Shown: piece by piece, positions 1-64,000 of the stretch
How positions within the stretch are numbered: position 1 is the first letter of the stretch
Layout of the letters: each line of letters opens with the position of its first letter
Source of the DNA: Clostridiales bacterium PH28_bin88
Lineage (GTDB): Bacteria; Bacillota; PH28-bin88
Direction: 5' to 3'
NCBI GenBank assembly: GCA_000987045.1
Contig: LAKY01000049.1
Coordinates: 37,735 to 101,734 of the forward strand
DNA length: 64,000 nucleotides
Notes under the pieces: model-generated
What the model was told of the DNA's origin: nothing
Databases searched by the model: none
The model's input: the letters and a program-made list of their open reading frames with translations, nothing else
Translations under genes and position numbers: made by a program

Positions 1-291
1 CACGGCTACAGTTACCGAGATGAGGTAGACAAAGATAAGGGCTAAGGGCAGCCAGTCCAGGGGGTGATCCAGGCGGTCGGGATCAAGTCTAACGAGCCGG
101 TCAGCCAGGGACACGAGAAACGTCGCAGCCACCACCTGGTGGGTCAGGAGCATCTCGGGAGCGAAAAACAATCCCCTAAGAAAGGGTGGATAGAAAAAAA
201 GCAGTGCCAGCCCGAACACGGCGAAGGGTCGCAGGCTTAGATTCAAGACCGGGGGACTTTTCGCAGGTGCTACAGTTCCACTGGGTACCAT
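1..291 (-). CDS. O-antigen ligase/polymerase-like membrane protein, N-terminal part (gene runs off the left edge)
   Basis: Not in the ORF track because it is at the edge. The reverse strand reads GGAGG-N6-ATG (ATG at 291), then MVPSGTVAPAKSPPVLNLSLRPFAVFGLALLFFYPPFLRGLFFAPE. This is paralogous to the N-terminus of the 3824-6244 protein (FGLALLMFYPPYFRGLFFPPE). Confidence 0.5.
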   Translation of the reverse strand, partial: MVPSGTVAPAKSPPVLNLSLRPFAVFGLALLFFYPPFLRGLFFAPEMLLTHQVVAATFLVSLADRLVRLDPDRLDHPLDWLPLALIFVYLISVTVAV

Positions 292-402
292 ACGCTTCCT
301 CCGAAGGGTGACAAATTCTCATTATTTAGCCAAACTAGTATAATTTTTCAACTAAACTGGCGATAGGAATTCGGCATCTAAATATAACCATTAAATTAAT
401 GT

Positions 403-447
403 TAAAAGCGCAAGAGCCCCGTCTTCCACCCGGGACAACGGGGCTCT
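403..447 (-). terminator. Rho-independent terminator of the 470-2239 gene
   Basis: Stem AGAGCCCCG / CGGGGCTCT at 413-447, followed on the minus strand by a T-run (plus-strand aaaagcg). Confidence 0.6.
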
Positions 448-469
448 AAATACCCCATTTTGACTGAAC

Positions 470-2239
470 CTAGATCTCGCCTACCTGGGCCAGCATCCGC
501 TTGATCATGACCACACTTTCAGCCCGGGTGGCGTTTACCAGCGGGGCTAACGTGGTAGCCGTGCGGCCCTTGGCGATGCCGGTGTTGACGGCCACCGCAA
601 CAGCGATGCGGGCCCAGGCCTTGATGCCGGATGCATCAGCATAACCAGCCAAGGCTTGTTCCACCTCGGCACCGGTCAAGGCAACCGGCTTGCCGGCTAC
701 TTCCAGGGCACGGGTAACCATGGCCGCCATCTCCTGGCGGGTGATCTTCTGGTCCGGCCTGAAGGTGTTGTCCTCGTAGCCGACCACCAGGCCTACCCGG
801 CGGGCGGTTTCCACCTCGCCAAAGTACCACTTGTCAGCGGATATATCCGCGAAGGTGGCCTTGGCCGACTTCTCCGCCTTGTACCCGAGGGACCTTAACA
901 GCAGGGCCGCGAACTCGGCACGGGTGATCTCCCGGTCAGGCTCGAAGCGGGTGGAATCCACACCCTGGGCGACGTGCCTGGCCGCCATGATCTCGATGTC
1001 CTTCCAGCCCCAGTGGCCCTTGATGTCGGCAAAGGTCTTGTCGTAGGCCATCACGGTGTACTTGCTGAAGGAACTCAGACCCACGGATACCGTCCCATCG
1101 GCATTAACTTTACCGCCCACGTAGTCCCACGTTCCGGTGGTTTCGTTGTAACGGTAGACACCCAGCTTCCATGCGGGCACATCGCCCAGCTTACCCTTGT
1201 CAACGGGTAGGGTAACCCATACCCGCTGGGTAAAGGAACTGATCCTGGTCGACGTCCCGGTAGCGCTAACCACGTTCAGGTTAAACTCCAGGACTTTACC
1301 CGCGGGAACCGCTTCGGGAGCCTTGGTTTCCAGCAATGGCGCGGCCTGGGTATCTTCCACCACCTTGGCGGCCAGCTCCAGTTTGGCGCCGGTTACCAGG
1401 AGGTTCTTGACCTCCGGTGCGGCCAGTAAGGCCGGGGGCAGCAGGAAGGTACCCACCTGGGTTTCCACCCGGATGGCTTTCTGGGCGTTAGCCACGGCCG
1501 TTACCGCCTGGGCGGGAATCTGGGTTTTCACCTCGGAAACGCCGGCGGTTTCAGGCACCTTGATGGCAATCGCCGTGGCCTGACTGTCCTGCTTCAACTG
1601 TTTTGTCACTGACTCGGCATCCACAGTGGCCGTGGCGGTATTGCCGCTGACCACCGGTTTGGTCTCGATGGGCTGTCCGGGTGTGACTGCCGGAGGTGCG
1701 GCTATACCGCCGCCACCACCGCCCTCAGGTGGTTTCCCCTTGAACTCGAGGTAGACGCTTTTCAGGTTTCCGCTGTCGTCGTAGAAAGCGAGTTCATAAA
1801 CCCCTGGGGGGAAGACCTGGCCGTCGCAAACAAAAGTGTAGACCAGCTCGTAAACAGCATAACCGGTATAGGTGGCGCCACTAACATCCTCCAGGTAAAC
1901 AGTCTGGTAAACAAAGCTGCCAACCTTAAGCTGCATCCACATGTTCTCAAACTCCGTGGGAGTAACGGGTTGCAACTTGATCTTCACCTTGTACTCCTTA
2001 CCCTGGCTGTCGGACTGGTAGATGGTGGCCAGCGATTCCTGAGTGGGATTCTCCGTGTTTTGGGAACCCTTCGACGGGTTGCCTTCATCACTAATAGTCA
2101 CTTTCCCATTGGAATCTTTCAAACCGGCATGCGCGGCGTCTACCCCGACGGTGGAAAACACCATGGAGAAAAGGAGGGCCGCAAAGACAATCAGGCAGAC
2201 GTTGCCCGCCCATTGCTTATTGAGGCGTAAGATGCTCAT
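470..2239 (-). CDS. Secreted cell-surface protein with three C-terminal SLH domains
   Basis: N-terminal signal peptide and a poly-Gly linker. Three SLH repeats are present (FADIKGHWGWKDIEIM...ITRAEFAALLLRSLG; FADISADKWYFGEV...ITRQEMAAMVTRAL; NATRAESVVMIKRML). Confidence 0.85.
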   Translation of the reverse strand: MSILRLNKQWAGNVCLIVFAALLFSMVFSTVGVDAAHAGLKDSNGKVTISDEGNPSKGSQNTENPTQESLATIYQSDSQGKEYKVKIKLQPVTPTEFENMWMQLKVGSFVYQTVYLEDVSGATYTGYAVYELVYTFVCDGQVFPPGVYELAFYDDSGNLKSVYLEFKGKPPEGGGGGGIAAPPAVTPGQPIETKPVVSGNTATATVDAESVTKQLKQDSQATAIAIKVPETAGVSEVKTQIPAQAVTAVANAQKAIRVETQVGTFLLPPALLAAPEVKNLLVTGAKLELAAKVVEDTQAAPLLETKAPEAVPAGKVLEFNLNVVSATGTSTRISSFTQRVWVTLPVDKGKLGDVPAWKLGVYRYNETTGTWDYVGGKVNADGTVSVGLSSFSKYTVMAYDKTFADIKGHWGWKDIEIMAARHVAQGVDSTRFEPDREITRAEFAALLLRSLGYKAEKSAKATFADISADKWYFGEVETARRVGLVVGYEDNTFRPDQKITRQEMAAMVTRALEVAGKPVALTGAEVEQALAGYADASGIKAWARIAVAVAVNTGIAKGRTATTLAPLVNATRAESVVMIKRMLAQVGEI

Positions 2240-2378
2240 TTTCTCACCTCCTTTCTTCCTGCTATAGCTTTTTTAAACTATTCATAAAAATAATACCACA
2301 GTTGGTCCCTTTTTCCAAGACATTTCTCAACATTATTAAGGCCTTCCCCGCTTTTTTTAGGAAGGCCCTCTCATTGCG

Positions 2379-3680
2379 TTATGAACTTGCCGTCCTCCCG
2401 CCAGCGGCATTGGTTGCAGGCGCGGAGGTGCGCCAGTACTCCAGGAAGTAGGCCAGGAACACGCTCACCATTACCCCCAGCACCCCGGCAATGGCCACGT
2501 TCAGCATCTTCCGGGGAGCTACCGGGTGTTTGGGTTCCATGGCCGGGGCAGCCACGCTGATCTGGGTGTCGCTCCGCTCCAGGGAGCCGGCGATGCGGGA
2601 CTCCTCGTACTTGGAGGAGAGCAGGTTGTAATTGCCTCTAAGCTGGTTGATCTTGGTAAGCAGCTTATCCTGTTCCGCCTGCTTTTGCGCCAGCTCCACC
2701 TGCAGGCCTTCCAGTTCCTGCCGGGTGGCCTTGATAGCCTCTTGAACGGCTTTCTCCTCGGCTTTTAACTGGGTAACGCGCAGGTTAAAGTCATTGATCT
2801 TTTGCTCCAGGTTTATGTAAGTAGGATTGATCTCCTCGCTCCGCATGTTGACAAGGGCAGCTTCTTCGGGTTTGGCCTGGAGCCTTTCCCGGACTACCTC
2901 CTGCAGGAAGGGGTCGTCGGACAGACTCTTACTTGTAACGAGCTTGTCCGGGGTCTGTTTTAGCCGCGCGCGGGCCTCTTCCAATCCCCTGATGTTGCTC
3001 TCCAGCTCTACCTGGTTGGTAACAGTTCTCGACTTGAATTCAGTGAGAAGCTTGGTCTTGGCTTCAATTTCCTGCTGGATCTCCGCTACACCCCGGGGCT
3101 GGCTGAGAAACTGCTTGTACCTGTCCATGGCAGCGTTAAGTTCCTCTTCCTCCTTTGTCACCTGGACCTTCAACACCTCGGTGGAGGTAGACAAAAGCTT
3201 GCGGTTTTCGCTGTTGACATAGGTGACAAACTCCTCGGCCACGGTGTTGGCCAGCTGCTGGGCCAGTTTGGGGTCATCAGACCTAACGATCACTCGCAGC
3301 AGGTTGGTGTCTTTCGGGGCTTCTATGGTGATGGCCTTCTGCAGCGATTCCACGTCGTATTTCCCGGGATCCAACTGCAGCTTGCTGATCACCTGATTTA
3401 AGACCACCGGGTTGCGGGCGATAAATTTGTATGATTCCATGGACATCTGCCAGTTCTGGGCCAGAGACTCCACAATGGCAGTGAGCGAGGTGGCGGCCTC
3501 GTCCCGGATCTTCAGATTGGGCAGGTTAACCCAGAGGGTGGCCCTGGCTTCGTAGGTGGGGGCAAGGACAAAAAAGCTCAACACCCCGCTGGTCAACACG
3601 GCAACTATTGTCAGGATGGCGATCATCCATTTCCACTTGAGCAGTACCTCGATCAATTCTCTCAGGGATACTTCTTCCAT
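2379..3680 (-). CDS. Wzz/polysaccharide co-polymerase (chain-length determinant) family protein
   Basis: N-terminal Wzz motif and TM segment (LKWKWMIAILTIVAVLTSGVLSFFVLAPTYEA), a long coiled-coil periplasmic region, and a C-terminal TM segment. Confidence 0.75.
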   Translation of the reverse strand: MEEVSLRELIEVLLKWKWMIAILTIVAVLTSGVLSFFVLAPTYEARATLWVNLPNLKIRDEAATSLTAIVESLAQNWQMSMESYKFIARNPVVLNQVISKLQLDPGKYDVESLQKAITIEAPKDTNLLRVIVRSDDPKLAQQLANTVAEEFVTYVNSENRKLLSTSTEVLKVQVTKEEEELNAAMDRYKQFLSQPRGVAEIQQEIEAKTKLLTEFKSRTVTNQVELESNIRGLEEARARLKQTPDKLVTSKSLSDDPFLQEVVRERLQAKPEEAALVNMRSEEINPTYINLEQKINDFNLRVTQLKAEEKAVQEAIKATRQELEGLQVELAQKQAEQDKLLTKINQLRGNYNLLSSKYEESRIAGSLERSDTQISVAAPAMEPKHPVAPRKMLNVAIAGVLGVMVSVFLAYFLEYWRTSAPATNAAGGRTASS

Positions 3681-3823
3681 TTACCCCGGCTCCTCTCTTC
3701 CTTTGCTGCTTTGCTGCAACGTCCCCTTGCATAGGTTTCTACAGTTACCCCGGATCTCCTGCCAAAAATCCAGTTAAATTGAGGCAACACCCACCAGCCA
3801 AGTACTTTTCTAGTGGAGTGCCG

Positions 3824-6244
3824 TTAAGGAATAACAGGAAGCTTCTTCAGGTTTTCAAACTCTTTTACCATAGTGGAACCGGCTTCAATGGACTGCTGGA
3901 AGAATTTTTTTGCTTCCTCGGTCTTGCCCTGCTTTTCCCGCAGAAGACTTAGCCACAGAAGAGCGTCGCCTTTCGTGGTCTGGTTTTTGGACGCTGCGCT
4001 CAACTGGGCTTCAGCCTCTTTCCACTGGTTGAGGAAGTAGTTGCTGATACCGGCGCTCAGCTGCACCCGGGGGGCGTTTTGGAAGCTCTTCCACCCCGGC
4101 CAGAGTTTCTTTTCGGTCTCGCCCAAATTTGTCGCTCTGCCGGCCATTTCACCCGGGAGGGCGGCGGCTTTGCGTAAATAGTCCTTCGCCTTACCGGCGT
4201 CTCCCCCAGCCAGGGAATTGATACCAGAGATGGTGTAGGCCCAGGCGAGGTTCTCCCACGGGTCATCCAGCCAGGGGGCCAGGTCCCTGGCTTCCTCCAG
4301 CAGGGCCATCCCCTGCTCCGGCTCCCGGTTGTTGAATACTATTTCCGCCTTGATGGCGGGCATTTTCCAGTTCATCCGATCCTTGGAAATAGCTTGGTCA
4401 ATCAGCTGCATTGCTTTATCCCGCTTGCCCTGGGCGGCATAGAATTTACCCAGGTCCGCCAGGTAGCTGGCCGAAAAACGGTCGTATACCCTTGCTTTTT
4501 CAAACATGGCGATAGACTGTCCCAGGTTGTTGTTATTCAGCTCTGTAATTCCTTTTCTTGCATAGGAATTCCCTGCCAATAGCGTACCTGCCACTATTAC
4601 CAGGAGCAGAGAGGCGGCCGCAGTACCACCCAGGTATCCCCACCGGCTGCTGAAAAACTGCCTGGCAGGCAGGGCCGTTCCAGCGGGTTCCGTGGTCCGC
4701 TGCTCCGCCCTGGTGAGGCCGAATAACGCCCATAATAATATGGCTACGGAGGACAACGCCAGGTCGAAGTCGATGAAGGCATGGGCCCCCAGGCTCACCA
4801 TAGCAGCCAAAACCGCCCCCTGGCGCAGCCGCTCAGAAGGAGAGCCACGGCGGTAGTTCCGCCACCCGGTGTATAAAGTGAGCAGCCACACACCTATAAA
4901 CAGCAACAGCCCGATGGTGCCCACTTCCAGCCACAACTGCACCCAGTCGTTGTGCACCTGGGTGGAGTTATACTGGTAGCCCTGGTAGCTGCGGTAGGTA
5001 GCCTCCCAGGCCCCCCCGCCCAGGCCCACCACCGGGTTTTGCTTCAAGATCCTCAAGGCGTCTTTGGTCCAGTAGATCCGGTCCTGGCTGCTCTTGGTCT
5101 CCAGGCTGATGTCCTGGATCCTTGCGAGCACTTGCTTGGGGAGCACTTTTTGCGCCAGGGTACCTTCCGCCTTCAGGTCAATCCTGGAACCCGTCACGGC
5201 AATACCGGCGACGAAAACAGCCACCAGTCCTATTGCAACAATAATTTTGCCAAACTTGACTCTTTCAATCAACAACCGCACTAGTAAAAGAAGTGCCTGT
5301 CCCACCAGGGCCGCAGCCGCCCCCAGACCCACCCAGGTCCAGGCGCCGGCCATGTTCTTGGCCAAGATCGAGGGGAGCATCTTGTAGTTGCCAATTACGG
5401 CAGCGAGGGCGGTCAAGGCCATATGGGCTGCCAGGTACCCCCAATATACCCGCGGTGTCAGGGCGAATAAAAGGATTACCGCCAGGGGATAGACCAGGTA
5501 GCCGCCCCGGGAACCGGTGGCGATAAAGATCAACAGCAGGATATAGTTGCCCACCGCATAGGGGAAGCGCCAGGGAGTAGATGCCTTACCCCACAGGTAG
5601 AACCCCAGGAGGCTGACCGCGCCCAGGTAGCTGGCTAAAGTGTTGGGGTACTGCATGGTGGAAAAAATCCGCCCGCCGACGAAGCCGTCTTTGATATGTA
5701 CTACACCCACGGCGGTGAGGAAACCAGCCGCCGCCACCCCGACGGCGCTTAGGTAGATGACGTTAATCAGGACGTCCGCCCGGCGGCTGTCCCTCGCCAG
5801 CTGGGATACCAGCCAGAAGACCAGGAAGTAGATGGAGGCCTTGACGGCGCCGTCCACCGCCAGGCGCTTGTTGGCGGCCCAGAAGACAGCCAGCCAGTAG
5901 AGCACGGCCAGCCCCACGGCCAGCCAGTCCACCGGCCGGGCTAAAAATGAGACCTCCCGCCGGCTGAGCTTCCACAGCCAGGTGACAAAGAAAAGGACTG
6001 AAGCGACAATGAGCGTCCATTCCTGCTCGGGCGGGAAGAAAAGACCGCGGAAATACGGGGGGTAAAACATGAGTAACGCTAGGCCGAAAAATGCGATTTC
6101 GTAGAAGATGGGATTACCCTTAACGCTGCCGGATGCGGCGTGTTTCACGCCGGTCTTTTCAGGAGCAGAGTCCGGCGTCGCTCCGACAGTTTTTTTCCCT
6201 TTGCTAACTTTACCCGTATTACCTTTACTCGCCGCTTTAACCAT
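3824..6244 (-). CDS. O-antigen ligase/polymerase (Wzy_C) family membrane protein with C-terminal TPR repeats
   Basis: Polytopic membrane protein with a GSRGGYL motif and a TPR-like C-terminus. I prefer the start MVKAASKG at 6244 (GGAGG upstream) over the track start at 6331. Confidence 0.7.
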   Translation of the reverse strand: MVKAASKGNTGKVSKGKKTVGATPDSAPEKTGVKHAASGSVKGNPIFYEIAFFGLALLMFYPPYFRGLFFPPEQEWTLIVASVLFFVTWLWKLSRREVSFLARPVDWLAVGLAVLYWLAVFWAANKRLAVDGAVKASIYFLVFWLVSQLARDSRRADVLINVIYLSAVGVAAAGFLTAVGVVHIKDGFVGGRIFSTMQYPNTLASYLGAVSLLGFYLWGKASTPWRFPYAVGNYILLLIFIATGSRGGYLVYPLAVILLFALTPRVYWGYLAAHMALTALAAVIGNYKMLPSILAKNMAGAWTWVGLGAAAALVGQALLLLVRLLIERVKFGKIIVAIGLVAVFVAGIAVTGSRIDLKAEGTLAQKVLPKQVLARIQDISLETKSSQDRIYWTKDALRILKQNPVVGLGGGAWEATYRSYQGYQYNSTQVHNDWVQLWLEVGTIGLLLFIGVWLLTLYTGWRNYRRGSPSERLRQGAVLAAMVSLGAHAFIDFDLALSSVAILLWALFGLTRAEQRTTEPAGTALPARQFFSSRWGYLGGTAAASLLLVIVAGTLLAGNSYARKGITELNNNNLGQSIAMFEKARVYDRFSASYLADLGKFYAAQGKRDKAMQLIDQAISKDRMNWKMPAIKAEIVFNNREPEQGMALLEEARDLAPWLDDPWENLAWAYTISGINSLAGGDAGKAKDYLRKAAALPGEMAGRATNLGETEKKLWPGWKSFQNAPRVQLSAGISNYFLNQWKEAEAQLSAASKNQTTKGDALLWLSLLREKQGKTEEAKKFFQQSIEAGSTMVKEFENLKKLPVIP

Positions 6245-6373
6245 AATAAAATAATACCTCCACTGACTCCGCAAAGTTATAAAATGAGCTTTCAGGTAGT
6301 TTTCGTTTCGCTCAATCAAATCCAAAGCCATCGGTTTTAATTCTGCATTATGTACTTTTCTCCTTTTTTCGGG

Positions 6374-7816
6374 TTAAGAAAAATGTTGGATTAGGATGCT
6401 CAATACGGGAAAACAAAGAGGGACCAGCCCGACCGGCCTGTCCTCTTCCCAGCCTTTTAAAATGCGGTACATCTCATCCTGGCGGGAAGCCATCACCTGT
6501 TGCCATTCCTTGATGCCCTTGTATTCCTCTCTGAAATGTTCCTGATCCTGTCTGATAAGATACGTGTAGGTCACAACCGGTGACGATACCGGCAGGTGGC
6601 GCAGTTTGGACCATGCGCCGGCGCCGTCCAGCGCCCCGGCCCCTGCTTCCACAGGGTTAAAGTGATCAATTGGGCGTGCGCCGGCGATAATGGCCTGTTT
6701 GATAGAAGCAGGCGACGTCTTTAGACCAGACCTGGAGGCACTGTCCAGAAGAAGGGCGACCACGCCCGCCGTGTGGGCGGATGCGATACTGGTCCCCTCT
6801 ACCAGGGAGTAACCGGTGCCCTTCCAGGTCGGGAAGGTGGAAACAGCGCCTCCCGGGGCAATCACTGTAGGTCCCATCATCCCATCCTGCCTGGGCCCCA
6901 CGGAACTGAAGTACCACAAGGTCTCGCGGGGCACCTGGTAACCGTAGTCTTCCTGCCACATGGCCGGGGATATGTACGCCCCCACGCCGATAGCGCTCCT
7001 GGCATTTCCGGGAGTCGCCAGCGAAGCAAGACCCGGCCCCTTGTTGCCAGCCGCGACGGTAAAAACGACGCCATATTGCTCCGTAACCTTGTCAACCAGT
7101 TGGGTAAGGGTATTGTAACCGGAAGTTAAGTCCCTGTAGTCAGCAAGGCTGAGGTTAATCACCCTCGCACCCGCCTGGGCAGCATAACGAATGGCTTCCG
7201 CCACTTTATCCCAGTCCGACTTCCCGTTTTTGTCGAGAGCCTTAATAACCAGAAGTTGGGCGCCCGGGGCAACACCTTTGACGGTACCGTTAGCGGCCAC
7301 CACGCCAGCAACCTGGGTGCCGTGACTGTTTCCGTCGAACCCCAGGATTACCTCGCGAGCCCCGGTTTTTATCTCACTGATCACGAAGGAAATACCCATA
7401 TTTCCGCTGGAGCCCGGAAAACTGGCGGTTCCCTGGGCTAACCGGTACTCGCGGAGCGGAACCTCGTTGCCCAGGTTCCGGTCACCATCGGTGTCGACAT
7501 ACACCAGGTCAAAACGGCCCGCCTCCCACGGGTCGGTCACTACCACCAGGAACCGGTCTGAAGTTACACCGTTGTTATTCAAGTCCAGTCCAGCTCTGGC
7601 TTCCTCCCAAAACCCGTAATAGAAACTGCCGCTCTGGGAGTACAGTCTTTTAAAGTTATACTGCTGTCCACCAATGGTATAGCTGTCTTGCCCAGAAGCG
7701 ACCCTTTGGCCGTTTAATAATGTGAACCCCATCTTGCCCGATTTTCCATCCACACTTTCCAGTTCACCATAAAAATCATATTTACTTCCAAACTGCTCCA
7801 TCAAGCGGTTGACCAT
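6374..7816 (-). pseudogene. Fragment of an SLH/S8 subtilisin-like protease paralogue; lacks the SLH domains and the Asp-box region and has a divergent C-terminus
   Basis: Aligns to residues of roughly 195-690 of the 10066-13299 protein (MVNRLMEQFGSKYDFY..., GHGTQVAGV, GTSIASAHTAG). The segment carrying IAIIDTGID is missing. Homology stops abruptly near 7850, where a PIN fragment on the other strand begins. Confidence 0.7.
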
Positions 7817-8033
7817 GGCCGCGGCCTCAGCCCTGGTGGCTAACTCGCTGCGGAGGTTGCAAGAGGCCGGATTAACGGCTATGGACGCCCTTCACATATC
7901 ATGTGCCGAAAAAGGTAAAGCCGACGCCTTGCTCACTACCGATGACAAGTTGGTCCGACAGTCTGCGCGAACGAAAGCTCTGATCAAAATCAAGGTAGCA
8001 AATCCGATTAACTGGCTAATGGAGGTGCTTTGA
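7809..8033 (+). pseudogene. C-terminal fragment of a PIN-domain nuclease (copy of 16987-17427)
   Basis: From LQEAGL onward (about 7856) it is near-identical to the C-terminal third of the 146-aa PIN protein. The N-terminal catalytic part is absent. Confidence 0.75.
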
Positions 8034-8239
8034 TGATACAGGATCAAGCCGCAACTCCCAATCAAATCAGGAAAGCCGGGATAGATGCCTTATCTAAAAC
8101 CCTCGGTCCCGTAGGGATGACACGGTTTTTACAGCAGTTCGACCCAGGAAAAGGTGATTATACCAAAGAAAGAGAGCAGTGGCTTGGCGGAATAAGCATC
8201 GAACAGGTCGTCAAAGAGGTTCATCGAGAGATGGATTAA
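8030..8239 (+). CDS. Small protein partnered with the PIN nuclease (putative antitoxin), orphan copy
   Basis: 69 aa, near-identical to 17428-17634. Its start overlaps the stop of the PIN fragment (TGATG). Confidence 0.6.
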   Translation: MMIQDQAATPNQIRKAGIDALSKTLGPVGMTRFLQQFDPGKGDYTKEREQWLGGISIEQVVKEVHREMD

Positions 8240-8352
8240 CCAGTCTTCTGGGGAGCAACTTGGCCTATTACCAGGTCCGAATTTTCGATTTGAAGGTCGG
8301 GATCAGAGAGTTGCCTTGATGCTATGACACCTAACGTATTCTTCTTATGATA

Positions 8353-8386
8353 GGGCTTACCTTTAATTCAAGGGAAAGCCCTTTTC
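8353..8386 (+). terminator. Rho-independent terminator after 8030-8239
   Basis: GGGCTTACC...GGGAAAGCCC stem followed by TTTT. The equivalent structure follows the second copy at 17643-17680. Confidence 0.6.
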
Positions 8387-8589
8387 ACATCGCAAGGAGG
8401 ACCTTCAAGCATAATAACAGTTGCTCCGAATGGGGGAATGCGGTATCGCCCATCCCGTCTGAAGGTTGCGGCTACTGCCGCTGCCGCGAGTGGCCGCCAT
8501 GTTTGTACGCACTGTGCTCAAATTTTATTCGCGCTATCTTCGCCATCTTTAATCACCCACTAAACTTCTATCTTCTATCAAAACTTCTA

Positions 8590-9054
8590 TCGAAACCGCC
8601 CATTCACCTCTCGCCTCTATAGGCGAGAGGATAAATGGGCGGTCGGGCGTTAGCCCGGTAATGTTTGTTGATAATTGCTAAAAGTTGCTGAAAATATAAT
8701 CAGTAACTCATTCGCTAAAGTTCTGGTGTAATAATGAAACTTGACAGCAATTATCATTCAGTGTTCAAGCTGACTTATCACCTTGTCCTGGTGGTCAAGT
8801 ACCGCCGGAAGGTGATTAACGACCAGGTTGCTGCACGCATCAAGGAAATTGGCGAGTATATCGCGCCAAGTTACGCCAAAGGGAAAAGATTGAATCCCCA
8901 TAGTCCTGGCGCACGCGACTTCGTTCTTCTGGGTCAATCGAAAATTTTGCCAGCAGGTAGTAGGTATAAGAATTATGGCTCAACAATCAGTAAATACCTG
9001 ACTATTGAGCCTTTTACGCAAAACTTCCGATTGTCCCCTCTAAGAACCGTCCCG
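8590..9054 (+). mobile_element. Degenerate IS200/IS605-family element (left-end hairpin, truncated tnpA, conserved right-end module)
   Basis: Long imperfect palindrome CCGCCCATT..CTCTCGCC-tctata-GGCGAGAG..AAATGGGCGG at about 8598-8645. A tnpA N-terminal fragment follows, then a module (8839-9054) that recurs at 14283-14437 and 17811-18030. Confidence 0.55.
8734..8880 (+). pseudogene. tnpA: IS200/IS605 Y1 transposase TnpA, N-terminal about 48 aa only
   Basis: MKLDSNYHSVFKLTYHLVLVVKYRRKVINDQVAARIKEIGEYIA matches the conserved YHxVxxxKYRRKV start of IS200-type TnpA. The HUH and catalytic Tyr regions are absent. Confidence 0.6.
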
Positions 9055-9060
9055 ATTCCC

Positions 9061-9399
9061 TTAAACAATTTCAACAAACCCTATTAAAATATCTGCCACT
9101 TCTTTCACGATGTCTTTTGGTGCTTTTTCATAAAAAGATACATTTCTAGCGTGTATGTCTAAAGCTTTTACCTGTTCACATATAATAACTCCTGTTGTTT
9201 TAGTTCTTTCATCCAGTTCTATATGAAGAGGAAAATCTCTGTTTGTGTTAGTAATAGGGCATACCATGGCTATTTTAGTAAATTTATTATAGGAATTATT
9301 ACTAACAACCAATGCAGGTCTTGTTCCTTTTTGTTCATGTCCTGCTTGTGGATCAAATTCTAAAAATACAATATCACCTTGCTCTGGTATATATCCCAT
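9061..9399 (-). CDS. mazF: MazF/PemK-family endoribonuclease toxin
   Basis: YIPEQGDIVFLEFDPQAGHEQKGTRPALVVSNNSYNKFTKIAMVCPITN is the classic MazF/PemK signature. The region is AT-rich. Confidence 0.9.
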   Translation of the reverse strand: MGYIPEQGDIVFLEFDPQAGHEQKGTRPALVVSNNSYNKFTKIAMVCPITNTNRDFPLHIELDERTKTTGVIICEQVKALDIHARNVSFYEKAPKDIVKEVADILIGFVEIV

Positions 9400-9647
9400 T
9401 AAAACACCTCTTTACCCGTTGGTTTTCCAGTATCCCATTCGCTACACGTATAATCTCCTTTATACTCGGCTATTCTTTCTTCTAATGTTTTATGTTTTTT
9501 AACGGGAACAATGACCAGATTGCCATCTATAACTTTTATTTCTACCTTATCATTTTCATTGAGTTGTGCCATTTCAAGAATAGCCTTCGGGAGTCTTACC
9601 GCCTGACTATTTCCCCACTTTTGAATTGTGGTATACATATCCATCAC
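9399..9647 (-). CDS. mazE: MazE/AbrB-fold antitoxin
   Basis: IQKWGNSQAVRLPKAILEMAQL is a SpoVT/AbrB swapped-hairpin motif. Its stop overlaps the mazF start. Confidence 0.85.
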   Translation of the reverse strand: MMDMYTTIQKWGNSQAVRLPKAILEMAQLNENDKVEIKVIDGNLVIVPVKKHKTLEERIAEYKGDYTCSEWDTGKPTGKEVF

Positions 9648-9658
9648 CTCTCACTCGA

Positions 9659-9687
9659 AGTATATACCTTGTATCTACATCTGTCAA
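9659..9687 (-). promoter_or_regulatory. Sigma-A type promoter of mazEF
   Basis: The minus strand reads TTGACA-17 nt-TATACT about 12 nt upstream of the mazE ORF region. Confidence 0.6.
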
Positions 9688-9741
9688 TGATTGTTTTGCC
9701 TTAAAACATGTCTCGGAGTACCAGTCACCATCTCCAATAGG

Positions 9742-9808
9742 CTATCTTTCCTGTTTAATTTTTTCTGCCAACCACAACTTAATCATGGTCTGATAAAGGT
9801 TCCCTTTA
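9742..9808 (-). pseudogene. 3-prime fragment of a BrnA-like antitoxin gene
   Basis: Nucleotide-level copy of the last 65 nt or so of 16155-16484. It is fused at about 9809 to a DUF4258 fragment. Confidence 0.55.
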
Positions 9809-9960
9809 CCTCGGGAGGCAGAGAGAGTTGAACATGTAAAGGTCTTCCCTTCTTTGTTTGACGTAAATAAGGCAGCTTGGTGAATATTTATCTTCAGGAT
9901 ACTCTTCGACAATTTCTCCGGTTAAAATCACTTCTTCTACTTCCAACCTATCGATCGACC
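9809..9960 (-). pseudogene. DUF4258-family toxin fragment (1-nt deletion, 3-prime end missing)
   Basis: Copy of the internal part of 15664-15960 (DRLEVEEVILTGEIVEEYPEDKYSPSCLIY). A frameshift follows, and the C-terminal IVVITIYEPDP part is lost. Confidence 0.65.
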
Positions 9961-9980
9961 TCCGGTGATTGTTTTCAGTG

Positions 9981-10048
9981 CCTGCAAGACACAGGAACCG
10001 TCCCCATGTCTTCTGCCTGCAAGACACCGGGAACCGTCCCCATGTCTT
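9981..10048 (+). repeat. Two tandem units of the GAACCGTCCCCATGTCTT arm motif
   Basis: cctgcaagacacaggaaccgtccccatgtctt followed by ctgcctgcaagacaccgggaaccgtccccatgtctt. Confidence 0.9.
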
Positions 10049-10065
10049 AAGCACAATATGCACAA

Positions 10066-13000
10066 CTAGTTGATGCTAATGGTTATATCCTTGGATGAAG
10101 GGGTAATGGGAAAAGTAACCCGCCCCCTCTGCACTTCCATCACCCGACCGTCAATCTCCAGCACCGTGTCGACGGGACGCAGGGTCTGGGGGTCGCGCAC
10201 CTGGAGGGTGACATAGGTGGGTCTGCCAGGAACCAGTTCCCGGGGAAGCAACCCGATCACCCAGCGAGGCTTAAGGCTGTCCTTTTCATTGATCTCATCC
10301 AGTTGAACAGCCAGTTGGTAAGAAGAAAGGTCTTTGCCGAACAAGCTCAAAGCAGCTGAACTGTACACCACCATTTCCCAGTTGCCCGGCTTGGGATTCT
10401 CCACCGTTTTGGTAACATACCCCTGCACGATAGTGCCCTCAGGTCCCAGGCCGACATAATCGCTCATGATTACTTCCTGCCCGTCGGGGCTGATCAGGTG
10501 AAAACGCACCCGTCCCTCGTACTGGCCCTGGGTCAGCGGGACTTTAAGGCTAAAGGTAGCACGGTTTGTACCCGGGGGAACGCGGAAGAAGTACCTGCGA
10601 TGCTGGCCCGCCTCCAAACCCCCCTCCAGCTCTTGCCGGAAGTCGTTTTGTGGTGTCAAAAGGTACGGTCGAATGACCGTGGACATTAACCTCAATTCCA
10701 TTCCAGGGGTAGTTGGCACTATTCCCTTGATAAAACCTGTGTACACACCCGGTTCATCCGGTACCTGGTACTCCAATGCCACCCTGCGGTTAATACCGGT
10801 TGGCAGCAAGGTCTGGCGCGGCACTGTACGCATCCATGGAACCATGGTTTCCCAGAAAACTGTGATGGGTTCGTTTCCCTGGTTAACCATGTTATAGGAC
10901 AACTGCCCGGGGATAAAATCCCTGGCGTACAGCCCTTCCCCCATACCTAATTGGCGGTTATAGGTATAAGCTACGACCGGAGAAGTAGGAGGGAGGTCAC
11001 GCAACTTGGTCCAGGCAGCGGCTGCATCCAGCGCCCCGGCGCCTGCTTCTACAGCATTAAAATGCTTAATCGCGCGTGCCCCGGAGATAATCGCCTGTTT
11101 AATAGAAGCGGGTGAGACATTAAGTTTCGACCTGGAGGCACTGTCCAACAACATGGCGGCCACCCCTGCCGTGTGGGCGGCAGCAACACTGGTCCCCTCT
11201 ACCAGGGAGTACCCGGTCCCCATCCAGGTGGGAGAAGTGGAAACAGTGCTGCCCGGGGCCACCACCGTAGGTCCCATCATCCCGTCCTGCCGGGGCCCTA
11301 CGGAACTGAAATACCACAAGGTCTCGCGGGGCACCCGGTACCCGTAGTCTTCCAGCCACATGGCCGGAGAGATGTACGCCCCCACGCCGATAGCGCTCCT
11401 GGCATTTCCCGGGGTCGCCAGGGAAGCAAGCCCGGGCCCCTTGTTGCCCGCCGCGACAGTAAAGACGATTCCATTTTGTGCCGAAACCCGATCCACAAGT
11501 TGGGTGAGGCTGTTGTAGCCTGAAGTCATGTCCTGGTAGTTGGCGAGGCTGAGGTTAATGACCTTCGCCCCCGCCTGGGCGGCATACCGGATGGCTTCCG
11601 CCAACCTGTCCCAGGCCGCCTGCCCGTTTTTGTCCAGGGCTTTAATAACCAACAGCTGCGCTCCTGGGGCAACGCCTTTGACGGTACCGTTCGCGGCAAC
11701 CACGCCAGCAACCTGGGTACCGTGCCCGTTTCCGTCAAAACCCAGGACTACCTCACGCGCCCCGGTTTTGATCTCGCTGATGACAAAAGATACACCTGTT
11801 GCCTGGCCGGTAGAAGGGAAGCTGGCTGTTCCGCGGGCCAAACGGTACTCGCGCAGCGGGACCTCGTTGGCAAGGTTGCGATCACCATCGGTATCTACAT
11901 ATACCAAGTCATAACGGCCCGCTTCCCACGGGTCGGTTACTACCACCAGGAACCTGTCCGAGGTTGAACCGTTACCATTTAAGTCTACGCCGGCCCTGGC
12001 TTCTTCCAGGAATCCGTAACGGAAATTCCCGCTCTGGGAGTACAATCCCTTAAAACTGTACTGCTGACCGCCAATGGTATAGCTCTCATGACCGGACGGC
12101 AAGGTTCCGGCAGTCGCCACACGTCCCTCGTCAGTATAGTCTTTAAAGTCAACCACCTTGCCCGAACCTGTGCTGGTAACCTGCAGGTCCGGGTGGGTAG
12201 GATCAATCCCGGTGTCAATAATAGCAATAAGCACACCCCGGCCGTCGGCGCCGGTAAGGGAGGCCAACTTGCTGGCACCGGCTTCCTGTTTGGTGATCTC
12301 CAGGCTCCGCCCCGGGGATGCTGCCGATAGCTCTCCCGAGGCGCTCACTATCTCTTCTCCGAGCTTACGGGTATAATTTGTTGCTTCAGAGCTAAACCCA
12401 GCCGCCGAAGAGGACCACTTCAGTTGAACAGCGTCATCCAGCGGTGCGGTCAGTACCTGGACAAAAGTGGCGGCACCCTCCGAGTCCAGATTAACAAAGG
12501 CGGGCCGGGGTAGGTCCTTCGCTGCATCTTCCAACCGGGCAGGCTGACCGCCGAGATAAGTTTTGGCCTTTGCAGAAAGGTTCACCTCGACCCTTTGGCC
12601 GTTTAATGTAAAACCAATCTTGCCGGATTTCCCATCCACACTTTCCAAGTTGCTGTAAAAATCATATTTAGATCCGAACTCATCCATCAGGCGGTTGACC
12701 ATTGCCGCAGCTTCGGCCCTGGTGGCCAGCTCACGAGGTCGAAAGGTATTGTCGGGGAACCCCCCTACCAGCTTTCTTTCAGAAGCAATCGTGATGTCAT
12801 GCTGTGCCCATGCCGGAATCTGAGCCGCATCTGTATAAGCCGGGAGCACACCGCTTTGTCCATCAATTCGCAGCGCCCGCACCAGCATAGTGGCCATGTC
12901 CATCCGGCGGATATAGTCCCCCGGGCGGAAGCTGCCGTCGTCAAACCCCCGGATAATGCCCAGTTCATAAGCCAACTGAATATATCCCCTGGCCCAGTGC

Positions 13001-13299
13001 TCAGCCCCCACGTCCCTGAAGACAGACGGCACAGTTTCCAGCGTCCAGACCTCGTCCTCCGCACCCAGGGCTTTAATGAGGATCTTGGCGAACTCAGCCC
13101 TGGTCACGTAATTTTTTGGCTGGAAAGCGCCGTTGGTATAGCCGTCGATTACCCCGTGACTGGACAGTAGATCTATATCAAGTTGCGCCCAGTGGCCTTT
13201 GACGTCTTCGAAGGCCAGGGCAGAACCAGCAACGAGAAAAACATAACCTGTCAAACAAAAAGCCAGGAAGAAGCCAACAAATGCAATCCGGCGTTTCAT
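10066..13299 (-). CDS. Cell-wall-anchored subtilisin-like (S8) serine protease with three N-terminal SLH domains
   Basis: Signal peptide, SLH repeats, Asp box IAIIDTGID, His box GHGTQVAGV, Ser box GTSVAAAHTAG, and a long C-terminal beta-rich region. Confidence 0.9.
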   Translation of the reverse strand: MKRRIAFVGFFLAFCLTGYVFLVAGSALAFEDVKGHWAQLDIDLLSSHGVIDGYTNGAFQPKNYVTRAEFAKILIKALGAEDEVWTLETVPSVFRDVGAEHWARGYIQLAYELGIIRGFDDGSFRPGDYIRRMDMATMLVRALRIDGQSGVLPAYTDAAQIPAWAQHDITIASERKLVGGFPDNTFRPRELATRAEAAAMVNRLMDEFGSKYDFYSNLESVDGKSGKIGFTLNGQRVEVNLSAKAKTYLGGQPARLEDAAKDLPRPAFVNLDSEGAATFVQVLTAPLDDAVQLKWSSSAAGFSSEATNYTRKLGEEIVSASGELSAASPGRSLEITKQEAGASKLASLTGADGRGVLIAIIDTGIDPTHPDLQVTSTGSGKVVDFKDYTDEGRVATAGTLPSGHESYTIGGQQYSFKGLYSQSGNFRYGFLEEARAGVDLNGNGSTSDRFLVVVTDPWEAGRYDLVYVDTDGDRNLANEVPLREYRLARGTASFPSTGQATGVSFVISEIKTGAREVVLGFDGNGHGTQVAGVVAANGTVKGVAPGAQLLVIKALDKNGQAAWDRLAEAIRYAAQAGAKVINLSLANYQDMTSGYNSLTQLVDRVSAQNGIVFTVAAGNKGPGLASLATPGNARSAIGVGAYISPAMWLEDYGYRVPRETLWYFSSVGPRQDGMMGPTVVAPGSTVSTSPTWMGTGYSLVEGTSVAAAHTAGVAAMLLDSASRSKLNVSPASIKQAIISGARAIKHFNAVEAGAGALDAAAAWTKLRDLPPTSPVVAYTYNRQLGMGEGLYARDFIPGQLSYNMVNQGNEPITVFWETMVPWMRTVPRQTLLPTGINRRVALEYQVPDEPGVYTGFIKGIVPTTPGMELRLMSTVIRPYLLTPQNDFRQELEGGLEAGQHRRYFFRVPPGTNRATFSLKVPLTQGQYEGRVRFHLISPDGQEVIMSDYVGLGPEGTIVQGYVTKTVENPKPGNWEMVVYSSAALSLFGKDLSSYQLAVQLDEINEKDSLKPRWVIGLLPRELVPGRPTYVTLQVRDPQTLRPVDTVLEIDGRVMEVQRGRVTFPITPSSKDITISIN

Positions 13300-13511
13300 A
13301 CCGATAACCCCATTTCAACCCGTCCTGTCAGAATCAAAGACATCTGTTTAATTCTTCACAAGGCGCTGTTCTCCTCTTACCGGGCCAGGAAAAATATTGG
13401 GAATAACCCCATTTCTTATTAAACGCTAAAGAAAACTCGGCTTGCGCTAAAAAGACTTGCCCATTTATGGGATTAGTCGCGTTGATGCCTCCACAAAGGA
13501 ATAGCCAATTT

Positions 13512-13712
13512 CTAGGTGCGGAAGCCTAGTTGCACAAAAATATATCGGCCTAATCCGCTCTGACCATAAGCATAGTATCTTCCATCCCGGCCTTTGCGAA
13601 TCAGGGGCTGACGATAGAAAACTTCTTCTACCTCTTCTACGCTAATACCTTGGCGCACAGGTTTCCAGTAGTGATTTAATTTCATAAATTCACATTCAAG
13701 AACCGCCCCCAA
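13512..13712 (-). pseudogene. BrnT-like (DUF497-type) toxin, C-terminally truncated copy
   Basis: YWKPVRQGISVEEVEEVFYRQPLIRKGRDGRYYAYGQSGLGRYIFV matches the 16444-16727 copy. It then diverges and lacks the ...RPITARGMTDDER end. Confidence 0.5.
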
Positions 13713-13860
13713 TGTGTTTTTCTAGACAGACAAGATGAAGAGAGCCGAAGCTCTCCTTTGGAAAGGTTTGTGCGGACGATCCCACTACCTGTGCAAGACA
13801 GGAGAACCGTCGCCATGTCTCCCATGTCTCCTGTCTCCCCAAAACTTCCGATTGTCCCCT

Positions 13861-14133
13861 CTAAGAACCGTCTCCTGCGTTAATCGCATAATGGAGCATC
13901 ATTCGAATAAATGCAGTATAACCAAGTCCATGTTTTCTGGCGACCCTCTTAATAGCCACCAAGTCTTCCTTCGGGATCCTAACAGTAATGTGAACCATTT
14001 CCGGCCTTTCAAACTCTATTTGGCTATCTTGCCATTCTAGTTCTTCTGTGTCTATACTGTCAAAGTACTCTGCCATCTCCTCAACACCAGCAAACTTTGG
14101 CATCTGTCTGTTATTGTTTTCTCCTTCCATCAT
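13861..14133 (-). CDS. BrnA/CopG-like RHH antitoxin
   Basis: C-terminus ITVRIPKEDLVAIKRVARKHGLGYTAFIRMMLHYAI resembles BrnA antitoxins (isiRl...K..A...G.gYQt). It lies downstream of a toxin fragment. Confidence 0.55.
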   Translation of the reverse strand: MMEGENNNRQMPKFAGVEEMAEYFDSIDTEELEWQDSQIEFERPEMVHITVRIPKEDLVAIKRVARKHGLGYTAFIRMMLHYAINAGDGS

Positions 14134-14154
14134 AGCGCCTCCTTTCAGAAGTAG

Positions 14155-14282
14155 TCATATCTCTTGCGTAACCGGATAGATGATACCATGACCTTCGTAG
14201 ATGAAAATAAAGGTTATGTACCTGCCTTCACCCGTTTTACCCAGGAAGCGATATGCTTTTTCCTTCGGGTTGCGATCAGCTA
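14155..14282 (-). pseudogene. C-terminal fragment of a BrnT-like toxin, truncated by the 155-nt repeat module
   Basis: KEKAYRFLGKTGEGRYITFIFIYEGHGIIYPVTQEI. The upstream part of the track ORF (14283-14373) is repeat-derived. Confidence 0.5.
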
Positions 14283-14437
14283 ATCCCCATAGTCCTGGCG
14301 CACGCGACTTCGTTCTTCTGGGGCCAATCGAAAATTTTGCCAGCAGGTAGTAGGTATAAGAATTACGGCTCAACAGTCAGAAAACACCTGACTATCGAGC
14401 CTTTTTGACGGGCAAAACTTCCGATTGATCCCTGTAC
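14283..14437 (+). repeat. Copy b of the conserved IS-associated module
   Basis: About 155 nt, near-identical to 8885-9054 and 17857-18030. It includes the hairpin GGCTCAACAGTCAG-aaaacac-CTGACTATCGAGCC plus TTTTT. Confidence 0.9.
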
Positions 14438-14461
14438 GAACCGTCCGCAATAACCCATAGT

Positions 14462-14761
14462 TTAGGAGTGCCAGGCACCATCCGACCCTTTTAAGTAAAT
14501 CGAATCAGGACAGATATCCAGAATTCTACCGTCCAACTCCCAGGTAATTGCTCCGTTTCCTTTGGAAATGAACACACGCTTGAATTTGTTCCAATCCTTT
14601 AAGGGTTCAAAAACTCCATATAGTTTGTCCTTCATATGGTATTTCCTTATTTCGCCATTATTAAATTCCACGACAAGTGTGTAATCGGGCCTGGCTTCAA
14701 CTCTGGTAGCCTTCTTTATTCCGGTTTCGAAATACTTCTTGGCAATAGCAATCTCGTCCAT
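14462..14761 (-). CDS. DUF2442-family protein
   Basis: VEARPDYTLVVEFNNGEIRKYHMKD...FEPLKD...ITWELDGRILDICPDSIY fits the DUF2442 pattern. Confidence 0.7.
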   Translation of the reverse strand: MDEIAIAKKYFETGIKKATRVEARPDYTLVVEFNNGEIRKYHMKDKLYGVFEPLKDWNKFKRVFISKGNGAITWELDGRILDICPDSIYLKGSDGAWHS

Positions 14762-14773
14762 CTTTCTTCACTC

Positions 14774-15034
14774 CTATTTTAGACCTTCAATGGGGAATAA
14801 TTCCTGATTTTTCGAAGCCAAATTCCACTCTTCAAAAAGCTCTTCTTGATGCAACGCCGCCCACCCTAAGACCATCTTTTCAATCTTGTTTGGAAGTTTA
14901 CCATGTAGTATTTCCAGTTCTCTTATATCAACTACCGCTTCTTGACCGGCATACTCAGCATGAAAATGTGGAGGCAAATGGTCTTCCCAGTACATGTAAA
15001 TCTTAATGCCTCTAAACTGGCAGATTATTGGCAA
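14774..15034 (-). CDS. DUF4160-family protein
   Basis: FRGIKIYMYWEDHLPPHFHAEYAGQEAVVDI is the DUF4160 signature. It is paired with a downstream DUF2442 gene, as is usual. Confidence 0.75.
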   Translation of the reverse strand: MPIICQFRGIKIYMYWEDHLPPHFHAEYAGQEAVVDIRELEILHGKLPNKIEKMVLGWAALHQEELFEEWNLASKNQELFPIEGLK

Positions 15035-15175
15035 TGGCTGTTACCTCCTTTTCTTGCCTTATTTTCTATTATACCATAAAAACTAGTGGAAACAACAAAT
15101 CCCTCCACGGCTCTACGGCCGGGGCGCCAAAAGGAAAAGGGATCCGCCCGAAGTCCGAACCCCTTCCCCTGTAAT

Positions 15176-15243
15176 AACCTTCCCCATGTCTTCCTCAATG
15201 TGTTTCCTGCCTGCAAGACAGCGGAACCGTCCCCCTTGTCTCA
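15176..15243 (+). repeat. Solo arm motifs of the GGGGAC-hairpin family
   Basis: ttccccatgtcttcc ... cctgcctgcaagacagcggaaccgtcccccttgtctc. Confidence 0.8.
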
Positions 15244-15400
15244 ATCGCCTCAAACAAGCCATAATCGCCGAAAATGGAACTTGACAAAATGGTGTGATGG
15301 TGTTCTCGCTGGGAGAGGTGTAAGAAATAATCCTGAGGATGGCCTCGAAACTATTGATTTAACAAGGGGTTGTATTTTTCGGCAATGGCTCTAAGGAGAA

Positions 15401-15658
15401 TTAAGGAGTACTAGGCACCGTCCCTCGTTTTTTCTGGCTATAATCGAAAACCGGTACCATAACCTTTTTCACTGGCTTATATTCCTGCTTCGCAAACTTC
15501 AGCAACATGTCCGTAACATCACAAGAATAAGTTCTCTCCCCGCATTTAGTGCAAACATCAGCAGGTACATTTTCCACAAAAATATACTTTCCGTCATCTT
15601 CATAACTAAATGTTACAGTTCGCTTTTCGGTTTTACCTCCGCAGAAAACACACTGCAT
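15401..15658 (-). CDS. YgiT/MqsA-type zinc-finger protein (putative antitoxin)
   Basis: CVFCGG...VENVPADVCTKCGERTY is a four-Cys YgiT-type finger. Confidence 0.7.
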   Translation of the reverse strand: MQCVFCGGKTEKRTVTFSYEDDGKYIFVENVPADVCTKCGERTYSCDVTDMLLKFAKQEYKPVKKVMVPVFDYSQKKRGTVPSTP

Positions 15659-15663
15659 AGCAA

Positions 15664-15960
15664 TTACCTCCTGATTTTATAGTCAATCCACTGTCCAGGA
15701 TCAGGTTCATAAATTGTAATAACTACTATCCTGGGAGGCAGAGAGAGTTGAACATGTAAAGGTCTTCCCTTCTTTGTTTGACCGTAAATAAGGCAGCTTG
15801 GTGAATACTTATCTTCAGGATACTCTTCGACAATTTCTCCGGTCAAAATCACTTCTTCTACTTCCAACCTATCGACCTGTCCCCATGTCTCTATAATGGT
15901 TCTCCCGAACCGTTGACATGACATGACTAGATCAACGGAATTCCATTGTATTAAAAACAT
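15664..15960 (-). CDS. DUF4258-family protein (putative toxin); N-terminus partly repeat-derived
   Basis: LEVEEVILTGEIVEEYPEDKYSPSCLIYGQTKKGRPLHVQLSLPPRIVVITIYEPDPGQW. The codons ETWGQV upstream are the gagacatggggaca repeat motif, so the true start is uncertain. Confidence 0.6.
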   Translation of the reverse strand: MFLIQWNSVDLVMSCQRFGRTIIETWGQVDRLEVEEVILTGEIVEEYPEDKYSPSCLIYGQTKKGRPLHVQLSLPPRIVVITIYEPDPGQWIDYKIRR

Positions 15961-16154
15961 CAGACTCTTTCAATTCACATTGAAGAAACATCCCCAATAT
16001 GCTGTTATTTTCAATCCAGTAACTGTTTTGAATGATAAATGAAGATAATTTCTATAATTCCCGTTTTTTTTAACCGGTAGACTATCCGAAATGGGTGAAG
16101 TAAGACATGGGAACTGTCCCCTTGTCTCCCTCCCAAAGTATTCTGTCTTTCCCC

Positions 16155-16484
16155 CTATCTTTCCTGCTTAATTTTCTCTGCCAACCACATCTTGATCATG
16201 GTCTGATAAGGGATCCCTTTACCCTCGGCGATTTTTTTTATTTGATTTAGATGCTTACTGTTGACCCGTATGTTTATTCTTGTAGTAGTGGGCCTTTCCC
16301 CTTCCATCTCGAAATCTACCGGCTCCAGTTGATTCCAATATGGTGCTGTGGAATGCGTTTCCCAATATTCGGCCGCCTGCTCGTCATCATGAATTCGGGG
16401 CATCTCAGGCACATTTTTCTTTTCTGGAAAGTTTTCTCCTTTTCTACCCACGTTGATGCTCCCTCCTGTAGAGTTTTCTTTCAT
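16155..16484 (-). CDS. BrnA/CopG-like RHH antitoxin
   Basis: INIRVNSKHLNQIKKIAEGKGIPYQTMIKMWLAEKI matches the BrnA C-terminal pattern. Confidence 0.6.
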   Translation of the reverse strand: MKENSTGGSINVGRKGENFPEKKNVPEMPRIHDDEQAAEYWETHSTAPYWNQLEPVDFEMEGERPTTTRINIRVNSKHLNQIKKIAEGKGIPYQTMIKMWLAEKIKQER

Positions 16485-16727
16485 CGTCAGTCATTCCCCT
16501 GGCAGTGATTGGTCTGATTATTCCTCTACCCTTGTACACAAATACCACAAAAATATATCGCCCTAATCCGCTCTGACCATAAGCATAGTACTATATCTTT
16601 CATCACGTCCTTTGCGAATCATGGGCTGATGATAGAAAACTTCTTCTGCCTCTTCTACGCTAATACCATGGCGTACAGGTTTCCAGTAGTTTGCTTCGTC
16701 CCATTTAAACGTCCTGCCCTTCAACAT
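16444..16727 (-). pseudogene. BrnT-like toxin with an internal frameshift (about 5-nt insertion)
   Basis: MLKGRTFKWDEANYWKPVRHGISVEEAEEVFYHQPMIRKGRDERY, then a stop. The shifted frame continues YAYGQSGLGRYIFVVFVYKGRGIIRPITARGMTDDERKLYRR. It overlaps the brnA-like start. Confidence 0.6.
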
Positions 16728-16986
16728 CAATTACCCCAACACCGCTGTACGTACATTGTACCCACGCATAAGACATTTGTCAACAACCAGCAGAAAGACA
16801 CTTCTTTGAAGTTATGAAGTTGTCTGTGACTTAATTTCGAAATTCACATTCAAGTACCGTCCCCATGTCTCCTCACACTCAACAATTTCTTTATTTTATT
16901 GGGATATGGATATGGAAAAGCTTCAGCGAAAGTACTATAATATAATAAGTAGAAGGGTTGACCCTGATTGAGGGGAATGACTTTTC

Positions 16987-17427
16987 GTGAGAATCTATCT
17001 TGATGCTTGCTGTCTCAACCGCCCTTTTGACGATCAGACCCAAGACCGAATCAGGTTGGAATCGGAGGCGGTTCTTTCAATTTTGAACCGTTGCCAGATG
17101 GGAGAATGGCAATTAATAGGCAGCGAAGCCCTAGATTATGAAATATTCAAGATACCGGATGATGACCGTAAGCAAAAAGTATTGATCCTCGCTGGTCTTG
17201 TCCAGTCGAAGGTATTCCTTGACGTAAAGGTGGTGCAACAGGCCAACCTGTTGCAGGAGGCCGGGTTAGCGGCTTTAGACGCCCTTCACATATCATGTGC
17301 CGAAAAAGGTGGGGCCAACGCCTTGCTTACTACTGATGACAGGTTGGTCCGACAGGCTGCGCGAACGAAAGCTCTAATCAAAATCACGGTGGCAAATCCG
17401 ATTAGCTGGCTAATGGAGGTGTTTTGA
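16987..17427 (+). CDS. PIN-domain nuclease (146 aa, GTG start)
   Basis: MRIYLDACCLNRPFDD... and ...LDALHISCAEKGGANALLTTDDRL show PIN-like acidic residues. Confidence 0.7.
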   Translation: MRIYLDACCLNRPFDDQTQDRIRLESEAVLSILNRCQMGEWQLIGSEALDYEIFKIPDDDRKQKVLILAGLVQSKVFLDVKVVQQANLLQEAGLAALDALHISCAEKGGANALLTTDDRLVRQAARTKALIKITVANPISWLMEVF

Positions 17428-17634
17428 ATGATACAAGATCAAGCCGCAACTCCCAACCAAATCAGGAAAGCTGGGATAGATGCCTTATCTAAAACCCTCG
17501 GTCCCGTAGGTATGACACGGTTTTTACAGCAGTTTGACCCAGGAAAAGGTGATTATACTAAAGAAAGAGAGCAGTGGCTTGGCAGAATAAGCATTGAACA
17601 GGTCGCCAAAGAGGTTCAGCGAGAGAAGGAGTAA
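17428..17634 (+). CDS. 68-aa partner of the PIN nuclease (putative antitoxin encoded downstream)
   Basis: The ATG follows the PIN stop with no gap. It is near-identical to 8030-8239. Confidence 0.55.
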   Translation: MIQDQAATPNQIRKAGIDALSKTLGPVGMTRFLQQFDPGKGDYTKEREQWLGRISIEQVAKEVQREKE

Positions 17635-17642
17635 AAATAAAT

Positions 17643-17680
17643 GGCCTTACCCTCAATTCAATGGGAAGGCCTTTTTTTTT
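17643..17680 (+). terminator. Rho-independent terminator
   Basis: GGCCTTACCC...GGGAAGGCC stem followed by T9. Confidence 0.75.
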
Positions 17681-17810
17681 GATAAGGTGGACCTTTTCGT
17701 CTTAGAGGTACCAGACCCTCCCGCCATTTACCAGGGTGTTCTTTTGTCGAATTTTTGGATTATCAGGTACCATTCTTTACGCGCAAGGGGAACCGTCCCC
17801 ATGTCTTCAC

Positions 17811-18030
17811 ATCAAGGAAATTGGCGAGTATATCCCGCCAAGTTACGCCAAAGGGAAAAGATTGAATCCCCATAGTCCTGGCGCACGCGACTTCGTTCTT
17901 CTGGGCCAATCGAAAATTTTGCCAGCAGGTAGTAAGTACAAGAATTACGGCTCAACAGTCAGTAAACACCTGACTATTGAGCCTTTTTGACGGGCAAAAC
18001 TTCCGATTGATCCCTGTAAGAACCGTCCCC
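17811..18030 (+). repeat. Copy c of the IS-associated module (includes tnpA codons IKEIGEY...)
   Basis: Near-identical to 8839-9054. It starts immediately after a gaaccgtccccatgtcttcac motif. Hairpin plus T5 at 17949-17988. Confidence 0.9.
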
Positions 18031-18791
18031 AGTGTCTCATGCACGGTCTGCCGTCCCCATGTCTTTGTAGACAGGAGAACCGTCCCCTTGTCTCCCAACT
18101 GTATCCATATCTTTCTAGATACTTCATCAATACCTTCCAGGCTGCCGTAAAAATCGTATTTTGTTCCATAAATATGCATCATTCGGTTGACCATAGCTAC
18201 GGCCTCAGCTCTAGTGGCTAGATGACGAGGGCGAAAGGTTTTGTCGGGGAACCCCCCTACCAGCTTTCTTTCAGAGGCAATCGCGATGCTTTGCTGTGCC
18301 CAAGCCGGAATTTGTTCTAAGTCTGCGTAAGCTGGTAGTACGGAGCGTTCTTCTTCAATCCGCAGGGCCCTCACCAGCATAACGGCCATGTCCATCCGGC
18401 GAATGTTTTCATTCGGCCGAAAGGTTCCATCGTCAAACCCCCTGATCATGCCTAGTTCGTAAGCGAGTTGAATATAACCCCTTGCCCAATGCTCGGCTCC
18501 CACGTCCCCAAAAACGGAAGGTACCGTTTCTAGAGCCCAGACCTCGTCCTCCATACCAAGCGCCTTAATTAGGATTTTGGCGAACTCTGCGCGAGTTATG
18601 TTATTTTTAGGTAGGAAAGTACCATTAGGATAACCGTCAACTACCCCCTGACTAGAAAGCAAGTCTATATCAAGCTGAGCCCAATGACCCTTTACGTCAT
18701 CAAAGGCAAGGGCAGCACCAGCAATACTAAACGTAGCACCAAGCAAACATAAAGAAAGGAAAAGACCAAGAAATATGAGTCTACGAGTCAT
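17952..18791 (-). pseudogene. N-terminal (signal peptide plus three SLH domains) fragment of an SLH/S8 protease paralogue
   Basis: Aligns to residues 1-225 or so of the 10066-13299 protein. Homology ends near 18095, where the reading frame runs into GGGGAC-family repeats. Confidence 0.7.
18017..18100 (+). repeat. Cluster of three GAACCGTCCCC-type arm motifs
   Basis: gaaccgtccccagtgtctc, ctgccgtccccatgtctt, gagaaccgtccccttgtctcc. Confidence 0.85.
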
Positions 18792-18895
18792 AATAAGCTC
18801 AACCCCGTCTCAAATAGTCTCAGCAAATCAAAATACATCTGTTTAATTCTTCATCAGACACTTTTCTCCTTTTATCAGGCTGGGAAAAATATTGA

Positions 18896-18938
18896 CAAAA
18901 AAGAAGGGCTCCAGGTAGAAACCTGAAACCCCTCTTCT
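18896..18938 (-). terminator. Probable terminator of the S-layer gene
   Basis: The minus strand shows an imperfect stem GAAGAGGGGTTTCAGG / CCTGGAGCCCTTC followed by T6. Confidence 0.5.
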
Positions 18939-18975
18939 ACTCGCCTCCGGTATTTCCTGTCCGGAAATTCCTTGG

Positions 18976-21546
18976 TTAGTTCTTGATGATGAGGTAGCGC
19001 AGGATGTTGTTGGTGTCGGACATTTCGGATCCGTCACCCTTGTCGATCGGGGTCAGAGAGTTGACCTTGTTGCCTTCAAAGATTTCGTCGAAGGCGATCG
19101 TCTTGGGCGTACCGGTCACGTCGTAGAGCTGAGTATCGCTGTTGACAAAGTACCATTCTCCGCCGATCTTAACAGCCTTGCTGCTGTAGTTGATTTCCTC
19201 AACAGTGTAAACAGTGTTTGACACGTCAATCTTGGTCACACTGGTGAGGTCGGTGCCGCTGGCCTGGAAGGTCACGAAGCTCTTGTAAGCAGAGTTAGTG
19301 TAACCAGCCGTCTCATCAACATCGTCGGCGTCGTAACGGGATACGGTGCCGTTCACGTTAAGCTTCAGGTAGTAGCCGTCAGCATCCCTACCCTTTTCTT
19401 GAACGACCGCGAACTTAGCCGCAGCAGCCGGGTTGCCAGAGAGTACCAAGTACTGCAGGTCTACACCGTCAGCCTTGAAGTAGTAGTAGGCATTGGCACC
19501 GTAAGTCTTCAACTCGGTCCAGTTGGAAACCTTCGGATCGGAAGCAACGTTCTTGAAGATTACGGTGCTGTCGGTCACGTTGTAGAAGGTTCCGTTGAGT
19601 TTCACGCGCTTGTTGTCGGTGTCGTAGCCGCCTACGTTACCATCGCTGGTGTTGGCATCCAGGATTTCAAGATTGTCGATGGCGCCATCGCTGGTGAGGT
19701 CGTACTTCACGAAGTAGCCCTTAACGATTTCGGCTACCGCGGCAACATCGTCACCGTCGTAAACAGTGCCGCCAACAGTCTTGATATTACTGTCAGCATT
19801 GACAGTGTAGGTCACCTTGCTGCCGTCGCCCAGTAAGAGCTTCACGTTGGCCAGGATGTCATAGGCAGCGCCGCCCTTGTAGACGAGGTCACGGCCGCGG
19901 ATAACGCCATACTGCTTGCTGGCAGCGCCGGTGTTACCTTTTACGAATTCGACATCGCCGTTGCTGTTCAGGGTCAGGGTAACAGCCTTGCCAAGCAGGC
20001 TCTCGAGGTCAGCCGTCATGGAAGCATTGGACTTATAGGTTTCGCCGCCGTCCAGAGAAACTATTGTCCGCTGAGCGGTGCCGTTGCTGGTGGCGAGTTC
20101 GTACTTGGTACCAGTTACCTTAATCCTCCAAGCACTGTCGGAGTCGTATTCCATGGACTCGAGGGTACCTTCTACCTTCTTGCCGCCGATGGTGACCTTG
20201 TAGTCAAGACCTTCGGCAGTGTTAGGGGAAATGCTAATGGTGTCGCCAGCCTGGATGGCGTCGAAACCAACTTCCTTGCCGCCCTTGAAGATCTTGTAGA
20301 CAGTCTCGTCGTCGCTGGCGTCGGTATTGAAGTTAGCCAGGTTAGCGTTCGTAGTTCCGGAAACAACAGTGATCCGCTTGGTGGTGGTGTTCACGCTCTT
20401 CACAATACCCGGTTGTGTCCCAGGGCTGCCCAGGCCGATGTAGTAAACCTGGTTGTCCTTGTTGAACTGCAGGGTGATGCTCGGAGCTTCGAGAGCGTAT
20501 GAGTAAGTACTACCACTTACAGTCAGAGTCCCCAGGCTTCCGGAGAGAATAGCATTGGTGGCCACAGTATAAGTCTTGTCGTCGTTCTTAACCTTAAAGC
20601 CACTGTTGGTCCCGCTGACAAATGCGCCAGTACCTTCCAAGGTGGCAGTAGCGTAGTCACTATTGCTCTTATCTTGTTCAGTGTCCTTCACTACGGTGAA
20701 ATCCTGAACGGTGGCAACAGCCACTTCGCCGTCCTTGTTGAGAACGAAGTCAACAAACTTGTTCTTCAGGCCATCGATGTTGCTTGCACCTGCGAAAGTG
20801 ACGGTCTTAGCAGCCTTCTTAGAGCCGCCAACGTAGCTGATGGTGTATTCGCCGTTACTTACGGTCCAGCCAGTCACGAAAGCGTCATCAATGACAGAAC
20901 CCTTGTAGTTCTTAACAACCAACTTTTCGGCCGGGGTCTTCCCGTCAACAAAGCTGTCGGTGTCTTTGTCGTACTTGACCCAGTTTTGGTCTAGTGTTGC
21001 GTCAACAATAGCAAACACATCGCCACGTACCGAAGGAGCCTTGGCATCGAAGCTCAGGTCATCGGTAATCCCAAGCTCAACGGCCTTTGCGAGGTAATCT
21101 ACCGGCCAACTGCCAGGTAGGTTGTCGTTGTAGCCAAGGATGCGCAGTACGACTGTCAGAACCTCGGCGTAGCTGATTTTGTCGTTGGGACGGAAGGTAC
21201 CAGCAGGATCGCCCTTCACAAACCCTTTTGCAGCTGCCAGGTTAATCCAACCAGTATACCATTCGCCGGTCTTAACGTCGCTGAACTGGGAAGGAGTATT
21301 CTTCATCAGGTCAGCAGCTTCTTTTAGACCTGCAGTCACTATTGCAACTTTAGCAAATTCTGCACGAGTAATGTTCTTGTCTAGGCCAAAGGTCCCATCG
21401 GGATACCCTTCAACGATTCCCATCGCGTTCAGCTTAGTAGCGGCGTTTTCTTGAATGGTAGCCGCGCCAGCCGTCATGGGAACAGCCAAGCTGAGAACGA
21501 AGGTTAGTGCGACGATTAGAGCGATGAGTTTCTTGTGGCTCTTCAT
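18976..21546 (-). CDS. S-layer protein (three N-terminal SLH domains, large Thr/Gly/Asp/Val-rich body)
   Basis: Signal peptide ending AGA. SLH repeats are present (GIVEGYPDGTFGLDKNITRAEFAKV; FSDVKTGEWYTGWINLAAAKGFVKG). The acidic low-complexity body is typical of S-layer proteins, and there is a long upstream untranslated region. Confidence 0.8.
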   Translation of the reverse strand: MKSHKKLIALIVALTFVLSLAVPMTAGAATIQENAATKLNAMGIVEGYPDGTFGLDKNITRAEFAKVAIVTAGLKEAADLMKNTPSQFSDVKTGEWYTGWINLAAAKGFVKGDPAGTFRPNDKISYAEVLTVVLRILGYNDNLPGSWPVDYLAKAVELGITDDLSFDAKAPSVRGDVFAIVDATLDQNWVKYDKDTDSFVDGKTPAEKLVVKNYKGSVIDDAFVTGWTVSNGEYTISYVGGSKKAAKTVTFAGASNIDGLKNKFVDFVLNKDGEVAVATVQDFTVVKDTEQDKSNSDYATATLEGTGAFVSGTNSGFKVKNDDKTYTVATNAILSGSLGTLTVSGSTYSYALEAPSITLQFNKDNQVYYIGLGSPGTQPGIVKSVNTTTKRITVVSGTTNANLANFNTDASDDETVYKIFKGGKEVGFDAIQAGDTISISPNTAEGLDYKVTIGGKKVEGTLESMEYDSDSAWRIKVTGTKYELATSNGTAQRTIVSLDGGETYKSNASMTADLESLLGKAVTLTLNSNGDVEFVKGNTGAASKQYGVIRGRDLVYKGGAAYDILANVKLLLGDGSKVTYTVNADSNIKTVGGTVYDGDDVAAVAEIVKGYFVKYDLTSDGAIDNLEILDANTSDGNVGGYDTDNKRVKLNGTFYNVTDSTVIFKNVASDPKVSNWTELKTYGANAYYYFKADGVDLQYLVLSGNPAAAAKFAVVQEKGRDADGYYLKLNVNGTVSRYDADDVDETAGYTNSAYKSFVTFQASGTDLTSVTKIDVSNTVYTVEEINYSSKAVKIGGEWYFVNSDTQLYDVTGTPKTIAFDEIFEGNKVNSLTPIDKGDGSEMSDTNNILRYLIIKN

Positions 21547-22054
21547 TCTTTCTAAATCCCCCTTTTTTGGTTTCTCACTTTCCCAAACACTTTAGACTAC
21601 GAGCGACATTTAGAACCTGTTTCCCTTTTTGGGGCCATCACTCCCTCCGGGTAGATTTTATGCAATTAACCTAAAGGCTCTTTTATTATCAGTGATTGCG
21701 ATGGTCACAATCACCAATAACCTATTGAAAATGAAGTAAAGCGATTTAAGCGGTATTTGGTTTTCAAAGAGCTTTGGATTTGTCCACTCACCAATTAACT
21801 ACGCGAGGGGGGGTGGAAAACTTGCAGGTTTTTTTCAAGTTTCCCAAGGAATTTTTTGCCCTAAAATATGACATCCCCGCGTGGAACCAAGTTATGTTAA
21901 GGTTGCCGAAGGTTGCTATGTTATACTTTTTCTCTACTGGCGGGGAGGTGCAAATTCCGCCGATTTTAGCCTACACTGATCATTATAGCCAACCGCGTGG
22001 GACAAGTCAATTACCTTTAAGTAAGGTTTTGCCAGGGAAATAATGTTAGTTAGG

Positions 22055-22783
22055 TCATTTTTTCAAGGATTCTTTGAGGACGAGCAAAGCGAACTTGGGG
22101 AGGGCCAGCATGCGGCCGGCGCGCCTGGGTTCTTTTAAGAGGCGGTAGAGCCACTCCAGTTTAAGCCTCTGGAAGGCCTCGGGGGCGCGTTTGGCCTTGC
22201 CCGCCAGCACGTCCAGGGTGCCGCCGATGCCGATGAGGACCGGGACCTTAAGTTGGTCCATGTGCTCCCGGATCCAGTACTCCTGCTTGGGCGCCCCCAG
22301 GGCGACCAGGAGGATGTCGGGTTTTGTTTTTTGTATACTGCTCAACAGGCCTTTTTGCCCCTGGGCGTCCAGGTAGCCGTGGGAGGTGCCCGCGATCTGG
22401 ATGCCGGGGTATTCCTCCACCATTTTACGGGCGGCTTCCTCGGCGACGCCGGGGGCGGCGCCGTAGAGGAAGATGCGCCAGCCCTTGATGGCCGCGGTGG
22501 GGAGGATGGCCTGCACCAGGTCGATGCCGGTCACCCGCTCGGGTACGGGGGTACCCAGTTTTCCGGCGGCCCACACCACCCCGGCCCCGTCGGGGGTAAC
22601 CAGGTGGGCGGAGTTGATGATATCCTTTAAAGCGGGCTCGTGCTGGGCCCGATAAATGATTTCGGCGTTAAGGGTGATGATGTGGTGGGGGGTACCTTCC
22701 TTGATATACTCCTCCACCTTTTCCAGGGTACCTTGCATGTCCACGGGGTCAACCAGGGTCCCCAGGACGGATACTTTCTTCAT
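22055..22783 (-). CDS. tagA: WecG/TagA/CpsF family (GT26) glycosyltransferase
   Basis: VTPDGAGVVWAAGKLG, LLVALGAPKQEYWI, LEWLYRLLKEPRR. I prefer the start MKKVSVLG at 22783. Confidence 0.85.
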   Translation of the reverse strand: MKKVSVLGTLVDPVDMQGTLEKVEEYIKEGTPHHIITLNAEIIYRAQHEPALKDIINSAHLVTPDGAGVVWAAGKLGTPVPERVTGIDLVQAILPTAAIKGWRIFLYGAAPGVAEEAARKMVEEYPGIQIAGTSHGYLDAQGQKGLLSSIQKTKPDILLVALGAPKQEYWIREHMDQLKVPVLIGIGGTLDVLAGKAKRAPEAFQRLKLEWLYRLLKEPRRAGRMLALPKFALLVLKESLKK

Positions 22784-22813
22784 TCCCACTTCTAACCTCT
22801 CACTTCTCACTTC
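22784..22813. repeat. Tandem heptamers (minus strand GAGAAGT x3-4) filling the LCP-tagA spacer
   Basis: cccacttctaacctctcacttctcacttct. Confidence 0.8.
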
Positions 22814-23794
22814 TCAATTGGCTGCCATCTTGTTGACTATTTCTTTCGTCTTTTCGTCGGAAGGGACCCAGTAGCTGATGCCCTTGATGTACTCGGGGTT
22901 GCCGGGCAGGGTGGCGGTTTCTATCTTGGCGGCGCCGGCGTCCTTGAACACCTTGGCCAGGCCAAGCATTTCTTTGAAGTTCAGGTCGGTGCGCACCTGG
23001 GCCTGCACTTCCTTGATCAGTTCGGGCAGCTTCCACACGGTGCTGATGCTTAAAGCCTGGTCCGCCAGGGCAACCAGGAACTTCTGCTGGCGTTTGATGC
23101 GGGTGGTATCGTCCCCGTCATTCCTGTAGCGGACGTACTGCAGGGCCTTATCCCCGTCCAGGCGCTGGAGGCCGGGGTAGAGGTCGATGCCCTCAAGGGC
23201 GTACTCCATGCGCTTCTCCACCTCTATTTCCACTCCGCCCAGGATGTCGATCACCGCGGCAAAGCCCTGGAAATTGACCTCCACAGACCGCTTGACGTCT
23301 ATGTCCAGGAAGTCTTCCACCGTCTGGGCCAAGAGACTTGGCCCGCCATAGGCGTGGGCGTGGCCGATCTTCTCCTTGCTGGACCTGCCGGGGATCTTGA
23401 CATAGGTGTCCCGGGGGATGGAGAGGACGCTGATCCTGGATTCCTTGTCGTCGATAAAGGCCACCATGATGGTGTCCGCCCGGGAAGGCTCGTTGGCGCG
23501 CTGGTCGACCCCTATTAAAAGGATGCCGCCGGGCCGCTTTTCTTCGGCGGGCGTGCCGGTTTTATCCGGTTTTTGGGAATCATCGGGATCGTTAATTACG
23601 CTGCCGATAAAGTTGTCCGCCAGCTGGTACCCCACGTAGGCGAAGGCGAAAAAGGCAAGCAGGATTAACGCTAAAGCAGGTAAAATATAAGAAGACTTTC
23701 TCCGCTTCTTTTTTCTCAGTTGCGGACGCCGCGGGGAATCGCCCCAGAATTCGTCGTATTCGTAATGCCTGTAGTCTTTGGGCACGGGATACAC
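22814..23794 (-). CDS. LytR-CpsA-Psr (LCP) family cell-wall polymer transferase
   Basis: TM anchor, then ILLIGVDQRANEPSRADTIMVAFIDDKESRISVLSIPRDTYV. GTG start with a GGGGGG RBS. Confidence 0.85.
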   Translation of the reverse strand: MYPVPKDYRHYEYDEFWGDSPRRPQLRKKKRRKSSYILPALALILLAFFAFAYVGYQLADNFIGSVINDPDDSQKPDKTGTPAEEKRPGGILLIGVDQRANEPSRADTIMVAFIDDKESRISVLSIPRDTYVKIPGRSSKEKIGHAHAYGGPSLLAQTVEDFLDIDVKRSVEVNFQGFAAVIDILGGVEIEVEKRMEYALEGIDLYPGLQRLDGDKALQYVRYRNDGDDTTRIKRQQKFLVALADQALSISTVWKLPELIKEVQAQVRTDLNFKEMLGLAKVFKDAGAAKIETATLPGNPEYIKGISYWVPSDEKTKEIVNKMAAN

Positions 23795-23804
23795 CCCCCA
23801 TTTT

Positions 23805-23833
23805 GTGACTGGCTGCTAGTGACCGGTGACTAT
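23805..23833. repeat. Heptamer-type repeats (GTGACTN)
   Basis: gtgactggctgctagtgaccggtgactat, directly upstream of the LCP RBS. Confidence 0.7.
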
Positions 23834-24003
23834 GGAGACATGGGGACTGGAGACATGGGCGAGACATGGGGACGGTTCCATCGTCTTCCCGATTAAGGAA
23901 TGGGGACACACCTGCTGAAGCCCGGGCTGGTCTTTGGGGACAGGAATGTCCCCAACTATGCTTCGCTACGCTCCGGGGACAATCGAACCGTCCCCATGTC
24001 TCC
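23834..24003 (+). repeat. GGGGAC-hairpin palindromic element, full form with extra left-arm units
   Basis: gagacatgggg x3, then GGGGACGGTTCCATCG...central module...GGGGACAATCGAACCGTCCCCATGTCTCC. Confidence 0.9.
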
Positions 24004-24093
24004 TTCAGTATAATGATAGCCGGTTACGTTTTATAGTAGACGTTTGATGAGACCGGTTTGTTCCCGGAACGCATAAATTTTTTCTCTGGGAGT

Positions 24094-24708
24094 TTATGGG
24101 TAGATGCTGGCGGTGCGGGTGTTATTGTCCCACTCCACCCTTGCTCCCAGGAGTTCGCTGATGGCCCTCAAGGGGACCATGGTACGGTTGTTGACCAGCT
24201 GGGGCGGGGAGTCCAGCTGCACTTTCCTGCCGTCCACGGTGGCGGTCGGGCTGCCGATCCGCATGGTGACCGTCCGGCCGCCCAGGCGGTAGATGACGCT
24301 CCGGGTGCTGTTCTCCCAGTCCACCTGGGCCCCGAGGGCCTCCCCCAGGAAACGGAAGGGGAGCATGGTCCGCCCGCTGTCACTCAAGTACGGGGGGGCA
24401 TCCAGGGTTTTGGGCTTGTTGCCGATATAGGCGACGTTGTTTCCTATTGTCAAGGTGACCCGCAGCTCAAGGCGGGCCTTTAACGGGGCGACCCGCTTCT
24501 CCAGTTCCACCACTTTGGCACTCAGGTCCTCCACCTGCTGGACCAGGGGGCTTAACTGCTCGGCCAGGTATAGCTGCAAGAACGCCCTGGAGACAAAGGG
24601 GTCGGCCTCGCTGCCGGCAGGGGCCGCCAGCACCGCCCGCCCTAATATGTAGGAAAGGGAAAATAGGAGAACGGCCGCTGAAGTTAGCCGTATAAGACGC
24701 GATGTCAT
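24094..24708 (-). CDS. Secreted protein with copper-amine-oxidase N-terminal-like (stalk) domain
   Basis: TMLPFRFLGEALGAQVDWENSTRSVIY and RTMVPLRAISELLGARVEWDNNTRTASI. I prefer the start MTSRLIRL at 24708 (GGAGG-N9). Confidence 0.7.
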   Translation of the reverse strand: MTSRLIRLTSAAVLLFSLSYILGRAVLAAPAGSEADPFVSRAFLQLYLAEQLSPLVQQVEDLSAKVVELEKRVAPLKARLELRVTLTIGNNVAYIGNKPKTLDAPPYLSDSGRTMLPFRFLGEALGAQVDWENSTRSVIYRLGGRTVTMRIGSPTATVDGRKVQLDSPPQLVNNRTMVPLRAISELLGARVEWDNNTRTASIYP

Positions 24709-24742
24709 CGAAAGAGTCCTCCGCACTCACGCGCACGCTACG

Positions 24743-24877
24743 CCACGGGGACGGTTCCATCGTCTCCCCGATTAAGGAATGGGGACACACCTGCTGAAGC
24801 CCGGGCTGGTCTTTTGGGACAGGAATGTCCCCAACTATGCTTCGCTTCGCTCCGGGGACAATCGAACCGTCCCCATG
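24743..24877 (+). repeat. GGGGAC-hairpin palindromic element, full about 135-bp form
   Basis: CCACGGGGACGGTTCCATCGTCTCCCCGATTAAGGAATGGGGACAC...TGTCCCC...GGGGACAATCGAACCGTCCCCATGG. Near-identical to 49778-49913. Confidence 0.95.
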
Positions 24878-25238
24878 GCTCCGCTCGCATACTCGCGCAT
24901 ACTTTAGATTAGATTTCCTGTTAGCTGCCGCTATATAGGTTTCGACAGCAGGCGGGGTTTTCCTGTCCGCTCCGATGGGAAAATCCATGGTACATCAGGA
25001 AAAAATCAGCTTAAAAAAATTTTTAAAAAAATTAAAATTGGAGAAGGATTCTTAGCAAGCAAGTGGAATATAATAAACCGAGAGAAGTTTGGTAGTGTAG
25101 AGATTTGTACTAGTTTTCACTTAGTCAGCGCTACCGTCACAGTAACAACTTTTTATTTATCCGTGGTTTGTGCTTGTGTTCACATGTTTTAACAGTCTTA
25201 CCGAAGTCTTACTTAAATCGAAAGGGGGCGTTGGAGAG

Positions 25239-25406
25239 ATGAAAGATCCGTTCGCAGCACTCAGAAAAGAGCGTAACTACCTGCTTAACCAGTGGATCAA
25301 CGCCAGAGACCATGAGAAAGCCACGATCCTGGTCAAAATCATGGACATTGACGAACAGTTGGAAGCGGCGAAGCCGAAGATCCGGAAACGCAAGCAGGTG
25401 AGCTAG
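25239..25406 (+). CDS. Small hypothetical protein (55 aa, helical, basic C-terminus)
   Basis: AAAGGGGG RBS, then ATG at 25239 (MKDPFAALRKERNYLLNQWINARDHEK...). A strong terminator follows. Confidence 0.45.
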   Translation: MKDPFAALRKERNYLLNQWINARDHEKATILVKIMDIDEQLEAAKPKIRKRKQVS

Positions 25407-25410
25407 AAGT

Positions 25411-25434
25411 TAGTGACTAGTGACTGGTGACTGG
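25411..25434. repeat. Tandem heptamers GTGACTA/GTGACTG
   Basis: tagtgactagtgactggtgactgg, between convergent gene ends. Confidence 0.85.
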
Positions 25435-26403
25435 CAAAGGACGCGAAAACGCGTCCTTTTCTCTTTTGGTAAGGTCGTAGATGATGCCGCCGAGCCAGGT
25501 GGAGGGAATCAGGAGCACCGGTTCCCCCGCCTGCAAAGTAACGGTCCCCCAGGCGACCACCTTGGGGATGGCGGCGGTGTCCACCTCCCGGGCAATGCGG
25601 TAATGGAGCCAGAGGTTTTCCGGGTTGATGGCGAAGTCGGTCTCCAGGTAGCGGTGAAAGGCCAGCACCAGCGCGGGCAGGTGGATAAAGTACACCCGGG
25701 GGCGGGTGAGTTCGGCCAGGAGGGCTCCCAGGATGCGGTCGTCCCGGGGGCTGATCTCCATGGTAAAAAGGTTTTCCAGCTCCACCTCCTGGCCGTCCAC
25801 CACGATCGGGTTGACAAACTTTTTGACCTCGGACAGGACCCGGCGGTCGATGCGGACGTAGTACGCAATGTCCACTGAAAGTGCTTCCTCCAACAGCGGC
25901 ACGAGGGCTTTTGGTCCGGCTTCCCGGAAAACGCTTTCCAGGGGGGACGTCCGGTCAAGGGCCGTCCTGACCGGGAAAAAGACCGCCCCGGAACGGAAGT
26001 CTTCCTTATAATTGATGCTGTACACCGCGGTCATGAGCAGTTGGTCGCCGTCGGCCCCCAGGAAGAGGACGTTCAGGTTGTCGGTTTCCCGGTTCCTTAG
26101 CGGCAGGTTTGGCGCGAGTTGGGCCGGTTGTTTCACCGGCAGGGGGGTAGCATTGTCTGGCCGGGCTGAAGTGACGGGGTTAATGGGAGCAGGCGCCGGG
26201 GGTGCCGCCACCTCCGGGGGTTCCGGGACGGTGGACGGCGAAGACTCCGGTTCGGTAAATTTGTATTCCGCCAGGGTGATCGTACCGGCAGGCGGGTATG
26301 AAGGGGGAGCGGCGTGTTTCGTTTGAAACGACAGGGGTTCCGGACCTGCCAGGGTGATGACAAGAAACAGGCTGAAAGAAATAAGCCATCCGGCTTTTTT
26401 CAT
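25417..26403 (-). CDS. Secreted/membrane-anchored protein with a divergent LCP-like region
   Basis: Start MKKAGWLISFSLFLVITLAG (GGGAGG RBS), a Pro-rich linker, then NVLFLGADGDQLLMTAVYSINYKEDFRSGAVFFPVRT, which resembles the LCP core. The 3-prime end reads through the heptamer and terminator sequence, so the stop is uncertain. Confidence 0.5.
   Translation of the reverse strand: MKKAGWLISFSLFLVITLAGPEPLSFQTKHAAPPSYPPAGTITLAEYKFTEPESSPSTVPEPPEVAAPPAPAPINPVTSARPDNATPLPVKQPAQLAPNLPLRNRETDNLNVLFLGADGDQLLMTAVYSINYKEDFRSGAVFFPVRTALDRTSPLESVFREAGPKALVPLLEEALSVDIAYYVRIDRRVLSEVKKFVNPIVVDGQEVELENLFTMEISPRDDRILGALLAELTRPRVYFIHLPALVLAFHRYLETDFAINPENLWLHYRIAREVDTAAIPKVVAWGTVTLQAGEPVLLIPSTWLGGIIYDLTKREKDAFSRPLPVTSH
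25436..25468 (+). terminator. Rho-independent terminator
   Basis: AAAGGACGCG-aaaa-CGCGTCCTTT followed by TCTCTTTTGG. Confidence 0.75.
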
Positions 26404-26442
26404 GATATCCTCCCACTCTACGTCATGGGGACTACGCCAAGG

Positions 26443-26595
26443 GAGACACGGGGACGGTTCCATCGGGAGAGACACGGGGACGGTTCCATCGTCTTCCCTT
26501 CGGCCCTTCGCTACGCTTCGGGGACGCTCGAACCGTCCCCATGTCTCCTCGAACCGTCCCCATGTCTCCTCGGGACGATCGAACCGTCCCCATGG
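26443..26595 (+). repeat. GGGGAC-hairpin element, short form (2 left arms, no central module, 3 right arms)
   Basis: gagacacggggacggttccatcg x2 ... cgaaccgtccccatgtctcct x2, then cgaaccgtccccatgg. Confidence 0.9.
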
Positions 26596-26720
26596 CTACG
26601 CTTTCTTTTTGCTTTGGGCAATTCTTTCCTATTTTTTACCTCCCCTGTGCTTCATATACATGGGATTCCGGGCATACTGGTGTATAATAGAGGTATTATA
26701 AGCCAAAGGAGTTGGAAGAG

Positions 26721-27338
26721 ATGAAACGGATCCTGATCCTGGGTTTCCTGGCCCTGCTGATTGCCCTGGTGTTGATTTCCCCGGTAACCGCCTCCAACCC
26801 CGTGAAGGTGTTGCTGAACGGGCTGGAGTCCCCGGTGGACGGCCTCCTGATCGAGGACCGCACCTACGTCCCCTTGAGGTGGGTTTCGGAGCAGATGGGC
26901 GCCTATGTGGAGTGGAAAGACGGGCAGGTGCGGATCAGCACCACGGACCACCCCATCGCCAAGGACCTGGCGGCCGACCTGAAGGTGCTGGGCGCCGGTG
27001 AATACATGGAGGTCGGAGGCATCCGGTACCGGGTTGACAAGGTGATCTTCGAGACCAAGAACGGCAAAGACTACGCGGCGGTTACCTGGATTGAGGAAGG
27101 GAACGTGAATACTGAGTTCGGCGCCCTGCCTGCCTTCGCTTACGAGATCCAGGGTCTGGACCGGCCCATGAAGCTGGCGGAGTACTCGGTGACGGTCAAC
27201 TCGTCGTTCAACAACAAGACCCAGCGCAGTCTCACCTACACCTTCGCCGTGCCGGGAACGCTCTCTTCCGTTATCTACTTCCCGAACGGCAGTAAGGACC
27301 TGAACGCCAGGCCCATCGCCAAGTGGCGGACGTGGTAA
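26721..27338 (+). CDS. Secreted protein with copper-amine-oxidase N-terminal-like domain
   Basis: AAGGAG-N9-ATG, a signal peptide, and VKVLLNGLESPVDGLLIEDRTYVPLRWVSEQMGAYVEWKDGQVRI. Confidence 0.7.
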   Translation: MKRILILGFLALLIALVLISPVTASNPVKVLLNGLESPVDGLLIEDRTYVPLRWVSEQMGAYVEWKDGQVRISTTDHPIAKDLAADLKVLGAGEYMEVGGIRYRVDKVIFETKNGKDYAAVTWIEEGNVNTEFGALPAFAYEIQGLDRPMKLAEYSVTVNSSFNNKTQRSLTYTFAVPGTLSSVIYFPNGSKDLNARPIAKWRTW

Positions 27339-27420
27339 CGAAAACTTTAAGGCAGCCCAGGGGGCTGCCATTTTGCTAACTGAATCATGTTTTAATTATT
27401 GGGATGCAACCAGAGCGGGT

Positions 27421-27870
27421 TTAACGGATGAACATGGGTATCAAGATGCCGGCAAAGCCGACTACCAGCGCCACAAAAATCCCGATGATCCAGCGGCTGA
27501 TTGAATGGATCTCTTGATGCAAGGAGTCCACTTTCTGATCGACTGTTTTAATTTCGCCGCGGAGCTTCGCTTCTACGATATCAATTTTGTTGCTTAAGGA
27601 TTTTTCTACGTTGTCAATCCGGTTGCTTAAGGATTTTTCTACGTTATCAATTCTGTTGCTCAAGGATGTTTCAACGTTATCAGTTCTGTTGCCTAGAGAA
27701 TCGATCCTTGCACTTAATTTTTCGTCAAATGCCTTGATTTCGCTACGGAGATTCGCTTCCATGGTGTCCATACGGTGGAGCAGGTATCCCAGGAAATCGA
27801 AGCCCCGTGGAAACCTGGGAAAATCGTCGTCAGTCCCGGCGGCTATTTCCTTTCTGGTCTCATCCGGCAT
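27421..27870 (-). CDS. Coiled-coil protein with 11-residue tandem repeats and a C-terminal TM anchor (DUF1640-like)
   Basis: GGGAGGGAGG RBS, then MPDETRKE. Repeats SNRIDNVEKSL x3-4. C-terminal IIGIFVALVVGFAGILIPMFI. Confidence 0.6.
   Translation of the reverse strand: MPDETRKEIAAGTDDDFPRFPRGFDFLGYLLHRMDTMEANLRSEIKAFDEKLSARIDSLGNRTDNVETSLSNRIDNVEKSLSNRIDNVEKSLSNKIDIVEAKLRGEIKTVDQKVDSLHQEIHSISRWIIGIFVALVVGFAGILIPMFIR
27589..27707. repeat. 33-bp in-frame tandem repeat (3.6 units)
   Basis: gttgcttaaggatttttctacgttgtcaatccg repeated with a few substitutions. Confidence 0.9.
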
Positions 27871-27987
27871 TGCCAGGGCACCTCCCTCCCTTACGCCCAT
27901 CATAACATGTTTGAACCCTTGCTACAATGTTAGACGATCTTCCTGGTGGCGGCCACCAGGCCGTTGTTCTGGAGCACCAGCTATTAT

Positions 27988-28398
27988 TCATTCTTTCCCC
28001 ATCCATATTACCGAAATCGTGCTCTCAAGGTGGGAAAATTCCGGGTCTCCGGTCACAACCGGAAGGTCTCCACGCTGGGCCAATGCGGCGGCAAAAGCAT
28101 CAGCATACGATATGGGGTACTCCGCCTTAATACGCGAAGCCGCTAAGGTCAATTCCCTGTCGGCATTAATGACTTTGATGGGCAAGTACCCGAGCATGGC
28201 CAGCATTTCCTCAGCCCGCTGCTTACCGAAACTCCGAGCTGTGATATAATACACCTCTCCCAGGTTGACAACCGTCATCTCTACCGAGAACTTGCCACTG
28301 GCCGCTCTGCGAAGAAACTCCTTTACCTCCAAAGCGCCTTGCTCCCCTTGCAGGTAAGCAAGCAAGGCAAAACTGTCTAAAACCACTCCATCAGCCAT
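27988..28398 (-). CDS. vapC: VapC-type PIN-domain toxin
   Basis: VVLDSFALLAYL..., YADAFAAALA, VVTGDPEF: PIN acidic residues in the standard order. Confidence 0.8.
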   Translation of the reverse strand: MADGVVLDSFALLAYLQGEQGALEVKEFLRRAASGKFSVEMTVVNLGEVYYITARSFGKQRAEEMLAMLGYLPIKVINADRELTLAASRIKAEYPISYADAFAAALAQRGDLPVVTGDPEFSHLESTISVIWMGKE

Positions 28399-28401
28399 GT
28401 A

Positions 28402-28680
28402 TCAGTCACCTTTTCCTGAACGTGAAGGTGATTGAATGAGCTTCCGTTCTTCGAGAGTTCTTTCTTCCTGCCTGGAACGCAGCAATTCTTTCGTAAGTGA
28501 TGTTCTCCCTCTCAACATTCCCATTGCTTCTTCCACAGGATCCTCCGGAACCAATCGCAACATGATACGATCCCCGCCGTCTATTACCTCCACTACCGAG
28601 CCAGGACCTATACCATACTTCTTGCGTAATGGCGCAGGTATGACAATTTGACCTTTAGGCGACAACTTGACCTTCCCCAT
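28402..28680 (-). CDS. vapB: AbrB/SpoVT-fold antitoxin (VapB)
   Basis: KLSPKGQIVIPAPLRKKYGIGPGSVVEV. It lies immediately upstream of vapC. Confidence 0.8.
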   Translation of the reverse strand: MGKVKLSPKGQIVIPAPLRKKYGIGPGSVVEVIDGGDRIMLRLVPEDPVEEAMGMLRGRTSLTKELLRSRQEERTLEERKLIQSPSRSGKGD

Positions 28681-28762
28681 GTTTAACTTCCTCCCCTCAT
28701 GTTAAACTTTTGTGCTATCAGTTTAACACAAAGAACTTTGTTGAGCAATAACAACTCTGAAG

Positions 28763-29797
28763 TTATACAATCTTCCGGGTGGCGGCGACGACGCCGCTGG
28801 ACTGGAGGACGTGGAGCATGGAGAGGGCCTTGCCGGTGCCCAGGGCGACGCAGGAGATGGCGTCGTCGGCCACGTGGACCGGGAGGCCGGTGCGCTTGCT
28901 GAGGAGGGTGTCCAGGCCGTTCAACAGGGACCCCCCGCCGGTCAGGACGATGCCCTTGTTGATGATGTCCGAGGCCAGTTCGGGCGGGGTGCGCTCCAGC
29001 ACCTCTTTCACCCCGGCGATCACCGCTTCCACCGGCTCCTGCATGGCTTCCCAGGCCTGCTGGGAGGTGACGGTGACCGTCTTGGGCAGCCCGCTGACCA
29101 GGTCGCGGCCGCGGATCTCCATGGAGGTTTCCCCCACCTTGCCCTCCGGGAAGGCGGTGCCCACGGTGATCTTCAGTTCTTCGGCGGTGCGTTCGCCCAC
29201 CATCAGGTTGTACTCCCGGCGGATGTAGCGGACGACGGCCTCGTCAAACTTGTCCCCGCCCACCCGCAGGGACTTGGAAACAACAATGCCCCCCAGGGAC
29301 AGCACCGCGATGTCGGCGGTGCCGCCGCCGATGTCCACCACGATGGAGCCGCTGGCCTCGGAGATGTCCAGCCCGGCGCCCAGGGCCGCCGCCAATGGTT
29401 CCTCGATGAGGTAGGCCTGTTTGGCCCCCGCCTGCATGGTGGCCTGGCGCACCGCCCGCTCCTCCACGCTGGTGACGCCCGCCGGGATGCAGACCATCAC
29501 CCGGGGCCGGAAGAACATCCGCCGGCCGCAGGCCTTTTCGATAAAATACCGGAGCATGCGTTCAGTGGTGTCGTAGTCGGCGATAACCCCCTCCCGCAGG
29601 GGCCGGATGGCCACGATGTTACCCGGGGTGCGCCCCAGCATGCGGCGGGCGTCCTCCCCTACCGCGATGATCTGTCCCGTGGTTTTGTCGATAGCCACCA
29701 CGGAGGGCTCATTCAGAACAATCCCCTTCCCCTTGACGTACACCAGCACGCTGGCCGTCCCCAGGTCCACCCCGATGTCCATGTTCCACCCGAACAT
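28763..29797 (-). CDS. mbl: Rod-shape-determining actin homologue MreB/Mbl
   Basis: DIGVDLGTASVLVY, DIGGGTADIAVLSLGG. Its position next to spoIIID matches mbl in Bacillus. Confidence 0.9.
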   Translation of the reverse strand: MFGWNMDIGVDLGTASVLVYVKGKGIVLNEPSVVAIDKTTGQIIAVGEDARRMLGRTPGNIVAIRPLREGVIADYDTTERMLRYFIEKACGRRMFFRPRVMVCIPAGVTSVEERAVRQATMQAGAKQAYLIEEPLAAALGAGLDISEASGSIVVDIGGGTADIAVLSLGGIVVSKSLRVGGDKFDEAVVRYIRREYNLMVGERTAEELKITVGTAFPEGKVGETSMEIRGRDLVSGLPKTVTVTSQQAWEAMQEPVEAVIAGVKEVLERTPPELASDIINKGIVLTGGGSLLNGLDTLLSKRTGLPVHVADDAISCVALGTGKALSMLHVLQSSGVVAATRKIV

Positions 29798-29840
29798 GCG
29801 CCCGACTCCCTTCTCGCATTAGTGACTAGCTGTTAAGTAC

Positions 29841-29880
29841 GCCATGCTACGCTTCGGGGACGCTCGAACCGTCCCCATGG
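29841..29880 (+). repeat. Solo right-arm hairpin of the GGGGAC family
   Basis: gctacgcttcGGGGACgctcgaaccGTCCCCatgg, 44 nt upstream of the mbl start. Confidence 0.85.
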
Positions 29881-30040
29881 CTCCCGTTGGAAATTTGAAA
29901 TGAGAAGATGAAGAAAATGAGAAAAGTCCCGAGAAAGCGTTCCGATTGCAGGCTGTGGGTGCTTGTCTACCGTAAGCCTCTCCTGAACGCTCTAGGACTT
30001 TTCTATTTCGGCAGAAGGGAGGGAAATTCCTCCAAAATTT

Positions 30041-30298
30041 TTAGGAAACTGAGGTTTCTTTGTATTTTTTTCGCGTGGCTTCGCCGCCCCGGATGTGCCG
30101 CTCCGCCTTGTTCACGTCCAGGATGTTGCGGACCTTTTCCGCCAGTTCCTCGTTCATTTCCGGCAGCCGCTCGGTAACATCCTTGTGCACGGTGCTCTTG
30201 CTGACCCCAAAGACAAGGGCAGTCTGGCGCACCGTGGCGTTAGAATCGAGTATGTAGGCGCTGATTTCCATAACCCGCTTGCGAATATACTCCTGCAT
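30041..30298 (-). CDS. spoIIID: Stage III sporulation transcriptional regulator SpoIIID
   Basis: FGVSKSTVHKDVTERLPEMNEELAEKVRNILD...RHIRGGEATRKKY is near-identical in pattern to B. subtilis SpoIIID. Confidence 0.95.
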   Translation of the reverse strand: MQEYIRKRVMEISAYILDSNATVRQTALVFGVSKSTVHKDVTERLPEMNEELAEKVRNILDVNKAERHIRGGEATRKKYKETSVS

Positions 30299-30369
30299 AG
30301 GGCGGCCTCCCCCTCTGCTGTACGTTTTTGCTTAATGTATATGAGGGGGGCGGGGAAAAAAGACCTAGG

Positions 30370-31260
30370 TTATGGGAGCAGGTACCTGGCGGGGTCGAGG
30401 GGTTTACCGTCCTGGCGCAGCTCGAAGTGCAGGTGGGTGCCGTCGCGCTGTTCTTCCAGGCCGGGTTCGCCGACAAGGGCCATGGTTTCACCTGCCGGCA
30501 CCCGCTGGCCTTTACGGACCTGGACCTGGTCGACGTGGGCATAGCGGGTCTGCCAGCCGTCGCCGTGGTCAAGGGTGATCCGGTAGCGGAACAGGTCGCT
30601 GTACTCCACCGCCTCCACACGGCCGTCCAGCACCGCGTTTACAGGCGTTCCCTTGGGGGCGCCCAGGTCGATCCCCGCGTGCAGCCGGTAGTCCCCGTAC
30701 AGGTCAGAGAACTGGAAGCCGAAGCTCCGCAACAGGTCGCCTTCCACCGGGGCCAGCATGGCGCCGGGTTCGACCACCGGTCCGGTGGGTAGGGCCTCGG
30801 GGGCAGCAGGCTGGGCCGGGGCTGTTTCCGCCACAGGCGCCTGGTTAACCTCCACCGGTTTGTTCACGGAAGGGGCGCTGGGGGACCCTGAAGGTTTGGG
30901 ACCCACCGGCTGGGGCATTTCAGCCAGAGGCCTGGAAAAATCGTTTTGGGGTTGAGTCTCCACCGTGACGGTGGGGGTTACAGGCCTGCCGCGAAAGATG
31001 GCGTTATTGGTGATGAGCCATACATCCGCCGCCACCAGTACCAGGACCATCGCCACCCAGTACCACCGGCGGCGCAGTAAGGACGCGCCCCGCCGGAGAA
31101 AACTCCAGGCGGACTTAACCCCCGCCGCGACCACAGCCGGGCGAAAAGGGGTCTTGAAGGGTCTTGCCAGGGAATTAATCAGGGCTGAAGGTTTTAACAC
31201 TTTGCCAATCACCTCAGCCCTAGTATATCCCATATTTTTCCTGACTAAACCCGGCGTCAT
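30370..31260 (-). CDS. M23/LytM peptidase with N-terminal TM anchor (SpoIIQ-like by position)
   Basis: YRLHAGIDLGAPKGTPV and GTHLHFELR zinc-site motifs. It lies between spoIID and spoIIID, as spoIIQ does in clostridia. Confidence 0.65.
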   Translation of the reverse strand: MTPGLVRKNMGYTRAEVIGKVLKPSALINSLARPFKTPFRPAVVAAGVKSAWSFLRRGASLLRRRWYWVAMVLVLVAADVWLITNNAIFRGRPVTPTVTVETQPQNDFSRPLAEMPQPVGPKPSGSPSAPSVNKPVEVNQAPVAETAPAQPAAPEALPTGPVVEPGAMLAPVEGDLLRSFGFQFSDLYGDYRLHAGIDLGAPKGTPVNAVLDGRVEAVEYSDLFRYRITLDHGDGWQTRYAHVDQVQVRKGQRVPAGETMALVGEPGLEEQRDGTHLHFELRQDGKPLDPARYLLP

Positions 31261-32237
31261 TTGCCGTACTGGGTGATTTGAGTGCCTGTGTAGTAGTGGG
31301 CCAGGATCTGGCGGAAGTCCTTGCCCTCTTTGGCCATGCCGTTCGCCCCGTACTGGCTCATGCCTACCCCGTGGCCGTTGCCCACGGTGGTGAAAACCAG
31401 GCGGCCGTCCTTCACTTCCCAGGTAAGATTGGTGGAGTTTAAACCCAGGAGGCGGCGCAGGTCGTTACCGGTAAAGGGTTTACCGGTGATCCTTACCTCC
31501 TTGATCCTGCCGGTGGCGCTGTAGGATGTAACCTGGAGGGCGGGCGCCTTGGGGCCGGTGAGCTTGGCCACCGGCTGGGCGGCCAGGGAGGTCCCCAGCT
31601 TCCGGTCGACCTCTTCCAGGGTATAGGAGGTCACGTTCTGCAGCCTGGGTGCTTCCTTGTCCCACGGGGAATCTACGCTGCGCAGGTAGGGAATCTTATA
31701 CTTCCACACGTCCTCGGAGTTTTCGGTACGCCCGCCGGCGTTGGAATGGTATACCGGGTCGATGAGCTGGCCCTGGTAGCTGATCACCATGTTCCTGGTG
31801 GCAAATACCGCCATGTCCATCTTTTCCTTGTATCCGATATAGCGCCAGAGGCCCCAGCGCTTTTGCATCTCATCCGTCGAGACCCACCCCTGGCAGTGGG
31901 CGGGGTTGGTACAGACGTCGGCTTCCGGGTGATGCGGGTTGGGCGTCCCCAGCATCACCTTTTTCAGCACATAGGTGCGGGAGGCCACCGCCTGGGCCTT
32001 TAAGGCCTCCAGTTCAAATTCGGCAGGCATTTCCGCCGCCACAACTCCCACCAGGTACTGCTCCAGCGGCACTTCCCTGATCTGGCCGGTTTCGTGGAAC
32101 AGCACCTTGATGCTGGGACCCCCCAACTCTACCCGGACGCCGGTACCGGGCAGGCGGAGCAGGTGCACCACGGCGGCGGGAATGATGATGACCACCATGA
32201 AGACCAGAACGATAATCAGGGCCATGTAGCGTTTCAC
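31257..32237 (-). CDS. spoIID: Stage II sporulation lytic transglycosylase SpoIID
   Basis: ALKAQAVASRTYVL, VCTNPAHCQGW, HSNAGGRTENSEDVW, GHGVGMSQYGANGMA. Confidence 0.9.
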   Translation of the reverse strand: MKRYMALIIVLVFMVVIIIPAAVVHLLRLPGTGVRVELGGPSIKVLFHETGQIREVPLEQYLVGVVAAEMPAEFELEALKAQAVASRTYVLKKVMLGTPNPHHPEADVCTNPAHCQGWVSTDEMQKRWGLWRYIGYKEKMDMAVFATRNMVISYQGQLIDPVYHSNAGGRTENSEDVWKYKIPYLRSVDSPWDKEAPRLQNVTSYTLEEVDRKLGTSLAAQPVAKLTGPKAPALQVTSYSATGRIKEVRITGKPFTGNDLRRLLGLNSTNLTWEVKDGRLVFTTVGNGHGVGMSQYGANGMAKEGKDFRQILAHYYTGTQITQYGK

Positions 32238-32539
32238 GCCAGGGACCTCCTATTTGTACAGGCCTTTTGGGACATGTTTATGCGCCGGAGAGAGCAGTTA
32301 TGCTCTATTTCCAATTTTTAGGGGTGATAAAAAGTTCAGCAGGCAGGGATTGGTTTCCTGCCTGCTGCTTAAGTTTATTAACCAAACATCTGTTCCCGTT
32401 TTTTATTGTAGCCCGTAGCATATTATGGTAAGATGTAGGCAAGGCTTGCAGGTGCCCCGCAGTATAATGACAGCAACAAATAGCTCCTCCTCTCATCCCG
32501 TGGGTTGGCTGAGGGACAGGTAACGAGAGGAGGAAGCCT

Positions 32540-32638
32540 ATGGTAGAAGTGACGATTACAGTCAAAGTCGTTGCGTTGGCGATCGTAGTAGTACCTATGA
32601 TCACCGTCATCGCAGTAATGCGTCGTTACAAAAGATAA
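32540..32638 (+). CDS. 32-aa hydrophobic peptide with basic tail (candidate type-I toxin, locus L1)
   Basis: GAGAGGAGG-N6-ATG; MVEVTITVKVVALAIVVVPMITVIAVMRRYKR. An upstream CTCCTCCTCTC (32484-32494) can pair with the SD. Confidence 0.5.
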   Translation: MVEVTITVKVVALAIVVVPMITVIAVMRRYKR

Positions 32639-32728
32639 CGGGTATCGCGACATACCCGTCTAAGTAAAAAAAACACTCAAATAAACCTGCACCTCAGCCA
32701 ACCCTTTTCAGGGCCGGCATCCGGCTCT
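32628..32728 (-). ncRNA. Candidate cis-antisense small RNA (antitoxin-like) of L1
   Basis: Minus-strand promoter TTGACG-17-TAAAAT (32758-32763 / 32735-32740). Hairpin ACGGGTAT-N6-ATACCCGT (32638-32659) followed by TATCTTTTGT. It overlaps the 3-prime end and UTR of the peptide mRNA. Confidence 0.4.
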
Positions 32729-32741
32729 GTTTTTATTTTAC
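32711..32741 (+). terminator. Terminator of the L1 peptide mRNA
   Basis: GGCCGG-cat-CCGGC stem followed by TGTTTTTATTTT. Confidence 0.55.
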
Positions 32742-32983
32742 CCTTATTATTCCTCTTCGTCAATATTCCAAAACTCCGGCTGGACGCATATACACTCACA
32801 ATCTATGCGTGTCTTATAACGTGCCGAACTTTTGTTCGCTTTCATCTTGTCCACGATTGCGTACTATAGTAAAATAAAGGCAGGGCCTGCAGGTGCCCCG
32901 CAGCATAGCTACATCAAAAGAAAAACCCTCCTCTCTATCATGGGTTGGCTGAGTGAACAGCAGGTAACGAGAGGAGGGGGCGG

Positions 32984-33078
32984 ATGATCGAAGTAACCAT
33001 CACCGTTAAACTGGTTGCGCTGTAGTCATAGTACCTATGATTGCCGTTGTCAGAACCGTTAATCGCAAAAAGAAGTAG
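32984..33078 (+). pseudogene. Disrupted paralogue of the L1 peptide (locus L2)
   Basis: MIEVTITVKLVAL, then TAG. The -1 frame continues VVIVPMIAVVRTVNRKKK, consistent with a 1-nt deletion relative to L1. Confidence 0.5.
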
Positions 33079-33174
33079 CGGGTATGTTGCCGTATGCATA
33101 CCCGCCAAACCCAAGATAATACCCTAAAATAAACCTGCACCTCAGCCAACCCCTTATGGATCAGCTTTAGTGTC
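33066..33174 (-). ncRNA. Candidate cis-antisense small RNA of L2
   Basis: Promoter TTGACG-17-TACAAT (33204-33209 / 33181-33186). Hairpin GCGGGTATG...CATACCCGC (33078-33104) followed by TACTTCTTTTTG. The stem changes relative to L1 are compensatory. Confidence 0.4.
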
Positions 33175-33228
33175 ATTATTATTGTAACCATATTATTCCC
33201 ATTCGTCAACCAGATCAACAAATATGGC

Positions 33229-34512
33229 TCAGTCGCACAGGCGGCATTCTTCGCCGTCCCGCTCCTCGCGGGTGATGTCGGCGCCGACGGCCTGCAGCTT
33301 TTGCACCATGTTCTCGTAGCCCCGGTCGATGTGCTGCACCGCGGCGATCTCGGTCTCCCCGTCGGCCATCAGTCCGGCCACCACCAGGGCCGCCCCGGCC
33401 CGCAAATCGGTGGCCTTTACCTTCGCCCCGGTGAGCCGCGGCACCCCTTTCACCACCGCGCTGTGGCCCTCGATGATGATGCTGGCCCCCATGCGTTTCA
33501 GTTCGTTGACGTGCATAAACCGGTTTTCAAACACCGTTTCGGTGACCACGCTGGTTCCCTGGGCACCGGTCATCAGGGCCATTGTCTGGGCCTGCATGTC
33601 GGTGGGGAAACCGGGGTAGGGGAGGGTCTTGATGTCTACCGCGCACAGCGGCCGGGAACTCCTCACCCGGATGCCGGAACCCTCTTCCTTTACCTGCACT
33701 CCCGCCTCGGCCAGCTTGGCCACCACCGGCTTCAGGTGGTCGGTGATGACGTTGTCCACCAGCACGTCCCCGCCGGTGGCGGCAGCCATCACCATGTAGG
33801 TACCCGCCTCAATGCGGTCGGGGATCACGCCGTGGGTAACCCCCCGCATGTGTTTAACACCTTCGATTTTGATGATCTTGGTACCGGCGCCCATCACCCG
33901 CGCGCCCATGCTGCATAAAAAGTTGGCCAGGTCGACGATTTCCGGTTCCTCGGCGGCGTTTTCAATCACCGTGACACCTTTAGCCAGGGCGGCGGCCATC
34001 ATGATATTCTCGGTGGCACCCACACTGGGGAAGTCCAGGTAAACCCGGGCCCCGACCAGTTCAGGCGCCGTGGCTTCGATGCTGCCGTGGCCGATGCTGA
34101 TGCTTGCCCCCAGGGCGGCAAACCCTTTTAGATGGAGGTCGATCGGCCGGGTGCCAATAGCACAGCCTCCGGGCAGGGACATGCGCGCCCTTCCCACCCG
34201 GGCCAGCAGCGGTCCCATGACAAGGAAGGAAGCCCGCATGCGGCGCACGTACTCGTAGGGGGCTTCCACGCTGGTGATCTCGCTGCAGTCTATCTCCATC
34301 TCCTGGGGGCCTTCGGGCACAATGCGGCCCCCCAGGAAGCCGAGCACTTCCGACATGGTTGTCACGTCCGCCAGGCGAGGAATGTCCATCAGCCGGCAGG
34401 GACCTTCGGCCAGGAGGGAGGCGGCCATAATGGGCAGCACGGCGTTCTTGGCGCCGCTGACCGTGATGGTACCCTTTAAGGGGTTGCCGCCGTTAATGAT
34501 GATTTTTTCCAA
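33229..34512 (-). CDS. murA: UDP-N-acetylglucosamine 1-carboxyvinyltransferase
   Basis: [61 protein letters not shown] start with a GGGAGG RBS. Confidence 0.95.
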
Positions 34513-34530
34513 GCTGATTGCCTCCCGATT

Positions 34531-34550
34531 CAGTGACTGGTGACCAGTGG
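34531..34550. repeat. Heptamer-type repeats just upstream of the murA RBS
   Basis: cagtgactggtgaccagtgg. Confidence 0.7.
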
Positions 34551-34640
34551 GACAGGAACATAGACGAAACCGTTATTTATGTTCAACAAAAGGTTGCTTG
34601 TTCCTGCCATACTTGTCCCCATATTCTCAAATTTAGCCTG

Positions 34641-35378
34641 TTAATATTCTCCACCCAAAAGCGGCGACCCCACCTGCAGGTAGGTGCGATTGTCAGTGGC
34701 ATGGTACCGGAGGGCGACCTGGATGTTGATCAGCCGCCCCGCCACCTGCAGGGGACCGGAAACGGCGGGTGTGTAGCCGCTGGTACTCACCATTTCTCCT
34801 TCCGCAATGCCCTCCACCCGCTTGGTCCCGACCGCGCCAAAGGCCTGGTCCACCCGCTCCTCCATCTCTTGCCGGGACAGGCGGCCGGGGAAGCTACCGG
34901 TAATCGCTACCGCCAGGTGAGGGCTGACACCCTCCTCCCGGAAGGCCTGTTCAACCTTATCCCGCCATATGGAAAGGGCATCAGGCGCACCCCGGTTAGT
35001 TATGTTAACCACCAGGTAGGTCTGGTCCAGGGACGCAAGCGATACCAGCAGGTGGGTGTTTGCATCCAGGTCACCTGCCAGGGAATATCCCCGGGAGTTA
35101 TGGCCCGTGTTGCCGGCGGAGGTAAATTCCCCCGAAGCCCCCAGGAGGGAAGCCACACGGGTTACCAGCTCCTTCCCCCTGCTTTCCGGCACAGGCTGCG
35201 GGTCTACCGCCGCCCACCCGGTGACCCTGGATTCAACGAATTCGGCCCCGGTGGCGTTAAAGGCCCGGTAGACCGGTGCTGCCTGGGTGCCGTTGGTGCT
35301 GAACCGGCTGGCCTGGGGGTTGATCAAGATTAAAGCGCCAATCACCGGTAAAATGACGGCAAGACGTCTTTTGGGCAA
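34641..35378 (-). CDS. YwmB-like (DUF1779) secreted protein
   Basis: About 245 aa with a signal peptide, directly next to murA as ywmB is in Bacillus. TTG start after GGAGGGAGG. This is a call from position and size, with no strong motif. Confidence 0.5.
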   Translation of the reverse strand: MPKRRLAVILPVIGALILINPQASRFSTNGTQAAPVYRAFNATGAEFVESRVTGWAAVDPQPVPESRGKELVTRVASLLGASGEFTSAGNTGHNSRGYSLAGDLDANTHLLVSLASLDQTYLVVNITNRGAPDALSIWRDKVEQAFREEGVSPHLAVAITGSFPGRLSRQEMEERVDQAFGAVGTKRVEGIAEGEMVSTSGYTPAVSGPLQVAGRLINIQVALRYHATDNRTYLQVGSPLLGGEY

Positions 35379-35530
35379 CCCTGTCCCTCCCTCCGGGAGA
35401 CATTACTACCTCTAGTCTTGCCACAAGTTACCTGGTTATTCCCCCCGTTCCTGTTCATGTTGAAAAACAAACCCCGTTTAAGTCGTTATGTAAATAATTC
35501 GTAACGACCACCGAAAGGCTGTCCGTAAGC

Positions 35531-35562
35531 ACAAAAATCGCCGCTCTTTTTCCAGGCGGCGA
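35531..35562 (-). terminator. Rho-independent terminator after vapC
   Basis: The minus strand reads TCGCCGCC-tggaaaaaga-GCGGCGA followed by TTTTTGT. Confidence 0.65.
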
Positions 35563-35587
35563 CTCCGGATAGCTACCGGCAAAGGGA

Positions 35588-35983
35588 CTACTTTAAAGGG
35601 TTTACCACAAGCAAATTGGGAATGTATTTGAAGTGTTTTTCATTTCGCGTAAGCAGGACCGCATCTGATCGAATGGCTGTGGCCGCAATGAGGGCATCCA
35701 CAGGCTCCAGGCCGTGAGACTTCTGGTACATGGCAATAAGCTTTCCGGCTGTTTGGGCGATAAATAAGTCTACCGGTACTATCACGTGAAATATTTCTAA
35801 CAGACGAGAAATCTTTTCTATGTTTTCAGGGCCAAGCTTTGGGGCGGCATATAGCTCCATCACCGTTAACACACTTATTGCGCCCTCCATGTTACCATCC
35901 TCTATACCGGCAAGGTAACGGGATGCCTCTGGAATTCCTCTTAAGTGATCAATAAGAATGTTTGTGTCAACTAAAATCTTCAA
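35588..35983 (-). CDS. vapC: VapC-type PIN-domain toxin
   Basis: MKILVDTNILIDHLRG..., PVDALIAATA, LLTRNEKHF. Confidence 0.85.
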   Translation of the reverse strand: MKILVDTNILIDHLRGIPEASRYLAGIEDGNMEGAISVLTVMELYAAPKLGPENIEKISRLLEIFHVIVPVDLFIAQTAGKLIAMYQKSHGLEPVDALIAATAIRSDAVLLTRNEKHFKYIPNLLVVNPLK

Positions 35984-36257
35984 GTTCCTCTAACCTCCTT
36001 CCGGAGGCTTTCCGCAACTCGTCCACATAATCAGGATCAATGTCGTCGTTTTTCCAAAGCCCCGCGGTTTCCGCAACAATGCTACCGCCCTTTTTGTTGG
36101 ACCTGAGGGATTTCGGCCGCAAGCCGATAACCAGTTTTTGGTCATCAACGAATTCAACGTAAAGTTCGTCTCCCTGCTTGATATTAAGTTTTTCTCTGAT
36201 ACTTTTAGGCAGGGTTACCTGCCCCTTACTGGTAACTTTAATCCCCACTCTGGTCAT
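35967..36257 (-). CDS. vapB: AbrB/SpoVT-fold antitoxin (VapB)
   Basis: KVTSKGQVTLPKSIREKLNIKQGDELYV. It overlaps the vapC start. Confidence 0.8.
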   Translation of the reverse strand: MTRVGIKVTSKGQVTLPKSIREKLNIKQGDELYVEFVDDQKLVIGLRPKSLRSNKKGGSIVAETAGLWKNDDIDPDYVDELRKASGRRLEELEDFS

Positions 36258-36384
36258 TCTTACCTCTCCTTACTTGGTATGCTTTCTCTTACTTCTGATA
36301 ATACCTCACGGATTGATTCTAATCAAGTATTAAAACCTATAGATTATAATAGATTCCGCAGGCCGGTAGTTGTCCGTTAAGAGG

Positions 36385-36417
36385 CAAAAAAACCGCCGCT
36401 CCTTTGGGGAAGCGGCA
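36385..36417 (-). terminator. Probable terminator of the opp operon
   Basis: The minus strand reads GCCGCTTCC-ccaaa-GGAGCGGC followed by GGTTTTTTT. Confidence 0.6.
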
Positions 36418-36453
36418 ACAAAGAGGTACGATTAAGAAAGTTACAGAGGTTTG

Positions 36454-37419
36454 CTACATCAAATGGCAGGCCACCCAGTGGTTCTCCGTCTTCTGTACCA
36501 GCCGGGGTTCTTCTACCTCGCACCTGCCATAGGCATAGCGGCACCGGGTACGGAAACGGCAGCCGCTGGGAGGGTCGACGGGGCTGGGGACATCCCCTTC
36601 CAGCACGACCCGTTCAAGCTTAATGTCTACACTGGGAATTGGTATGGCCGACAGGAGCGCCTGGGTATAAGGGTGGCATGGGTTTTGAAAAAGTTCTTTT
36701 TTGCCGGCAAGCTCCACCAGTTTCCCCAGGTACATGACAGCGACCCGGTCGCTGATATACTTGACCACGCTCAGGTCGTGGGAGATGAAGATATAGGTCA
36801 GCCCGAACTCCCGTTGGAGTTTCTTTAACAGGTTGATCACCTGGGACTGGATGGACACGTCCAGGGCTGATACCGGTTCGTCACACACGATCAGCCTGGG
36901 ATGCAGGGCCAGCGCCCTGGCGATGCCGATGCGCTGCCGCTGGCCCCCGCTGAATTCATGGGGGTATTTCTTGGCGTGCCCGGGCGTCAGGCCAACCACT
37001 TCCAGCAGGTAGTTGACCCGTTCCTCTCTCGCTTTGCGGTCCTTCACGCCGTTAACCAGCATGGGTTCCCCGATAATGGAGCCCACGGTCATCCGGCTGT
37101 TAAGGGAGGCATAGGGGTCCTGAAAGATTATCTGCATGCTGCGGCGCAACTGCCGCAGCTCATTCTTGTCCAGCTCAAAAATGTTCCTGCCTTCAAAGAA
37201 GGCCTGCCCGCCGGTGGGTTCCAAAAGCCGCAAGATCACCCTGCCCAGGGTGCTCTTGCCGCACCCGCTCTCGCCCACGATGCCGAAGGTTTCCCCGGGG
37301 TTGACGTGGAAGCTGACCCCGTCTACCGCCTTGACAAAGCGCTGCTGCCGGGCCAGGAGACCCGCCTCTACCGGAAACCACTTCTTCAAGTCCTTGACTT
37401 GCAGTAACCCTTGCTGCAT
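36454..37419 (-). CDS. oppF: Oligopeptide/dipeptide ABC transporter ATP-binding protein
   Basis: Walker [10 protein letters not shown], signature [15 protein letters not shown], and C-terminal oligopeptide-type CxxxC motifs. Confidence 0.85.
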
Positions 37420-37420
37420 C

Positions 37421-38407
37421 TCACGCCACCTGCCTGCCCGGTTGATCTTTCAGCCAGCACCTGACCCAGTGCCCCTCGGCTGCTTGACGCAACGGGGGTT
37501 CCTCTTTAACGCAACGGTCTTGCTTGTAGGAACAGCGCGGGTTAAAGCGGCAGCCCGGGGGCATGTGGAGCGGACTGGGAACGGTCCCCGGAATGGCATG
37601 CAGTTGCTCGTTGTCCTGAGCCAGGTAGGGGATGGACCGCATCAGGCCCTCGGTGTAGGGGTGCATCGGGCTGCGAAAAAGGGTGGGCACATCGCTCTCC
37701 TCCACCACCTTACCGGCATACATGACCACCACCCGCTGGGCCATTTCGGCCACCACACCAAGGTCGTGGGTGATCAGCATGATAGATGTATGAAGGTCTT
37801 CTTTCAACTTTTTCATTAATTGCAGTATCTGGGCCTGGATGGTTACATCCAGGGCGGTGGTCGGCTCATCGGCGATCAGAAGCTTCGGGTTGCATGACAG
37901 GGCCATGGCAATCATCACCCTCTGCCGCATCCCGCCCGACAACTGGTGGGGGTATTCCTTTACCCGGCGGTCAGGAAGGGGTATGCCCACCATCTTCAGG
38001 GCTTCAACGGCTTTTTCGATGGCCTCTTTTTTATTCAGGCCCTGGTGCAACCGGATGGCCTCGGCTACCTGGTCTCCGACAGTGTAAACCGGGTTCAGGG
38101 AGGTCATGGGCTCCTGGAATATCATGGAGATGTCGTTGCCCCTGATACCCCTCATCTCGGCCGCGGTCTTGGTCACCAGGTCTTCGCCCTGGAACAGGAT
38201 GCGCCCGCCCACGATGCGGCCCGCGTAGGGCAGCAGCCGCATGACGGACAGGGCGGTGATGCTCTTGCCGCACCCGCTCTCGCCCACAACGCCCAGGGTT
38301 TCACCCCGGTTAATGCGGAAGCTGACCCCGTCTACCGCCGGGACTACTCCTTCATCGGTATGGAAGTGTGTGCGCAGATCCTGGATGTCTACCAGTGGAT
38401 GGTCCAT
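37421..38407 (-). CDS. oppD: Oligopeptide/dipeptide ABC transporter ATP-binding protein
   Basis: [36 protein letters not shown]. Confidence 0.85.
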
Positions 38408-38424
38408 GATCTTCCCTCCCTTCC

Positions 38425-39330
38425 CTAATTCTTCTTCTTTCTGATCTTAGGATCTAGAATGTCCCGCAGCCCGTCGCCAAACATGTTCAACGACAACACG
38501 CACAGGGTGATGGCCAGCCCGGGAAAGATGCTGACCCACGGGGCGCGCCACATAAACACCCTTCCCTCGTTGAGGGTGGCGCCCCAGCTGGGGATCTCCG
38601 GCGGGACCCCGACGCCGAGAAAGCTCAAGGATGCCTCCGCCAGGATGGAGTAGGCGAAGATCATGGTTGCCTGGACGATCACGGGGGCGATACAGTTGGG
38701 CAGGATATGCAGCAGGTTGATCCTGAGGTCGGAAGCCCCGATAGCCCTGGCGGCCTCCACGTACTGCTGTTCCCGCTGCACCAGCACCGCGCTCCTGACC
38801 ACCCTGGCCATCCGGGGGGCGTACACGATGGATAAGGCCATAATCACGTTGGACAGCCTGGCCCCCAGGGCGGCCATGATGGCGATCTGCAGGATGATGG
38901 CGGGAAAGGCCATCAAGCCGTCCAGAACGCGCATCAGGATGTTGTCCAGTTTGCGGTAGTAACCGGCCAGCAACCCCAGAATGATGCCCAAAGCGGTGGT
39001 GACCACCACCACGCTGCCGCCTACGGCAAGAGAGATGCGGGTGCCGAAAATGACCCTGGACAGGATGTCCCGGCCAAAACCGTCCGTGCCGAAGACATGC
39101 TCACCACCCGGCGGGAGCAGCCGCCGGCCCGGCTGGATGTCCCCCGGGTCAAAGGGGCTGATGAGAGGAGCGCCGGCGGCAACCAGTACCAGCAGGCAAA
39201 ACACCACGGCCCCTGCCAGGGCGCCCTTGTTCTTGCTCAAAAGCCACAGCCAGTACCGGAAAGTCCCCGGGGATGGGGCTGACAGTATGCGCTTTTGCTC
39301 CCGCGCTGCGATTTCTGCCATGGGCCTCAC
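38425..39330 (-). CDS. oppC: ABC transporter permease (OppC/DppC type)
   Basis: Six TM segments and EAA-like loop [23 protein letters not shown]. Confidence 0.8.
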
Positions 39331-39338
39331 TCACCTAG

Positions 39339-40280
39339 TCAGATTTTAATCCTCGGATCTACGTACATGTAAACGATGTCCACGATGAGATTGATGAGCA
39401 CGTAAGCGGCCGCGATGTACAGGACAATCCCCTCGATCACCGGGTAATCCCGCCCGGCCACCGAGGTGATGAGCAGCCGGCCGATGCCCGGAATGTTGAA
39501 GATCTGTTCGGTCACCACCGCGCCGCCCATCAGGTTGGCAAAGGTCAGCCCGATAACGGTGATGGTCGGTATCAGGGCGTTTTTCAGGGCGTGTTTGAAG
39601 ATAACAATCCTCTCTACCAGACCCTTGGCCCGGGCGGTCCTGATATAGTCGTTCTGCAGCACTTCCAGCATGTTGGCCCTGGTCATCCTGGCGATGACCG
39701 AGGCCTGGCCCAGGGCCAGCGCCAGGGCGGGCAGCGCCAGGTAGCGTAGGGTCAAGGGAACCCCTTTACTTAACGGGGCGTAGCCCGCTACCGGCAGCCA
39801 GCCCAGCGTCAGGGCAAAGACCAGGATGAACATCAACCCCAGCCAGAAATTGGGAACGGCCACGCCCAGCGAGGTCAGGAACATCACCAGTTGGTCCAAG
39901 AATTTGTTGTGCCGCACGGCGGCGATCACCCCGGCCACAATGCCGATGGTCACTGACAGCAAGAGAGACAGTCCCGTCAGCAGGAGAGTGGCCTGCAGGT
40001 GTTCATAAATGGCCCGGTTGACGCTGCGGTTTAAAAAAATGGATTCCCCCATGTCTCCCCGCAGGATCCTGGCGAACCACTCCACCATCTGCTGGGCCAG
40101 CGGCTTGTTGAGACCCATCTCTTCCCGCAGCCTGTCGATGGCTTCCTGGGTAGCCTCCTGGCCCAAAATGGCGGCAGCCGGGTCCCCCGGAGCCACGTGC
40201 ATGACCACAAACACCACCAGGCCCACGATCAGCATTACCGGGACGAGAGCCATGACGCGCTTCAACAAAAAGGATGGCAA
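39339..40280 (-). CDS. oppB: ABC transporter permease (OppB/DppB type)
   Basis: N-terminal FLLKRVMALVPVMLIV and YIRTARAKGL motifs. Confidence 0.8.
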   Translation of the reverse strand: MPSFLLKRVMALVPVMLIVGLVVFVVMHVAPGDPAAAILGQEATQEAIDRLREEMGLNKPLAQQMVEWFARILRGDMGESIFLNRSVNRAIYEHLQATLLLTGLSLLLSVTIGIVAGVIAAVRHNKFLDQLVMFLTSLGVAVPNFWLGLMFILVFALTLGWLPVAGYAPLSKGVPLTLRYLALPALALALGQASVIARMTRANMLEVLQNDYIRTARAKGLVERIVIFKHALKNALIPTITVIGLTFANLMGGAVVTEQIFNIPGIGRLLITSVAGRDYPVIEGIVLYIAAAYVLINLIVDIVYMYVDPRIKI

Positions 40281-40351
40281 CGGTTATCTCACTCCCTGGG
40301 TGAAAAGGGGCTGGCGGCGGGTCCAGTGCTCCGGCCACCAGCCCTACCCGT

Positions 40352-41926
40352 TTATTTCTTCAGCCATACGTTCCAGAAGAAGAGGTCCATCTTGTTGGCA
40401 AAACCCTCGACTTCGTCTGAATAAATCCGCAAGTTGGAGTAGTCCCCGATCTTGACGGCGGGAACCTCCTCGTAGAAGAGGGTCTGCACCTGCTTCCAGA
40501 GCTCATAACGCTTCTGGAAGTCCGATTCTTTACGCAGCTGGTCCATCAGGGCCTCCAGCTGGTCGTTTTCCCACCAGCCCGCGTATGATGAACTCACGAT
40601 CACCATCTGGGTGGGGTCGGGGCGAGCGGTCATCCCGGTGCTGAAGGCGTCCCACTGCTCCGGTTTACCGCGCTTGTCGGTGAGAGTTGCCCACTCCATC
40701 GACTGCAGGTCGATGTTAAACCCGGCTTTCTCCAGCTGGCTTTTGGCCGCCAGGGAAAAGTTATACTCCAGGGGGCCGGTCATCCAGCGGACGGGCTCGC
40801 CCTTGTACCCCGCTTCCGTCAACAACTGTTTAGCTTTCTCGATATTCTTCTGGTTGTACTTGTCCGCGCCGGCATCGGTCCACCAGGCCTGTTCCTTGAA
40901 CATGATGCTGGGGTCCAGGCGCCAGAAGTCCTTGTGGCCGTACCCGGCTGTCATGATGGGATCCATGTCCAGGGCGGCGAGGAACGCCTGCCGGATGAGC
41001 TTATCGCTCATAATGCCCTGCTTTTTGTTAAAGACCACGGCGAACCATCCCCTGGGCTGGGAGGCTACCGCCTTGATACCCTTGGCGGATTTCAAGCGGT
41101 CGTACTCGTCCACGGGGACGAAATCCGCGAAGTGGTACTCCTTACCTTCCACCCCGGCCACCCGTACCGCGGCATCGGAAATGGGAACGAACAGGATCTC
41201 GTCCAAGTAAGCCACCTTCTTACCGCCGTAACCCGTGGCCTCAAAGTCAACCGGCTGGTAATCGTCATACCGCTGGAGCTTGATATGCTGGTTGGGTACC
41301 CATTCCACAAACTTGTACGGGCCGGTGCCGATGAACTCCTTCACAGGTTCAGCCCCCGCGGCTTCCACGATTTCCTTCGGGTAGATGACCGCGCCGCCGT
41401 TGGGCATGGCCAGGAAGACCAGCAACAGGTTGGTGGGCTGGGATAAAGTGATCTTCACGCCGTATTTACCGTCGGGCTCCACCGAAGAAATGCTCTTGAA
41501 AATGCTTTTTCCATTGCTGGAGGTTTCCCCCCATCTTTTAAGGGATGCCACCACGTCCTCGGAGGTGAGTTCTTTGCCGTTATGGAACTTCACCCCTTCG
41601 CGCAGGGCGATGCTGTACACCAGGCCGTCCCCGCTGACCTGGTGATCCTTGGCCAGCATGGGAATGACTTCCCACTTGTCGTTTAGCGTGAACAACCCTT
41701 CAAAGATGTGCCAGCCCACCTGGAATACCAGGTTGGTGGTGGAGAGGTGGGAGTCCAGGGTGGGAGGCGCCGCATCGATAACCACCTTCAGACTCCCGCC
41801 CATCTTCGAGTCAACGCCTGGTGCGGCCGTCCCGCCGTCCTTGGGAGACCCACAGGCGGTCACCAAAAACACCGCTAACAGCATCAACACCGCCAGTTTC
41901 GTTAATGTTGTCTTTCTCACTCTCAC
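40352..41926 (-). CDS. oppA: Family-5 extracellular solute-binding lipoprotein (peptide/nickel/opine type)
   Basis: Lipobox LVTACGS and SBP_bac_5-like length and composition. Confidence 0.8.
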   Translation of the reverse strand: MRVRKTTLTKLAVLMLLAVFLVTACGSPKDGGTAAPGVDSKMGGSLKVVIDAAPPTLDSHLSTTNLVFQVGWHIFEGLFTLNDKWEVIPMLAKDHQVSGDGLVYSIALREGVKFHNGKELTSEDVVASLKRWGETSSNGKSIFKSISSVEPDGKYGVKITLSQPTNLLLVFLAMPNGGAVIYPKEIVEAAGAEPVKEFIGTGPYKFVEWVPNQHIKLQRYDDYQPVDFEATGYGGKKVAYLDEILFVPISDAAVRVAGVEGKEYHFADFVPVDEYDRLKSAKGIKAVASQPRGWFAVVFNKKQGIMSDKLIRQAFLAALDMDPIMTAGYGHKDFWRLDPSIMFKEQAWWTDAGADKYNQKNIEKAKQLLTEAGYKGEPVRWMTGPLEYNFSLAAKSQLEKAGFNIDLQSMEWATLTDKRGKPEQWDAFSTGMTARPDPTQMVIVSSSYAGWWENDQLEALMDQLRKESDFQKRYELWKQVQTLFYEEVPAVKIGDYSNLRIYSDEVEGFANKMDLFFWNVWLKK

Positions 41927-41952
41927 TTGACCTCCTTTGAAGAAATATGGGG

Positions 41953-43401
41953 CTAAGCGCTCGGTTCCTGTGCAGCCTGCCTTCCCGCTCCCTCCTTCCC
42001 TAGAAAGTAGGTGCTGTTGTCAAGGTCTATTTGCTGGTATGGAGCCTGCCGTTTCCGCATGTAGTTGACGCCTCTTTCGGTGGTCAGGATTTTACCCGGG
42101 TGGTTAATCAGCACCCCGGAAACCATGCATACTTTCCCGCCGATCATGGTCAGCGCCGCCTCACCGGTGTCCGGGTCCACCACGGCGACGTCCGCGTCGG
42201 CGCCCGGGCCCAGGTGGCCCTTGTTAATTAAACCAAACATCCGGGCCGGCTCGGATGAGCTTTTGGCTACCAGTTCCGCCAGGGTAAGGGCCCCGAAATG
42301 CACCAGGGCCATGCCGTAAGTCAGGATGCAGTTCCTGGGAATCATCCCCCCGTCGCTGCTCAGGGCATCCACCACGAACCGCCCGCCGTCATCTTTGGCG
42401 GTGGCGCAGACCATGGCGGTAACCCGCAGGTTGACCGGGAAGGAAAGGCCGGCCCTGGTGTTGTTTCTTTCCCACGCCAGCACCGCCTGCTCTCCCCACA
42501 ACTGCCTCACTTCGGCGCCCACGGGCACGTAGACGGAGGCGTACCCGTCCATGATCGCCTGCCTGATACCCTCCTGGGTCACGGGGTAGCCGCGTTTCCG
42601 CAAGCAGTTGCGGGTGACATGGCTGGCCGGTACCCCGTTTTCACATCGCCCGCTGGTCCCGTTAAAGGGAGCCAGGTGCGATTCGGAAACAACATTTGGC
42701 GACCGGGCAAGAAGGTCCATGGCCTGTCTCAGTTCCTCCAGGGGATCGCTGACCATACCCCTGCAGTAAGCGTTGATGTGGGCAATATGTACCGGAAAAC
42801 CCGCGGCCAGCCGGACCGCCTGTTCCAGCCCCAGGATGTCGCTTCCCGCCGTGGTGCTGCCCGCGTGAAAGGCGACGTACCCTCTCTCCCGGTAAGTAAG
42901 CTCGATGATTTTACTGATGGTGTCGGGGCTCAGCGGGTAGTGCCCACCCAGCACCTTCATCCCCAAAGCGCCGTGATCCATGGCCAGGTCGATGGCTGTT
43001 CGGATTTCCTCTTCCGTCCCCTCCTGCCCGGCCAACCCTTTCCCCGGCCAGATTCCTTCCAACACCGCCATGTTGAGGCCGGAACCATAGGCGGCGATCT
43101 CCTCGATCACCACGTCCACAGGTCCCTCCATGTCCACCGCCGTGGTCACTCCCGCCTTCACCAGCATCCGGTAGCCCGCCCCTCTGGCTTCGGGCCGGGC
43201 GGTGTGCACATGAGTATCCACCACCCCCGGGATCACCAGTTTGCCTGTCACGTCGATCACTTCGGCGCCCGGCGCGGCGCCGGCGCCGTGGTCCAGTCCG
43301 ACCACTTTGCCTTCCTGGATGACCAGGTTCCCGATGGTATCCACCCCGTTGGCAGGGTCGACAATTCTTCCTCCACTGAGGACAAGACAGGTAGCATGCA
43401 T
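41953..43401 (-). CDS. Amidohydrolase-superfamily metallohydrolase (dihydroorotase/deacylase-like)
   Basis: RIVDPANG...GKVVG...VIDVTGKLVIPGVVDTHVH is a typical amidohydrolase N-terminus. Confidence 0.7.
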   Translation of the reverse strand: MHATCLVLSGGRIVDPANGVDTIGNLVIQEGKVVGLDHGAGAAPGAEVIDVTGKLVIPGVVDTHVHTARPEARGAGYRMLVKAGVTTAVDMEGPVDVVIEEIAAYGSGLNMAVLEGIWPGKGLAGQEGTEEEIRTAIDLAMDHGALGMKVLGGHYPLSPDTISKIIELTYRERGYVAFHAGSTTAGSDILGLEQAVRLAAGFPVHIAHINAYCRGMVSDPLEELRQAMDLLARSPNVVSESHLAPFNGTSGRCENGVPASHVTRNCLRKRGYPVTQEGIRQAIMDGYASVYVPVGAEVRQLWGEQAVLAWERNNTRAGLSFPVNLRVTAMVCATAKDDGGRFVVDALSSDGGMIPRNCILTYGMALVHFGALTLAELVAKSSSEPARMFGLINKGHLGPGADADVAVVDPDTGEAALTMIGGKVCMVSGVLINHPGKILTTERGVNYMRKRQAPYQQIDLDNSTYFLGKEGAGRQAAQEPSA

Positions 43402-43420
43402 GAGTAAAACGCCTCCCGGT

Positions 43421-44275
43421 TTAGAGGTAAAAATCGAATTCTTTGTTGGCCTCGTCCAGGCCGGCCAGGGCGCGGGCCGCCTTTTCCTTGTTGTCCAGCG
43501 CGATGTTAAGCACCAGCGCGTCCAGGATCACCATGGTGGCCGCGTAGGAGTTGGCAAACCCCGTGGGGTTGGTGCTCTTGGCGGCAAGCACCAGATCGGC
43601 GCCCTGGCCAATGGGGGAGTGCATGTTATCGGTGATGGCGATAACCGAAGCTCCTTTCTTCTTTGCAAATACCATTCCTCTCAGGGTATCCCTGGAGTAC
43701 CTGGGGTAGCTGATGACCACCAAAACGTCTCCCGGCTGGAGGGTGCCCAGGGTTTCGAACATCCAAAATCCACCGGAGGTGATCTTCTCCACCGGCAGTC
43801 CCAACCTTTTCAGGTGAAAGCCCAAAAACTCCGCCAGGGAGGCGCAGCTGCCCACTCCCAAGAGGAGTATCCGGTGCGCTGTGGACAGCCTGCCGACAGC
43901 GGCCGCAAAGCTCCGGTGATCGAAAGCGGAAAAGGTTTTTTCTATGTTGGACAGGACATCTTTAAAGACCATGGCTACCGCTTCGTTCTTTTCTTTTACG
44001 TTCATCAGGGTCTTTTGCATTTTAATGGACGGGGGCTCTTCCTGCTTGACAATTTCATAAATCTCGTCTTTAAGCTGGCTGTAGCCGGAAAAGCCCACAG
44101 ACTGGCAGAACCTGATGACGCTGGCGTCACTTACCCCCACTCTTTCCGCGACTTCCTGAGCACTGAGAGAGGGGATATCCTTGTAGTTCCGCAGGATATA
44201 TTCGGCGATCGCCTGGTGGCCGGTTGAAAGTCCAGGTATTTTCTGTTCGATGATCTGGAACACGGGAGCAGCCAC
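43421..44275 (-). CDS. RpiR/MurR-family transcriptional regulator (HTH_6 plus SIS domain)
   Basis: GHQAIAEYILRNYKDIPSLSAQEVAERVGVSDASVIRFCQSVGFSGYSQLK, followed by a SIS-like domain. GTG start. Confidence 0.8.
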   Translation of the reverse strand: MAAPVFQIIEQKIPGLSTGHQAIAEYILRNYKDIPSLSAQEVAERVGVSDASVIRFCQSVGFSGYSQLKDEIYEIVKQEEPPSIKMQKTLMNVKEKNEAVAMVFKDVLSNIEKTFSAFDHRSFAAAVGRLSTAHRILLLGVGSCASLAEFLGFHLKRLGLPVEKITSGGFWMFETLGTLQPGDVLVVISYPRYSRDTLRGMVFAKKKGASVIAITDNMHSPIGQGADLVLAAKSTNPTGFANSYAATMVILDALVLNIALDNKEKAARALAGLDEANKEFDFYL

Positions 44276-44383
44276 GTTATCACTCCTTGTAGTGTTTACT
44301 ATGTTTTATGTCGTCCTGTAGCGCGTGCTACATGTTATTCGACCAGCATCGTCCATATTCCTGCCTGGCCGGGAACTATTTTC

Positions 44384-44418
44384 GAAAAATTAGCCCCCGG
44401 GGGACGAACCCCGGGGGT
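44384..44418 (-). terminator. Rho-independent terminator of the sigma-54 activator gene
   Basis: CCCCCGGGG-ttcgt-CCCCCGGGGG followed by CTAATTTTT on the minus strand. Confidence 0.75.
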
Positions 44419-44444
44419 GGGAAGTGAATTAAGATGTTCTGTTG

Positions 44445-46154
44445 TCAGGTGACAGGCTGCTCCAGGTCGTAGGCCTTCAGTTTCAGGTACAGGGTGGAGA
44501 GGGAGATGTCCAGCGCCCTGGCAGCGGCCCGTTTGCCCCGCACCGTCCAGCCGTATTTTTTCATGGCCCGCTCGATCATCAACCTCTCCGTCTGCTTTAA
44601 TGAAAGCACCTGGTCATCCCTGTCCTCCCCCACGTCGGGCAGTTCCAGGTGGGCGGTCACCCACCAGGCGGTGATGGATCCCTCGCCTACCAGCAGCACC
44701 GCCCGTTCCAGGAAGTTTTCCAGTTCCCGCACGTTGCCCGGCCAGGGGTAGCGCCGCAGGATCTCCATCGCCTCCGGCTCCACGCCGCGGACCAACTTGC
44801 CGAGCTTCCGGTTCATCTGCCGGATGAAGTGGTCGGCCAAGAGGGGCAGGTCGTCTTTCCTCTCCCTGAGGGGCGGGATTTCCAGCTTCAAGACATTCAG
44901 GCGGTAGTACAGGTCCTTCCGGAAGGTCCCTTCCTCTACCATCTTCTCCAGGTTCCGGTTGGTGGCGGCAATGATGCGCACATCCGCCCGGATGGTCTCG
45001 TTGCCCCCCACCCGTTCGAACTCCCGCTCCTGCAGCACCCTGAGCAGCTTGGCCTGCAGGTAGGGCGACATGTCCCCGATCTCGTCGAGGAAGATGGTCC
45101 CCTCGTGGGCCAGCTCGAACTTGCCCACCTTGGTGCGGGTGGCCCCGGTAAAGGCGCCTTTTTCATAGCCAAAGAGTTCGCTCTCCAGGAGGTTCTCGGG
45201 GATGGCGGCGCAGTTGATCTTGACAAAGGGCCGTTCCCGCCGCTGGCTGGCGTGGTGGATGGCCTGGGCCAGCACCTCCTTGCCGGTGCCGCTCTCCCCC
45301 AGCAGTAAAACAGTGGAGTTGGACTCGGCGGCGGATTCCGCCAGGGATAACAACGCCACCAGGGAAGGGCTGCATCCGATAATGTCCTGGAAGGTGTAGC
45401 GGGTACTGGTGAACCGGTCCAGTTCCTCGTGCAGGTGACGGATGAGTTCGGTGCGCTGCTCCAGTTCCCGGGTCAGGCGCCGCAGTTCGGTGATGTCGTT
45501 GAAGATGACCACCGCTCCTTCCATCTTCCCATCCACCATGATGGGGGCGGCGTTGGAGATCACTTCGATGTCCGTCCCTGTGACGGAGTTGCGCCACCGC
45601 CGCACCATCCGGCCGGTGCGCAGCACCTGGGCCAGCGCCCCCCGGGGGGAGACGTCGTACACGCTTTTCCCGATGCGCTGCTCCGCCGGGATGCCGGTGA
45701 TCTCGGTGAAGGCGGGGTTGACGTACTTTACCAGCCCGTTTTTGTCGGCGACCTGGATCCCCTCCTGGGCCGAGTTGAGGATGGTGCTAAGTTCCTCCTG
45801 GATCTCCTTGATGTGCAGCAGCCGCTCCCGGTCCTCGATGAGGGTCATCATCAGGTTGGCGGCCTCGGCCTCCATGACGGTAACGGTGGGCGGCGCCGCC
45901 TCCCGGATGGCCTGCTGCACTTCCGGACTGCCGGTGGCCTCGATCAGGACGTTCAGCCCCGGGATACTGAGGATGTCCCTGAAGCCGGCGGAGTAGAAGA
46001 TGCCCAGTTCCCGGGCCAGGGCCACCCCTGGCGCCTCCGGGTTGATGTCAGCCGCCCCCACCACCTGGATACGCTCTACGCCCTTCAAGTTTTTCAGGAT
46101 GGAGGTGCCGCCCTTGCCCAGACCCACAATGCCGGCTTTGATGGTGCGGGACAC
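44445..46154 (-). CDS. Sigma-54-dependent transcriptional activator (N-terminal Rossmann-like domain, PAS, AAA+, Fis-type HTH)
   Basis: [14 protein letters not shown]-terminus and a PAS region. AAA+ motifs GESGTGKE and the GAFTGA loop (EKGAFTGA). C-terminal [20 protein letters not shown]. Confidence 0.9.
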
Positions 46155-46233
46155 ATCATTTCCTCCTCACGTTTCCGATTTTCATAAATGTTTTTCGACA
46201 CCAACCCCCAAACCCCTGCAGGAACATTTACGG

Positions 46234-46257
46234 AAAAAGGGAGGGCCTAGCCCTCCC
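46234..46257 (-). terminator. Rho-independent terminator after the symporter gene
   Basis: The minus strand reads GGGAGGGC-tag-GCCCTCCC followed by TTTTT. Confidence 0.75.
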
Positions 46258-46279
46258 ACTCTTGATTGCCGGTGAAGTT

Positions 46280-47719
46280 TTACTCGTCCTTGGTGGCCGC
46301 GACCTGTTCCACCGCCTGCAGGGCGGGCTGGGTGAACAGGGAGACCGCTACGGCAGACGCCGCCGAGGCGGCCACGCCCCAGAGGATGCCGTAAGAGGAC
46401 AGGGAGACGACAGCGCCGACCACCAGGCCCACCCGGGCGCCCCAGGGGGTGAGGCGGCTGTTGTGCACGCCCATCTTGAAGGCCTCGCCGGCGTTGCGCT
46501 TCCACAGGAGGCCCACCAGGAGGACCGGCACCACACTGCCGCCGGCCATGGTATAGGCCTTGGAGAACAGCCCGATGATGCTGCTGGCGTAAATGGCGGC
46601 GATGGCGGCAAAGATACCGACAATGACGGTCAGCCACTTGGCGTAGGTTACCAACTGCTTGTCATCGGCCTTGACAAAGGGCCGGATCAGGTCGTTGACG
46701 ATGATGACCGCCGCCGAGTTCAGGTTGGAGTCGGCGCTGGACATGGCCGCCGCCAGGATGAGGGTGAACACCACGGCGGTAACCCACATGGGCACCACGT
46801 TCATCATCAGCCAGGGCATGGCCTGCCCGGGGTCGCCGGTCGGGTTCAACGCGGCGGAAACCATCCCGACGATGGCGGTCAGGCTCACGGCCACCACGGC
46901 AAAGATACCGCTGAACAGCATCCCGTTGCGGGCGGTCCGGGCGTCCTTGGCGGCGAAGCAGCGCTGCCAGTAGATCTGGGCGGCCAGGTTGCCGAAGCAC
47001 CCGGTAACGAACATGGTAAGGATCTTTTTCAAGGGGATGGCGGTCTGGGTAATGCCCGTGAGGCCGGCCTCGGCCAGTTTCTGGTTCAGGACAGCGAAGC
47101 TGAAGTTAACTGGGGCTAAAGCGTAGGCGTAAAAGAGGACGCCGAACACCACCACGATGATGCCCTGCAGCAGGTCGGTCCACACCACGGCATAAATCCC
47201 GCCCAGCATGGTATAGAGGATGAAGACGGCGGAGAAGAACAGGATGACCGGCAGCGGGTCCATACCGGTAAAGGTGGCGAAGATCTGGCCCAGGCCCTTG
47301 CCCTGGCCGCCCACCCAGGCGATCATGATGGAAGCTGTCAAAAGGCCCACGATGGCACGGGTGACCTTGTCCCGGACCAGCAGGTCGTCCATCATCTCGG
47401 AGATAGTGTTATAGGTAAAGCGGCCGGCCAGGCCGGCGAACACCAGGGCGAAGATGATCTTGGAACCCTGCTCGCCGAATACGAAAGCGATCTGGCTGTA
47501 GCCGTTTTTGAAGGCGGCGGTGGCGTGGCCCATGAAATTGCCCGCCCCCATGATGGTTGCGATGTCGGTAAATAAGACCAGGATCAGGGGCAGGGTGCCG
47601 CCGGCGATGGCGAACTGAGTAAAGCTGGCGCTGGCCTCGTCCTTGGTCCTCAAGGCAATCCAAAGAAATACTCCACAAAAGATAATGGTAATGATCCAGG
47701 TGATTGCTCCTAAACTCAT
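46280..47719 (-). CDS. Sodium:solute symporter (SSS) family transporter
   Basis: About 13 TM segments. N-terminal and GG/AG-rich helix patterns are typical of the PutP/PanF-like SSS family. Confidence 0.75.
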   Translation of the reverse strand: MSLGAITWIITIIFCGVFLWIALRTKDEASASFTQFAIAGGTLPLILVLFTDIATIMGAGNFMGHATAAFKNGYSQIAFVFGEQGSKIIFALVFAGLAGRFTYNTISEMMDDLLVRDKVTRAIVGLLTASIMIAWVGGQGKGLGQIFATFTGMDPLPVILFFSAVFILYTMLGGIYAVVWTDLLQGIIVVVFGVLFYAYALAPVNFSFAVLNQKLAEAGLTGITQTAIPLKKILTMFVTGCFGNLAAQIYWQRCFAAKDARTARNGMLFSGIFAVVAVSLTAIVGMVSAALNPTGDPGQAMPWLMMNVVPMWVTAVVFTLILAAAMSSADSNLNSAAVIIVNDLIRPFVKADDKQLVTYAKWLTVIVGIFAAIAAIYASSIIGLFSKAYTMAGGSVVPVLLVGLLWKRNAGEAFKMGVHNSRLTPWGARVGLVVGAVVSLSSYGILWGVAASAASAVAVSLFTQPALQAVEQVAATKDE

Positions 47720-47799
47720 CTCTTAACCTCCTTCTCTAATTTTGCCGCTATTTCGCATTCCTTCCCTGATCAGTTCCCTTTTCCCAGGCATCACCTCCT

Positions 47800-48045
47800 T
47801 TAGCCGCCGCCCAGGGGCGGCAACAGCGCTATCTCATCCCCGTCGGCCAGGGGGCGCAGGGTTTCGGCCCGGCGCCCGTTCACCAGCACCAGCATTACCT
47901 CGCCGCGGGGAATGGAAAACCTGTCCAGGAGGTCACCCACGGTGACCCCTTCCTCTATCTCCAGGGCGGCCGCATTGTGATGGTAGCGCCGCCGCACATA
48001 TTCGCCCAGGGTGGCAATCCCTTTAACCCGCACTCGCATCTTCAC
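47800..48045 (-). CDS. MoaD/ThiS-family ubiquitin-like small protein
   Basis: 81 aa ending ...LLPPLGGG. Its ATG overlaps the AOR stop (ATGA). Confidence 0.7.
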   Translation of the reverse strand: MKMRVRVKGIATLGEYVRRRYHHNAAALEIEEGVTVGDLLDRFSIPRGEVMLVLVNGRRAETLRPLADGDEIALLPPLGGG

Positions 48046-49751
48046 GCACCCCCGTATACCGCGTCCAGTTCTTCTTCCGGAACGTCAAACACCGTCTCGT
48101 GGGGGTGCAGCCTCTCTTCCCCGAAGAACTCGGGCAGCCGGTCGTGAGCCCGGTCAAACCCCGCCCGCCGGTTGAAGCCCCTTTCCACTTCAATCACTCG
48201 AGCGCTTACGGCTTCCAGGTCCCCGGTCGTCCACTCCCGCCCGGTGAAGCCGCTCAGCAGTTCCGCAATTAGGCGCCGGTCTTCCAGGAAGGGTGCCCGG
48301 GTAAACCAGCAGAGGCCCAGGGTATCGAAGAGGGCGTGGGCCAGGCCGAAGAAGCGGGCGTACTCCCGCTGTCCCCCGGCCCCCAGGGGGTCTACCTTGC
48401 CCCCCAGGCCGTTGCCGTTGGTGTGGTCCGCCCCCATGGGAGACGTGGCGTAGGTGACGCCGGCCCCCTTCAAGGCCCTGGGGTCGTAGGCGGCCATACT
48501 CTGGCCCTTGACCACCGGCACCCGCCGCACCCCCAGCACCCGGCCGGTGATGGCGGCACCCTGGCCCAGGATCTTTCCCAGGTAGGTGCCCTGGACCATC
48601 TCCTCGATGAGTTCCCGCATCCCGCGGGAGTCGCCGAAGGGCAGCACGCCGGCCTCCATGGCTACCGCCAGGGCGGCCCCCACCTCCATGGTGTCCAGGC
48701 CCAAGTCGTCGCACAGTCGGTCCATGGCGGCGATGGCGTCCAGGTCGTCCACCCCGCAGTTGGACCCCAGCATGCCGATGGTCTCGTATTCCAACCCGGA
48801 GGTCAGGTAGCGCCCTGCCGCGTCGTTGTATACGTTGGAACACCTGATGATGCAGCCCGGGTGGCAGGGGTGGCCGGCTACGCCGCCCCGCTCCCTGACC
48901 AGCCGGAGAAAGGTGTCCCCGTTGATGCGGGAAGCCCCTTCGAACCGGCCGGTAGAATAGTTGCGGGTGGGCAGTGCGCCCGCTTCGTTGACAATATCCA
49001 CCAGGGCGGTGGTGCCGTAGGTAGGTAGGACCTTGGCGGTGGTGGGGTTGGTCCTCAAGGCGCTCACGAAACCCCGAAGCGCCTCCCGGAACCTTTCCGG
49101 GTCGCGGGGAGCTACCTGGCCGGGGGAGGGCTTGTCCAGCACAACGGCCTTGATCCCCTTGGACCCCAGGACGGCCCCCATTCCGCCCCTGCCCGCGTGG
49201 CGGGAGGGCTGGCCCTCGGTGTTGGTGACCGCCACACTGGCCAGGGGCAGCATCCGCTCGCCGGCAGGCCCGATGGAGATGACGGAAACCTGCCGGCCGT
49301 ACCACTCACGCAGGGCGGCGACCAGGTCGTAGTTGCCCAGCCCCACCAGGTCTCCGGCCGGCTCCAGCCTGGCCCCCTCCGGGGATATATATAAAAGATG
49401 CCAGTGCCCCGGCTCCGGGGAACCCGCAAAAACCACCGCCCGGTAACCCAGGCGCGCCAGCCGCTGGCCGGCGGTACCCCCCACATTGCTCTCCTTGATG
49501 GTCCCGGTAAGGGGGCTCTTCCCGCCCACGGAAAGCCGGCCGGAGCAGGGCACGGCGGACCCGGTCAACAGGCCGGGGGCGATGACCACCTTGTTGTGCC
49601 GGCCCAGGGGGTGGGCGGTTGGAGGCACTTCCCGGGCCACCAGGCGGGAGGCCAACCCCCGCCCTCCCAGGTGTTCCCATTCCGCGTCCAGGGGGTGGCT
49701 GGTTATGTTGCCTTTCTCTGTATTTACTCTTAATACCTGCAAAGAACTCAA
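48042..49751 (-). CDS. aor: Aldehyde:ferredoxin oxidoreductase (tungstopterin AOR family)
   Basis: N-terminus LRVNTEKGNITSHPL..., GGRGLASRL, and a 4Fe-4S ligand region. About 570 aa. The real start is probably the TTG at 49742 (GGGGG-N9). Confidence 0.8.
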   Translation of the reverse strand: MSSLQVLRVNTEKGNITSHPLDAEWEHLGGRGLASRLVAREVPPTAHPLGRHNKVVIAPGLLTGSAVPCSGRLSVGGKSPLTGTIKESNVGGTAGQRLARLGYRAVVFAGSPEPGHWHLLYISPEGARLEPAGDLVGLGNYDLVAALREWYGRQVSVISIGPAGERMLPLASVAVTNTEGQPSRHAGRGGMGAVLGSKGIKAVVLDKPSPGQVAPRDPERFREALRGFVSALRTNPTTAKVLPTYGTTALVDIVNEAGALPTRNYSTGRFEGASRINGDTFLRLVRERGGVAGHPCHPGCIIRCSNVYNDAAGRYLTSGLEYETIGMLGSNCGVDDLDAIAAMDRLCDDLGLDTMEVGAALAVAMEAGVLPFGDSRGMRELIEEMVQGTYLGKILGQGAAITGRVLGVRRVPVVKGQSMAAYDPRALKGAGVTYATSPMGADHTNGNGLGGKVDPLGAGGQREYARFFGLAHALFDTLGLCWFTRAPFLEDRRLIAELLSGFTGREWTTGDLEAVSARVIEVERGFNRRAGFDRAHDRLPEFFGEERLHPHETVFDVPEEELDAVYGGA

Positions 49752-49777
49752 CCCCCTTTGCTCAGAATTCAGCTACG

Positions 49778-49913
49778 CCATGGGGACGGTTCCATCGTCT
49801 CCCCGATTAAGGAATGGGGACACACCTGCTGAAGCCCGGGCTGGTCTTTTGGGACAGGAATGTCCCCAACTAAGCTTCGCTACGTTTCGGGGACGCTCGA
49901 ACCGTCCCCATGG
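49778..49913 (+). repeat. GGGGAC-hairpin palindromic element, full form, inside the operon
   Basis: CCATGGGGACGGTTCCATCG...GGGGACGCTCGAACCGTCCCCATGG. Near-identical to 24743-24877. Confidence 0.95.
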
Positions 49914-49945
49914 CTCCGCTTACTTTTACCAAACCGTTCTCTCAT

Positions 49946-49965
49946 TCTGACTCCTGACTCCTGAA
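49946..49965. repeat. Tandem heptamers (minus strand TCAGGAG)
   Basis: tctgactcctgactcctgaa, directly after the stop of 49966-51150. Confidence 0.8.
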
Positions 49966-51150
49966 TCAGGATGCTTCCTGCCTGGTTTGAAAACGGGTAA
50001 TGCTGAAGGGCCGCAGGGTTTCCGGCACCTGCCCGGCGGCCAGGCACTCCGCCATCAGCATCCCGGTAACCGGCGCCAGGGCAACCCCGTCTCCCTCGTG
50101 GCCGGCGGCCATGTAGAAACCTTTGATCTCCGGCACCGGGCCCAGGATGGGCAGGCCGTCGGGGGTGTAGGGCCTGAGGCCCGCAAAGGTACGGATCAGG
50201 TTGATGTGCTTGATGGCCGGCACCAGCCGGACGGCGTTGGTGGCGATAGCGGTGAGGGCGCCGTAGGTGGTACCGCGATCGTACCCCACGAACTCCCGGG
50301 TAGCCCCGATGAGGAGGTTGCCGCTGTGGGTCTGGCCGAGGGAAAGCCCCACCCCCATCCGGGCGGCCTTGCCCGTGGCCCTGGCCACCAGAGCCGGGTT
50401 GTGCTTGGCCACAATGTACTTGGCGCTCAAGATGTCCCCGTGGATGAGTTTGGGCACCGGTTCCGACACCAGGATCTGGCCCCGGCGGGGTTTGATGGGG
50501 ATCTCCAGCCCCACCATGCGGCCCACTTCGGGGGCATAGGCCCCGGCGCAGTTAACCACCTGCCGGGCCCGGATTTCGCCCCGGTCGGTAACCACCCCGG
50601 TTACCCGGCCCTGCTCCGTCAGGATGCCGGTAACATTGGTCCCCAGGGCGATCCGGGCGCCCAGCCGGCGGGCGGCCCGGGCAAAGGCCAGGGTGAGGTT
50701 GATGGGGTTCACCTCAGCGTCCATGGCGCTGTGGGTAGCGCCTACGATGTGCCGGCTCAGGGCAGGCTGGCGCGTGAGCGCCTCCTCCCTGTCCAGCAGG
50801 TCCACCGAGAGGCCAATCTCTTGCTGGCGGCGGACAAAATCCCGCATTACCGCCAGTTCTTCTTCGGTCTCGATGACGATCATGCCGCCGTCCCGGGAGT
50901 ATTCCAGGTCCGCACCCAGTTCATCCCCCAGAGCCGGGTAGATGGCGGCGCTTTTCAGGGCCAGCTGCAGGTGCAGGCCCGGGTTTTTGGACTGGAGGAT
51001 GACCGCCTTGTCGCACGCCCCGGAGGAACCAGCGGCCAGGTCGGCCCTCTCTACCAGCAGCACCTCGCGGCCCTGCCTGGCCAGGTAGTAAGCGATGGAG
51101 GTGCCGATGGCCCCACCGCCGATGATCACTGTTTCCGCAGCCGTCATCAC
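49966..51150 (-). CDS. FAD-dependent oxidoreductase, DAO family (beta/HcnC/OoxB-like subunit)
   Basis: VIIGGGAIGTSIAYYLARQGREVLLVE is a dinucleotide fold. The length and C-terminal HEGDG region are typical of sarcosine-oxidase-beta, proline-dehydrogenase-beta or HcnC proteins. Confidence 0.8.
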   Translation of the reverse strand: MMTAAETVIIGGGAIGTSIAYYLARQGREVLLVERADLAAGSSGACDKAVILQSKNPGLHLQLALKSAAIYPALGDELGADLEYSRDGGMIVIETEEELAVMRDFVRRQQEIGLSVDLLDREEALTRQPALSRHIVGATHSAMDAEVNPINLTLAFARAARRLGARIALGTNVTGILTEQGRVTGVVTDRGEIRARQVVNCAGAYAPEVGRMVGLEIPIKPRRGQILVSEPVPKLIHGDILSAKYIVAKHNPALVARATGKAARMGVGLSLGQTHSGNLLIGATREFVGYDRGTTYGALTAIATNAVRLVPAIKHINLIRTFAGLRPYTPDGLPILGPVPEIKGFYMAAGHEGDGVALAPVTGMLMAECLAAGQVPETLRPFSITRFQTRQEAS

Positions 51151-51428
51151 TCATCGTCTCCTTCCAGGAGAATGCCTATGGGGATGGTCCGCACCGGCGG
51201 GCGGCTGGTGGGCGGCAGCAGGTCCTCCACCTTTTGCCCGGTGGCCCCCGCCAGGATACCGGCTACCTGCTTGCGGCAGGTGCGGCCCTGGCACAGGCCC
51301 ATGCCGGCCCGGGTACGGCGCTTGACCCCGTTCAGGGTGACTGCGCCGTCGGCGACGGCTTCTTCTATCTCCCGCCGGGAGACTTCCTCGCAGCGGCAGA
51401 TGATTATCTCCTTATTCACGAGTTGCAC
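51147..51428 (-). CDS. BFD-like (2Fe-2S)-binding small subunit
   Basis: IIICRCEEVSRREIEEAV...RTRAGMGLCQGRTC. Confidence 0.75.
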   Translation of the reverse strand: MQLVNKEIIICRCEEVSRREIEEAVADGAVTLNGVKRRTRAGMGLCQGRTCRKQVAGILAGATGQKVEDLLPPTSRPPVRTIPIGILLEGDDE

Positions 51429-51931
51429 CTCCCCAGCCTGGCCATAGACCGGACCTGATCGGCGAACTCGCGGGGTACCGCCAGGGAAACCACCGCGGTG
51501 CCGTCGTTCCTGTCGGGTTTTCTCACCTTGATCACTTTACCGCCGGTGACCACCCGGCCGCCCCGGTCGGTGGCCTGTACCTCGTCCCCCTCGCGGGGAA
51601 GAGGCAGGTACTCGTAGGGGAAGGACACCAGGGCCTGCCCGTCCCCGTGGTTGTAGTCCACCTGGAAGATGGCCAGCCCGGGGCAGGCCGGTATGCAGGC
51701 GCCGCAGCCGGTGCACTTCTCCTCGTCCAGCCGGGGCAGCCCGGTGATGGGAACACCCACCCGGATGGCTCCCCGGGGGCAGGAGTACTCGCAGGGGTTG
51801 CACGGGATCTCCTGGACGCATTCAATCACCGCCACCGGCCCCCGCTCCAGCCGCCCGGGGCTGGGCCTCCCGGGGCACCGGGACAGTTCTTCCGCTGAGG
51901 GTTCACCTGTATAGACAATGCCTGACTTCAT
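51416..51931 (-). CDS. 4Fe-4S dicluster ferredoxin-like subunit
   Basis: I prefer the start MKSGIVYTG at 51931 (ATGA overlap with the upstream stop). Motifs CNPCEYSCP and CTGCGACIPACP. The longer track ORF to 52336 is an Arg/Gly-rich artefact. Confidence 0.75.
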   Translation of the reverse strand: MKSGIVYTGEPSAEELSRCPGRPSPGRLERGPVAVIECVQEIPCNPCEYSCPRGAIRVGVPITGLPRLDEEKCTGCGACIPACPGLAIFQVDYNHGDGQALVSFPYEYLPLPREGDEVQATDRGGRVVTGGKVIKVRKPDRNDGTAVVSLAVPREFADQVRSMARLGRCNS

Positions 51932-53019
51932 GCCTGACACCTCGCCTTGATCAGTTCCTGCTTGGCGTCCTGCCGGTGCTGCCCGAAGGGGCCGGTCCGC
52001 AGGGCCGCCAGTCTCTCGAGAACGGCTGTCTTTTTCTCCGCGGCCCGCTCCGGCGGGCAGCAGCCCAGGGCTTCCGCCGCGGCCACCCCGGCCAGCCGGC
52101 CTTCTTCCATGGCGGAGGAAGCCTCTTCCACGCCGGTGATGTCTCCGGCCACGTAGATGCCCTTGACGGTGGTCTCCATGTTCCCGTCGTGCAGGGGCAC
52201 GTGCCCGCCCAGTTTGGGGATGTAGGCAAAACGGCAGCCCGCCATCCAGGCCATTTCCGCCAGGGGGGTCAACCCTACCGCCAGGCAGACGGTGTCCACT
52301 TCCAGGGTTTTTTCGGTGCCGGGTACGGGGCGGCACCCCTCGTCCAGTTCCACGATGGTGGCGCTCTCCACTTCTTGGGAGCCGGACACCTCCCGGACAG
52401 TGTGAGAGGTAAGGATGGGCACGCCCGCCCGGCGTACCTTGGCGGCGTGCACCCCGTAGCCGCTGATGTGCGGCGCCGCCTCCACCAGGGCGACCACGTC
52501 AGCCCCCGCCTGCATCAACTGGTAGGAAACAATCAAACCCACGTTGCCCGATCCCACCATCAGCACCCGCCGGCCGGGCAGCACCCGGTGCAGGTTGATC
52601 AGGGTCTGGGCCGCCCCGGCGGTCATCACCCCCGGCAGGGTGGAACCGGGGAAGGAAAGGGCGTTCTCCGACGCCCCGGTGGCCAGGATCAGGGCCCCTG
52701 CCTGGTACAGGCTGCTGGCCATGTTTTCCATCACCGCCAGCTGCCTGTGCTGGTACAGCCCGTAGACGGTGGCGTTCAGGTGAACGTCCACCCCCAGCCT
52801 CCTGGTTTCCGCCAACAGATCTTCTCCTATCTTGAAACCCCTAGTCCCGGCCTGGTGTTCCCGGGAACCGAAGAACTTGTGGATCTGCTTGAAGAGCTGC
52901 CCTCCCGGCAGTCCGTTCTCGTCAAACACCGTCACCCGGGCCCCCGCCGCCGCGGCCTCGATGGCCGCCGCCAGCCCCGCCGGACCCGCGCCTACCACGG
53001 CAACCTGGATGTTTTTCAC
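51928..53019 (-). CDS. NAD(P)/FAD-dependent oxidoreductase (alpha/HcnB/OoxA-like subunit)
   Basis: VAVVGAGPAGLAAAIEAAAAGARVTVFDE plus a second dinucleotide fold VLMVGSGNVGL. Confidence 0.8.
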   Translation of the reverse strand: MKNIQVAVVGAGPAGLAAAIEAAAAGARVTVFDENGLPGGQLFKQIHKFFGSREHQAGTRGFKIGEDLLAETRRLGVDVHLNATVYGLYQHRQLAVMENMASSLYQAGALILATGASENALSFPGSTLPGVMTAGAAQTLINLHRVLPGRRVLMVGSGNVGLIVSYQLMQAGADVVALVEAAPHISGYGVHAAKVRRAGVPILTSHTVREVSGSQEVESATIVELDEGCRPVPGTEKTLEVDTVCLAVGLTPLAEMAWMAGCRFAYIPKLGGHVPLHDGNMETTVKGIYVAGDITGVEEASSAMEEGRLAGVAAAEALGCCPPERAAEKKTAVLERLAALRTGPFGQHRQDAKQELIKARCQA

Positions 53020-53336
53020 GCGCTGTCACCCCACCGTCCCAGGCCCAGTTGGGTCTCGATGACCATGCCGCCGCGCACCGGGGTGACGCAGGTCCGCACG
53101 TTGGGAACCCCGTCCACCGTCATCATGCAGTCGGTGCAGCGGCCGATACCGCAAAAGACACCCCTGGGTTCTCCTTTTTTGTGAGTGCGGCGGAACACCC
53201 GGATGCCCGCCGCCATTAACGCGGCGGCAATGGGCTCTCCCTCGTAGGCCTCGACAGGACGCCGGTCAACGGTAATGGTTACTCTGGTCCGTTCTGCAGG
53301 TAGTGCGCCCAATACTGGATGGTCTGTTACCCGCAC
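53016..53336 (-). CDS. (2Fe-2S)-binding small subunit (HcnA / sarcosine-oxidase-alpha N-terminal type)
   Basis: GTG start at 53336, 10 nt after AAAGGAGG. Motif GVFCGIGRCTDCMMTVDGVPNVRTC. The track extension to 53756 has non-coding character. Confidence 0.75.
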   Translation of the reverse strand: MRVTDHPVLGALPAERTRVTITVDRRPVEAYEGEPIAAALMAAGIRVFRRTHKKGEPRGVFCGIGRCTDCMMTVDGVPNVRTCVTPVRGGMVIETQLGLGRWGDSA

Positions 53337-53407
53337 GACAAGTGCGCCTCCTTTTAGCGTGTTGAGCAGTATAATTTGCTTTGTTACGACAAGCGTGTAT
53401 TTCTTAT

Positions 53408-53423
53408 TGCAAGATCCGTTCCA
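53408..53423 (-). promoter_or_regulatory. Sigma-54 (-24/-12) promoter
   Basis: The minus strand reads TGGAACGGATCTTGCA, against the consensus TGGCACG-N4-TTGCA. GG and GC have the exact spacing. It lies about 72 nt upstream of the GTG at 53336. Confidence 0.7.
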
Positions 53424-53542
53424 CGGCCTGCTGAGAGGGCAAATAAAAATACCAGGGCCCCTGGGAGCCTGGTATGACTGGCTCGGCCTGGTTGGCGGCA
53501 ATTGCCGGCCCAGTCCTCTCCGGTTGTTCCCGGTCGGCCTAT

Positions 53543-53557
53543 TTCCGATTTTCGGAA
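53543..53557. promoter_or_regulatory. Palindromic candidate enhancer (UAS) site 1
   Basis: TTCCGA-ttt-TCGGAA perfect inverted repeat, about 125 nt upstream of the sigma-54 promoter. Confidence 0.5.
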
Positions 53558-53599
53558 CTATCCGGGTACCCACCCCACTATACCACGCGACTGTTATCA

Positions 53600-53614
53600 T
53601 TCCGATAATCGGAA
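53600..53614. promoter_or_regulatory. Palindromic candidate enhancer (UAS) site 2
   Basis: TTCCGA-taa-TCGGAA. A third partial site, GATTATCGGAA, is at about 53624-53634. Confidence 0.5.
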
Positions 53615-53735
53615 ATATATTATGATTATCGGAAAAGGGCATCAGGGGGTACCCCCTCAACAACCCACACGGATCAAGAAAAAATAATCTGCAAAATGGG
53701 ATTGAAAGCTGAAGGAAAAAGGTTATAATATAAGC

Positions 53736-53861
53736 AAAGGGAAGGTGGTTACACACCCTCCCCGGCTTTGGGCAATGCGGCCCGGAGCACCAAACTCCAT
53801 TTGTGGTCTATTTACTGCGGGAAGAAGGACGTTTTGAGCGGAACGTCCTTCTTCTTTTTTT
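53736..53861 (+). ncRNA. Candidate about 125-nt small RNA (antitoxin-like, locus L3)
   Basis: TTGAAA-16-TATAAT at 53702-53729. Strong terminator GAAGAAGGACGTT-N8-AACGTCCTTCTTC plus T7 at 53821-53861. No convincing ORF. It overlaps the 3-prime 54 nt of the minus-strand small ORF. Confidence 0.45.
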
Positions 53862-53942
53862 CGCCCCGTTTCCGGAACGCCGGATCAAAGCCACAATAAC
53901 CTGGAAAACCCCAGTAATTATCGCGGCAGCGATTTGCGTCAT
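53808..53942 (-). CDS. 44-aa hydrophobic peptide with a highly basic tail (candidate type-I toxin, locus L3)
   Basis: GGAGG-N9-ATG at 53942; MTQIAAAIITGVFQVIVALIRRSGNGAKKRRRTFRSKRPSSRSK. An upstream CTTCCTCCTCTCTCCC (plus-strand coordinates 54011-54026) can sequester the SD. Promoter TGGTCA-17-TATAAT at 54076-54081 / 54053-54058. Confidence 0.4.
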   Translation of the reverse strand: MTQIAAAIITGVFQVIVALIRRSGNGAKKRRRTFRSKRPSSRSK

Positions 53943-54140
53943 AGGCCACCACCTCCTCTCCCCACAACTCCGAAGTACCGCCATACTCCGGGCTGCGCAC
54001 TGCCCCACGCGGGAGAGAGGAGGAAGCCGGAGGAAACATATTCCTAAAAAGCATTATAACCTATCCTTAAGATGGTGACCAGAGTAAAAATTGAAACACG
54101 CTTATAGGGCGGCTTGAAAGGCATCGTTTCCTGAACGGGC

Positions 54141-54175
54141 TAAAAACACGAATGCCGCGGTTTTTTGCCGCGGCG
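54141..54175 (-). terminator. Probable terminator of the saccharopine-dehydrogenase-like gene
   Basis: The minus strand reads GCCGCGGC-aaaaaa-CCGCGGC followed by ATTCGTGTTTTT. Confidence 0.55.
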
Positions 54176-54316
54176 CCCGTGCCCTTAGGTTAATTGCTTT
54201 GGTTAAAAGCAATCATACTACTAGTTCTACCCCTCGGCCGAATCTCCTGCCTGTCCACAGTGGTAATTTCTTATTATCTTGGGAAGACGCAGGGGCAAAT
54301 GACGACGTGGAAGAGG

Positions 54317-55429
54317 TTACTTAAGCCCCTGGGTACAGTGCACGTTGATGTTCCGTTCGGCCAGGGCGGCGATAAAGGCGTCAGGATCCACCGCCCCGGG
54401 AGCCTCGGGGGCGAAGACTCCCGCCCGCCGGATCTGGCCCCGGCCCAGCATCAGCGCGCCGATGGCCAGGGGCACCCCGGTAAGATTGTTCATGTGGTCA
54501 GCGGCCTGGTAAACCAGGTGCTGTGATTGGCCGGCCCGCTCGCCCTTGATATCCACCCGGATGCCCGAAATGGGCACACCCGGTTTGCCGACTTTCTCCA
54601 GGGCCGGCAGGATGGTCTTGATTATCTTGCCGACCACCTGTTTCTTGCGGCGGGTGTTGGTCAGCCGGAGGCGGGCGATGGCCACTGCCAGGCTGTTCAA
54701 GAACTCTTCCGTAAGCCCGCCCTTCAGGGTGACTGTTTTGACTCCGGGAATATAGCGGGGAAGGGTGACCGGTTCGGGGTGGCCCAGGTGAAACATGGAT
54801 ACCCGGCCCAGGGGCTCGATAAACTCCACCCGCTCCTTGCCGCTGCCCGCCGCTACCCGCACCTGCCGGCCGCCAGTAAAGCTGGGGACCTGCCCGGTAA
54901 AGATGTGGATGGTGTGCAGGACCACCGCAAATCCGGTGGAATCGGCGGAGGCTCCGGCCCAGTAGATATTGATCTCGTCCACCCGGTCCAACTGGTCTGC
55001 TCCTTTGCGGGCCAGCACGTTGCTAAGACCGGGCGTCCACCCCATGCCGGTCAGTACCTTGACCCCCAGTTCCCCGGCCCGCCCGTCCAGCGGCAGGATG
55101 CTTTCCACCGCGTCGTAGTCGTCGCAGATGCTGGTGTAGTTGACCCGGGCCTCCAAAGCGGCCTCCACCATCACCTTTTCGTACCTGTAAAAGGGACCGA
55201 TGGCGCCGGCGGCCACATCGTGACCGCGCATCGCCTCCACCAGGGTGCGGGGTTGGTTGGCATCCACCTGAACTACCTTGACCTTCTCCCCCGACTCCGA
55301 GGCAAGCTTCCTGGCGGCGGCTAGGTTAAGGTCGGCGATGGTCAACTCCGTCACTTCCGGCTGGCGCGCCAGGTCCCGCACCGCCCGGCTGCCCATGTCC
55401 CCCGCCCCGCCCAGTACCACGACTTTCAT
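54317..55429 (-). CDS. Saccharopine dehydrogenase family NAD(P)-binding enzyme
   Basis: MKVVVLGGAGDMGSRAVRDLARQPEV N-terminal Rossmann fold. The 370-aa length and C-terminal domain pattern fit the Sacchrp_dh family. Confidence 0.7.
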   Translation of the reverse strand: MKVVVLGGAGDMGSRAVRDLARQPEVTELTIADLNLAAARKLASESGEKVKVVQVDANQPRTLVEAMRGHDVAAGAIGPFYRYEKVMVEAALEARVNYTSICDDYDAVESILPLDGRAGELGVKVLTGMGWTPGLSNVLARKGADQLDRVDEINIYWAGASADSTGFAVVLHTIHIFTGQVPSFTGGRQVRVAAGSGKERVEFIEPLGRVSMFHLGHPEPVTLPRYIPGVKTVTLKGGLTEEFLNSLAVAIARLRLTNTRRKKQVVGKIIKTILPALEKVGKPGVPISGIRVDIKGERAGQSQHLVYQAADHMNNLTGVPLAIGALMLGRGQIRRAGVFAPEAPGAVDPDAFIAALAERNINVHCTQGLK

Positions 55430-55710
55430 ATCCGCTTTTTCCTCCCCTCCGGTTGTTTTATGTTCCGCCTATGAGCCTCCCTCCCGGCTGCCCTGCATTA
55501 ACAGCCGGCTGAAAATCCTGGATACCTGTCTCAGCTCTGGAGCAGCCATCTTAATAAAAAGGCACCGGAGCTGTCATCCCGGTACCTACACCATATAATT
55601 TAGTCTCATAGTCGGTTGCTCCTTGCTTATCTGTTTTTAGAACTCACCAAATCTTGGTATTATTATATCACAATTACATTCCCCGGCAAACAGGTTTATA
55701 CCCTCTAAAG

Positions 55711-55753
55711 AAAAAAGCCGGGTGACTCTGCTGTTAGAGCACCTGGCTTTTTC
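55711..55753. terminator. Bidirectional-looking terminator after atpC
   Basis: AAAAAAGCCGGGTG...CACCTGGCTTTTTC: a stem flanked by A6 and T5. Confidence 0.7.
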
Positions 55754-55788
55754 TTTAAAATATTACCTTATAACCTTCCGGTTTATAA

Positions 55789-56193
55789 TCACTTGCCGGC
55801 AGCCCGGATGCGGGCAAGGGATCTCTGCAGGGCCGTCTCGGCCCTGGCCACGTCCAGGTCCGCGGTCCGCTCCTGCAGGCGCCGCTCGGCTCGTTCCTTG
55901 GCCCGGATGGCCCTGGCCACGTCGATCTCTTCCGCCCGCTCGGCGGTATCCGCCAGGAGCACCGCCTTGTTGTCTTTTACCTCCATGAAGCCGCCGCTCA
56001 CCGCCATGCGCTTGACTTCGCCGTTTACCCGGTACTTCACTACCCCGGGTTTCAGGCCGGTAACCAGGGGAGCATGGTCCGGCAAAACACCCAGGTAGCC
56101 CTGGGCAGCGGGCACCACCAGGGAGTCCACTTCCTCGCGGAGCACTAGGCGTTCGGGGCTGACAACCTCCATGGTGATTATTTTATCCGCCAT
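55789..56193 (-). CDS. atpC: F1 ATP synthase epsilon subunit
   Basis: Last gene of the atp operon; VVSPERLVLREEVDSLVVPAAQGYLGVLPDHAPL. Confidence 0.95.
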   Translation of the reverse strand: MADKIITMEVVSPERLVLREEVDSLVVPAAQGYLGVLPDHAPLVTGLKPGVVKYRVNGEVKRMAVSGGFMEVKDNKAVLLADTAERAEEIDVARAIRAKERAERRLQERTADLDVARAETALQRSLARIRAAGK

Positions 56194-56206
56194 ATTCCTT
56201 ACCTCC

Positions 56207-56264
56207 TGATTCGGTCGTCGGAAGTCAGATGTCAGAATTCAGGGTTCCTAATTCAGGGTTCCTG
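56207..56264. repeat. Heptamer/14-mer tandem repeats in the atpD-atpC spacer
   Basis: The minus strand reads AGGAACCCTGAATT x2, then CTGACAT CTGACTT CCGACGA CCGAATC, running into AGGAGG. Confidence 0.85.
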
Positions 56265-56269
56265 GCCCG

Positions 56270-56298
56270 CCATGGGGACGCTCGAACCGTCCCCATGG
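56270..56298. repeat. Minimal GGGGAC hairpin (10-bp stem)
   Basis: CCATGGGGAC-gctcgaacc-GTCCCCATGG. Confidence 0.95.
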
Positions 56299-56350
56299 CT
56301 CTGGTCGGGTTTCCCCTCCAACCTCCGACCTCTCACTTCCCACTTCCCAA

Positions 56351-58650
<2,300 letters not shown>

Positions 58651-58663
58651 ATCTTATCACCAC

Positions 58664-60740
<2,077 letters not shown>

Positions 60741-60744
<4 letters not shown>

Positions 60745-61247
60745 TGCAGATCGCCCACCTCTTGTACAAATTCTTTAGCCAGGCGCTCGTGATCCTCCGA
60801 GGTCAGGGAGCGCCCGATGACCTTGCCGGCGGCCAGTACCGCCAGGGTAGCCACCTCTTCCCGGATGGCTGAAAGGGCCTTGGCTTTTTCGCCCTCGATC
60901 TCCGCCTTGGCGCGGGTCACGGTCCGCTCGGCCTCCTGCCTGGCGCCGGTGACGATCTCTTCCCGCATTTCTTCACCCAGCTTGGTAGCCCGGGCCAGGA
61001 TTTCCTGAGCCTCCTGCTTGGCCCCTTTTACCTGGGTCTCGTACCGGGACAGCAGTTCCTCGGCGTTCTTCTTGGCCTCCGCGGCATCCGCCAACTGACT
61101 CTCGATGCGGTGTTCGCGTTCCTCCACCATCTTGGTGATGGGTTTGTACATAATTACGTATAAAAGGCCCATGACGACCAGCAGGTTGATGACCTGGAAC
61201 AAAAACGTCCACGGGTTCAGGTTTAAGGCTTGAAAGACAGCCGCCAA
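60741..61247 (-). CDS. atpF: Fo ATP synthase subunit b
   Basis: A single N-terminal TM segment followed by a long charged helix. TTG start after GGGAGG. Confidence 0.9.
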
Positions 61248-61266
61248 AACAATGAACCTCCCTTCT

Positions 61267-61300
61267 TAGTGGTCAGTAGTCAGGAGTCAGTAGTCAGGGG
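61267..61300. repeat. Tandem heptamers upstream of the atpF RBS
   Basis: The minus strand reads CTGACTA CTGACTC CTGACTA CTGACCA CTAAGAA GGGAGG. Confidence 0.9.
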
Positions 61301-61514
61301 AAAAAACCAAAAGACTGGAAAAGGAGCAACTTGAAACACCAGTCTTCGGTGGCTGACCACTGGCCACGATGAATGTTATCAGCAGCCGGTCCGCGAACCT
61401 GAAGCTAGCGTAACCGGCCAGTATTCCGGATCAGTGGGAAACAGCATTTGGGCGAATAAGAGTGGATCCCGGGGAAGCGCCTCTTATTCGCCCATGGTTC
61501 CTGCATCCTTCGAT

Positions 61515-61739
61515 TTAGAGCTTGGTCCACATCAGGATGGCAATAACGAAGGAAAAGAGCGTCAGCGCTTCCATGAACGCCAGAGACAGCAACAGTATGG
61601 TTTGGATGTTACCGGAGGCCTCCGGTTGACGGGCAATACCCTCCATGGCCCGGGCAGCGGCATTACCTTGACCCAGGGCAGACCCCAGAGCGGCCATACC
61701 GATAGCCAGACCTACACCGATGAAACCAAGAGCTTCCAT
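61515..61739 (-). CDS. atpE: Fo ATP synthase subunit c
   Basis: 74-aa hairpin proteolipid with ARQPE loop and conserved carboxylate helix (AFMEALTLF). Confidence 0.95.
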
Positions 61740-61766
61740 TGTATCGTTTCCCCCCTTTCAGATTCC

Positions 61767-61809
61767 AGTGACTAGTGACTAGTGACTGGTGACTAGTAGT
61801 GGTGACTAA
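61767..61809. repeat. Heptamer array GTGACTA x6 (left arm of inverted arrays)
   Basis: agtgactagtgactagtgactggtgactagtagtggtgactaa. Confidence 0.9.
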
Positions 61810-61974
61810 TAACCGTTAAGGTTATTAGTCGGGTTGAGGCTTTTAGCAGCTCCTGTATTAAAGAGCTTTTCAGTTGGGAAAAGCCGCCTACTCCAGTTAA
61901 CTTGACAGCCCCCCAACTTGTCCGCACGCGACCTTTCTGCTTCTCCTTGTGCCTAACTCTTCGCGCCCCCTGGG

Positions 61975-62009
61975 AACTAGTCACTAGTCACCAGTAACTA
62001 GTCACTAAC
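61975..62009. repeat. Heptamer array TAGTCAC x4 (right arm, inverted relative to 61767-61809)
   Basis: aactagtcactagtcaccagtaactagtcactaac. Confidence 0.9.
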
Positions 62010-62708
62010 TTAGTGCCCGTGCAAGTGGGTGGCGATGTAGGTTGTGGTTAGCAGTGTAAAGACGAAGGCCTGGATGAAACCCATTAATACCCCCAGGAGT
62101 TGCACCATGGTGGGAACAAACAGGGGGATCAGGATAAACAGGATAACCACCACCATCTCCTCCCCGAACATGTTACCGAAAAGACGGAGGGACAGGGATA
62201 CCGGCTTGACCAGTTCCTCGATGATGTTCAGGGGAGCCATCAGCGGGTTCGGGGCGAACCAGTGCTTGATATACGACTTGAGCCCTTTTTCCTTGATGTG
62301 AATTAACTGCACCAGGATAATGGTGGTTACGCCGAAGGCGGCGGTGGTGCTAAGGTCCATGGTAGGAGGCTTCATGCCCGGAATTACCCAGGACAGGTTG
62401 AGGAACAGGATAAAAATGAACAGGGTGCCCACCAGCGGCAGGAACTTGCGGCCGTGATGGCCCATCAGGTTTTCCAGAACGGACCAGATAAACTGCACCG
62501 CCAGTTCCGGCAGGTGCTGCCAGCCCCTGGGCTTGTCCTTTAAATTCCTGGTTACCAGGAAGGCGACCGCCAACAGGACCGCCATCATGATCCAGGTGTT
62601 CACCACCGTGGTAGTCACAGGGATATCGCCAATGTAAAAGACCGGTTGCGGTTTCAGGTGATTCATTACCTCTGCCAGTTGATGGAGTTTTTCTTCCATA
62701 CGTCTCAC
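62010..62708 (-). CDS. atpB: Fo ATP synthase subunit a
   Basis: LSLRLFGNMFGEEMVV (conserved Arg helix); polytopic. Confidence 0.95.
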   Translation of the reverse strand: MRRMEEKLHQLAEVMNHLKPQPVFYIGDIPVTTTVVNTWIMMAVLLAVAFLVTRNLKDKPRGWQHLPELAVQFIWSVLENLMGHHGRKFLPLVGTLFIFILFLNLSWVIPGMKPPTMDLSTTAAFGVTTIILVQLIHIKEKGLKSYIKHWFAPNPLMAPLNIIEELVKPVSLSLRLFGNMFGEEMVVVILFILIPLFVPTMVQLLGVLMGFIQAFVFTLLTTTYIATHLHGH

Positions 62709-63040
62709 CCCCTTTGATGGCGGCGAAATACCTGCCAGGCGTCTATGAAATAAGTCAGCATCTGGGTTGCCAGGGCCATGGCCACCCCAACCACAAACTC
62801 AACCCCCACCAGGGCGGCCACACCCAGGGTTACCATGGCGATCAGCATCCGGCTCATCGCCCGCCCCATGAATACAGCCTGGGCCCGCATGGGGTCGCCG
62901 GCCGGGGCCTTTTGTATGGCGGAAGCCACCAGCCAGTAGTTCAGAAAGCCCACCGGAAGGCCTGCCGTCACTCCCAGCGCCGCTTGCGGGAACCCCAGCA
63001 AGTAGGCTGCCGCACCCATCCCCAACCCCAGGAAGGTCAT
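62705..63040 (-). CDS. atpI: ATP synthase protein I
   Basis: Small four-helix membrane protein immediately upstream of atpB. Confidence 0.75.
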   Translation of the reverse strand: MTFLGLGMGAAAYLLGFPQAALGVTAGLPVGFLNYWLVASAIQKAPAGDPMRAQAVFMGRAMSRMLIAMVTLGVAALVGVEFVVGVAMALATQMLTYFIDAWQVFRRHQRG

Positions 63041-63094
63041 CTGGAGTATCTTCTTCCGGTCACCCTTAGTCAGGCCATAATCCCCCAGTCTGTA

Positions 63095-63113
63095 TTAGTG
63101 GTCAGTGGTCGGG
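63095..63113. repeat. Heptamer-type repeats
   Basis: ttagtggtcagtggtcggg. Confidence 0.7.
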
Positions 63114-63220
63114 AAAGCGTCTCATGGGAGGTTAGCCGGGGTACGGGTTTCCCCCACGAAAAAAGGGCTGCGCCCTTGGTTGGGCTATGGCACTTGACGG
63201 CTCCTGCCTGGATATTCTGC

Positions 63221-63484
63221 CTAGTTTTCTTTATCCGGCGGTTCCGGCCGGTCCTGCCGCGTCATTTTGGAAGTCACCTGGAGCATCTTGAGTTCAGTGA
63301 ATAGGCTGTAAAATGAAGCCGCCACTCCCAACAGGAGTCCCACCACCATCAGCAGCGGAGAAGTCCCCAATTTTGTGTCCAGCCAGTTGCCTCCGTAATA
63401 GCCCAGAAACAAACTGGCGGCCATGGTTACGCCGAAGGAAAAAGCAAAGTTGGCATAACGGGCGTATTCCAGGTAGCGTTTCAT
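63221..63484 (-). CDS. atpZ: AtpZ/AtpI-family small membrane protein
   Basis: YANFAFSFGVTMAASLFLGYYGGNWLDTKLGTSPLLMVVGLLLGVAASFYSL matches the AtpZ pattern. It is the first gene of the atp operon. Confidence 0.8.
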   Translation of the reverse strand: MKRYLEYARYANFAFSFGVTMAASLFLGYYGGNWLDTKLGTSPLLMVVGLLLGVAASFYSLFTELKMLQVTSKMTRQDRPEPPDKEN

Positions 63485-63576
63485 GGTTAAGCCCTCTTGG
63501 CAAGTTTATTCCATTTGAAGTTAAATTCTCCGTGGTGGAATGGAATTATGCATCCCGGCGTTTCCCCGGCGTTGTC

Positions 63577-63605
63577 AGTATACACAGTTTGGTATTATTC
63601 GACAA
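63577..63605 (-). promoter_or_regulatory. Sigma-A type promoter of the atp operon
   Basis: The minus strand reads TTGTCG-17 nt-TATACT, about 90 nt upstream of atpZ. Confidence 0.55.
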
Positions 63606-63660
63606 GGGTAAGACAAATCCTTTTTTCGCTCGTAAAAAAGTTTTGCCGTACCACGGCCGG

Positions 63661-63795
63661 TTATGGGAGGAAGCCCAGGGCGGCCAGGATCGGAAGGGCC
63701 ACCAGCAGGGCCAGGATGGCCAGAGGAAGCAAGAAGGCCACCACTAACACGGCGGCATAGATCAGTGAAGTGAGGTGTCCGATCTTGGCCTTCAC
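63661..63795 (-). CDS. 44-aa hydrophobic small membrane protein (below the ORF-track cutoff)
   Basis: AAAGGAGG-N6-GTG; VKAKIGHLTSLIYAAVLVVAFLLPLAILALLVALPILAALGFLP. Confidence 0.45.
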   Translation of the reverse strand: MKAKIGHLTSLIYAAVLVVAFLLPLAILALLVALPILAALGFLP

Positions 63796-63810
63796 GGGCT
63801 CGCCTCCTTT

Positions 63811-63836
63811 TAGTGGTTAGTGGCCACTGGTAGCGG
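63811..63836. repeat. Heptamer-type repeats upstream of the small ORF RBS
   Basis: tagtggttagtggccactggtagcgg. A further tcagatgtcaggagg is at 63906-63922. Confidence 0.7.
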
Positions 63837-64000
63837 TACGATGTGAGCGGGATGATGTCCCGGGACTTCCCGGGGGTTGGTTTGCCCGGTTGTCCTGGAC
63901 TAATGGGTCAGATGTCAGGAGGAAAATTAGAGTAAAACCGCATATTCTTTAGGTAAACCCTTTACCGGAATGCGCCGTAAAGCCTCTGGCTTTAGCCATG

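What the first reader, a model, noticed from the sequence alone, without database searches (positions are those of the whole stretch)
8030..18100. Dense, decaying toxin-antitoxin island with AT-richer composition
About 10 kb holds mazEF and three BrnT/BrnA-like modules: one truncated, one cut by a repeat, one frameshifted. It also holds DUF4160/DUF2442, DUF4258/YgiT plus a second frameshifted and truncated DUF4258 copy fused to a BrnA fragment, a PIN module with partner, and an orphan partner. The segments are visibly more AT-rich than the flanking genes. Repeat motifs of the form (G)AACCGTCCCC(A)TGTCT separate the modules from one another. This layout resembles cassette arrays or defence/addiction islands. 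I found no integrase or recombinase in the window.
Basis: partly seen in the sequence, partly recalled or inferred. Interest (0 to 1): 0.6.

Follow-up and report, generated by a model that had tools for sequence, protein, structure and literature searches.

The report
Decaying toxin-antitoxin junkyard, not integron
Two AT-rich gaps beside a cell-surface protease gene hold a pile of toxin-antitoxin gene pairs, three apparently intact and the rest broken by small mobile repeats and duplications; it is an ordinary but clear example of how such selfish genes pile up and decay, and it is not an integron-like cassette array.

Summary
Three tandem SLH-subtilase paralogues (one intact, two remnants) bracket two low-GC stretches, 7.85-10.07 kb and 13.3-18.1 kb. 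Their GC is 43% against 54.5% for the genome, in the lowest 3-4% of 1-kb windows.

They carry MazEF, three BrnT/BrnA modules, DUF4160/DUF2442 (DhiTA-like), DUF4258/YgiT, a PIN gene with a 68-aa partner, and several fragments. Only MazEF, the DhiTA-like pair and PIN+partner look intact. In all four half-modules the toxin is the broken gene and the antitoxin is whole.

The GAACCGTCCCC-TGTCT motif is real (23 matches against 0.16 expected), but it is not a cassette site. It belongs to a genome-wide REP hairpin family. Its RAYT transposase lies on another contig, flanked by inverted copies, both here and in a relative.

Other breakpoints are an IS200 tnpA stub, three copies of an IS91/ISCR-type oriIS-like end, and a MITE-like repeat.

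The genome has no integron integrase. The window has no tRNA gene and I saw no attC-like sites. The nearest recombinases, a Xer-like pair, lie about 15 kb away. The matching slot holds YefM-YoeB in one relative, and a second relative has no TA genes upstream of the protease orthologue.

Verdict: a toxin-antitoxin accretion and decay zone of a known kind.

The parts
6374..7816 (-). SLH-subtilase paralogue A', a remnant. It lacks the SLH N-terminus, an internal ~490 nt and the C-terminal domain.
   Evidence: 81-82% nt identity to 10991-12096 and 12588-12732 of the intact paralogue.
7856..8033 (+). PIN toxin, C-terminal 58 codons only. It is joined head-on to the truncated protease A' at about 7847-7856.
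   Evidence: 90-92% nt identity to 17250-17427. Pfam PIN E=9e-4, matching profile positions 81-116 only.
8030..8239 (+). Orphan but whole copy of the 68-aa PIN partner (presumed antitoxin).
   Evidence: 94% nt and 93-95% aa identity to 17428-17634.
8598..8875 (+). IS200/IS605 left-end palindrome (8598-8645) and the first ~47 codons of a Y1 transposase (8734-8875).
   Evidence: Pfam Y1_Tnp 32.6 bits, profile positions 1-39 of 121. The palindrome folds at -24.5 kcal/mol, z = -7.9. The fragment is 70% aa identical to the intact tnpA at G000:C62.
8876..9059 (+). R230 copy 1: an IS91/ISCR-type oriIS-like end with nested palindromes, ending ...AACTTCCGATTG.CCC....GAAC. It abuts the mazF stop codon.
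   Evidence: A homologue lies about 250 nt downstream of a Y2_Tnp/Zn_Tnp_IS91 transposase gene in G003.
9061..9647 (-). mazE (9399-9647) and mazF (9061-9399), intact and overlapping by one base.
   Evidence: Pfam PemK_toxin 94.3 bits (profile 1-105 of 109) and MazE_antitoxin 56.7 bits.
9742..9954 (-). Fusion of a BrnA C-terminal fragment (9742-9814) with a middle fragment of DUF4258 (9813-9954).
   Evidence: 91% identity to 16155-16228 and 98% to 15733-15875. The order of the two pieces is reversed relative to the source copies, as expected for a deletion across a tandem duplication.
9970..10050 (+). REP hairpin doublet between the DUF4258 fragment and the 3' end of protease B.
   Evidence: The hairpins fold at -4.4 and -6.8 kcal/mol, z about -2.9.
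10066..13299 (-). Intact SLH-subtilase (S8) gene B, 1077 aa and 56.7% GC. It splits the island in two and is not part of the AT-rich DNA.
   Evidence: Orthologues at 50-65% identity exist in G001-G003.
13427..13537 (.). One copy of a MITE-like interspersed repeat with at least 40 copies in the genome. It truncates the BrnT N-fragment.
13512..13712 (-). BrnT toxin, N-terminal fragment. Its 3' part is replaced by the MITE-like repeat.
   Evidence: 90% nt identity to 16546-16690. Pfam BrnT E=0.03.
13795..13880 (+). One REP hairpin (13805-13820) followed by the last 41 nt of an R230 tail (13840-13880). The tail supplies the last codons and the stop of BrnA1.
   Evidence: 33 nt are 100% identical to 9019-9051.
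13861..14133 (-). BrnA1, a CopG-type antitoxin, essentially whole.
   Evidence: Pfam CopG_antitoxin 36.7 bits, profile 2-77 of 79.
14155..14281 (-). BrnT toxin, C-terminal fragment. Its 5' part is replaced by R230 copy 2.
   Evidence: GEGRYITFIFIYEGHGIIYPVT aligns with GLGRYIFVVFVYKGRGIIRPIT of the frameshifted BrnT. No HMM hit on its own.
14282..14453 (+). R230 copy 2, an oriIS-like end, 9 nt from the DUF2442 stop codon.
   Evidence: 91-96% identity to copies 1 and 3. 22-nt inverted arms.
14462..15034 (-). DhiTA-like pair, intact and toxin-first: DUF4160 (14774-15034) and DUF2442 (14462-14761).
   Evidence: Pfam 82.3 and 43.5 bits. NCBIfam DhiT 76 bits, below the equivalog cut-off of 100. DhiTA is a validated TA system in Dickeya (PMC8198452).
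15170..15244 (+). Two REP hairpins.
15401..15960 (-). DUF4258 toxin (15664-15960) plus a YgiT/MqsA-type zinc-finger antitoxin (15401-15658). A REP-like insert at 15875-15890 replaces the toxin's conserved HAxxR...ER segment.
   Evidence: Alignment with intact paralogues at G000:C91 and C69.
16011..16136 (-). Probable ParE/RelE C-terminal fragment. Its 5' end is a REP hairpin (16112-16127).
   Evidence: Pfam ParE_toxin E=0.02, profile positions 62-88 of 89. This assignment is tentative.
16155..16730 (-). BrnT (16485-16730, frameshifted by a 5-nt indel near 16590) and BrnA2 (16155-16484, intact).
   Evidence: BrnA2 scores CopG_antitoxin 63.3 bits.
16855..16870 (+). REP hairpin between the divergent BrnT and PIN promoter regions.
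16987..17634 (+). PIN-domain toxin (146 aa) followed directly by the 68-aa partner. Intact, toxin-first.
   Evidence: More than 3300 PIN homologues and 100 partner homologues; the partner has no Pfam family. The same pair in the same order occurs in another Bacillota MAG.
17785..18035 (+). REP hairpin (17791-17806), then a second copy of the IS200 tnpA stub's tail joined to R230 copy 3 (17810-18035).
   Evidence: 94-96% identity to 8838-9053, with the same tnpA/R230 junction, so the two are a segmental duplicate.
18049..18093 (+). REP doublet at the break of protease remnant C'.
18100..18791 (-). SLH-subtilase paralogue C', the N-terminal SLH part only.
   Evidence: Pfam SLH x3, 141 bits. 75% nt identity to 12633-13399.

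Best explanation
This is a chromosomal accretion-and-decay zone for type II toxin-antitoxin (TA) modules. It occupies the two gaps around one SLH-subtilase gene, inside a segmentally duplicated cell-envelope locus.

Proposed history:
1. Low-GC TA operons arrived by horizontal transfer. They persisted because losing them is costly (addiction) and because the site tolerates insertions.
2. The region was then reshaped by repeated segmental duplication and deletion.
3. It was also invaded by mobile or repeated DNA of at least four kinds: REP hairpins spread by a RAYT (Y1 HUH) transposase encoded on another contig, an IS200/IS605 element, an IS91/ISCR-type element of which only oriIS-like ends remain, and a MITE-like repeat.

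These events inactivated most toxins and left their antitoxins whole. That is the order of loss expected when toxin loss is harmless and antitoxin loss is lethal.

MazEF, the DhiTA-like pair and PIN+partner probably still work as TA pairs.

Shown: gene identities, breakpoints, repeat families, composition, absence of integron parts, and variability between relatives.

Inferred: horizontal origin, order of events, and present activity of the three intact pairs.
For: - Family assignments for every module.
- GC of 43% against a genome value of 54.5%, in the lowest 3-4% of windows.
- Internal duplicates at 90-98% identity, and protease paralogues at 75-82%.
- Toxin broken and antitoxin whole in 4 of 4 half-modules: PIN stub/partner1, BrnT-C/BrnA1, frameshifted BrnT/BrnA2, and DUF4258 lacking its N-terminal motif/YgiT.
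- Seven breakpoints coincide with repeats: REP at 15875, 16112, 17791 and 18049-18093; R230 at about 8875 and at 14282; the MITE-like repeat at 13525.
- 6 of the genome's 33 REP sites lie in this ~10 kb, while REP sites elsewhere are not low in GC.
- REP-RAYT link: the G000:C15 protein scores 82.8 bits on NF047646 against a cut-off of 80. It has two REPs 37 nt upstream and a degenerate inverted copy downstream.
- Its G002 orthologue is flanked by inverted REPs 9 nt and 46 nt from the ORF.
- All 5 REP-rich genomes of 31 have a RAYT homologue, and no REP-rich genome lacks one.
- The slot is variable: YefM-YoeB plus two unknown ORFs at 37-47% GC in G003, and a two-component system in G002.
- PIN homologues at 55-60% identity are spread across bacterial phyla and archaea.
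Against: - No expression or activity data exist; 'intact' rests on length and domain coverage only.
- Only three same-family genomes were available, none closer than 65% protein identity at the flanking gene. Strain-level gain and loss was therefore not observed.
- Low GC is typical of TA genes in this genome (paralogous pairs at 45-49%), so it does not prove recent transfer.
- The genome is a 99-contig assembly with 6% estimated contamination.
- The REP/RAYT co-occurrence counts related genomes, giving three independent lineages at most.
Confidence: 0.8

Rival explanations
1. Integron-like cassette array (a CALIN). Each TA module would be a promoterless cassette bounded by a recombination site and shuffled by an integron integrase acting in trans.
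For: Ten of the eleven whole genes share one orientation, the partner1 copy at 8030-8239 being the other exception besides the PIN pair. Short repeats lie at several boundaries. TA cassettes are typical of chromosomal integrons (established knowledge)..
Against: - The best integron-integrase score in the whole genome is 94.5 bits against a cut-off of 265. The two nearest tyrosine recombinases score as Xer-like.
- The boundary motif is a 25-nt hairpin found on 19 contigs, mostly away from TA genes.
- The only 60-140-nt imperfect palindromes are the R230 copies, which are conserved in sequence with an IS91-type end in G003.
- Several boundaries have no repeat.
Confidence: 0.02
2. Remnant of one integrated mobile element (plasmid, ICE or prophage) that carried the TA genes as its stabilisation functions. 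The rest of the element would have been deleted.
For: Low GC and many TA genes. A homologous PIN+partner pair sits next to a phage-type integrase in another Bacillota MAG. A Xer-like recombinase pair with more TA genes lies 15 kb to the left.
Against: - No tyrosine or serine recombinase lies in or adjacent to the island. No tRNA gene, no flanking direct repeats, and no replication, conjugation or phage genes among the ORFs.
- The AT-rich DNA sits in two separate gaps split by a native-GC gene with orthologues in all relatives.
- The DNA between the recombinases and the island is normal-GC envelope-polysaccharide genes.
Confidence: 0.07
3. Rolling-circle capture. An IS91/ISCR-type element brought in or shuffled TA modules by one-ended transposition, and the three oriIS-like ends are its footprints.
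For: - Three R230 copies plus one tail, each next to a TA operon end.
- Nested subterminal palindromes.
- Terminal AACTTCC...CCC followed by GAAC, the complement of GTTC. This resembles the published ISCR oriIS sequences GCGGTTGAACTTCCTATACC and GTGGTTTATACTTCCTATACCC and the GTTC/CTTG target rule (PMC8894482, PMC13023784, PMC13181058).
- In G003 two of four copies also adjoin MNT/HEPN TA pairs.
Against: - This genome has no IS91-family transposase.
- The link between R230 and a Y2 transposase rests on one adjacency in G003.
- Copies 1 and 3 share the same left junction, so they arose by segmental duplication rather than transposition.
- Two G003 copies adjoin housekeeping genes.
- No terIS was identified.
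Confidence: 0.08

Closest known systems
Chromosomal clusters of type II toxin-antitoxin modules in variable regions, such as TA-rich genomic islets and the TA cassettes of Vibrio superintegrons
   Same: Many unrelated TA families packed together, lower GC than the host, variable between relatives, and a mix of intact, orphan-antitoxin and pseudogenised modules.
   Different: No integrase or attC sites. The modules sit between tandem paralogues of a surface protease. The breakpoints are REP hairpins and IS ends rather than cassette boundaries.
REP/REPIN-RAYT systems of Pseudomonas and Enterobacteria (PMC3116915, PMC5581495)
   Same: Short imperfect palindromes, extragenic and in tens of copies. 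A Y1 HUH transposase above the NCBIfam RAYT cut-off is flanked by inverted REPs.
   Different: The host is a Bacillota member. In the island the REPs are mostly direct tandem doublets in one orientation rather than inverted REPIN pairs. The RAYT carries a ~120-aa C-terminal extension and is multi-copy in two other genomes, G002 (same family) and G024 (same phylum).
IS91/ISCR family oriIS ends (PMC13181058, PMC8894482)
   Same: The region lies about 250 nt downstream of a Y2 transposase gene in G003. It has subterminal palindromes, an AACTTCC...CCC terminal motif, and is followed by GAAC/GTTC.
   Different: Only orphan ends are present here, with no transposase and no terIS. The match to the published oriIS is partial: a 7-mer plus the terminal CCC.
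DhiTA of Dickeya dadantii (DUF4160/DUF2442; PMC8198452)
   Same: Same domain pair, same toxin-first order, and closely spaced genes.
   Different: Below the NCBIfam DhiT equivalog cut-off (76 bits against 100). The phylum is distant and the pair is untested.

Membership tests
Type II TA, MazEF | PemK/MazF-fold toxin gene adjacent to an AbrB/MazE-type antitoxin gene, antitoxin first | tested here: met
   94.3 and 56.7 bits, both above the Pfam cut-offs, with full profile coverage and a 1-nt overlap.
Type II TA, MazEF | The toxin arrests growth and the antitoxin neutralises it | not testable with these tools
   Needs expression assays.
Type II TA, BrnTA | BrnT domain toxin upstream of a BrnA/CopG-type antitoxin | tested here: inconclusive
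   The BrnA genes pass Pfam PF12441 (36.7 and 63.3 bits against 28). All BrnT copies are fragments and score below the cut-off (20.3 and 15 bits against 34.5)..
DhiTA (NCBIfam NF048015 equivalog) | DhiT equivalog score of at least 100 bits | tested here: not met
   76.1 bits. It is a member of Pfam DUF4160 (82.3 bits against 23), and its partner is a member of DUF2442 (43.5 against 23.9).
DUF4258 (RelE/ParE-type) with MqsA-type antitoxin | DUF4258 domain plus a YgiT zinc finger, toxin first | tested here: met
   60.6 bits against 25, and TIGR03831 45.9 against 20.2. Two more such pairs exist in this genome. The island toxin lacks profile positions 1-13. The full MqsA model with its HTH domain is not met (28.7 against 30).
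Integron / CALIN | IntI-type integrase | tested here: not met
   TIGR02249 best hit is 94.5 bits against 265 across the whole genome.
Integron / CALIN | attC sites (57-141 nt, R''-L''...L'-R') after each cassette | tested here: inconclusive
   No attC model was at hand. Inverted-repeat scans find only 25-nt REP hairpins and the R230 palindromes. No GTTRRRY cores were seen by eye.
REP/RAYT | Short palindromic extragenic repeat in many copies | tested here: met
   45 copies at up to 1 mismatch against 0 for the reversed control. Hairpins fold at -3 to -6.8 kcal/mol.
REP/RAYT | RAYT gene flanked by inverted REPs, scoring above the family cut-off | tested here: met
   NF047646 scores 82.8 bits against 80. 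Flanking REPs are present in G000 and G002.
REP/RAYT | The RAYT cleaves and joins REP single-stranded DNA | not testable with these tools
   Biochemistry needed.
IS91/ISCR oriIS end | Lies downstream of a Y2 (IS91-family) transposase gene | tested here: inconclusive
   True for one G003 copy. This genome has no such transposase.
IS91/ISCR oriIS end | Subterminal palindrome(s) and an adjacent GTTC/CTTG tetranucleotide | tested here: met
   Nested inverted repeats of 17-22 and 14 nt. Fold energy -23.8 kcal/mol, z = -4.3. All 8 aligned copies are followed by GAAC.
Integrative genomic island | Integrase at one edge, tRNA or att direct repeats at the borders | tested here: not met

The most novel reading that the evidence does not exclude
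HUH-enzyme sites (REP hairpins served by a RAYT in trans, and IS91/ISCR-type oriIS ends) may be more than debris. They may act as the junctions through which TA modules are copied and reshuffled as single-stranded DNA. That would give Bacillota a cassette-shuffling system analogous to an integron array but without an integron integrase.
Probability: 0.07. Interest if true: 0.7.

Novelty: new member of a known kind. Interest (0 to 1): 0.3.

Why it matters
This locus is a compact record of how addiction modules live and die in a chromosome.
- In every half-decayed pair the toxin went first and the antitoxin survived. Some antitoxins may still give cross-protection.
- It shows that a 'separator' repeat can look like a cassette boundary and yet be a genome-wide REP element.
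- It ties that REP family to a RAYT transposase in a little-studied Bacillota lineage.
- It flags one widespread, unnamed PIN-partner family that behaves like an antitoxin.

None of this changes current understanding; it adds examples.

Tried and rejected
1. Group II intron 5' end inside R230 (a GTGCGCC match on the minus strand). Rfam gives nothing at gathering thresholds or at E<=1. Dropped.
2. R230 as the right end or omega-RNA region of the IS200/IS605 stub next to it.
   - There is no similarity above shuffled controls to the ends of the two intact IS200/IS605 elements of this genome.
   - R230 is not conserved as coding between copies.
   - In G003 it follows an IS91-family gene.
   - This reading is judged less likely but not excluded.
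3. Integron reading: rejected.
4. REPs preferring AT-rich DNA in general: not seen. Mean GC around REP sites is 54.1% against 54.6% for the genome, p = 0.35.
5. Known anti-phage systems: no PADLOC hit for ten island proteins.
6. tRNA or tmRNA as an integration target: none in the window.
8. IS91-like ends always adjoining TA operons: only 2 of 4 copies do so in G003.

Full report
**Setting.** The window is G000:C50:37735-101734 of a 4.98-Mb, 99-contig Bacillota genome with 54.5% GC. Only three same-family genomes are held, G001 to G003.

**Checking the observation: gene identities.**
- Left part (7850-10065):
  - a PIN C-terminal stub (7856-8033)
  - a whole 69-aa partner gene (8030-8239)
  - an IS200/IS605 left-end palindrome with the first ~47 codons of a Y1 transposase (8598-8875)
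  - a ~180-nt repeat I call R230
  - intact mazE and mazF (9061-9647; 57 and 94 bits)
  - a fusion of a BrnA C-terminal fragment with a DUF4258 fragment (9742-9954)
- Right part (13300-18100):
  - a BrnT N-fragment
  - BrnA1
  - a BrnT C-fragment cut by R230
  - DUF2442/DUF4160
  - a YgiT zinc-finger gene with DUF4258
  - a possible ParE/RelE C-terminal fragment (E=0.02)
  - BrnA2 with a frameshifted BrnT
  - a PIN gene directly followed by a 68-aa partner
- The BrnT frameshift is a 5-nt indel. The two halves read in different frames.

**Composition.** The two stretches are 42.9% and 43.9% GC, and only 3-4% of the genome's 1-kb windows are that low. The protease gene between them and the remnant to the left are 56-57% GC.

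**The motif.** It is far above chance, with 23 matches against 0.16 expected. Ten of the matches lie in the island.

**The frame of the island.**
- The AT-rich DNA sits around three tandem paralogues of an SLH-subtilase gene.
- B (10066-13299) is whole.
- A' (6374-7816) has lost its SLH N-terminus, an internal ~490 nt and its C-terminal domain.
- C' (18100-18791) is only the SLH N-terminus.
- The paralogues are 75-82% identical to each other.
- The surrounding genes are envelope-polysaccharide and S-layer genes, themselves duplicated.

**Internal duplicates are younger than the protease paralogues.** Identities are.
- PIN stub plus partner: 92%.
- IS200 stub plus R230: 94-96%.
- BrnT N-part: 90%.
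- BrnA tail: 91%.
- DUF4258 fragment: 98%.
- The BrnA/DUF4258 fusion at 9742-9954 has its two pieces in the opposite order to the source copies. That is what a deletion across a tandem duplication leaves behind.
- At about 7850 the truncated protease A' is joined head-on to the truncated PIN gene. This equals a deletion of the stretch that separates B from the whole PIN gene in the right part.

**What the separator motif is.**
- The full unit is AGACA-NN-GGAACCGTCCCC-N-TGTCT, a ~25-nt imperfect hairpin. As single-stranded DNA it folds at -3 to -6.8 kcal/mol, with z from -1 to -3.4.
- It occurs 45 times at up to one mismatch on 19 contigs, against none for the reversed control. It is therefore a genome-wide repeat, not an island-specific site.
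- On contig C15 a 269-aa protein scores above NCBI's cut-off for REP-associated tyrosine transposase (82.8 bits against 80; Pfam Y1_Tnp 62 bits). Two copies of the motif lie 37 nt upstream of its start. A degenerate inverted copy lies just past its stop.
- Its 56%-identical orthologue in G002 is flanked by inverted copies 9 nt and 46 nt from the ORF.
- Among 31 genomes, the five with six or more copies of the motif all have a homologue of this protein. Five more have the protein only, 21 have neither, and none has the repeat without the protein. My Fisher calculation gives p of about 0.0015. The five genomes represent only three lineages.
- This is the defining arrangement of REP/RAYT systems (PMC3116915, PMC5581495).
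- An earlier follow-up on the neighbouring GGGGAC-hairpin family found no support for an IS200-type link. For the AGACA...TGTCT family I find one.

**Why the island is so rich in REPs.** Six of the genome's 33 REP sites lie in about 10 kb, which is 0.2% of the genome. REP sites elsewhere are not in low-GC DNA (54.1% against 54.6%, p = 0.35). The enrichment is therefore specific to this place, as expected where insertions cost nothing.

**The other repeats: R230.**
- R230 sits at 8876-9059, 14282-14453 and 17865-18035, with a 41-nt tail at 13840-13880. In this genome it occurs only in the island.
- In G003 a homologous sequence ends about 250 nt downstream of the stop codon of a 382-aa protein with Y2_Tnp and Zn_Tnp_IS91 domains (213 and 105 bits). 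Three more copies lie at contig ends.
- R230 has nested inverted repeats and folds at -23.8 kcal/mol, z = -4.3.
- It ends ...CAAAACTTCCGATTGANCCC-NNNNN-GAAC in all eight aligned copies.
- Published oriIS sequences of ISCR27 and ISCR1 are GCGGTTGAACTTCCTATACC, 236 bp past the stop codon, and GTGGTTTATACTTCCTATACCC.
- IS91-family elements insert next to GTTC or CTTG and carry subterminal palindromes at oriIS.
- I therefore read R230 as an orphan IS91/ISCR-type oriIS-like end, with confidence of about 0.65.
- GAAC is also the first four bases of the REP core. Four of the eight copies are followed by a recognisable REP 3' half, so the element may have inserted into REP loops.
- This genome has no IS91-family transposase.
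- Copies 1 and 3 share the same junction with the IS200 stub, so they are segmental duplicates. Copy 2 has a different left junction, inside BrnT.

**The other repeats: MITE-like family.** A fourth repeat family is MITE-like, with at least 40 copies in the genome. One copy at 13427-13537 cuts off the BrnT N-fragment.

**Pattern of decay.**
- Seven breakpoints coincide with repeats:
  - REP at 15875 (inside DUF4258)
  - REP at 16112 (ParE-like stub)
  - REP at 17791 (IS200 stub copy)
  - REP at 18049-18093 (protease C')
  - R230 at about 8875 (IS200 tnpA)
  - R230 at 14282 (BrnT)
  - the MITE-like repeat at 13525 (BrnT)
- In all four modules where one partner survives, the whole gene is the antitoxin and the broken gene is the toxin:
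  - PIN stub with partner1
  - BrnT-C with BrnA1
  - frameshifted BrnT with BrnA2
  - DUF4258 with YgiT
- In the DUF4258 case, alignment with the two intact paralogous pairs elsewhere in the genome shows what was lost. The island toxin lacks the conserved HAxxR...ER segment, which a REP-derived ETWGQ replaces.
- Only MazEF, DUF4160/DUF2442 and PIN+partner have full-length genes on both sides.
- DUF4160/DUF2442 is the domain pair of DhiTA, shown to be a toxin-first TA system in Dickeya dadantii (PMC8198452). The gene here is below NCBI's DhiT equivalog cut-off (76 bits against 100), so it is a relative rather than the same protein.
- The 68-aa PIN partner has no Pfam family, but it has at least 100 homologues in several phyla and in archaea. 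It sits after a homologous PIN gene in another Bacillota MAG, and it is found alone in a deltaproteobacterial contig. Its survival next to a truncated PIN here fits an antitoxin role.

**Tests of the cassette-array and island readings.**
- No protein in the genome approaches the integron-integrase cut-off (94.5 bits against 265).
- The two tyrosine recombinases on the contig lie at C50:28.8-30.7 kb, about 15 kb left of the island. They score as Xer-like and are separated from the island by normal-GC envelope genes.
- There is no serine recombinase on the contig, no tRNA or tmRNA gene, no Rfam match and no PADLOC match.

**Relatives.**
- In G003 the syntenic slot between the S-layer gene and the protease orthologue (65% identity) holds YefM-YoeB, two unknown small ORFs and three REP-like motifs, at 37-47% GC.
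- In G002 the protease orthologue (62% identity) is preceded by a two-component system and no TA genes.
- At the DNA level only the short repeats of the right-hand half of the island (the part searched) are found in relatives.

**Verdict.**
- The finding is real and accurately described.
- It is a toxin-antitoxin accretion and decay zone shaped by duplication, deletion and four kinds of mobile or repeated DNA. It is not an integron-like array and not a bounded integrative island.
- That is a known kind of region, so interest is modest.
- The points worth keeping are the clean toxin-first decay pattern, the REP-RAYT link in this Bacillota lineage, the orphan IS91/ISCR-like ends, and the unnamed PIN partner family.

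**Limits.**
- There are no functional data.
- The IS91 link rests on one adjacency.

Noticed in passing
window 13427-13537, plus at least 40 other places in G000 (e.g. C46:21771-21881, C41:25142-25303, C10:64827-65029): A modular MITE-like interspersed repeat (core TAAAGAAAACTTGGCTTGCGCTAAAGAAGACTTGCCCATTTATGGGCTTAGTCGC...GGAAGCCTTAGTTGCACTTATGCC...). It is also present in G003 and has no Rfam match.
   Followed up: partly
window 15243-15397 and G000:C50:18495-18648(-): A 155-nt intergenic segment repeated at 85% identity about 35 kb away, downstream of a PIG-L-type deacetylase-like ORF. Meaning unknown.
   Followed up: partly
L002 (G000:C50:24000-38000) 1469-6730: A second TA cluster sits just left of the window, next to two tandem Xer-like tyrosine recombinase genes (323 and 309 aa) that overlap by 4 nt. 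By eye from the ORF translations it holds a PIN gene, a nucleotidyltransferase gene at 2441-2779, a second nucleotidyltransferase-like gene (4176-4541) with a downstream partner ORF (3703-4179), and a HicA-like gene.
   Followed up: partly
L002 10111-13981 and window 2379-6331: The chain-length-determinant gene and the O-antigen-ligase/TPR gene are present twice on the contig. The envelope locus itself is segmentally duplicated.
   Followed up: no
window 17428-17634 and homologues P0001-P0100: The 68-aa PIN partner belongs to a family with no Pfam model. It is found in Bacillota, Deltaproteobacteria, Competibacteraceae and Methanosarcinales. In one deltaproteobacterial contig it stands without a PIN gene among other small TA-like genes (L047).
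   Followed up: partly
G002 and G024: Homologues of the RAYT-like protein are present in 11-12 copies, some with internal stops, in G002 and G024. G000 has a single copy. In those genomes the protein behaves more like an IS than like a domesticated single-copy RAYT.
   Followed up: no
window 23862/23986, 24741/24865, 49776/49900: Pairs of motifs sharing the GAACCGTCCCCATGGC core lie in inverted orientation exactly 124 nt apart. They belong to a second, longer repeat family that is also present on other contigs.
   Followed up: no
L011 (G003:C54) 1062-1804 and L004 (G003:C31) 16-1424: In G003 two R230-like ends adjoin nucleotidyltransferase/HEPN toxin-antitoxin pairs.
   Followed up: partly

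Follow-up and report, generated by a model that had tools for sequence, protein, structure and literature searches.

Non-coding repeats in a bacterial toxin-antitoxin island are probably orphaned tails of an IS91-family insertion sequence

Several insertion sequences are known to insert into REPs, among them ISPpu9 and ISPpu10 of the IS110 family and IS1397 and ISKpn1 of the IS3 family. One report likewise describes ISPpu9 as inserted into REPs (PMC12288879). IS91, IS801 and IS1294 produce no target duplication; their oriIS, at the right end downstream of tnpA, carries subterminal palindromes and abuts the target tetranucleotide GTTC/CTTG, and their terIS, at the left end, carries one palindrome and a GTTC/CTCG cleavage site (PMC13181058). 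Here, we describe a non-coding module in the genome of Clostridiales bacterium PH28_bin88. Based on sequence comparison, we propose that this module very probably represents the right-hand tail, now orphaned, of a rolling-circle insertion sequence of the IS91 family, and that it is separate from the neighboring IS200/IS605 remnant.

The module is 165-185 nt long and occurs in three copies (c1, c2 and c3), together with a 33-nt fourth piece (c4), in the 64,000-nt stretch of DNA analyzed here (the window). Copy c1 lies at 8876-9043 on the plus strand. As it is colinear from end to end with complete-element tails, we read it as what remains of the final ~170 nt of an IS91-family element, that is, of its transposase-distal, oriIS-side tail. 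Its internal features are, in order, a near-copy of the left end of the element in inverted orientation (8915-8930), the covarying hairpin at 8977-9011, a T-run at 9012-9015 and, at 9019-9043, the terminal block CAAAACTTCCGATTGTCCCCTCTAA. The following 11 nt on the same strand, GAACCGTCCCG (9044-9054), form half of a REP-like target core and are probably target DNA rather than element DNA. Copy c2 (14282-14437, plus strand) is the same relic cut on its left 18 nt further in than c1, with its hairpin at 14367-14401 and its target core at 14438-14448. Copy c3 (17810-18019, plus strand) consists of 37 nt of a Y1 transposase stub (17810-17846, corresponding to 8838-8874) and the relic itself (17848-18019), joined as in c1; its hairpin lies at 17949-17983, and its target core (18020-18030) is followed by the REP arm TGTCTC. 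Copy c4 (13840-13864, plus strand) holds the terminal 25-nt block of the element only, with a REP and short tandem CATGTCTCC repeats before it and the core (13865-13875) after it. Minimal units of this kind, limited to the terminal block, were also found at loci L026, L027 and L093 of other genomes.

The initial annotation had placed near-identical copies at 14283-14437 and 17811-18030, and a recurrence of the last ~35 nt at 13841-13873. All are present, at 14282-14448, at 17848-18030 (with the stub from 17810) and, over 33-35 nt, at 13840-13875 including the core. The pairwise identities are 92.9% for c1 and c3, 90.9% for c1 and c2, and 96.4% for c2 and c3, and c4 is 100% identical to c1 over 33 nt. 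The hairpin GGCTCAACAGTCAG-loop-CTGACTATTGAGCC with its T-run was located at 8977-9015, 14367-14405 and 17949-17988. The order claimed for each of c1-c3, namely the hairpin GGCTCAAC...GTTGAGCC, a T-run and then the block CAAAACTTCCGATTGnnCCCTnTAAGAACCGTCCCC, was recovered within a few bases. However, the module does not end in this terminator-like hairpin as had been claimed, because the hairpin is internal and 43 conserved nt lie 3' of it. The sequence CAAAACTTCCGATTG occurs at only four places in the 5-Mb genome, all of them the window copies, so that the recurrence of the module is far above chance. The BLASTN copy count that had been suggested gives the window copies and a fifth, decayed relic, a right end on contig C51. 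On its left, c2 adjoins a small ORF on the minus strand (14155-14282), of which the 3' part remains. This gene is indeed cut at 14282, and the proposal that the module had been joined to, or recombined with, coding DNA is borne out. Its identification as BrnT-like rests on a CopG/BrnA-type neighbor and has no Pfam confirmation, since the remaining piece is too short for a match.

An IS200/IS605-type remnant had been reported at 8590-8874, before c1, and both a left end and a Y1 stub were confirmed there. The left-end palindrome CCGCCCATT...AATGGGCGG spans 47 nt at 8596-8642 on the plus strand (about 8598-8645 in the initial annotation). It is 88% identical to its own reverse complement over 50 nt in a self BLAST, and a second small hairpin (8642-8659) directly follows it. 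The plus-strand ORF at 8734-8874 is the 5' stub of a Y1 (IS200-like) transposase, which ends where the foreign DNA joins; it comprises 47 codons, where 48 had been counted, and matches positions 1-39 of 121 in the Pfam model Y1_Tnp (E 1.7e-8). Elsewhere in this genome (G000), contig C62 carries a complete IS605-type element with tnpA and tnpB, and the stub protein is 70% identical to its intact TnpA. Homologues of the left end, with 77-83% identity, were found in the relatives G002 (contig C5) and G003 (contigs C46 and C70), but the module never lies beside them, and unrelated sequence comes after. Our query pieces are present in three of the four genomes of the family, with the left end and the module at separate places. 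These same-family genomes are too diverged at the DNA level for an empty-site comparison.

Because no copy in the window's genome is attached to a transposase, the parentage of the module rests on homology to elements of other genomes. In the relative G002, the module lies on contig C54, ~140 nt past the stop of a 382-aa ORF that matches Pfam Y2_Tnp (E 5.8e-63) and Zn_Tnp_IS91, and the module copies of this genome are located at contig ends, as is typical for a multi-copy repeat. We also scanned one genome per species with the terminal 32-mer. This gave at least 100 stretches, from which 80 loci with 82 sites were taken into the analysis. The matches came from relatives of Bacillus, Paenibacillus, Syntrophomonadaceae, Desulfosporosinus, Clostridia and Halanaerobiales, and from a few MAGs labelled Desulfovibrionaceae. 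An IS91 transposase gene (58-67% identical) lies on the same strand at 24 of the 82 sites, with its end ~280-330 nt upstream of the site. Twelve of these 24 sites belong to complete elements, with a conserved left end 2.5-2.9 kb upstream. About six sites carry short derivatives made of the left end and the module without genes (MITE-like), 13-19 carry solo modules resembling those of the window, and 31 lie at a contig edge and are uninformative. Solo left ends were also found in a left-end scan.

The parent element is ~2.6 kb long and consists of the left end AGAAGAACGAAATCGC-N4-GCGATGG, a tyrosine recombinase gene, the IS91 transposase gene and a tail of ~280 nt, the last 165-185 nt of which correspond to the window module. 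Its left end forms a small hairpin and is terIS-like, and its two ends differ in sequence, without terminal inverted repeats. The transposase scores 442 bits on the NCBIfam model NF033538 (IS91 family transposase). The recombinase gene lies upstream of the transposase gene in all 12 complete elements, and its product is Xer/integron-integrase-like on NCBIfam, with scores below the cut-offs. Some IS91-family entries in ISfinder carry an integrase-like ORF. In the literature that we searched, outside ISfinder, there was no specific earlier report of these motifs, of an IS91 element with a recombinase or of a REP-targeting IS91. Each of c1-c3 can be aligned end to end with complete-element tails, at 74-78% identity; c1, for example, is 74-76% identical across its full length to the tails at L098, L041 and L088. 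In the profile alignment, c1 begins at position 70 of the 271-position model and c2 at position 103. One genome of Rossellomorea marisflavi contains four copies that agree at every position from the left end to ...GAACCGTCCC and diverge outside these limits, which indicates that the module travels with the element. By analogy with the described members of the family, the tnp-distal end of the parent would be its oriIS, and the transposase would recognize the hairpin and the terminal block.

The hairpin shows a compensatory change in 10 of its 11 pairs among 42 distinct sequences, so that the structured hairpin withstood the covariance check suggested for it in the initial annotation. Its cells are paired in 88% of cases, as compared with 72% in shuffles, and its covariation score of 0.456 exceeds those of shuffles (0.174) and of slid partners (0.03-0.14). 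The tail of the parent closes with a near-invariant terminal block, CAAAACTTCCGATTGnnCCCTnTAA; since the sites were fetched with the terminal 32-mer, this invariance and the constant right end are partly given by construction, whereas the search pattern imposes neither the covariation of the hairpin nor the conservation seen in the left half. The whole module can be drawn as a foldback, in which GTTCTTCTGGGCAATCGAAAATTTTGC pairs with GCAAAACTTCCGATTGnCCCnnTAAGAAC in a long-range DNA fold (z = -4.3 for c3 and -1.8 for c1). The left arm of this foldback opens with GCGACTTCGTTCTTCT, the inverted near-copy of the element's left end (15 of 16 nt). In the family consensus, T5 follows the stem on the transposase-sense (plus) strand, and the hairpin and T-run of the parent probably also terminate the recombinase-transposase transcript. 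The window hairpin has a stem and T4-5 on the plus strand, and the terminator scan flags its minus-strand reading. Only two public runs hold this stretch, both of them metagenome DNA.

At every site fetched, the element ends in ...CCCTnTAA and is followed by GAAC (GTTC on the opposite strand), with GAAC being part of the search pattern. Judging from the flanks, we consider it fairly probable that the last 11 nt of the module, GAACCGTCCCC, are target DNA and that the insertion lies beside the GTTC of a conserved core. Many left flanks show GGGGACGGTTC-T-arm-loop-arm' directly before AGAAGAAC. When the left flank was joined to the right flank from GAAC onward, a REP-like palindrome was rebuilt at approximately two-thirds of 33 sites, either as a long GGGGACGGTTC...GAACCGTCCCC hairpin or as a short hairpin with the core in its loop (for example, L120, L087, L061, L180 and L083). 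An inverted core lies within 70 nt in 24 of 78 distinct left flanks, and a core in direct orientation in only one. Complementary words of at least 6 nt face each other across the element in 15 of 32 elements, as compared with 7% in shuffles. The flanks of these 15 are complementary palindrome arms and not direct repeats; L081 is an exception, with an 8-nt direct repeat. It is possible, though rather unlikely, that the core GAACCGTCCCC is instead element DNA and that insertion takes place at the tips of arbitrary palindromes. However, abutted right-end/left-end junctions, CCCCTTAA|AGAAGAAC, were found in three genomes, and these read ...CCCCTTAA|AGAAGAACGAAATCGC without a GAACCGTCCCC core between. 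Addition of the core to the flank also restores perfect long palindromes with an offset of only 0-1 nt, and many plain hairpins contain the core, some of them beside a RAYT-like gene.

With the core taken as target, the parent would insert without target duplication directly beside GTTC on the bottom strand, a position 5' of GAAC within the GAACCGTCCCC core that REP-like palindromes contain. The abutted junctions are compatible with a circle junction or with tandem copies, and they offer the only hint that the parent transposes by a rolling circle through single-stranded circular intermediates. The proposed ori/ter assignment and cleavage positions draw on family analogy and on the junction sequences, with an ambiguity of 1-4 nt because A and GAAC are present at both junctions.

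In the window's genome, assembled in 99 contigs, neither tblastn nor a Pfam search of all six frames found a Y2 transposase. Therefore, the window copies are orphans, relics rather than elements. Besides the decayed right end on C51, the genome holds one other trace of the element, a 14-nt left-end fragment inside REP arms on contig C91. Copies c1 and c3 have a common junction, from tnpA codon ~47 to the element tail, and 8838-9053 is 93.6% identical to 17810-18029. Upstream, 7856-8239 is 91.9% identical to 17250-17634; this is a toxin-antitoxin pair (PIN and partner) that precedes c1 and c3 alike. Given the common junction and the common upstream pair, c1 and c3 represent two copies of one segment and not two insertions. 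The notion of an independent unit thus gives way, for c1 and c3, to a larger colinear duplication. Recent mobility had also been suggested as one possibility, but the copies differ by 4-9%, c1 and c3 were co-duplicated and no cognate transposase is left. As this divergence equals that of the co-duplicated flanks, there is no sign of recent mobility or of special selection.

All window copies lie within 9.5 kb and in one orientation, in an AT-rich island (42-44% GC versus ~58%) that is full of other internal duplications. Copy c2 is closest to c3, and c4 is identical to the end of c1. That c2 is nearer to c3 than c1 is would not be predicted by a simple duplication history. The three left truncation points fall within ~20-30 nt (c1 and c3 versus c2), which could hint at a non-random boundary. 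As the simplest history, we propose that the AT-rich toxin-antitoxin island may have received one or two insertions long ago, that their left parts may have been lost by deletion, and that one of these deleted insertions may have become joined to the truncated Y1 tnpA. Local segmental duplication or recombination would then have copied the relic, giving c1 and c3 and probably also c2 from c3 and c4 from c1. The parent element would be extinct in this genome, and its copies would now be inert, or at most incidental terminators for the convergent operons that they abut. The analysis shows what the copies are, which element they come from, how they are structured, their target context and their orphan status; the oriIS function, the sequence of deletions and duplications and the present inertness of the copies are inferred.

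Several other explanations were considered. The initial annotation had suggested that the module belongs to the IS200/IS605 element in front of c1, either as its right end or as an omega-RNA-like guide region. The two are physically adjacent in c1 and c3, the ends of IS200/IS605 elements are hairpin-rich and a related intact tnpA-tnpB element is present in the genome. However, we now regard this origin as extremely improbable, since the intact contexts of the module are IS91-family tails (24 of the 82 sites, including the 12 complete 2.6-kb elements). IS91 transposases consistently precede the module, and Y1 or TnpB genes never lie beside it except at the chimeric c1/c3 junction. The left-end homologues in relatives lead into other sequence. 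No parent element with tnpA and tnpB was found to carry the module; the C62 element, the sole tnpA-tnpB element and the holder of the only tnpB in the genome, has other ends, and its right end is unrelated to the module. IS608-type elements have paired ends with similar hairpins, but the left-end hairpin and the module hairpin are dissimilar. An Rfam search over 7000-20000 (E<=1) gave no match overlapping any copy, and a search of the relatives' left-end loci gave nothing relevant. What stands of the initial proposal of a mobile or structured unit is a conserved mobile-element end with a structured hairpin, and what falls is the right end of an IS200/IS605 element. A tRNA or tmRNA 3' end in 'GATTGAATCCCC...TGGCGCA' was ruled out by inspection and by the lack of an Rfam match.

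The module might also be an independent non-autonomous element, a MITE/REPIN-like foldback moved in trans by a RAYT-like Y1 protein or by an external IS91 transposase, with the window copies as separate insertions. Core-like sequences lie close to each end of the foldback (GCGACTTCGTTC at the left, GAACCGTCCCC at the right), L073 shows a perfect inverted core fused to the left arm and the genome contains a RAYT-like gene with matching hairpins. In addition, solo modules are common in other genomes (13-19 of the 82 sites), many of them begin where the foldback has its base (model positions 116-119), and the contexts of c2 and c4 are unlike those of c1 and c3. Nevertheless, we consider this very unlikely. 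The left boundaries of solo modules are scattered over model positions 49-235, and the window copies begin 25-40 nt outside the foldback. The tnpA-stub junction and the upstream duplication common to c1 and c3, the clustering of 4-9% different copies in one direction within 9.5 kb and the presence of only five relics in 5 Mb, as compared with 59 plain REP cores, also speak against this view. No left end was found near any window copy, where the only matches to AGAAGAACGAAGTCGC are the module's own inverted internal block. Thus, where a MITE has both ends, constant boundaries and dispersed copies, the boundaries here vary and the copies are clustered and partly co-duplicated. It is also unlikely, though somewhat less so, that the relics were co-opted and hence retained, with the hairpin serving as a (bidirectional) terminator or RNA-stability element of convergent toxin-antitoxin operons. 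The copies do lie immediately 3' of minus-strand operons, mazEF for c1, DUF4160/DUF2442 for c2 and an SLH fragment for c3; the scan flags the hairpin as terminator-like, and T5 follows the stem in the plus-strand consensus of the family. On the other hand, a function inside the transposon explains the covariation, the minus-strand tails are poor T-runs (GTAATTCTTA) and conservation among the copies equals that of neighboring duplicated DNA (92-94% for module and flank). Given the position of the copies 3' of minus-strand operons and the terminator-like hairpin, an incidental terminator role is possible. In our judgement, the copies are inert relics.

The target core itself is widespread in this genome. 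We counted 59 occurrences of the GAACCGTCCCC core versus about 2 expected, with the consensus arms (A)GACA...TGTCT. Two REP-like hairpins free of any element, AAGACAnnnGAACCGTCCCCATGTCTT, lie at 9987-10050 on the plus strand, and further hairpin cores were found on the same strand at 13804, 15224, 16111, 16854, 17790 and 18077. An integron attC reading of these hairpins was rejected, as they misfit the R''/R' consensus and no integron integrase is present in the island. Contig C15 encodes a 263-aa RAYT-like protein with a Y1_Tnp domain (62 bits) and a C-terminal HTH; two such hairpins lie upstream of its gene and one decayed hairpin lies downstream, in a REP/RAYT layout. In the 10-kb toxin-antitoxin island, 13 of 13 cores point in the same direction, with one after almost every toxin-antitoxin pair; outside the island, the cores of the window form inverted doublets. 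A pair of Xer-like genes is located outside the window, ~8 kb to its left. One may speculate that the island is a Gram-positive integron-like array of single-strand-recombined cassettes bounded by GAACCGTCCCC hairpins, and that the IS91-type element with its recombinase is the engine or a dedicated parasite of this array, but we consider this quite unlikely. If it were true, the module relics would mark former docking sites. The blocks of the island are permuted as if they had been excised and re-inserted.

If our reading is correct, what was taken for an IS200/IS605 right end or a guide-RNA relic is left over from an extinct IS91-type element and was copied together with the DNA around it, and there is no omega-RNA to seek here. 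A widespread IS91-family lineage of the Bacillota, equipped with a tyrosine recombinase, appears to insert at one exact position, beside the GTTC in the GGGGACGGTTC core. Such targeting would widen the target of IS91 elements from the known 4 nt to a structured site of 11 nt, and it would link two single-strand (HUH) mobility systems, the IS91-type element and the RAYT-type Y1 hairpins. The 25-nt terminal block, the hairpin and the GTTC core also offer a defined substrate for biochemical work on origin recognition by IS91-type elements. The window relics themselves are ordinary, and the hairpin-specific targeting of the parent is the mildly new part.

Like the IS91 family (IS91, IS801, IS1294 and their ISCR relatives), the parent has an HUH Y2 transposase (NF033538, with Y2_Tnp and Zn_Tnp_IS91) and neither terminal inverted repeats nor target duplication. 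It also has a hairpin-bearing end downstream of tnp that abuts GTTC, and a small palindrome with GTTC at its left, terIS-like end. It differs from this family in the extra tyrosine recombinase gene of its 12 complete copies (12/12), in a right end that is a 165-185-nt foldback with an inverted copy of the left end, and in a target that appears to be the 11-nt core GGGGACGGTTC in REP-like palindromes and not a bare tetranucleotide; the window holds tail relics only. We found no description of such a lineage (an IS91 transposase with a tyrosine recombinase, a foldback origin-side end and a fixed position in a REP-like core), nor any published REP-specific member of the IS91 family, in the literature searched outside ISfinder. 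IS200/IS605 right ends and TnpB omega-RNA regions are likewise hairpin-rich, non-coding and on the 3' side of a transposon, but the module has no association with TnpB and is unlike the genome's own IS605-type right end. ISPpu9/ISPpu10 and IS1397/ISKpn1 share site-specific insertion into REPs with the parent, but their chemistry is DEDD or DDE, whereas that of the parent is HUH Y2. Finally, as in REP/BIME-RAYT (TnpA-REP) systems, the terminal 11 nt of the module occur in short palindromes with a constant core, of which the genome has 59 copies, and hairpins of this kind flank a single Y1_Tnp gene. However, the module itself is not a REP, and mobilization of the hairpins by the C15 Y1 protein is putative.

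Outside the window, contig C15 of the PH28_bin88 genome (G000) carries, at about 7900-9000, a RAYT-like gene of 263 aa that combines Y1_Tnp with a C-terminal HTH. Around this gene lie AGACAGGGGGACGGTTCCTCTGTCT hairpins, two upstream and a decayed one downstream, and they belong to the same family as the hairpins in the AT-rich toxin-antitoxin (TA) island of the window. All 13 of the GAACCGTCCCC cores in the island (window 9044-18087) are on the + strand, and nearly every TA pair there is followed by such a core. Outside the island (23868-26590 and 49782-49899), the cores form either inverted doublets with a spacing of about 117 nt or 21-nt tandem arrays (26530-26590).

On either side of the TA island (about 7850-18100) lies part of an SLH/S8 protease paralogue, the C-terminal fragment on one side and the N-terminal fragment on the other, and the island also contains a full paralogue; the pieces lie at 6374-7846, 10066-13299 and 17952-18791. 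Over an overlap of 112 nt, the two fragments are 73% identical (7731-7842 versus 18109-18220). Within the island, the segment at 9742-10050 is a mosaic of a BrnA fragment, a DUF4258 fragment and a hairpin. Each block of this mosaic maps, on the same strand, further left in the second copy (15199-16223), a permuted order that cannot be produced by a simple duplication together with one deletion.

The DNA immediately after GAACCGTCCC(C), that is, after the hairpin core beside which the IS91-type element probably inserts, is often arranged in two to four tandem repeats with a unit of 8-12 nt, for example CTTGTGCATAC in four copies. Such repeats were seen at window 13804-13840 and at eight loci from other genomes (L038, L049, L074, L028, L088, L033, L062 and L097), and they adjoin the IS91-type element and plain hairpins alike. 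They may have arisen by slippage or by re-initiation at a nick site.

In Rossellomorea marisflavi (CP033051), 13 of the 23 GAACCGTCCC words fall within 60 kb (678-740 kb), which indicates a regional concentration, not a dispersed distribution, of the four IS copies and the hairpins that they target. Two further remnants of the IS91-type element, both decayed, lie in G000: a 14-nt left-end fragment between REP arms (C91:170320-170360) and, at C51:3455-3520, a tail of the right end whose core is degraded. In a Peptococcaceae MAG (LADO01000057, locus L033), two inverted copies of the module, the right-end tail of this element, lie about 550 nt apart at 1830-2550 and form a large foldback.

The G000 genome also contains a complete IS605-type element (C62:22600-24430) that encodes a TnpA of 143 aa and a TnpB of 365 aa, the latter being the sole TnpB gene of the genome. 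The Y1 stub in the window has its closest relative in this TnpA (70%), but the ends of the C62 element are unrelated both to the IS200-type left end of the window and to the module. Gene-less elements occur in two family relatives, at L018 (G002:C5; 1930-2340, minus strand) and at the partly N-masked L019 (G003:C70; 60-170 and 900-1100). In these, a homologue of the IS200-type left end is fused directly to about 200 nt ending in GGGGGTAGTTCAC. Because the C62 tnpB element carries this motif at its own right end as well, the gene-less elements are PATE-like.

What the first reader, a model, noticed from the sequence alone, without database searches (positions are those of the whole stretch)
23834..26595. 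Modular palindromic element family built on a GGGGAC-N9-GTCCCC hairpin (REP/BIME- or MITE-like)
Full copies of about 135 bp lie at 23861-24003, 24743-24877 and 49778-49913. They have inverted termini CCATGGGGACGGTTC...GAACCGTCCCCATGG. Each terminus is itself a hairpin (GGGGAC-aatcgaacc-GTCCCC). A structured central module carries GGGGACA...TGTCCCC. Shorter forms also exist. One has arms only, with 2 left and 3 right units (26443-26595). There is a solo arm at 29841-29880 and a minimal 10-bp-stem hairpin at 56270-56298. Arm motifs are scattered through the TA island. All full copies share one orientation and lie 30-80 nt upstream of a minus-strand start codon. Arm copy number varies like the modules of BIMEs. 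Hairpin-ended repeats are the substrates of Y1 (IS200/IS605 or RAYT) transposases. An IS200-type tnpA remnant lies in the same window, and its right end finishes with the same ...GAACCGTCCCC motif. I am not aware of a name for this family.
Basis: partly seen in the sequence, partly recalled or inferred. Interest (0 to 1): 0.7.

Follow-up and report, generated by a model that had tools for sequence, protein, structure and literature searches.

The report
Modular GGGGAC-hairpin intergenic repeat family
The window carries real copies of an apparently undescribed family of small, non-coding, hairpin-forming repeats that have spread through the spaces between genes in many anaerobic Firmicutes; it is a new example of a known kind of selfish bacterial repeat, and the proposed link to an IS200-type transposase is not supported.

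Summary
There are three 149-bp copies (91-95% identical), an arms-only cluster, a solo arm, a minimal hairpin and about 12 solo arm motifs, all in one orientation and far above chance. The family is not confined to the window. A 65-76-nt core (two inverted GGGGAC arms, REPIN-like) is about 97% identical across genomes of different orders, including Desulfoscipio, Pelotomaculum, Desulfotruncus and the host, Clostridiales bacterium PH28_bin88. In many genomes this core lies inside a ~150-nt MITE with GTACTACAGCGTAAT inverted ends; one filled/empty site pair shows a TA duplication. The central module (GGGGACACACC...GGAATGTCCCC) is itself a widespread stand-alone or tandem hairpin repeat, and it sits in the core in two different ways. 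The closest relatives of the host have no copies: their atpD-atpC spacer is 13-17 nt against 157 nt here. Cores without the outer inverted ends are co-oriented with flanking genes 19:2, and the transcribed strand folds better. No Rfam family, tRNA, terminator, phage or plasmid matches. No Y1 transposase was found in about 1.5 Mb of flanking DNA. The "IS200 right end" is a separate 176-nt palindrome. Verdict: a new member of the REP/REPIN/BOX/MITE kind; the mobilising enzyme is unknown.

The parts
23834..23864 (+). Three partial, tandem left-arm starts (GAGACATGGG) in front of copy 1
23858..24006 (+). Full composite copy 1: left arm H1 23868-23890, central hairpin H2 23902-23953, right-arm hairpin H3 23975-23995. 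It lies between the Cu_amine_oxidN1 gene and the LytR gene, both on the minus strand.
24737..24885 (+). Full composite copy 2: H1 24747-24769, H2 24781-24832, H3 24854-24874. As RNA the minus strand folds at -84.6 kcal/mol and the plus strand at -69.1.
26443..26595 (+). Arms-only cluster with 2 left arms (26447, 26473) and 3 right arms (26530, 26551, 26581). Positions 26473-26548 are the 76-nt core found at 94-100% identity in other genera. The cluster folds as a doubly nested hairpin (-103.8 kcal/mol on the minus strand).
29841..29884 (+). Solo right-arm hairpin (H3 29856-29876) with the GCTACGCTTC lead-in, 44 nt upstream of the mreB start
49772..49920 (+). Full composite copy 3: H1 49782-49804, H2 49816-49867, H3 49889-49909. 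It lies between the DAO-family oxidoreductase gene and the aldehyde:ferredoxin oxidoreductase gene.
56270..56298 (+). Minimal hairpin CCATGGGGAC-GCTCGAACC-GTCCCCATGG inside the 157-nt atpD-atpC spacer. The same spacer is 13-17 nt in the nearest relatives.
9979..10048 (+). Two solo right arms in a 36-nt tandem repeat, 22 nt after the stop codon of the SLH/subtilase gene. The motif sits in the loop of an AAGACA..TGTCTT hairpin.
13804..13817 (+). Solo right-arm motif (1 mismatch)
15224..15237 (+). Solo right-arm motif
16854..16867 (+). Solo right-arm motif (1 mismatch)
17790..17803 (+). Solo right arm that directly abuts the truncated second tnpA remnant (about codon 36)
18020..18090 (+). Two more right-arm motifs (18020, 18077). 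The first is also the end of the 176-nt palindrome.

Best explanation
These are copies of a non-coding, non-autonomous, modular palindromic repeat family. It is the same kind of thing as REP/REPIN/BIME in proteobacteria and BOX in streptococci. It is built from hairpin modules that all use a GGGGAC/GTCCCC stem.

The basic unit is a 65-76-nt core. It has two inverted arms, GGGGACGGTTC... and ...GAACCGTCCCC. Each arm can fold on its own, or the two can pair with each other into a 16-bp stem (REPIN-like).

The window's 149-bp copies are that core plus a second hairpin module, H2 (GGGGACACACC...GGAATGTCCCC), inserted between the arms. H2 appears to be independently mobile.

In other genomes the core is carried inside a ~150-nt MITE with GTACTACAGCGTAAT inverted ends that duplicates TA on insertion.

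The elements have invaded short spacers between co-directional housekeeping genes in the host lineage. They are copied in trans by an enzyme that was not identified.

My preferred mechanism for the copies that lack the outer inverted ends, such as those in this window, is sequence-specific and strand-specific copying of the folded single strand by an HUH/Y1-like enzyme (about 0.3). The alternative is that they derive from the DDE-mobilised MITE (about 0.3).

Once inserted, the element is co-transcribed. It forms a very stable RNA hairpin without a U-tract, and this probably acts as a processing or stability element rather than a terminator.
For: Shown:
- The repeat is far above chance.
- The three copies share sharp borders and have unrelated flanks.
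- The neighbouring genes are unrelated housekeeping genes.
- The family is present in about 70 loci of Bacillota genomes, including two isolates.
- The core is 94-100% identical to window 26473-26548. Core identity is 97.9% within genomes and 96.7% between genomes.
- A 143-nt composite, 95% identical, lies in an unrelated organism and context (L094).
- The filled/empty pair L077/L159 shows inverted ends and a TA duplication.
- The host's closest relatives have no copies in 10-22 kb of the syntenic atp region, and their atpD-atpC spacer is 1-17 nt against 157 nt here.
- H2 occurs alone or in tandem arrays in at least 120 metagenome loci, with compensatory changes in its distal stem.
- H2 sits in the core in two different positions and orientations: one in the window, L043 and L094, the other in L104 and L059.
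- The long stem keeps pairing through double changes at 5 outer pairs.
- Orientation against flanking genes is 41:6 overall, and 19:2 for cores without the outer inverted ends.
- The transcribed strand folds better in 45 of 47 copies.
- There is no T-tract terminator.

Inferred: mobilisation in trans, and any effect at the RNA level.
Against: - No mobilising enzyme was found. There is no Y1-like ORF and no recurrent ORF in about 1.5 Mb of flanks.
- No target-site duplication or empty site was obtained for the type of copy that is actually in the window.
- The host genome outside the window could not be read, so the genome-wide copy number there is unknown.
- The strand asymmetry of pairing rests largely on one inherited U.G pair: 38:9 G.U to A.C cells with it, but 15:9 without it.
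- The orientation bias cannot be separated from replication direction.
- The cross-order near-identity, which includes the loop bases, is unusual for vertically inherited REPs. It could instead mean a host-selected function.
Confidence: 0.75

Rival explanations
1. The elements are substrates of a Y1 (IS200/IS605 or RAYT) transposase, related to the tnpA remnant in this window, and are copied as single-strand hairpins without a target duplication.
For: - The arms are hairpins, and the core has REPIN architecture.
- No target-site duplication is visible at the three full copies.
- Cores without the outer inverted ends are oriented 19:2. This is the pattern expected if the active strand must be the lagging-strand template (own knowledge of IS608/ISDra2).
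- Arm halves are tandemly duplicated.
- The 11-mer is kept even when unpaired, which suggests sequence-specific recognition.
- Group 1 RAYTs exist in Clostridia (PMC5581495).
Against: - No Y1-like ORF lies in about 1.5 Mb around 200 loci.
- The tnpA remnant's homologue in L086-88 lacks the motif.
- The 'right end' is a separate 176-nt palindrome, and an arm truncates the second remnant.
- The two ends are inverted repeats of each other, unlike IS200/IS605 ends.
- The only transposition footprint seen has inverted ends plus a TA duplication.
Confidence: 0.25
2. The window copies are internal remains of the TA-duplicating DDE-type MITE (inverted ends GTACTACAGCGTAAT). They lost their ends by symmetric deletion and are no longer mobile. 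The copies multiplied before the loss, or by segmental duplication.
For: - The core and its GCTACGCCA / ATGGCTCCGCT flanks are the inner part of the MITE.
- Forms with one inverted end and truncated forms exist.
- The right flank of copy 3 still resembles the MITE's inner right part.
- Collapsed versions such as L084:1235 occur.
Against: - Three window copies and L094 share the same sharp borders without the outer inverted ends, have unrelated flanks, and are 91-95% identical.
- There is no outer inverted end anywhere near them in 64 kb.
- Cores without the outer ends are much more strongly oriented (19:2) than intact MITEs (7:3).
Confidence: 0.25
3. It is primarily a host-selected cis-acting RNA module, for example an RNase III processing site, a 3'-end protective hairpin or a device for translational coupling. 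On this view its sequence is conserved by function and mobility is secondary.
For: - The element is in sense orientation in 87% of tandem-gene contexts.
- The transcribed strand folds better.
- The loops as well as the stems are conserved between orders.
- It lies inside operons such as atp.
- It often lies tens of nt after a stop codon.
- Compensatory changes are present.
Against: - The neighbouring genes have nothing in common.
- The close relatives manage without it at the same sites.
- Copy architecture varies widely (arms only, half arms, tandem halves).
- There is no Rfam match.
- Without one inherited pair, the G.U asymmetry is weak.
Confidence: 0.15
4. It is a DNA-level protein-binding site (operator, nucleoid protein or gyrase site) or a DNA-uptake-type signal based on the 11-mer GGGGACGGTTC.
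For: - The 11-mer is kept as a solo copy, in one orientation, without its partner.
- The half-sites are spaced like an operator for a dimeric protein.
Against: - All copies are intergenic and none lies in coding DNA.
- The conserved unit is 65-149 nt, not 11 nt.
- The motif is absent from the close relatives.
- The sites sit after genes and inside operons rather than at promoters.
Confidence: 0.05

Closest known systems
REP / REPIN / BIME of Enterobacteria and Pseudomonas (mobilised by RAYT Y1 transposases)
   Same: - It is a GC-rich extragenic hairpin.
- Two inverted hairpins form a longer hairpin (REPIN).
- Clusters have variable numbers of units (BIME).
- No target duplication is seen at the copies without the outer inverted ends.
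- It lies in transcribed spacers and after stop codons.
   Different: - No RAYT was found.
- The same sequence is shared by different orders (96.7% between genomes), whereas REPs are lineage-specific and vertically inherited.
- The host is a Gram-positive anaerobe.
- The core is also packaged in a MITE with inverted ends and a TA duplication.
BOX elements of Streptococcus (boxA-boxB(n)-boxC), as described in PMC3049150
   Same: - It occurs in Firmicutes.
- It is a composite of modules, with an inner module that can be absent or repeated.
- The outer modules pair with each other.
- It is predicted to form a strong RNA fold when co-transcribed.
   Different: - There is no sequence similarity.
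- The modules here all share one stem sequence (GGGGAC).
- The inner module (H2) is itself a widespread stand-alone repeat.
TA-duplicating MITEs that are co-transcribed: Correia elements (Neisseria), ERIC (enterobacteria), RUP (IS630-Spn1-related)
   Same: - The long form has 15-20-bp inverted ends, a TA duplication, a size of about 150 nt and no ORF.
- It folds as a long hairpin.
- RNase III or RNase E processing has been reported for Correia and ERIC elements (PMC3049150, background section).
   Different: - The window's copies lack the outer inverted ends.
- No parent IS was identified.
- The element is GC-rich.
IS200/IS605-derived palindrome-associated elements (PATEs)
   Same: The ends form hairpins, there is no visible target duplication, and there is a strand bias.
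   Different: - The ends are inverted repeats of each other.
- No cognate IS carries these ends.
- The tnpA remnant in the window is unrelated to the family, as far as could be tested.

Membership tests
REPIN-RAYT system | [quoted passage not shown] | tested here: met
   The core is H1 + spacer + H3. The long-range 16-bp stem is predicted in both single-sequence and alignment folds.
REPIN-RAYT system | A single-copy Y1 (PF01797) RAYT gene flanked by the repeats | tested here: inconclusive
   None was found in about 1.5 Mb of flanks from about 200 loci. Whole genomes could not be scanned.
REPIN-RAYT system | A repeat sequence specific to a lineage and inherited vertically | tested here: not met
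   The core is 96.7% identical between genomes of different orders and 97.9% within genomes. It is absent from the host's nearest relatives.
REPIN-RAYT system | A conserved tetranucleotide (GTAG type) at the foot of the hairpin | tested here: inconclusive
   GTAG follows the core in the sense strand (..GUGGCGUAGCGG) in most MITE-borne copies. It is missing at copy 1 and at the minimal hairpin.
IS200/IS605-derived PATE | Ends identical to those of a resident IS200/IS605 element | tested here: not met
   The tnpA remnant's homologue lacks the motif. The terminal stretch is a separate 176-nt palindrome.
IS200/IS605-derived PATE | Left and right ends that are different hairpins, not inverted repeats of each other | tested here: not met
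   The arms are 16-19-bp inverted repeats of each other.
MITE (DDE type, TA-duplicating) | Terminal inverted repeats | tested here: met
   This holds for the long form only: GTACTACAGCGTAAT...ATTACGCTGTAGTAC in 42 hits (two per palindromic copy, one on each strand). The window copies have no outer inverted ends.
MITE (DDE type, TA-duplicating) | Target-site duplication shown by a filled and an empty site | tested here: met
   L077 (filled) against L159 (empty) shows TA (or TTA) duplicated. This is one pair, and it is the long form only.
MITE (DDE type, TA-duplicating) | A parent IS with matching inverted ends | not testable with these tools
No pair of inverted ends encloses an ORF in the loci held.
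BIME/BOX-type mosaic repeat | Distinct modules combined in variable number and order | tested here: met
   The observed combinations are: core alone, core + H2, 2 left + 3 right arms, solo H3, minimal hairpin, and half-arm tandems.
Rfam RNA families / tRNA | A match to a curated covariance model or a tRNA fold | tested here: not met
   No hit reached the gathering score in the window or in 30 loci, and only chance-level hits appeared at E up to 5. ARAGORN found nothing.
Intrinsic terminator | A GC-rich hairpin followed by a T-tract | tested here: not met
   None of the elements is called as a terminator. The sense-strand sequences have no U-run.

The most novel reading that the evidence does not exclude
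The 65-76-nt core may be the working part of a REPIN-like system in Gram-positive anaerobes. On this reading an as yet unidentified hairpin- and sequence-specific enzyme (an HUH/Y1-like enzyme or something new), shared horizontally between orders, copies the core strand-specifically. That would explain the near-identity of the loops as well as the stems, the 19:2 orientation, the absence of target duplication, and the solo arms that are kept without a partner. The TA-MITE shell and the H2 hairpins would then be separate mobile layers nested on it.
Probability: 0.2. Interest if true: 0.65.

Novelty: new member of a known kind. Interest (0 to 1): 0.45.

Why it matters
Dispersed palindromic repeats are well studied in proteobacteria and streptococci. 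They have hardly been described in the anaerobic Clostridia-type lineages that dominate digesters and subsurface communities.

This family breaks MAG assemblies: many copies lie at contig ends. It lengthens operon spacers, for example in the atp operon. It places hairpins of -25 to -100 kcal/mol into mRNAs.

Its near-identity across orders, and its three nested layers (H2 hairpin, REPIN-like core, TA-MITE shell), make it a convenient marker for horizontal spread of small mobile DNA. Two cultured hosts, Desulfoscipio geothermicus DSM 3669 and Desulfotruncus alcoholivorax DSM 16058, make it experimentally tractable.

It does not by itself open a new biological question.

Tried and rejected
- **tRNA or T-loop mimic.** The loop GGUUCGAGC resembles a T-loop. 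ARAGORN finds nothing, and the register of the closing pair does not fit.
- **Known RNA family.** There is no Rfam hit.
- **Intrinsic terminator.** There is no T-tract.
- **Phage or plasmid origin.** The single viral hit is a chance match in GC-rich coding DNA. Nothing was found in plasmids or phages.
- **Y1 partner nearby.** A regex search and a profile search of all six-frame ORFs gave nothing.
- **Any recurrent neighbouring ORF.** None was found. The neighbours look like ordinary housekeeping genes.
- **Integron attC array in the TA island.** By inspection there are no R''/R' core sites, and the island is built by segmental duplication.
- **Uptake sequence or operator.** The motif occurs only inside intergenic repeats.
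- **Reading the host genome beyond the window.** This failed.
- **Literature search for the exact sequences.** It returned only unrelated primer hits.
- **Separating transcription from replication as the cause of the orientation bias.** This failed because the exceptions lie in loci that are wholly inverted.
- **G.U against A.C asymmetry.** It is weak once one inherited pair is removed.
Full report
**Observation**

- GGGGAC-N9-GTCCCC occurs 6 times (0.01 expected).
- The 11-mer GAACCGTCCCC occurs 19 times (0.09 expected).
- CAYGGGGACGGTTC with up to 2 mismatches occurs 26 times (1.45 expected).

Three copies of 149 nt lie at 23858-24006, 24737-24885 and 49772-49920. They are 91-95% identical, and similarity ends sharply at GCTACGCCA... 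and ...ATGGCTCCGCT. Each copy consists of three modules:
- a left arm H1, GGGGACGGTTCCATCGTCT(C/T)CCC;
- a central hairpin H2, GGGGACACACC-30 nt-GGAATGTCCCC;
- a right-arm hairpin H3, GGGGAC-N2-TCGAACC-GTCCCC.

Other forms in the window:
- The cluster at 26443-26595 has two left arms and three right arms. It folds as a doubly nested hairpin.
- 29856-29876 is a solo H3.
- About 12 solo right arms lie in the toxin-antitoxin island at 8-18.5 kb, all on the same strand.

All six H3 hairpins lie between minus-strand genes of unrelated function: LytR, a Cu_amine_oxidN1 protein, MreB, a DAO-type oxidoreductase, an aldehyde:ferredoxin oxidoreductase, and atpD/atpC.

**Host and relatives**

AtpD of the window is 100% identical to the protein of Clostridiales bacterium PH28_bin88. 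The nearest named relative is Zhaonella formicivorans at 89% (Neomoorellales).

I read the syntenic atp regions of relatives: a 91% relative (L211-213), a more distant homologue found in the same search (L210; identity not reported) and Zhaonella (L214), 10-22 kb each. They contain no copy of any family motif. Their atpD-atpC spacer is 17, 1 and 13 nt, against 157 nt in the window. The elements are therefore insertions gained in the host lineage.

**Distribution elsewhere**

An exact scan for the H3 hairpin in one genome per species returned 85 loci. About 70 of them are clearly the same family, and nearly all of these are in Bacillota. They include Desulfoscipio geothermicus DSM 3669, Desulfotruncus alcoholivorax DSM 16058, Pelotomaculum, Desulfocucumis, Peptococcaceae, Dethiobacter and Syntrophomonadaceae MAGs, plus one Limnocylindrales MAG. 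The rest are chance palindromes in unrelated GC-rich genomes.

The commonest form is a 76-nt core equal to window 26473-26548, at 94-100% identity. Over the 65-nt core, identity is 97.9% within genomes and 96.7% between genomes. These figures carry some ascertainment bias, because the scan required an exact hairpin.

A 143-nt composite that is 95% identical to the window's copies lies in a metagenome contig that shares no gene with the window (L094).

**Three nested layers**

1. *The MITE shell.* In many genomes the core lies inside a ~150-nt element with inverted ends GTACTACAGCGTAAT...ATTACGCTGTAGTAC flanked by TA (42 full-length hits, two per palindromic copy (one on each strand)). One orthologous pair shows the empty site: L159 reads ...ATCATTAGACA..., and L077 has the element inserted with TA (or TTA) on both sides. 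This is the footprint of a DDE-type MITE such as the IS630/Tc1-derived ones.

2. *The core.* It has REPIN architecture. The two arms are inverted copies of each other and pair into a 16-bp stem. The five outermost pairs keep pairing through double changes: GCCAUG/CGUGGC, AGCUUG/CAAGCU, GACUGG/CCAGUC, GCAAUG/CAUUGC.

3. *H2.* It is a repeat in its own right.
   - The two or three pairs beyond the fixed stem co-vary: CCTC/GAGG, CCGC/GCGG, CCTT/AAGG, CCTG/CAGG.
   - It occupies the core in two different ways. In the window, L094 and L043 it sits between H1 and the spacer, in the same orientation. In L104 and L059 it sits inside the H3 loop, in the opposite orientation. H2 therefore appears to have entered the core independently more than once.

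The window contains no outer inverted end next to any of its copies.

**Strand and orientation**

As RNA, the reverse complement of the form written above folds better:
- -84.6 against -69.1 kcal/mol for copy 2;
- -73.9 against -61.3 kcal/mol for the MITE consensus;
- the reverse complement is the better strand in 45 of 47 unique cores.

The better-folding strand is the transcribed strand in the window. Across loci, the same strand is co-oriented with both flanking ORFs in 41 cases against 6. With correct gene calls all six window hairpins fit this pattern. The bias is 19:2 for cores without the outer inverted ends and 7:3 for intact MITEs.

Two cautions apply:
- The pairing asymmetry is 38 G.U to 9 A.C cells, but 23 of the G.U cells come from one inherited pair. 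Without that pair it is 15:9.
- The exceptions lie in loci that are entirely of the other orientation, so transcription and replication direction cannot be told apart.

H2 alone shows no orientation bias (37:25). No element is followed by a T-tract.

**The Y1 idea**

The tnpA remnant is real: Y1_Tnp, profile positions 1-39 of 121, E=1e-7. Several results argue against a link to the family:
- The stretch that ends in GAACCGTCCC is a separate 176-nt palindrome. It is present three times in the window and once in L009, and it folds at -71 kcal/mol on the minus strand.
- A family arm directly abuts, and truncates, the second remnant at 17790.
- The homologous remnant in another genome has no GGGGAC motif within 20 kb.
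- A profile of IS200 N-termini and an HUH/Tyr regex found no Y1-like ORF in about 1.5 Mb around the element loci.
- No ORF recurs next to the elements.

Group 1 RAYTs do occur in Clostridia (PMC5581495). A single-copy enzyme elsewhere in these genomes is therefore not excluded.

**What it is not**

There is no Rfam family at the gathering score in the window or in 30 related loci, and no tRNA. There is no phage or plasmid match. A literature search for the sequences themselves found nothing relevant.

**Interpretation**

What is shown:
- It is a dispersed, modular, palindromic repeat family.
- It was inserted into otherwise short spacers of housekeeping operons.
- It is shared by distant Bacillota.
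- One layer behaves as a TA-duplicating MITE.
- Another layer (H2) has inserted independently.

What is inferred:
- The copies without the outer inverted ends, as in this window, are copied in trans by an enzyme that recognises the GGGGACGGTTC arm. The reasons are that the arm is kept even where its partner is missing and it sits in a loop, that loops are as conserved as stems, that no target duplication is visible, and that the orientation is 19:2.
- Among mechanisms for this copy type, I put about 0.3 on a strand-specific HUH/Y1-like mechanism, about 0.3 on derivation from the DDE-mobilised MITE, and the rest on something else.
- The co-transcribed hairpin has no U-tract and a perfect stem of 16 bp or more. 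It more likely acts as a processing or stability element, as reported for Correia, ERIC and BOX elements (PMC3049150), than as a terminator.

**Comparison and novelty**

In how it works and how it is built, the family is closest to REPIN/BIME and to BOX. Its long form is closest to the TA-duplicating MITEs (Correia, ERIC, RUP).

It fails two REPIN-RAYT membership criteria that could be tested. It is not lineage-specific, and no RAYT was found, although the second test is incomplete. It also fails the IS200/IS605 PATE criteria.

It is best filed as a new family within a known kind of element. The unusual points are the cross-order near-identity and the three nested layers. Interest is moderate.

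Noticed in passing
window 22783-22816, 25413-25434, 49947-49964, 56217-56263, 56334-56349, 61272-61298, 61767-61808, 61976-62007: Short tandem runs of heptamers (TTCTCAC, GTGACTG, CTGACTC, GTCAGAA, CACTTCC, GTCAGGA, AGTGACT, ACTAGTC) lie in intergenic spacers, often directly beside the GGGGAC elements. Similar 6-7-mer runs flank elements in other genomes (L007, L033, L042, L055, L106, L117, L180, L206, L208). They recall the cyanobacterial STRR heptamer repeats.
   Followed up: partly
window 8888-9055, 14282-14449, 17860-18035; L009:117-288: A second palindromic repeat family of about 176 nt. It has a long imperfect hairpin (-71 kcal/mol on the minus strand, -53 on the plus strand, z=-6.6), an inner hairpin that shows compensatory changes in L009, and no Rfam hit. 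One copy follows the IS200 tnpA remnant, and the family ends in GAACCGTCCC.
   Followed up: partly
window 8734-8870 and 17810-17835; L086:10001-10249: The N-terminal ~45 codons of an IS200-type tnpA remain as a remnant. All 115 database relatives returned were also short 'partial' proteins under 85 aa, from many Firmicutes, truncated near the same point. This may be an effect of the search tool or a recurrent truncation.
   Followed up: no
window 7800-18800: An island of type II toxin-antitoxin and related small genes (MazEF, CopG-type, PIN, DUF4160/DUF2442, MqsA-like/DUF4258). It is interleaved with three paralogous SLH/subtilase-type genes and built by segmental duplications of 76-98% identity.
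   Followed up: partly
window about 35600-55700: About 20 kb lies between atpC and the spoIIT (PF08680)-murA pair. These genes are adjacent in Zhaonella and in the 91% relative. The extra stretch carries a peptide ABC transporter, a sigma-54 activator, a solute symporter, an aldehyde:ferredoxin oxidoreductase and DAO-type and ferredoxin-type genes, and it contains full copy 3.
   Followed up: no
metagenome loci L092, L100, L111, L126, L164, L169, L197; L021, L112: H2 hairpins form head-to-tail arrays (period 57-65, 2-3 units), and half-hairpins form 21-nt tandem runs. In 10 of 37 co-oriented cases the upstream ORF ends 6-12 nt before the hairpin, and by eye the conserved left flank often reads T(A/G)A-GG(A/T)A(A/T), which holds a stop codon.
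   Followed up: partly
window 27571-27692: A 33-nt tandem repeat of 3.7 copies (86% matches) lies inside the ORF at 27421-27903 (minus strand). That ORF has only weak coiled-coil-like Pfam hits.
   Followed up: no
window 32399-32494 and 32840-32935: Two 96-nt direct repeats (71% identical) share the block GGCA(A/G)GGC(T/C)TGCAGGTGCCCCGCAG(T/C)ATA and lie upstream of spoIID. They may be a duplicated promoter or leader (family D20).
   Followed up: no
L210:10001-12226: An atpD homologue from a metagenome is called as a 741-aa protein with duplicated N-terminal and nucleotide-binding domains. This may be an assembly or gene-calling oddity.
   Followed up: no
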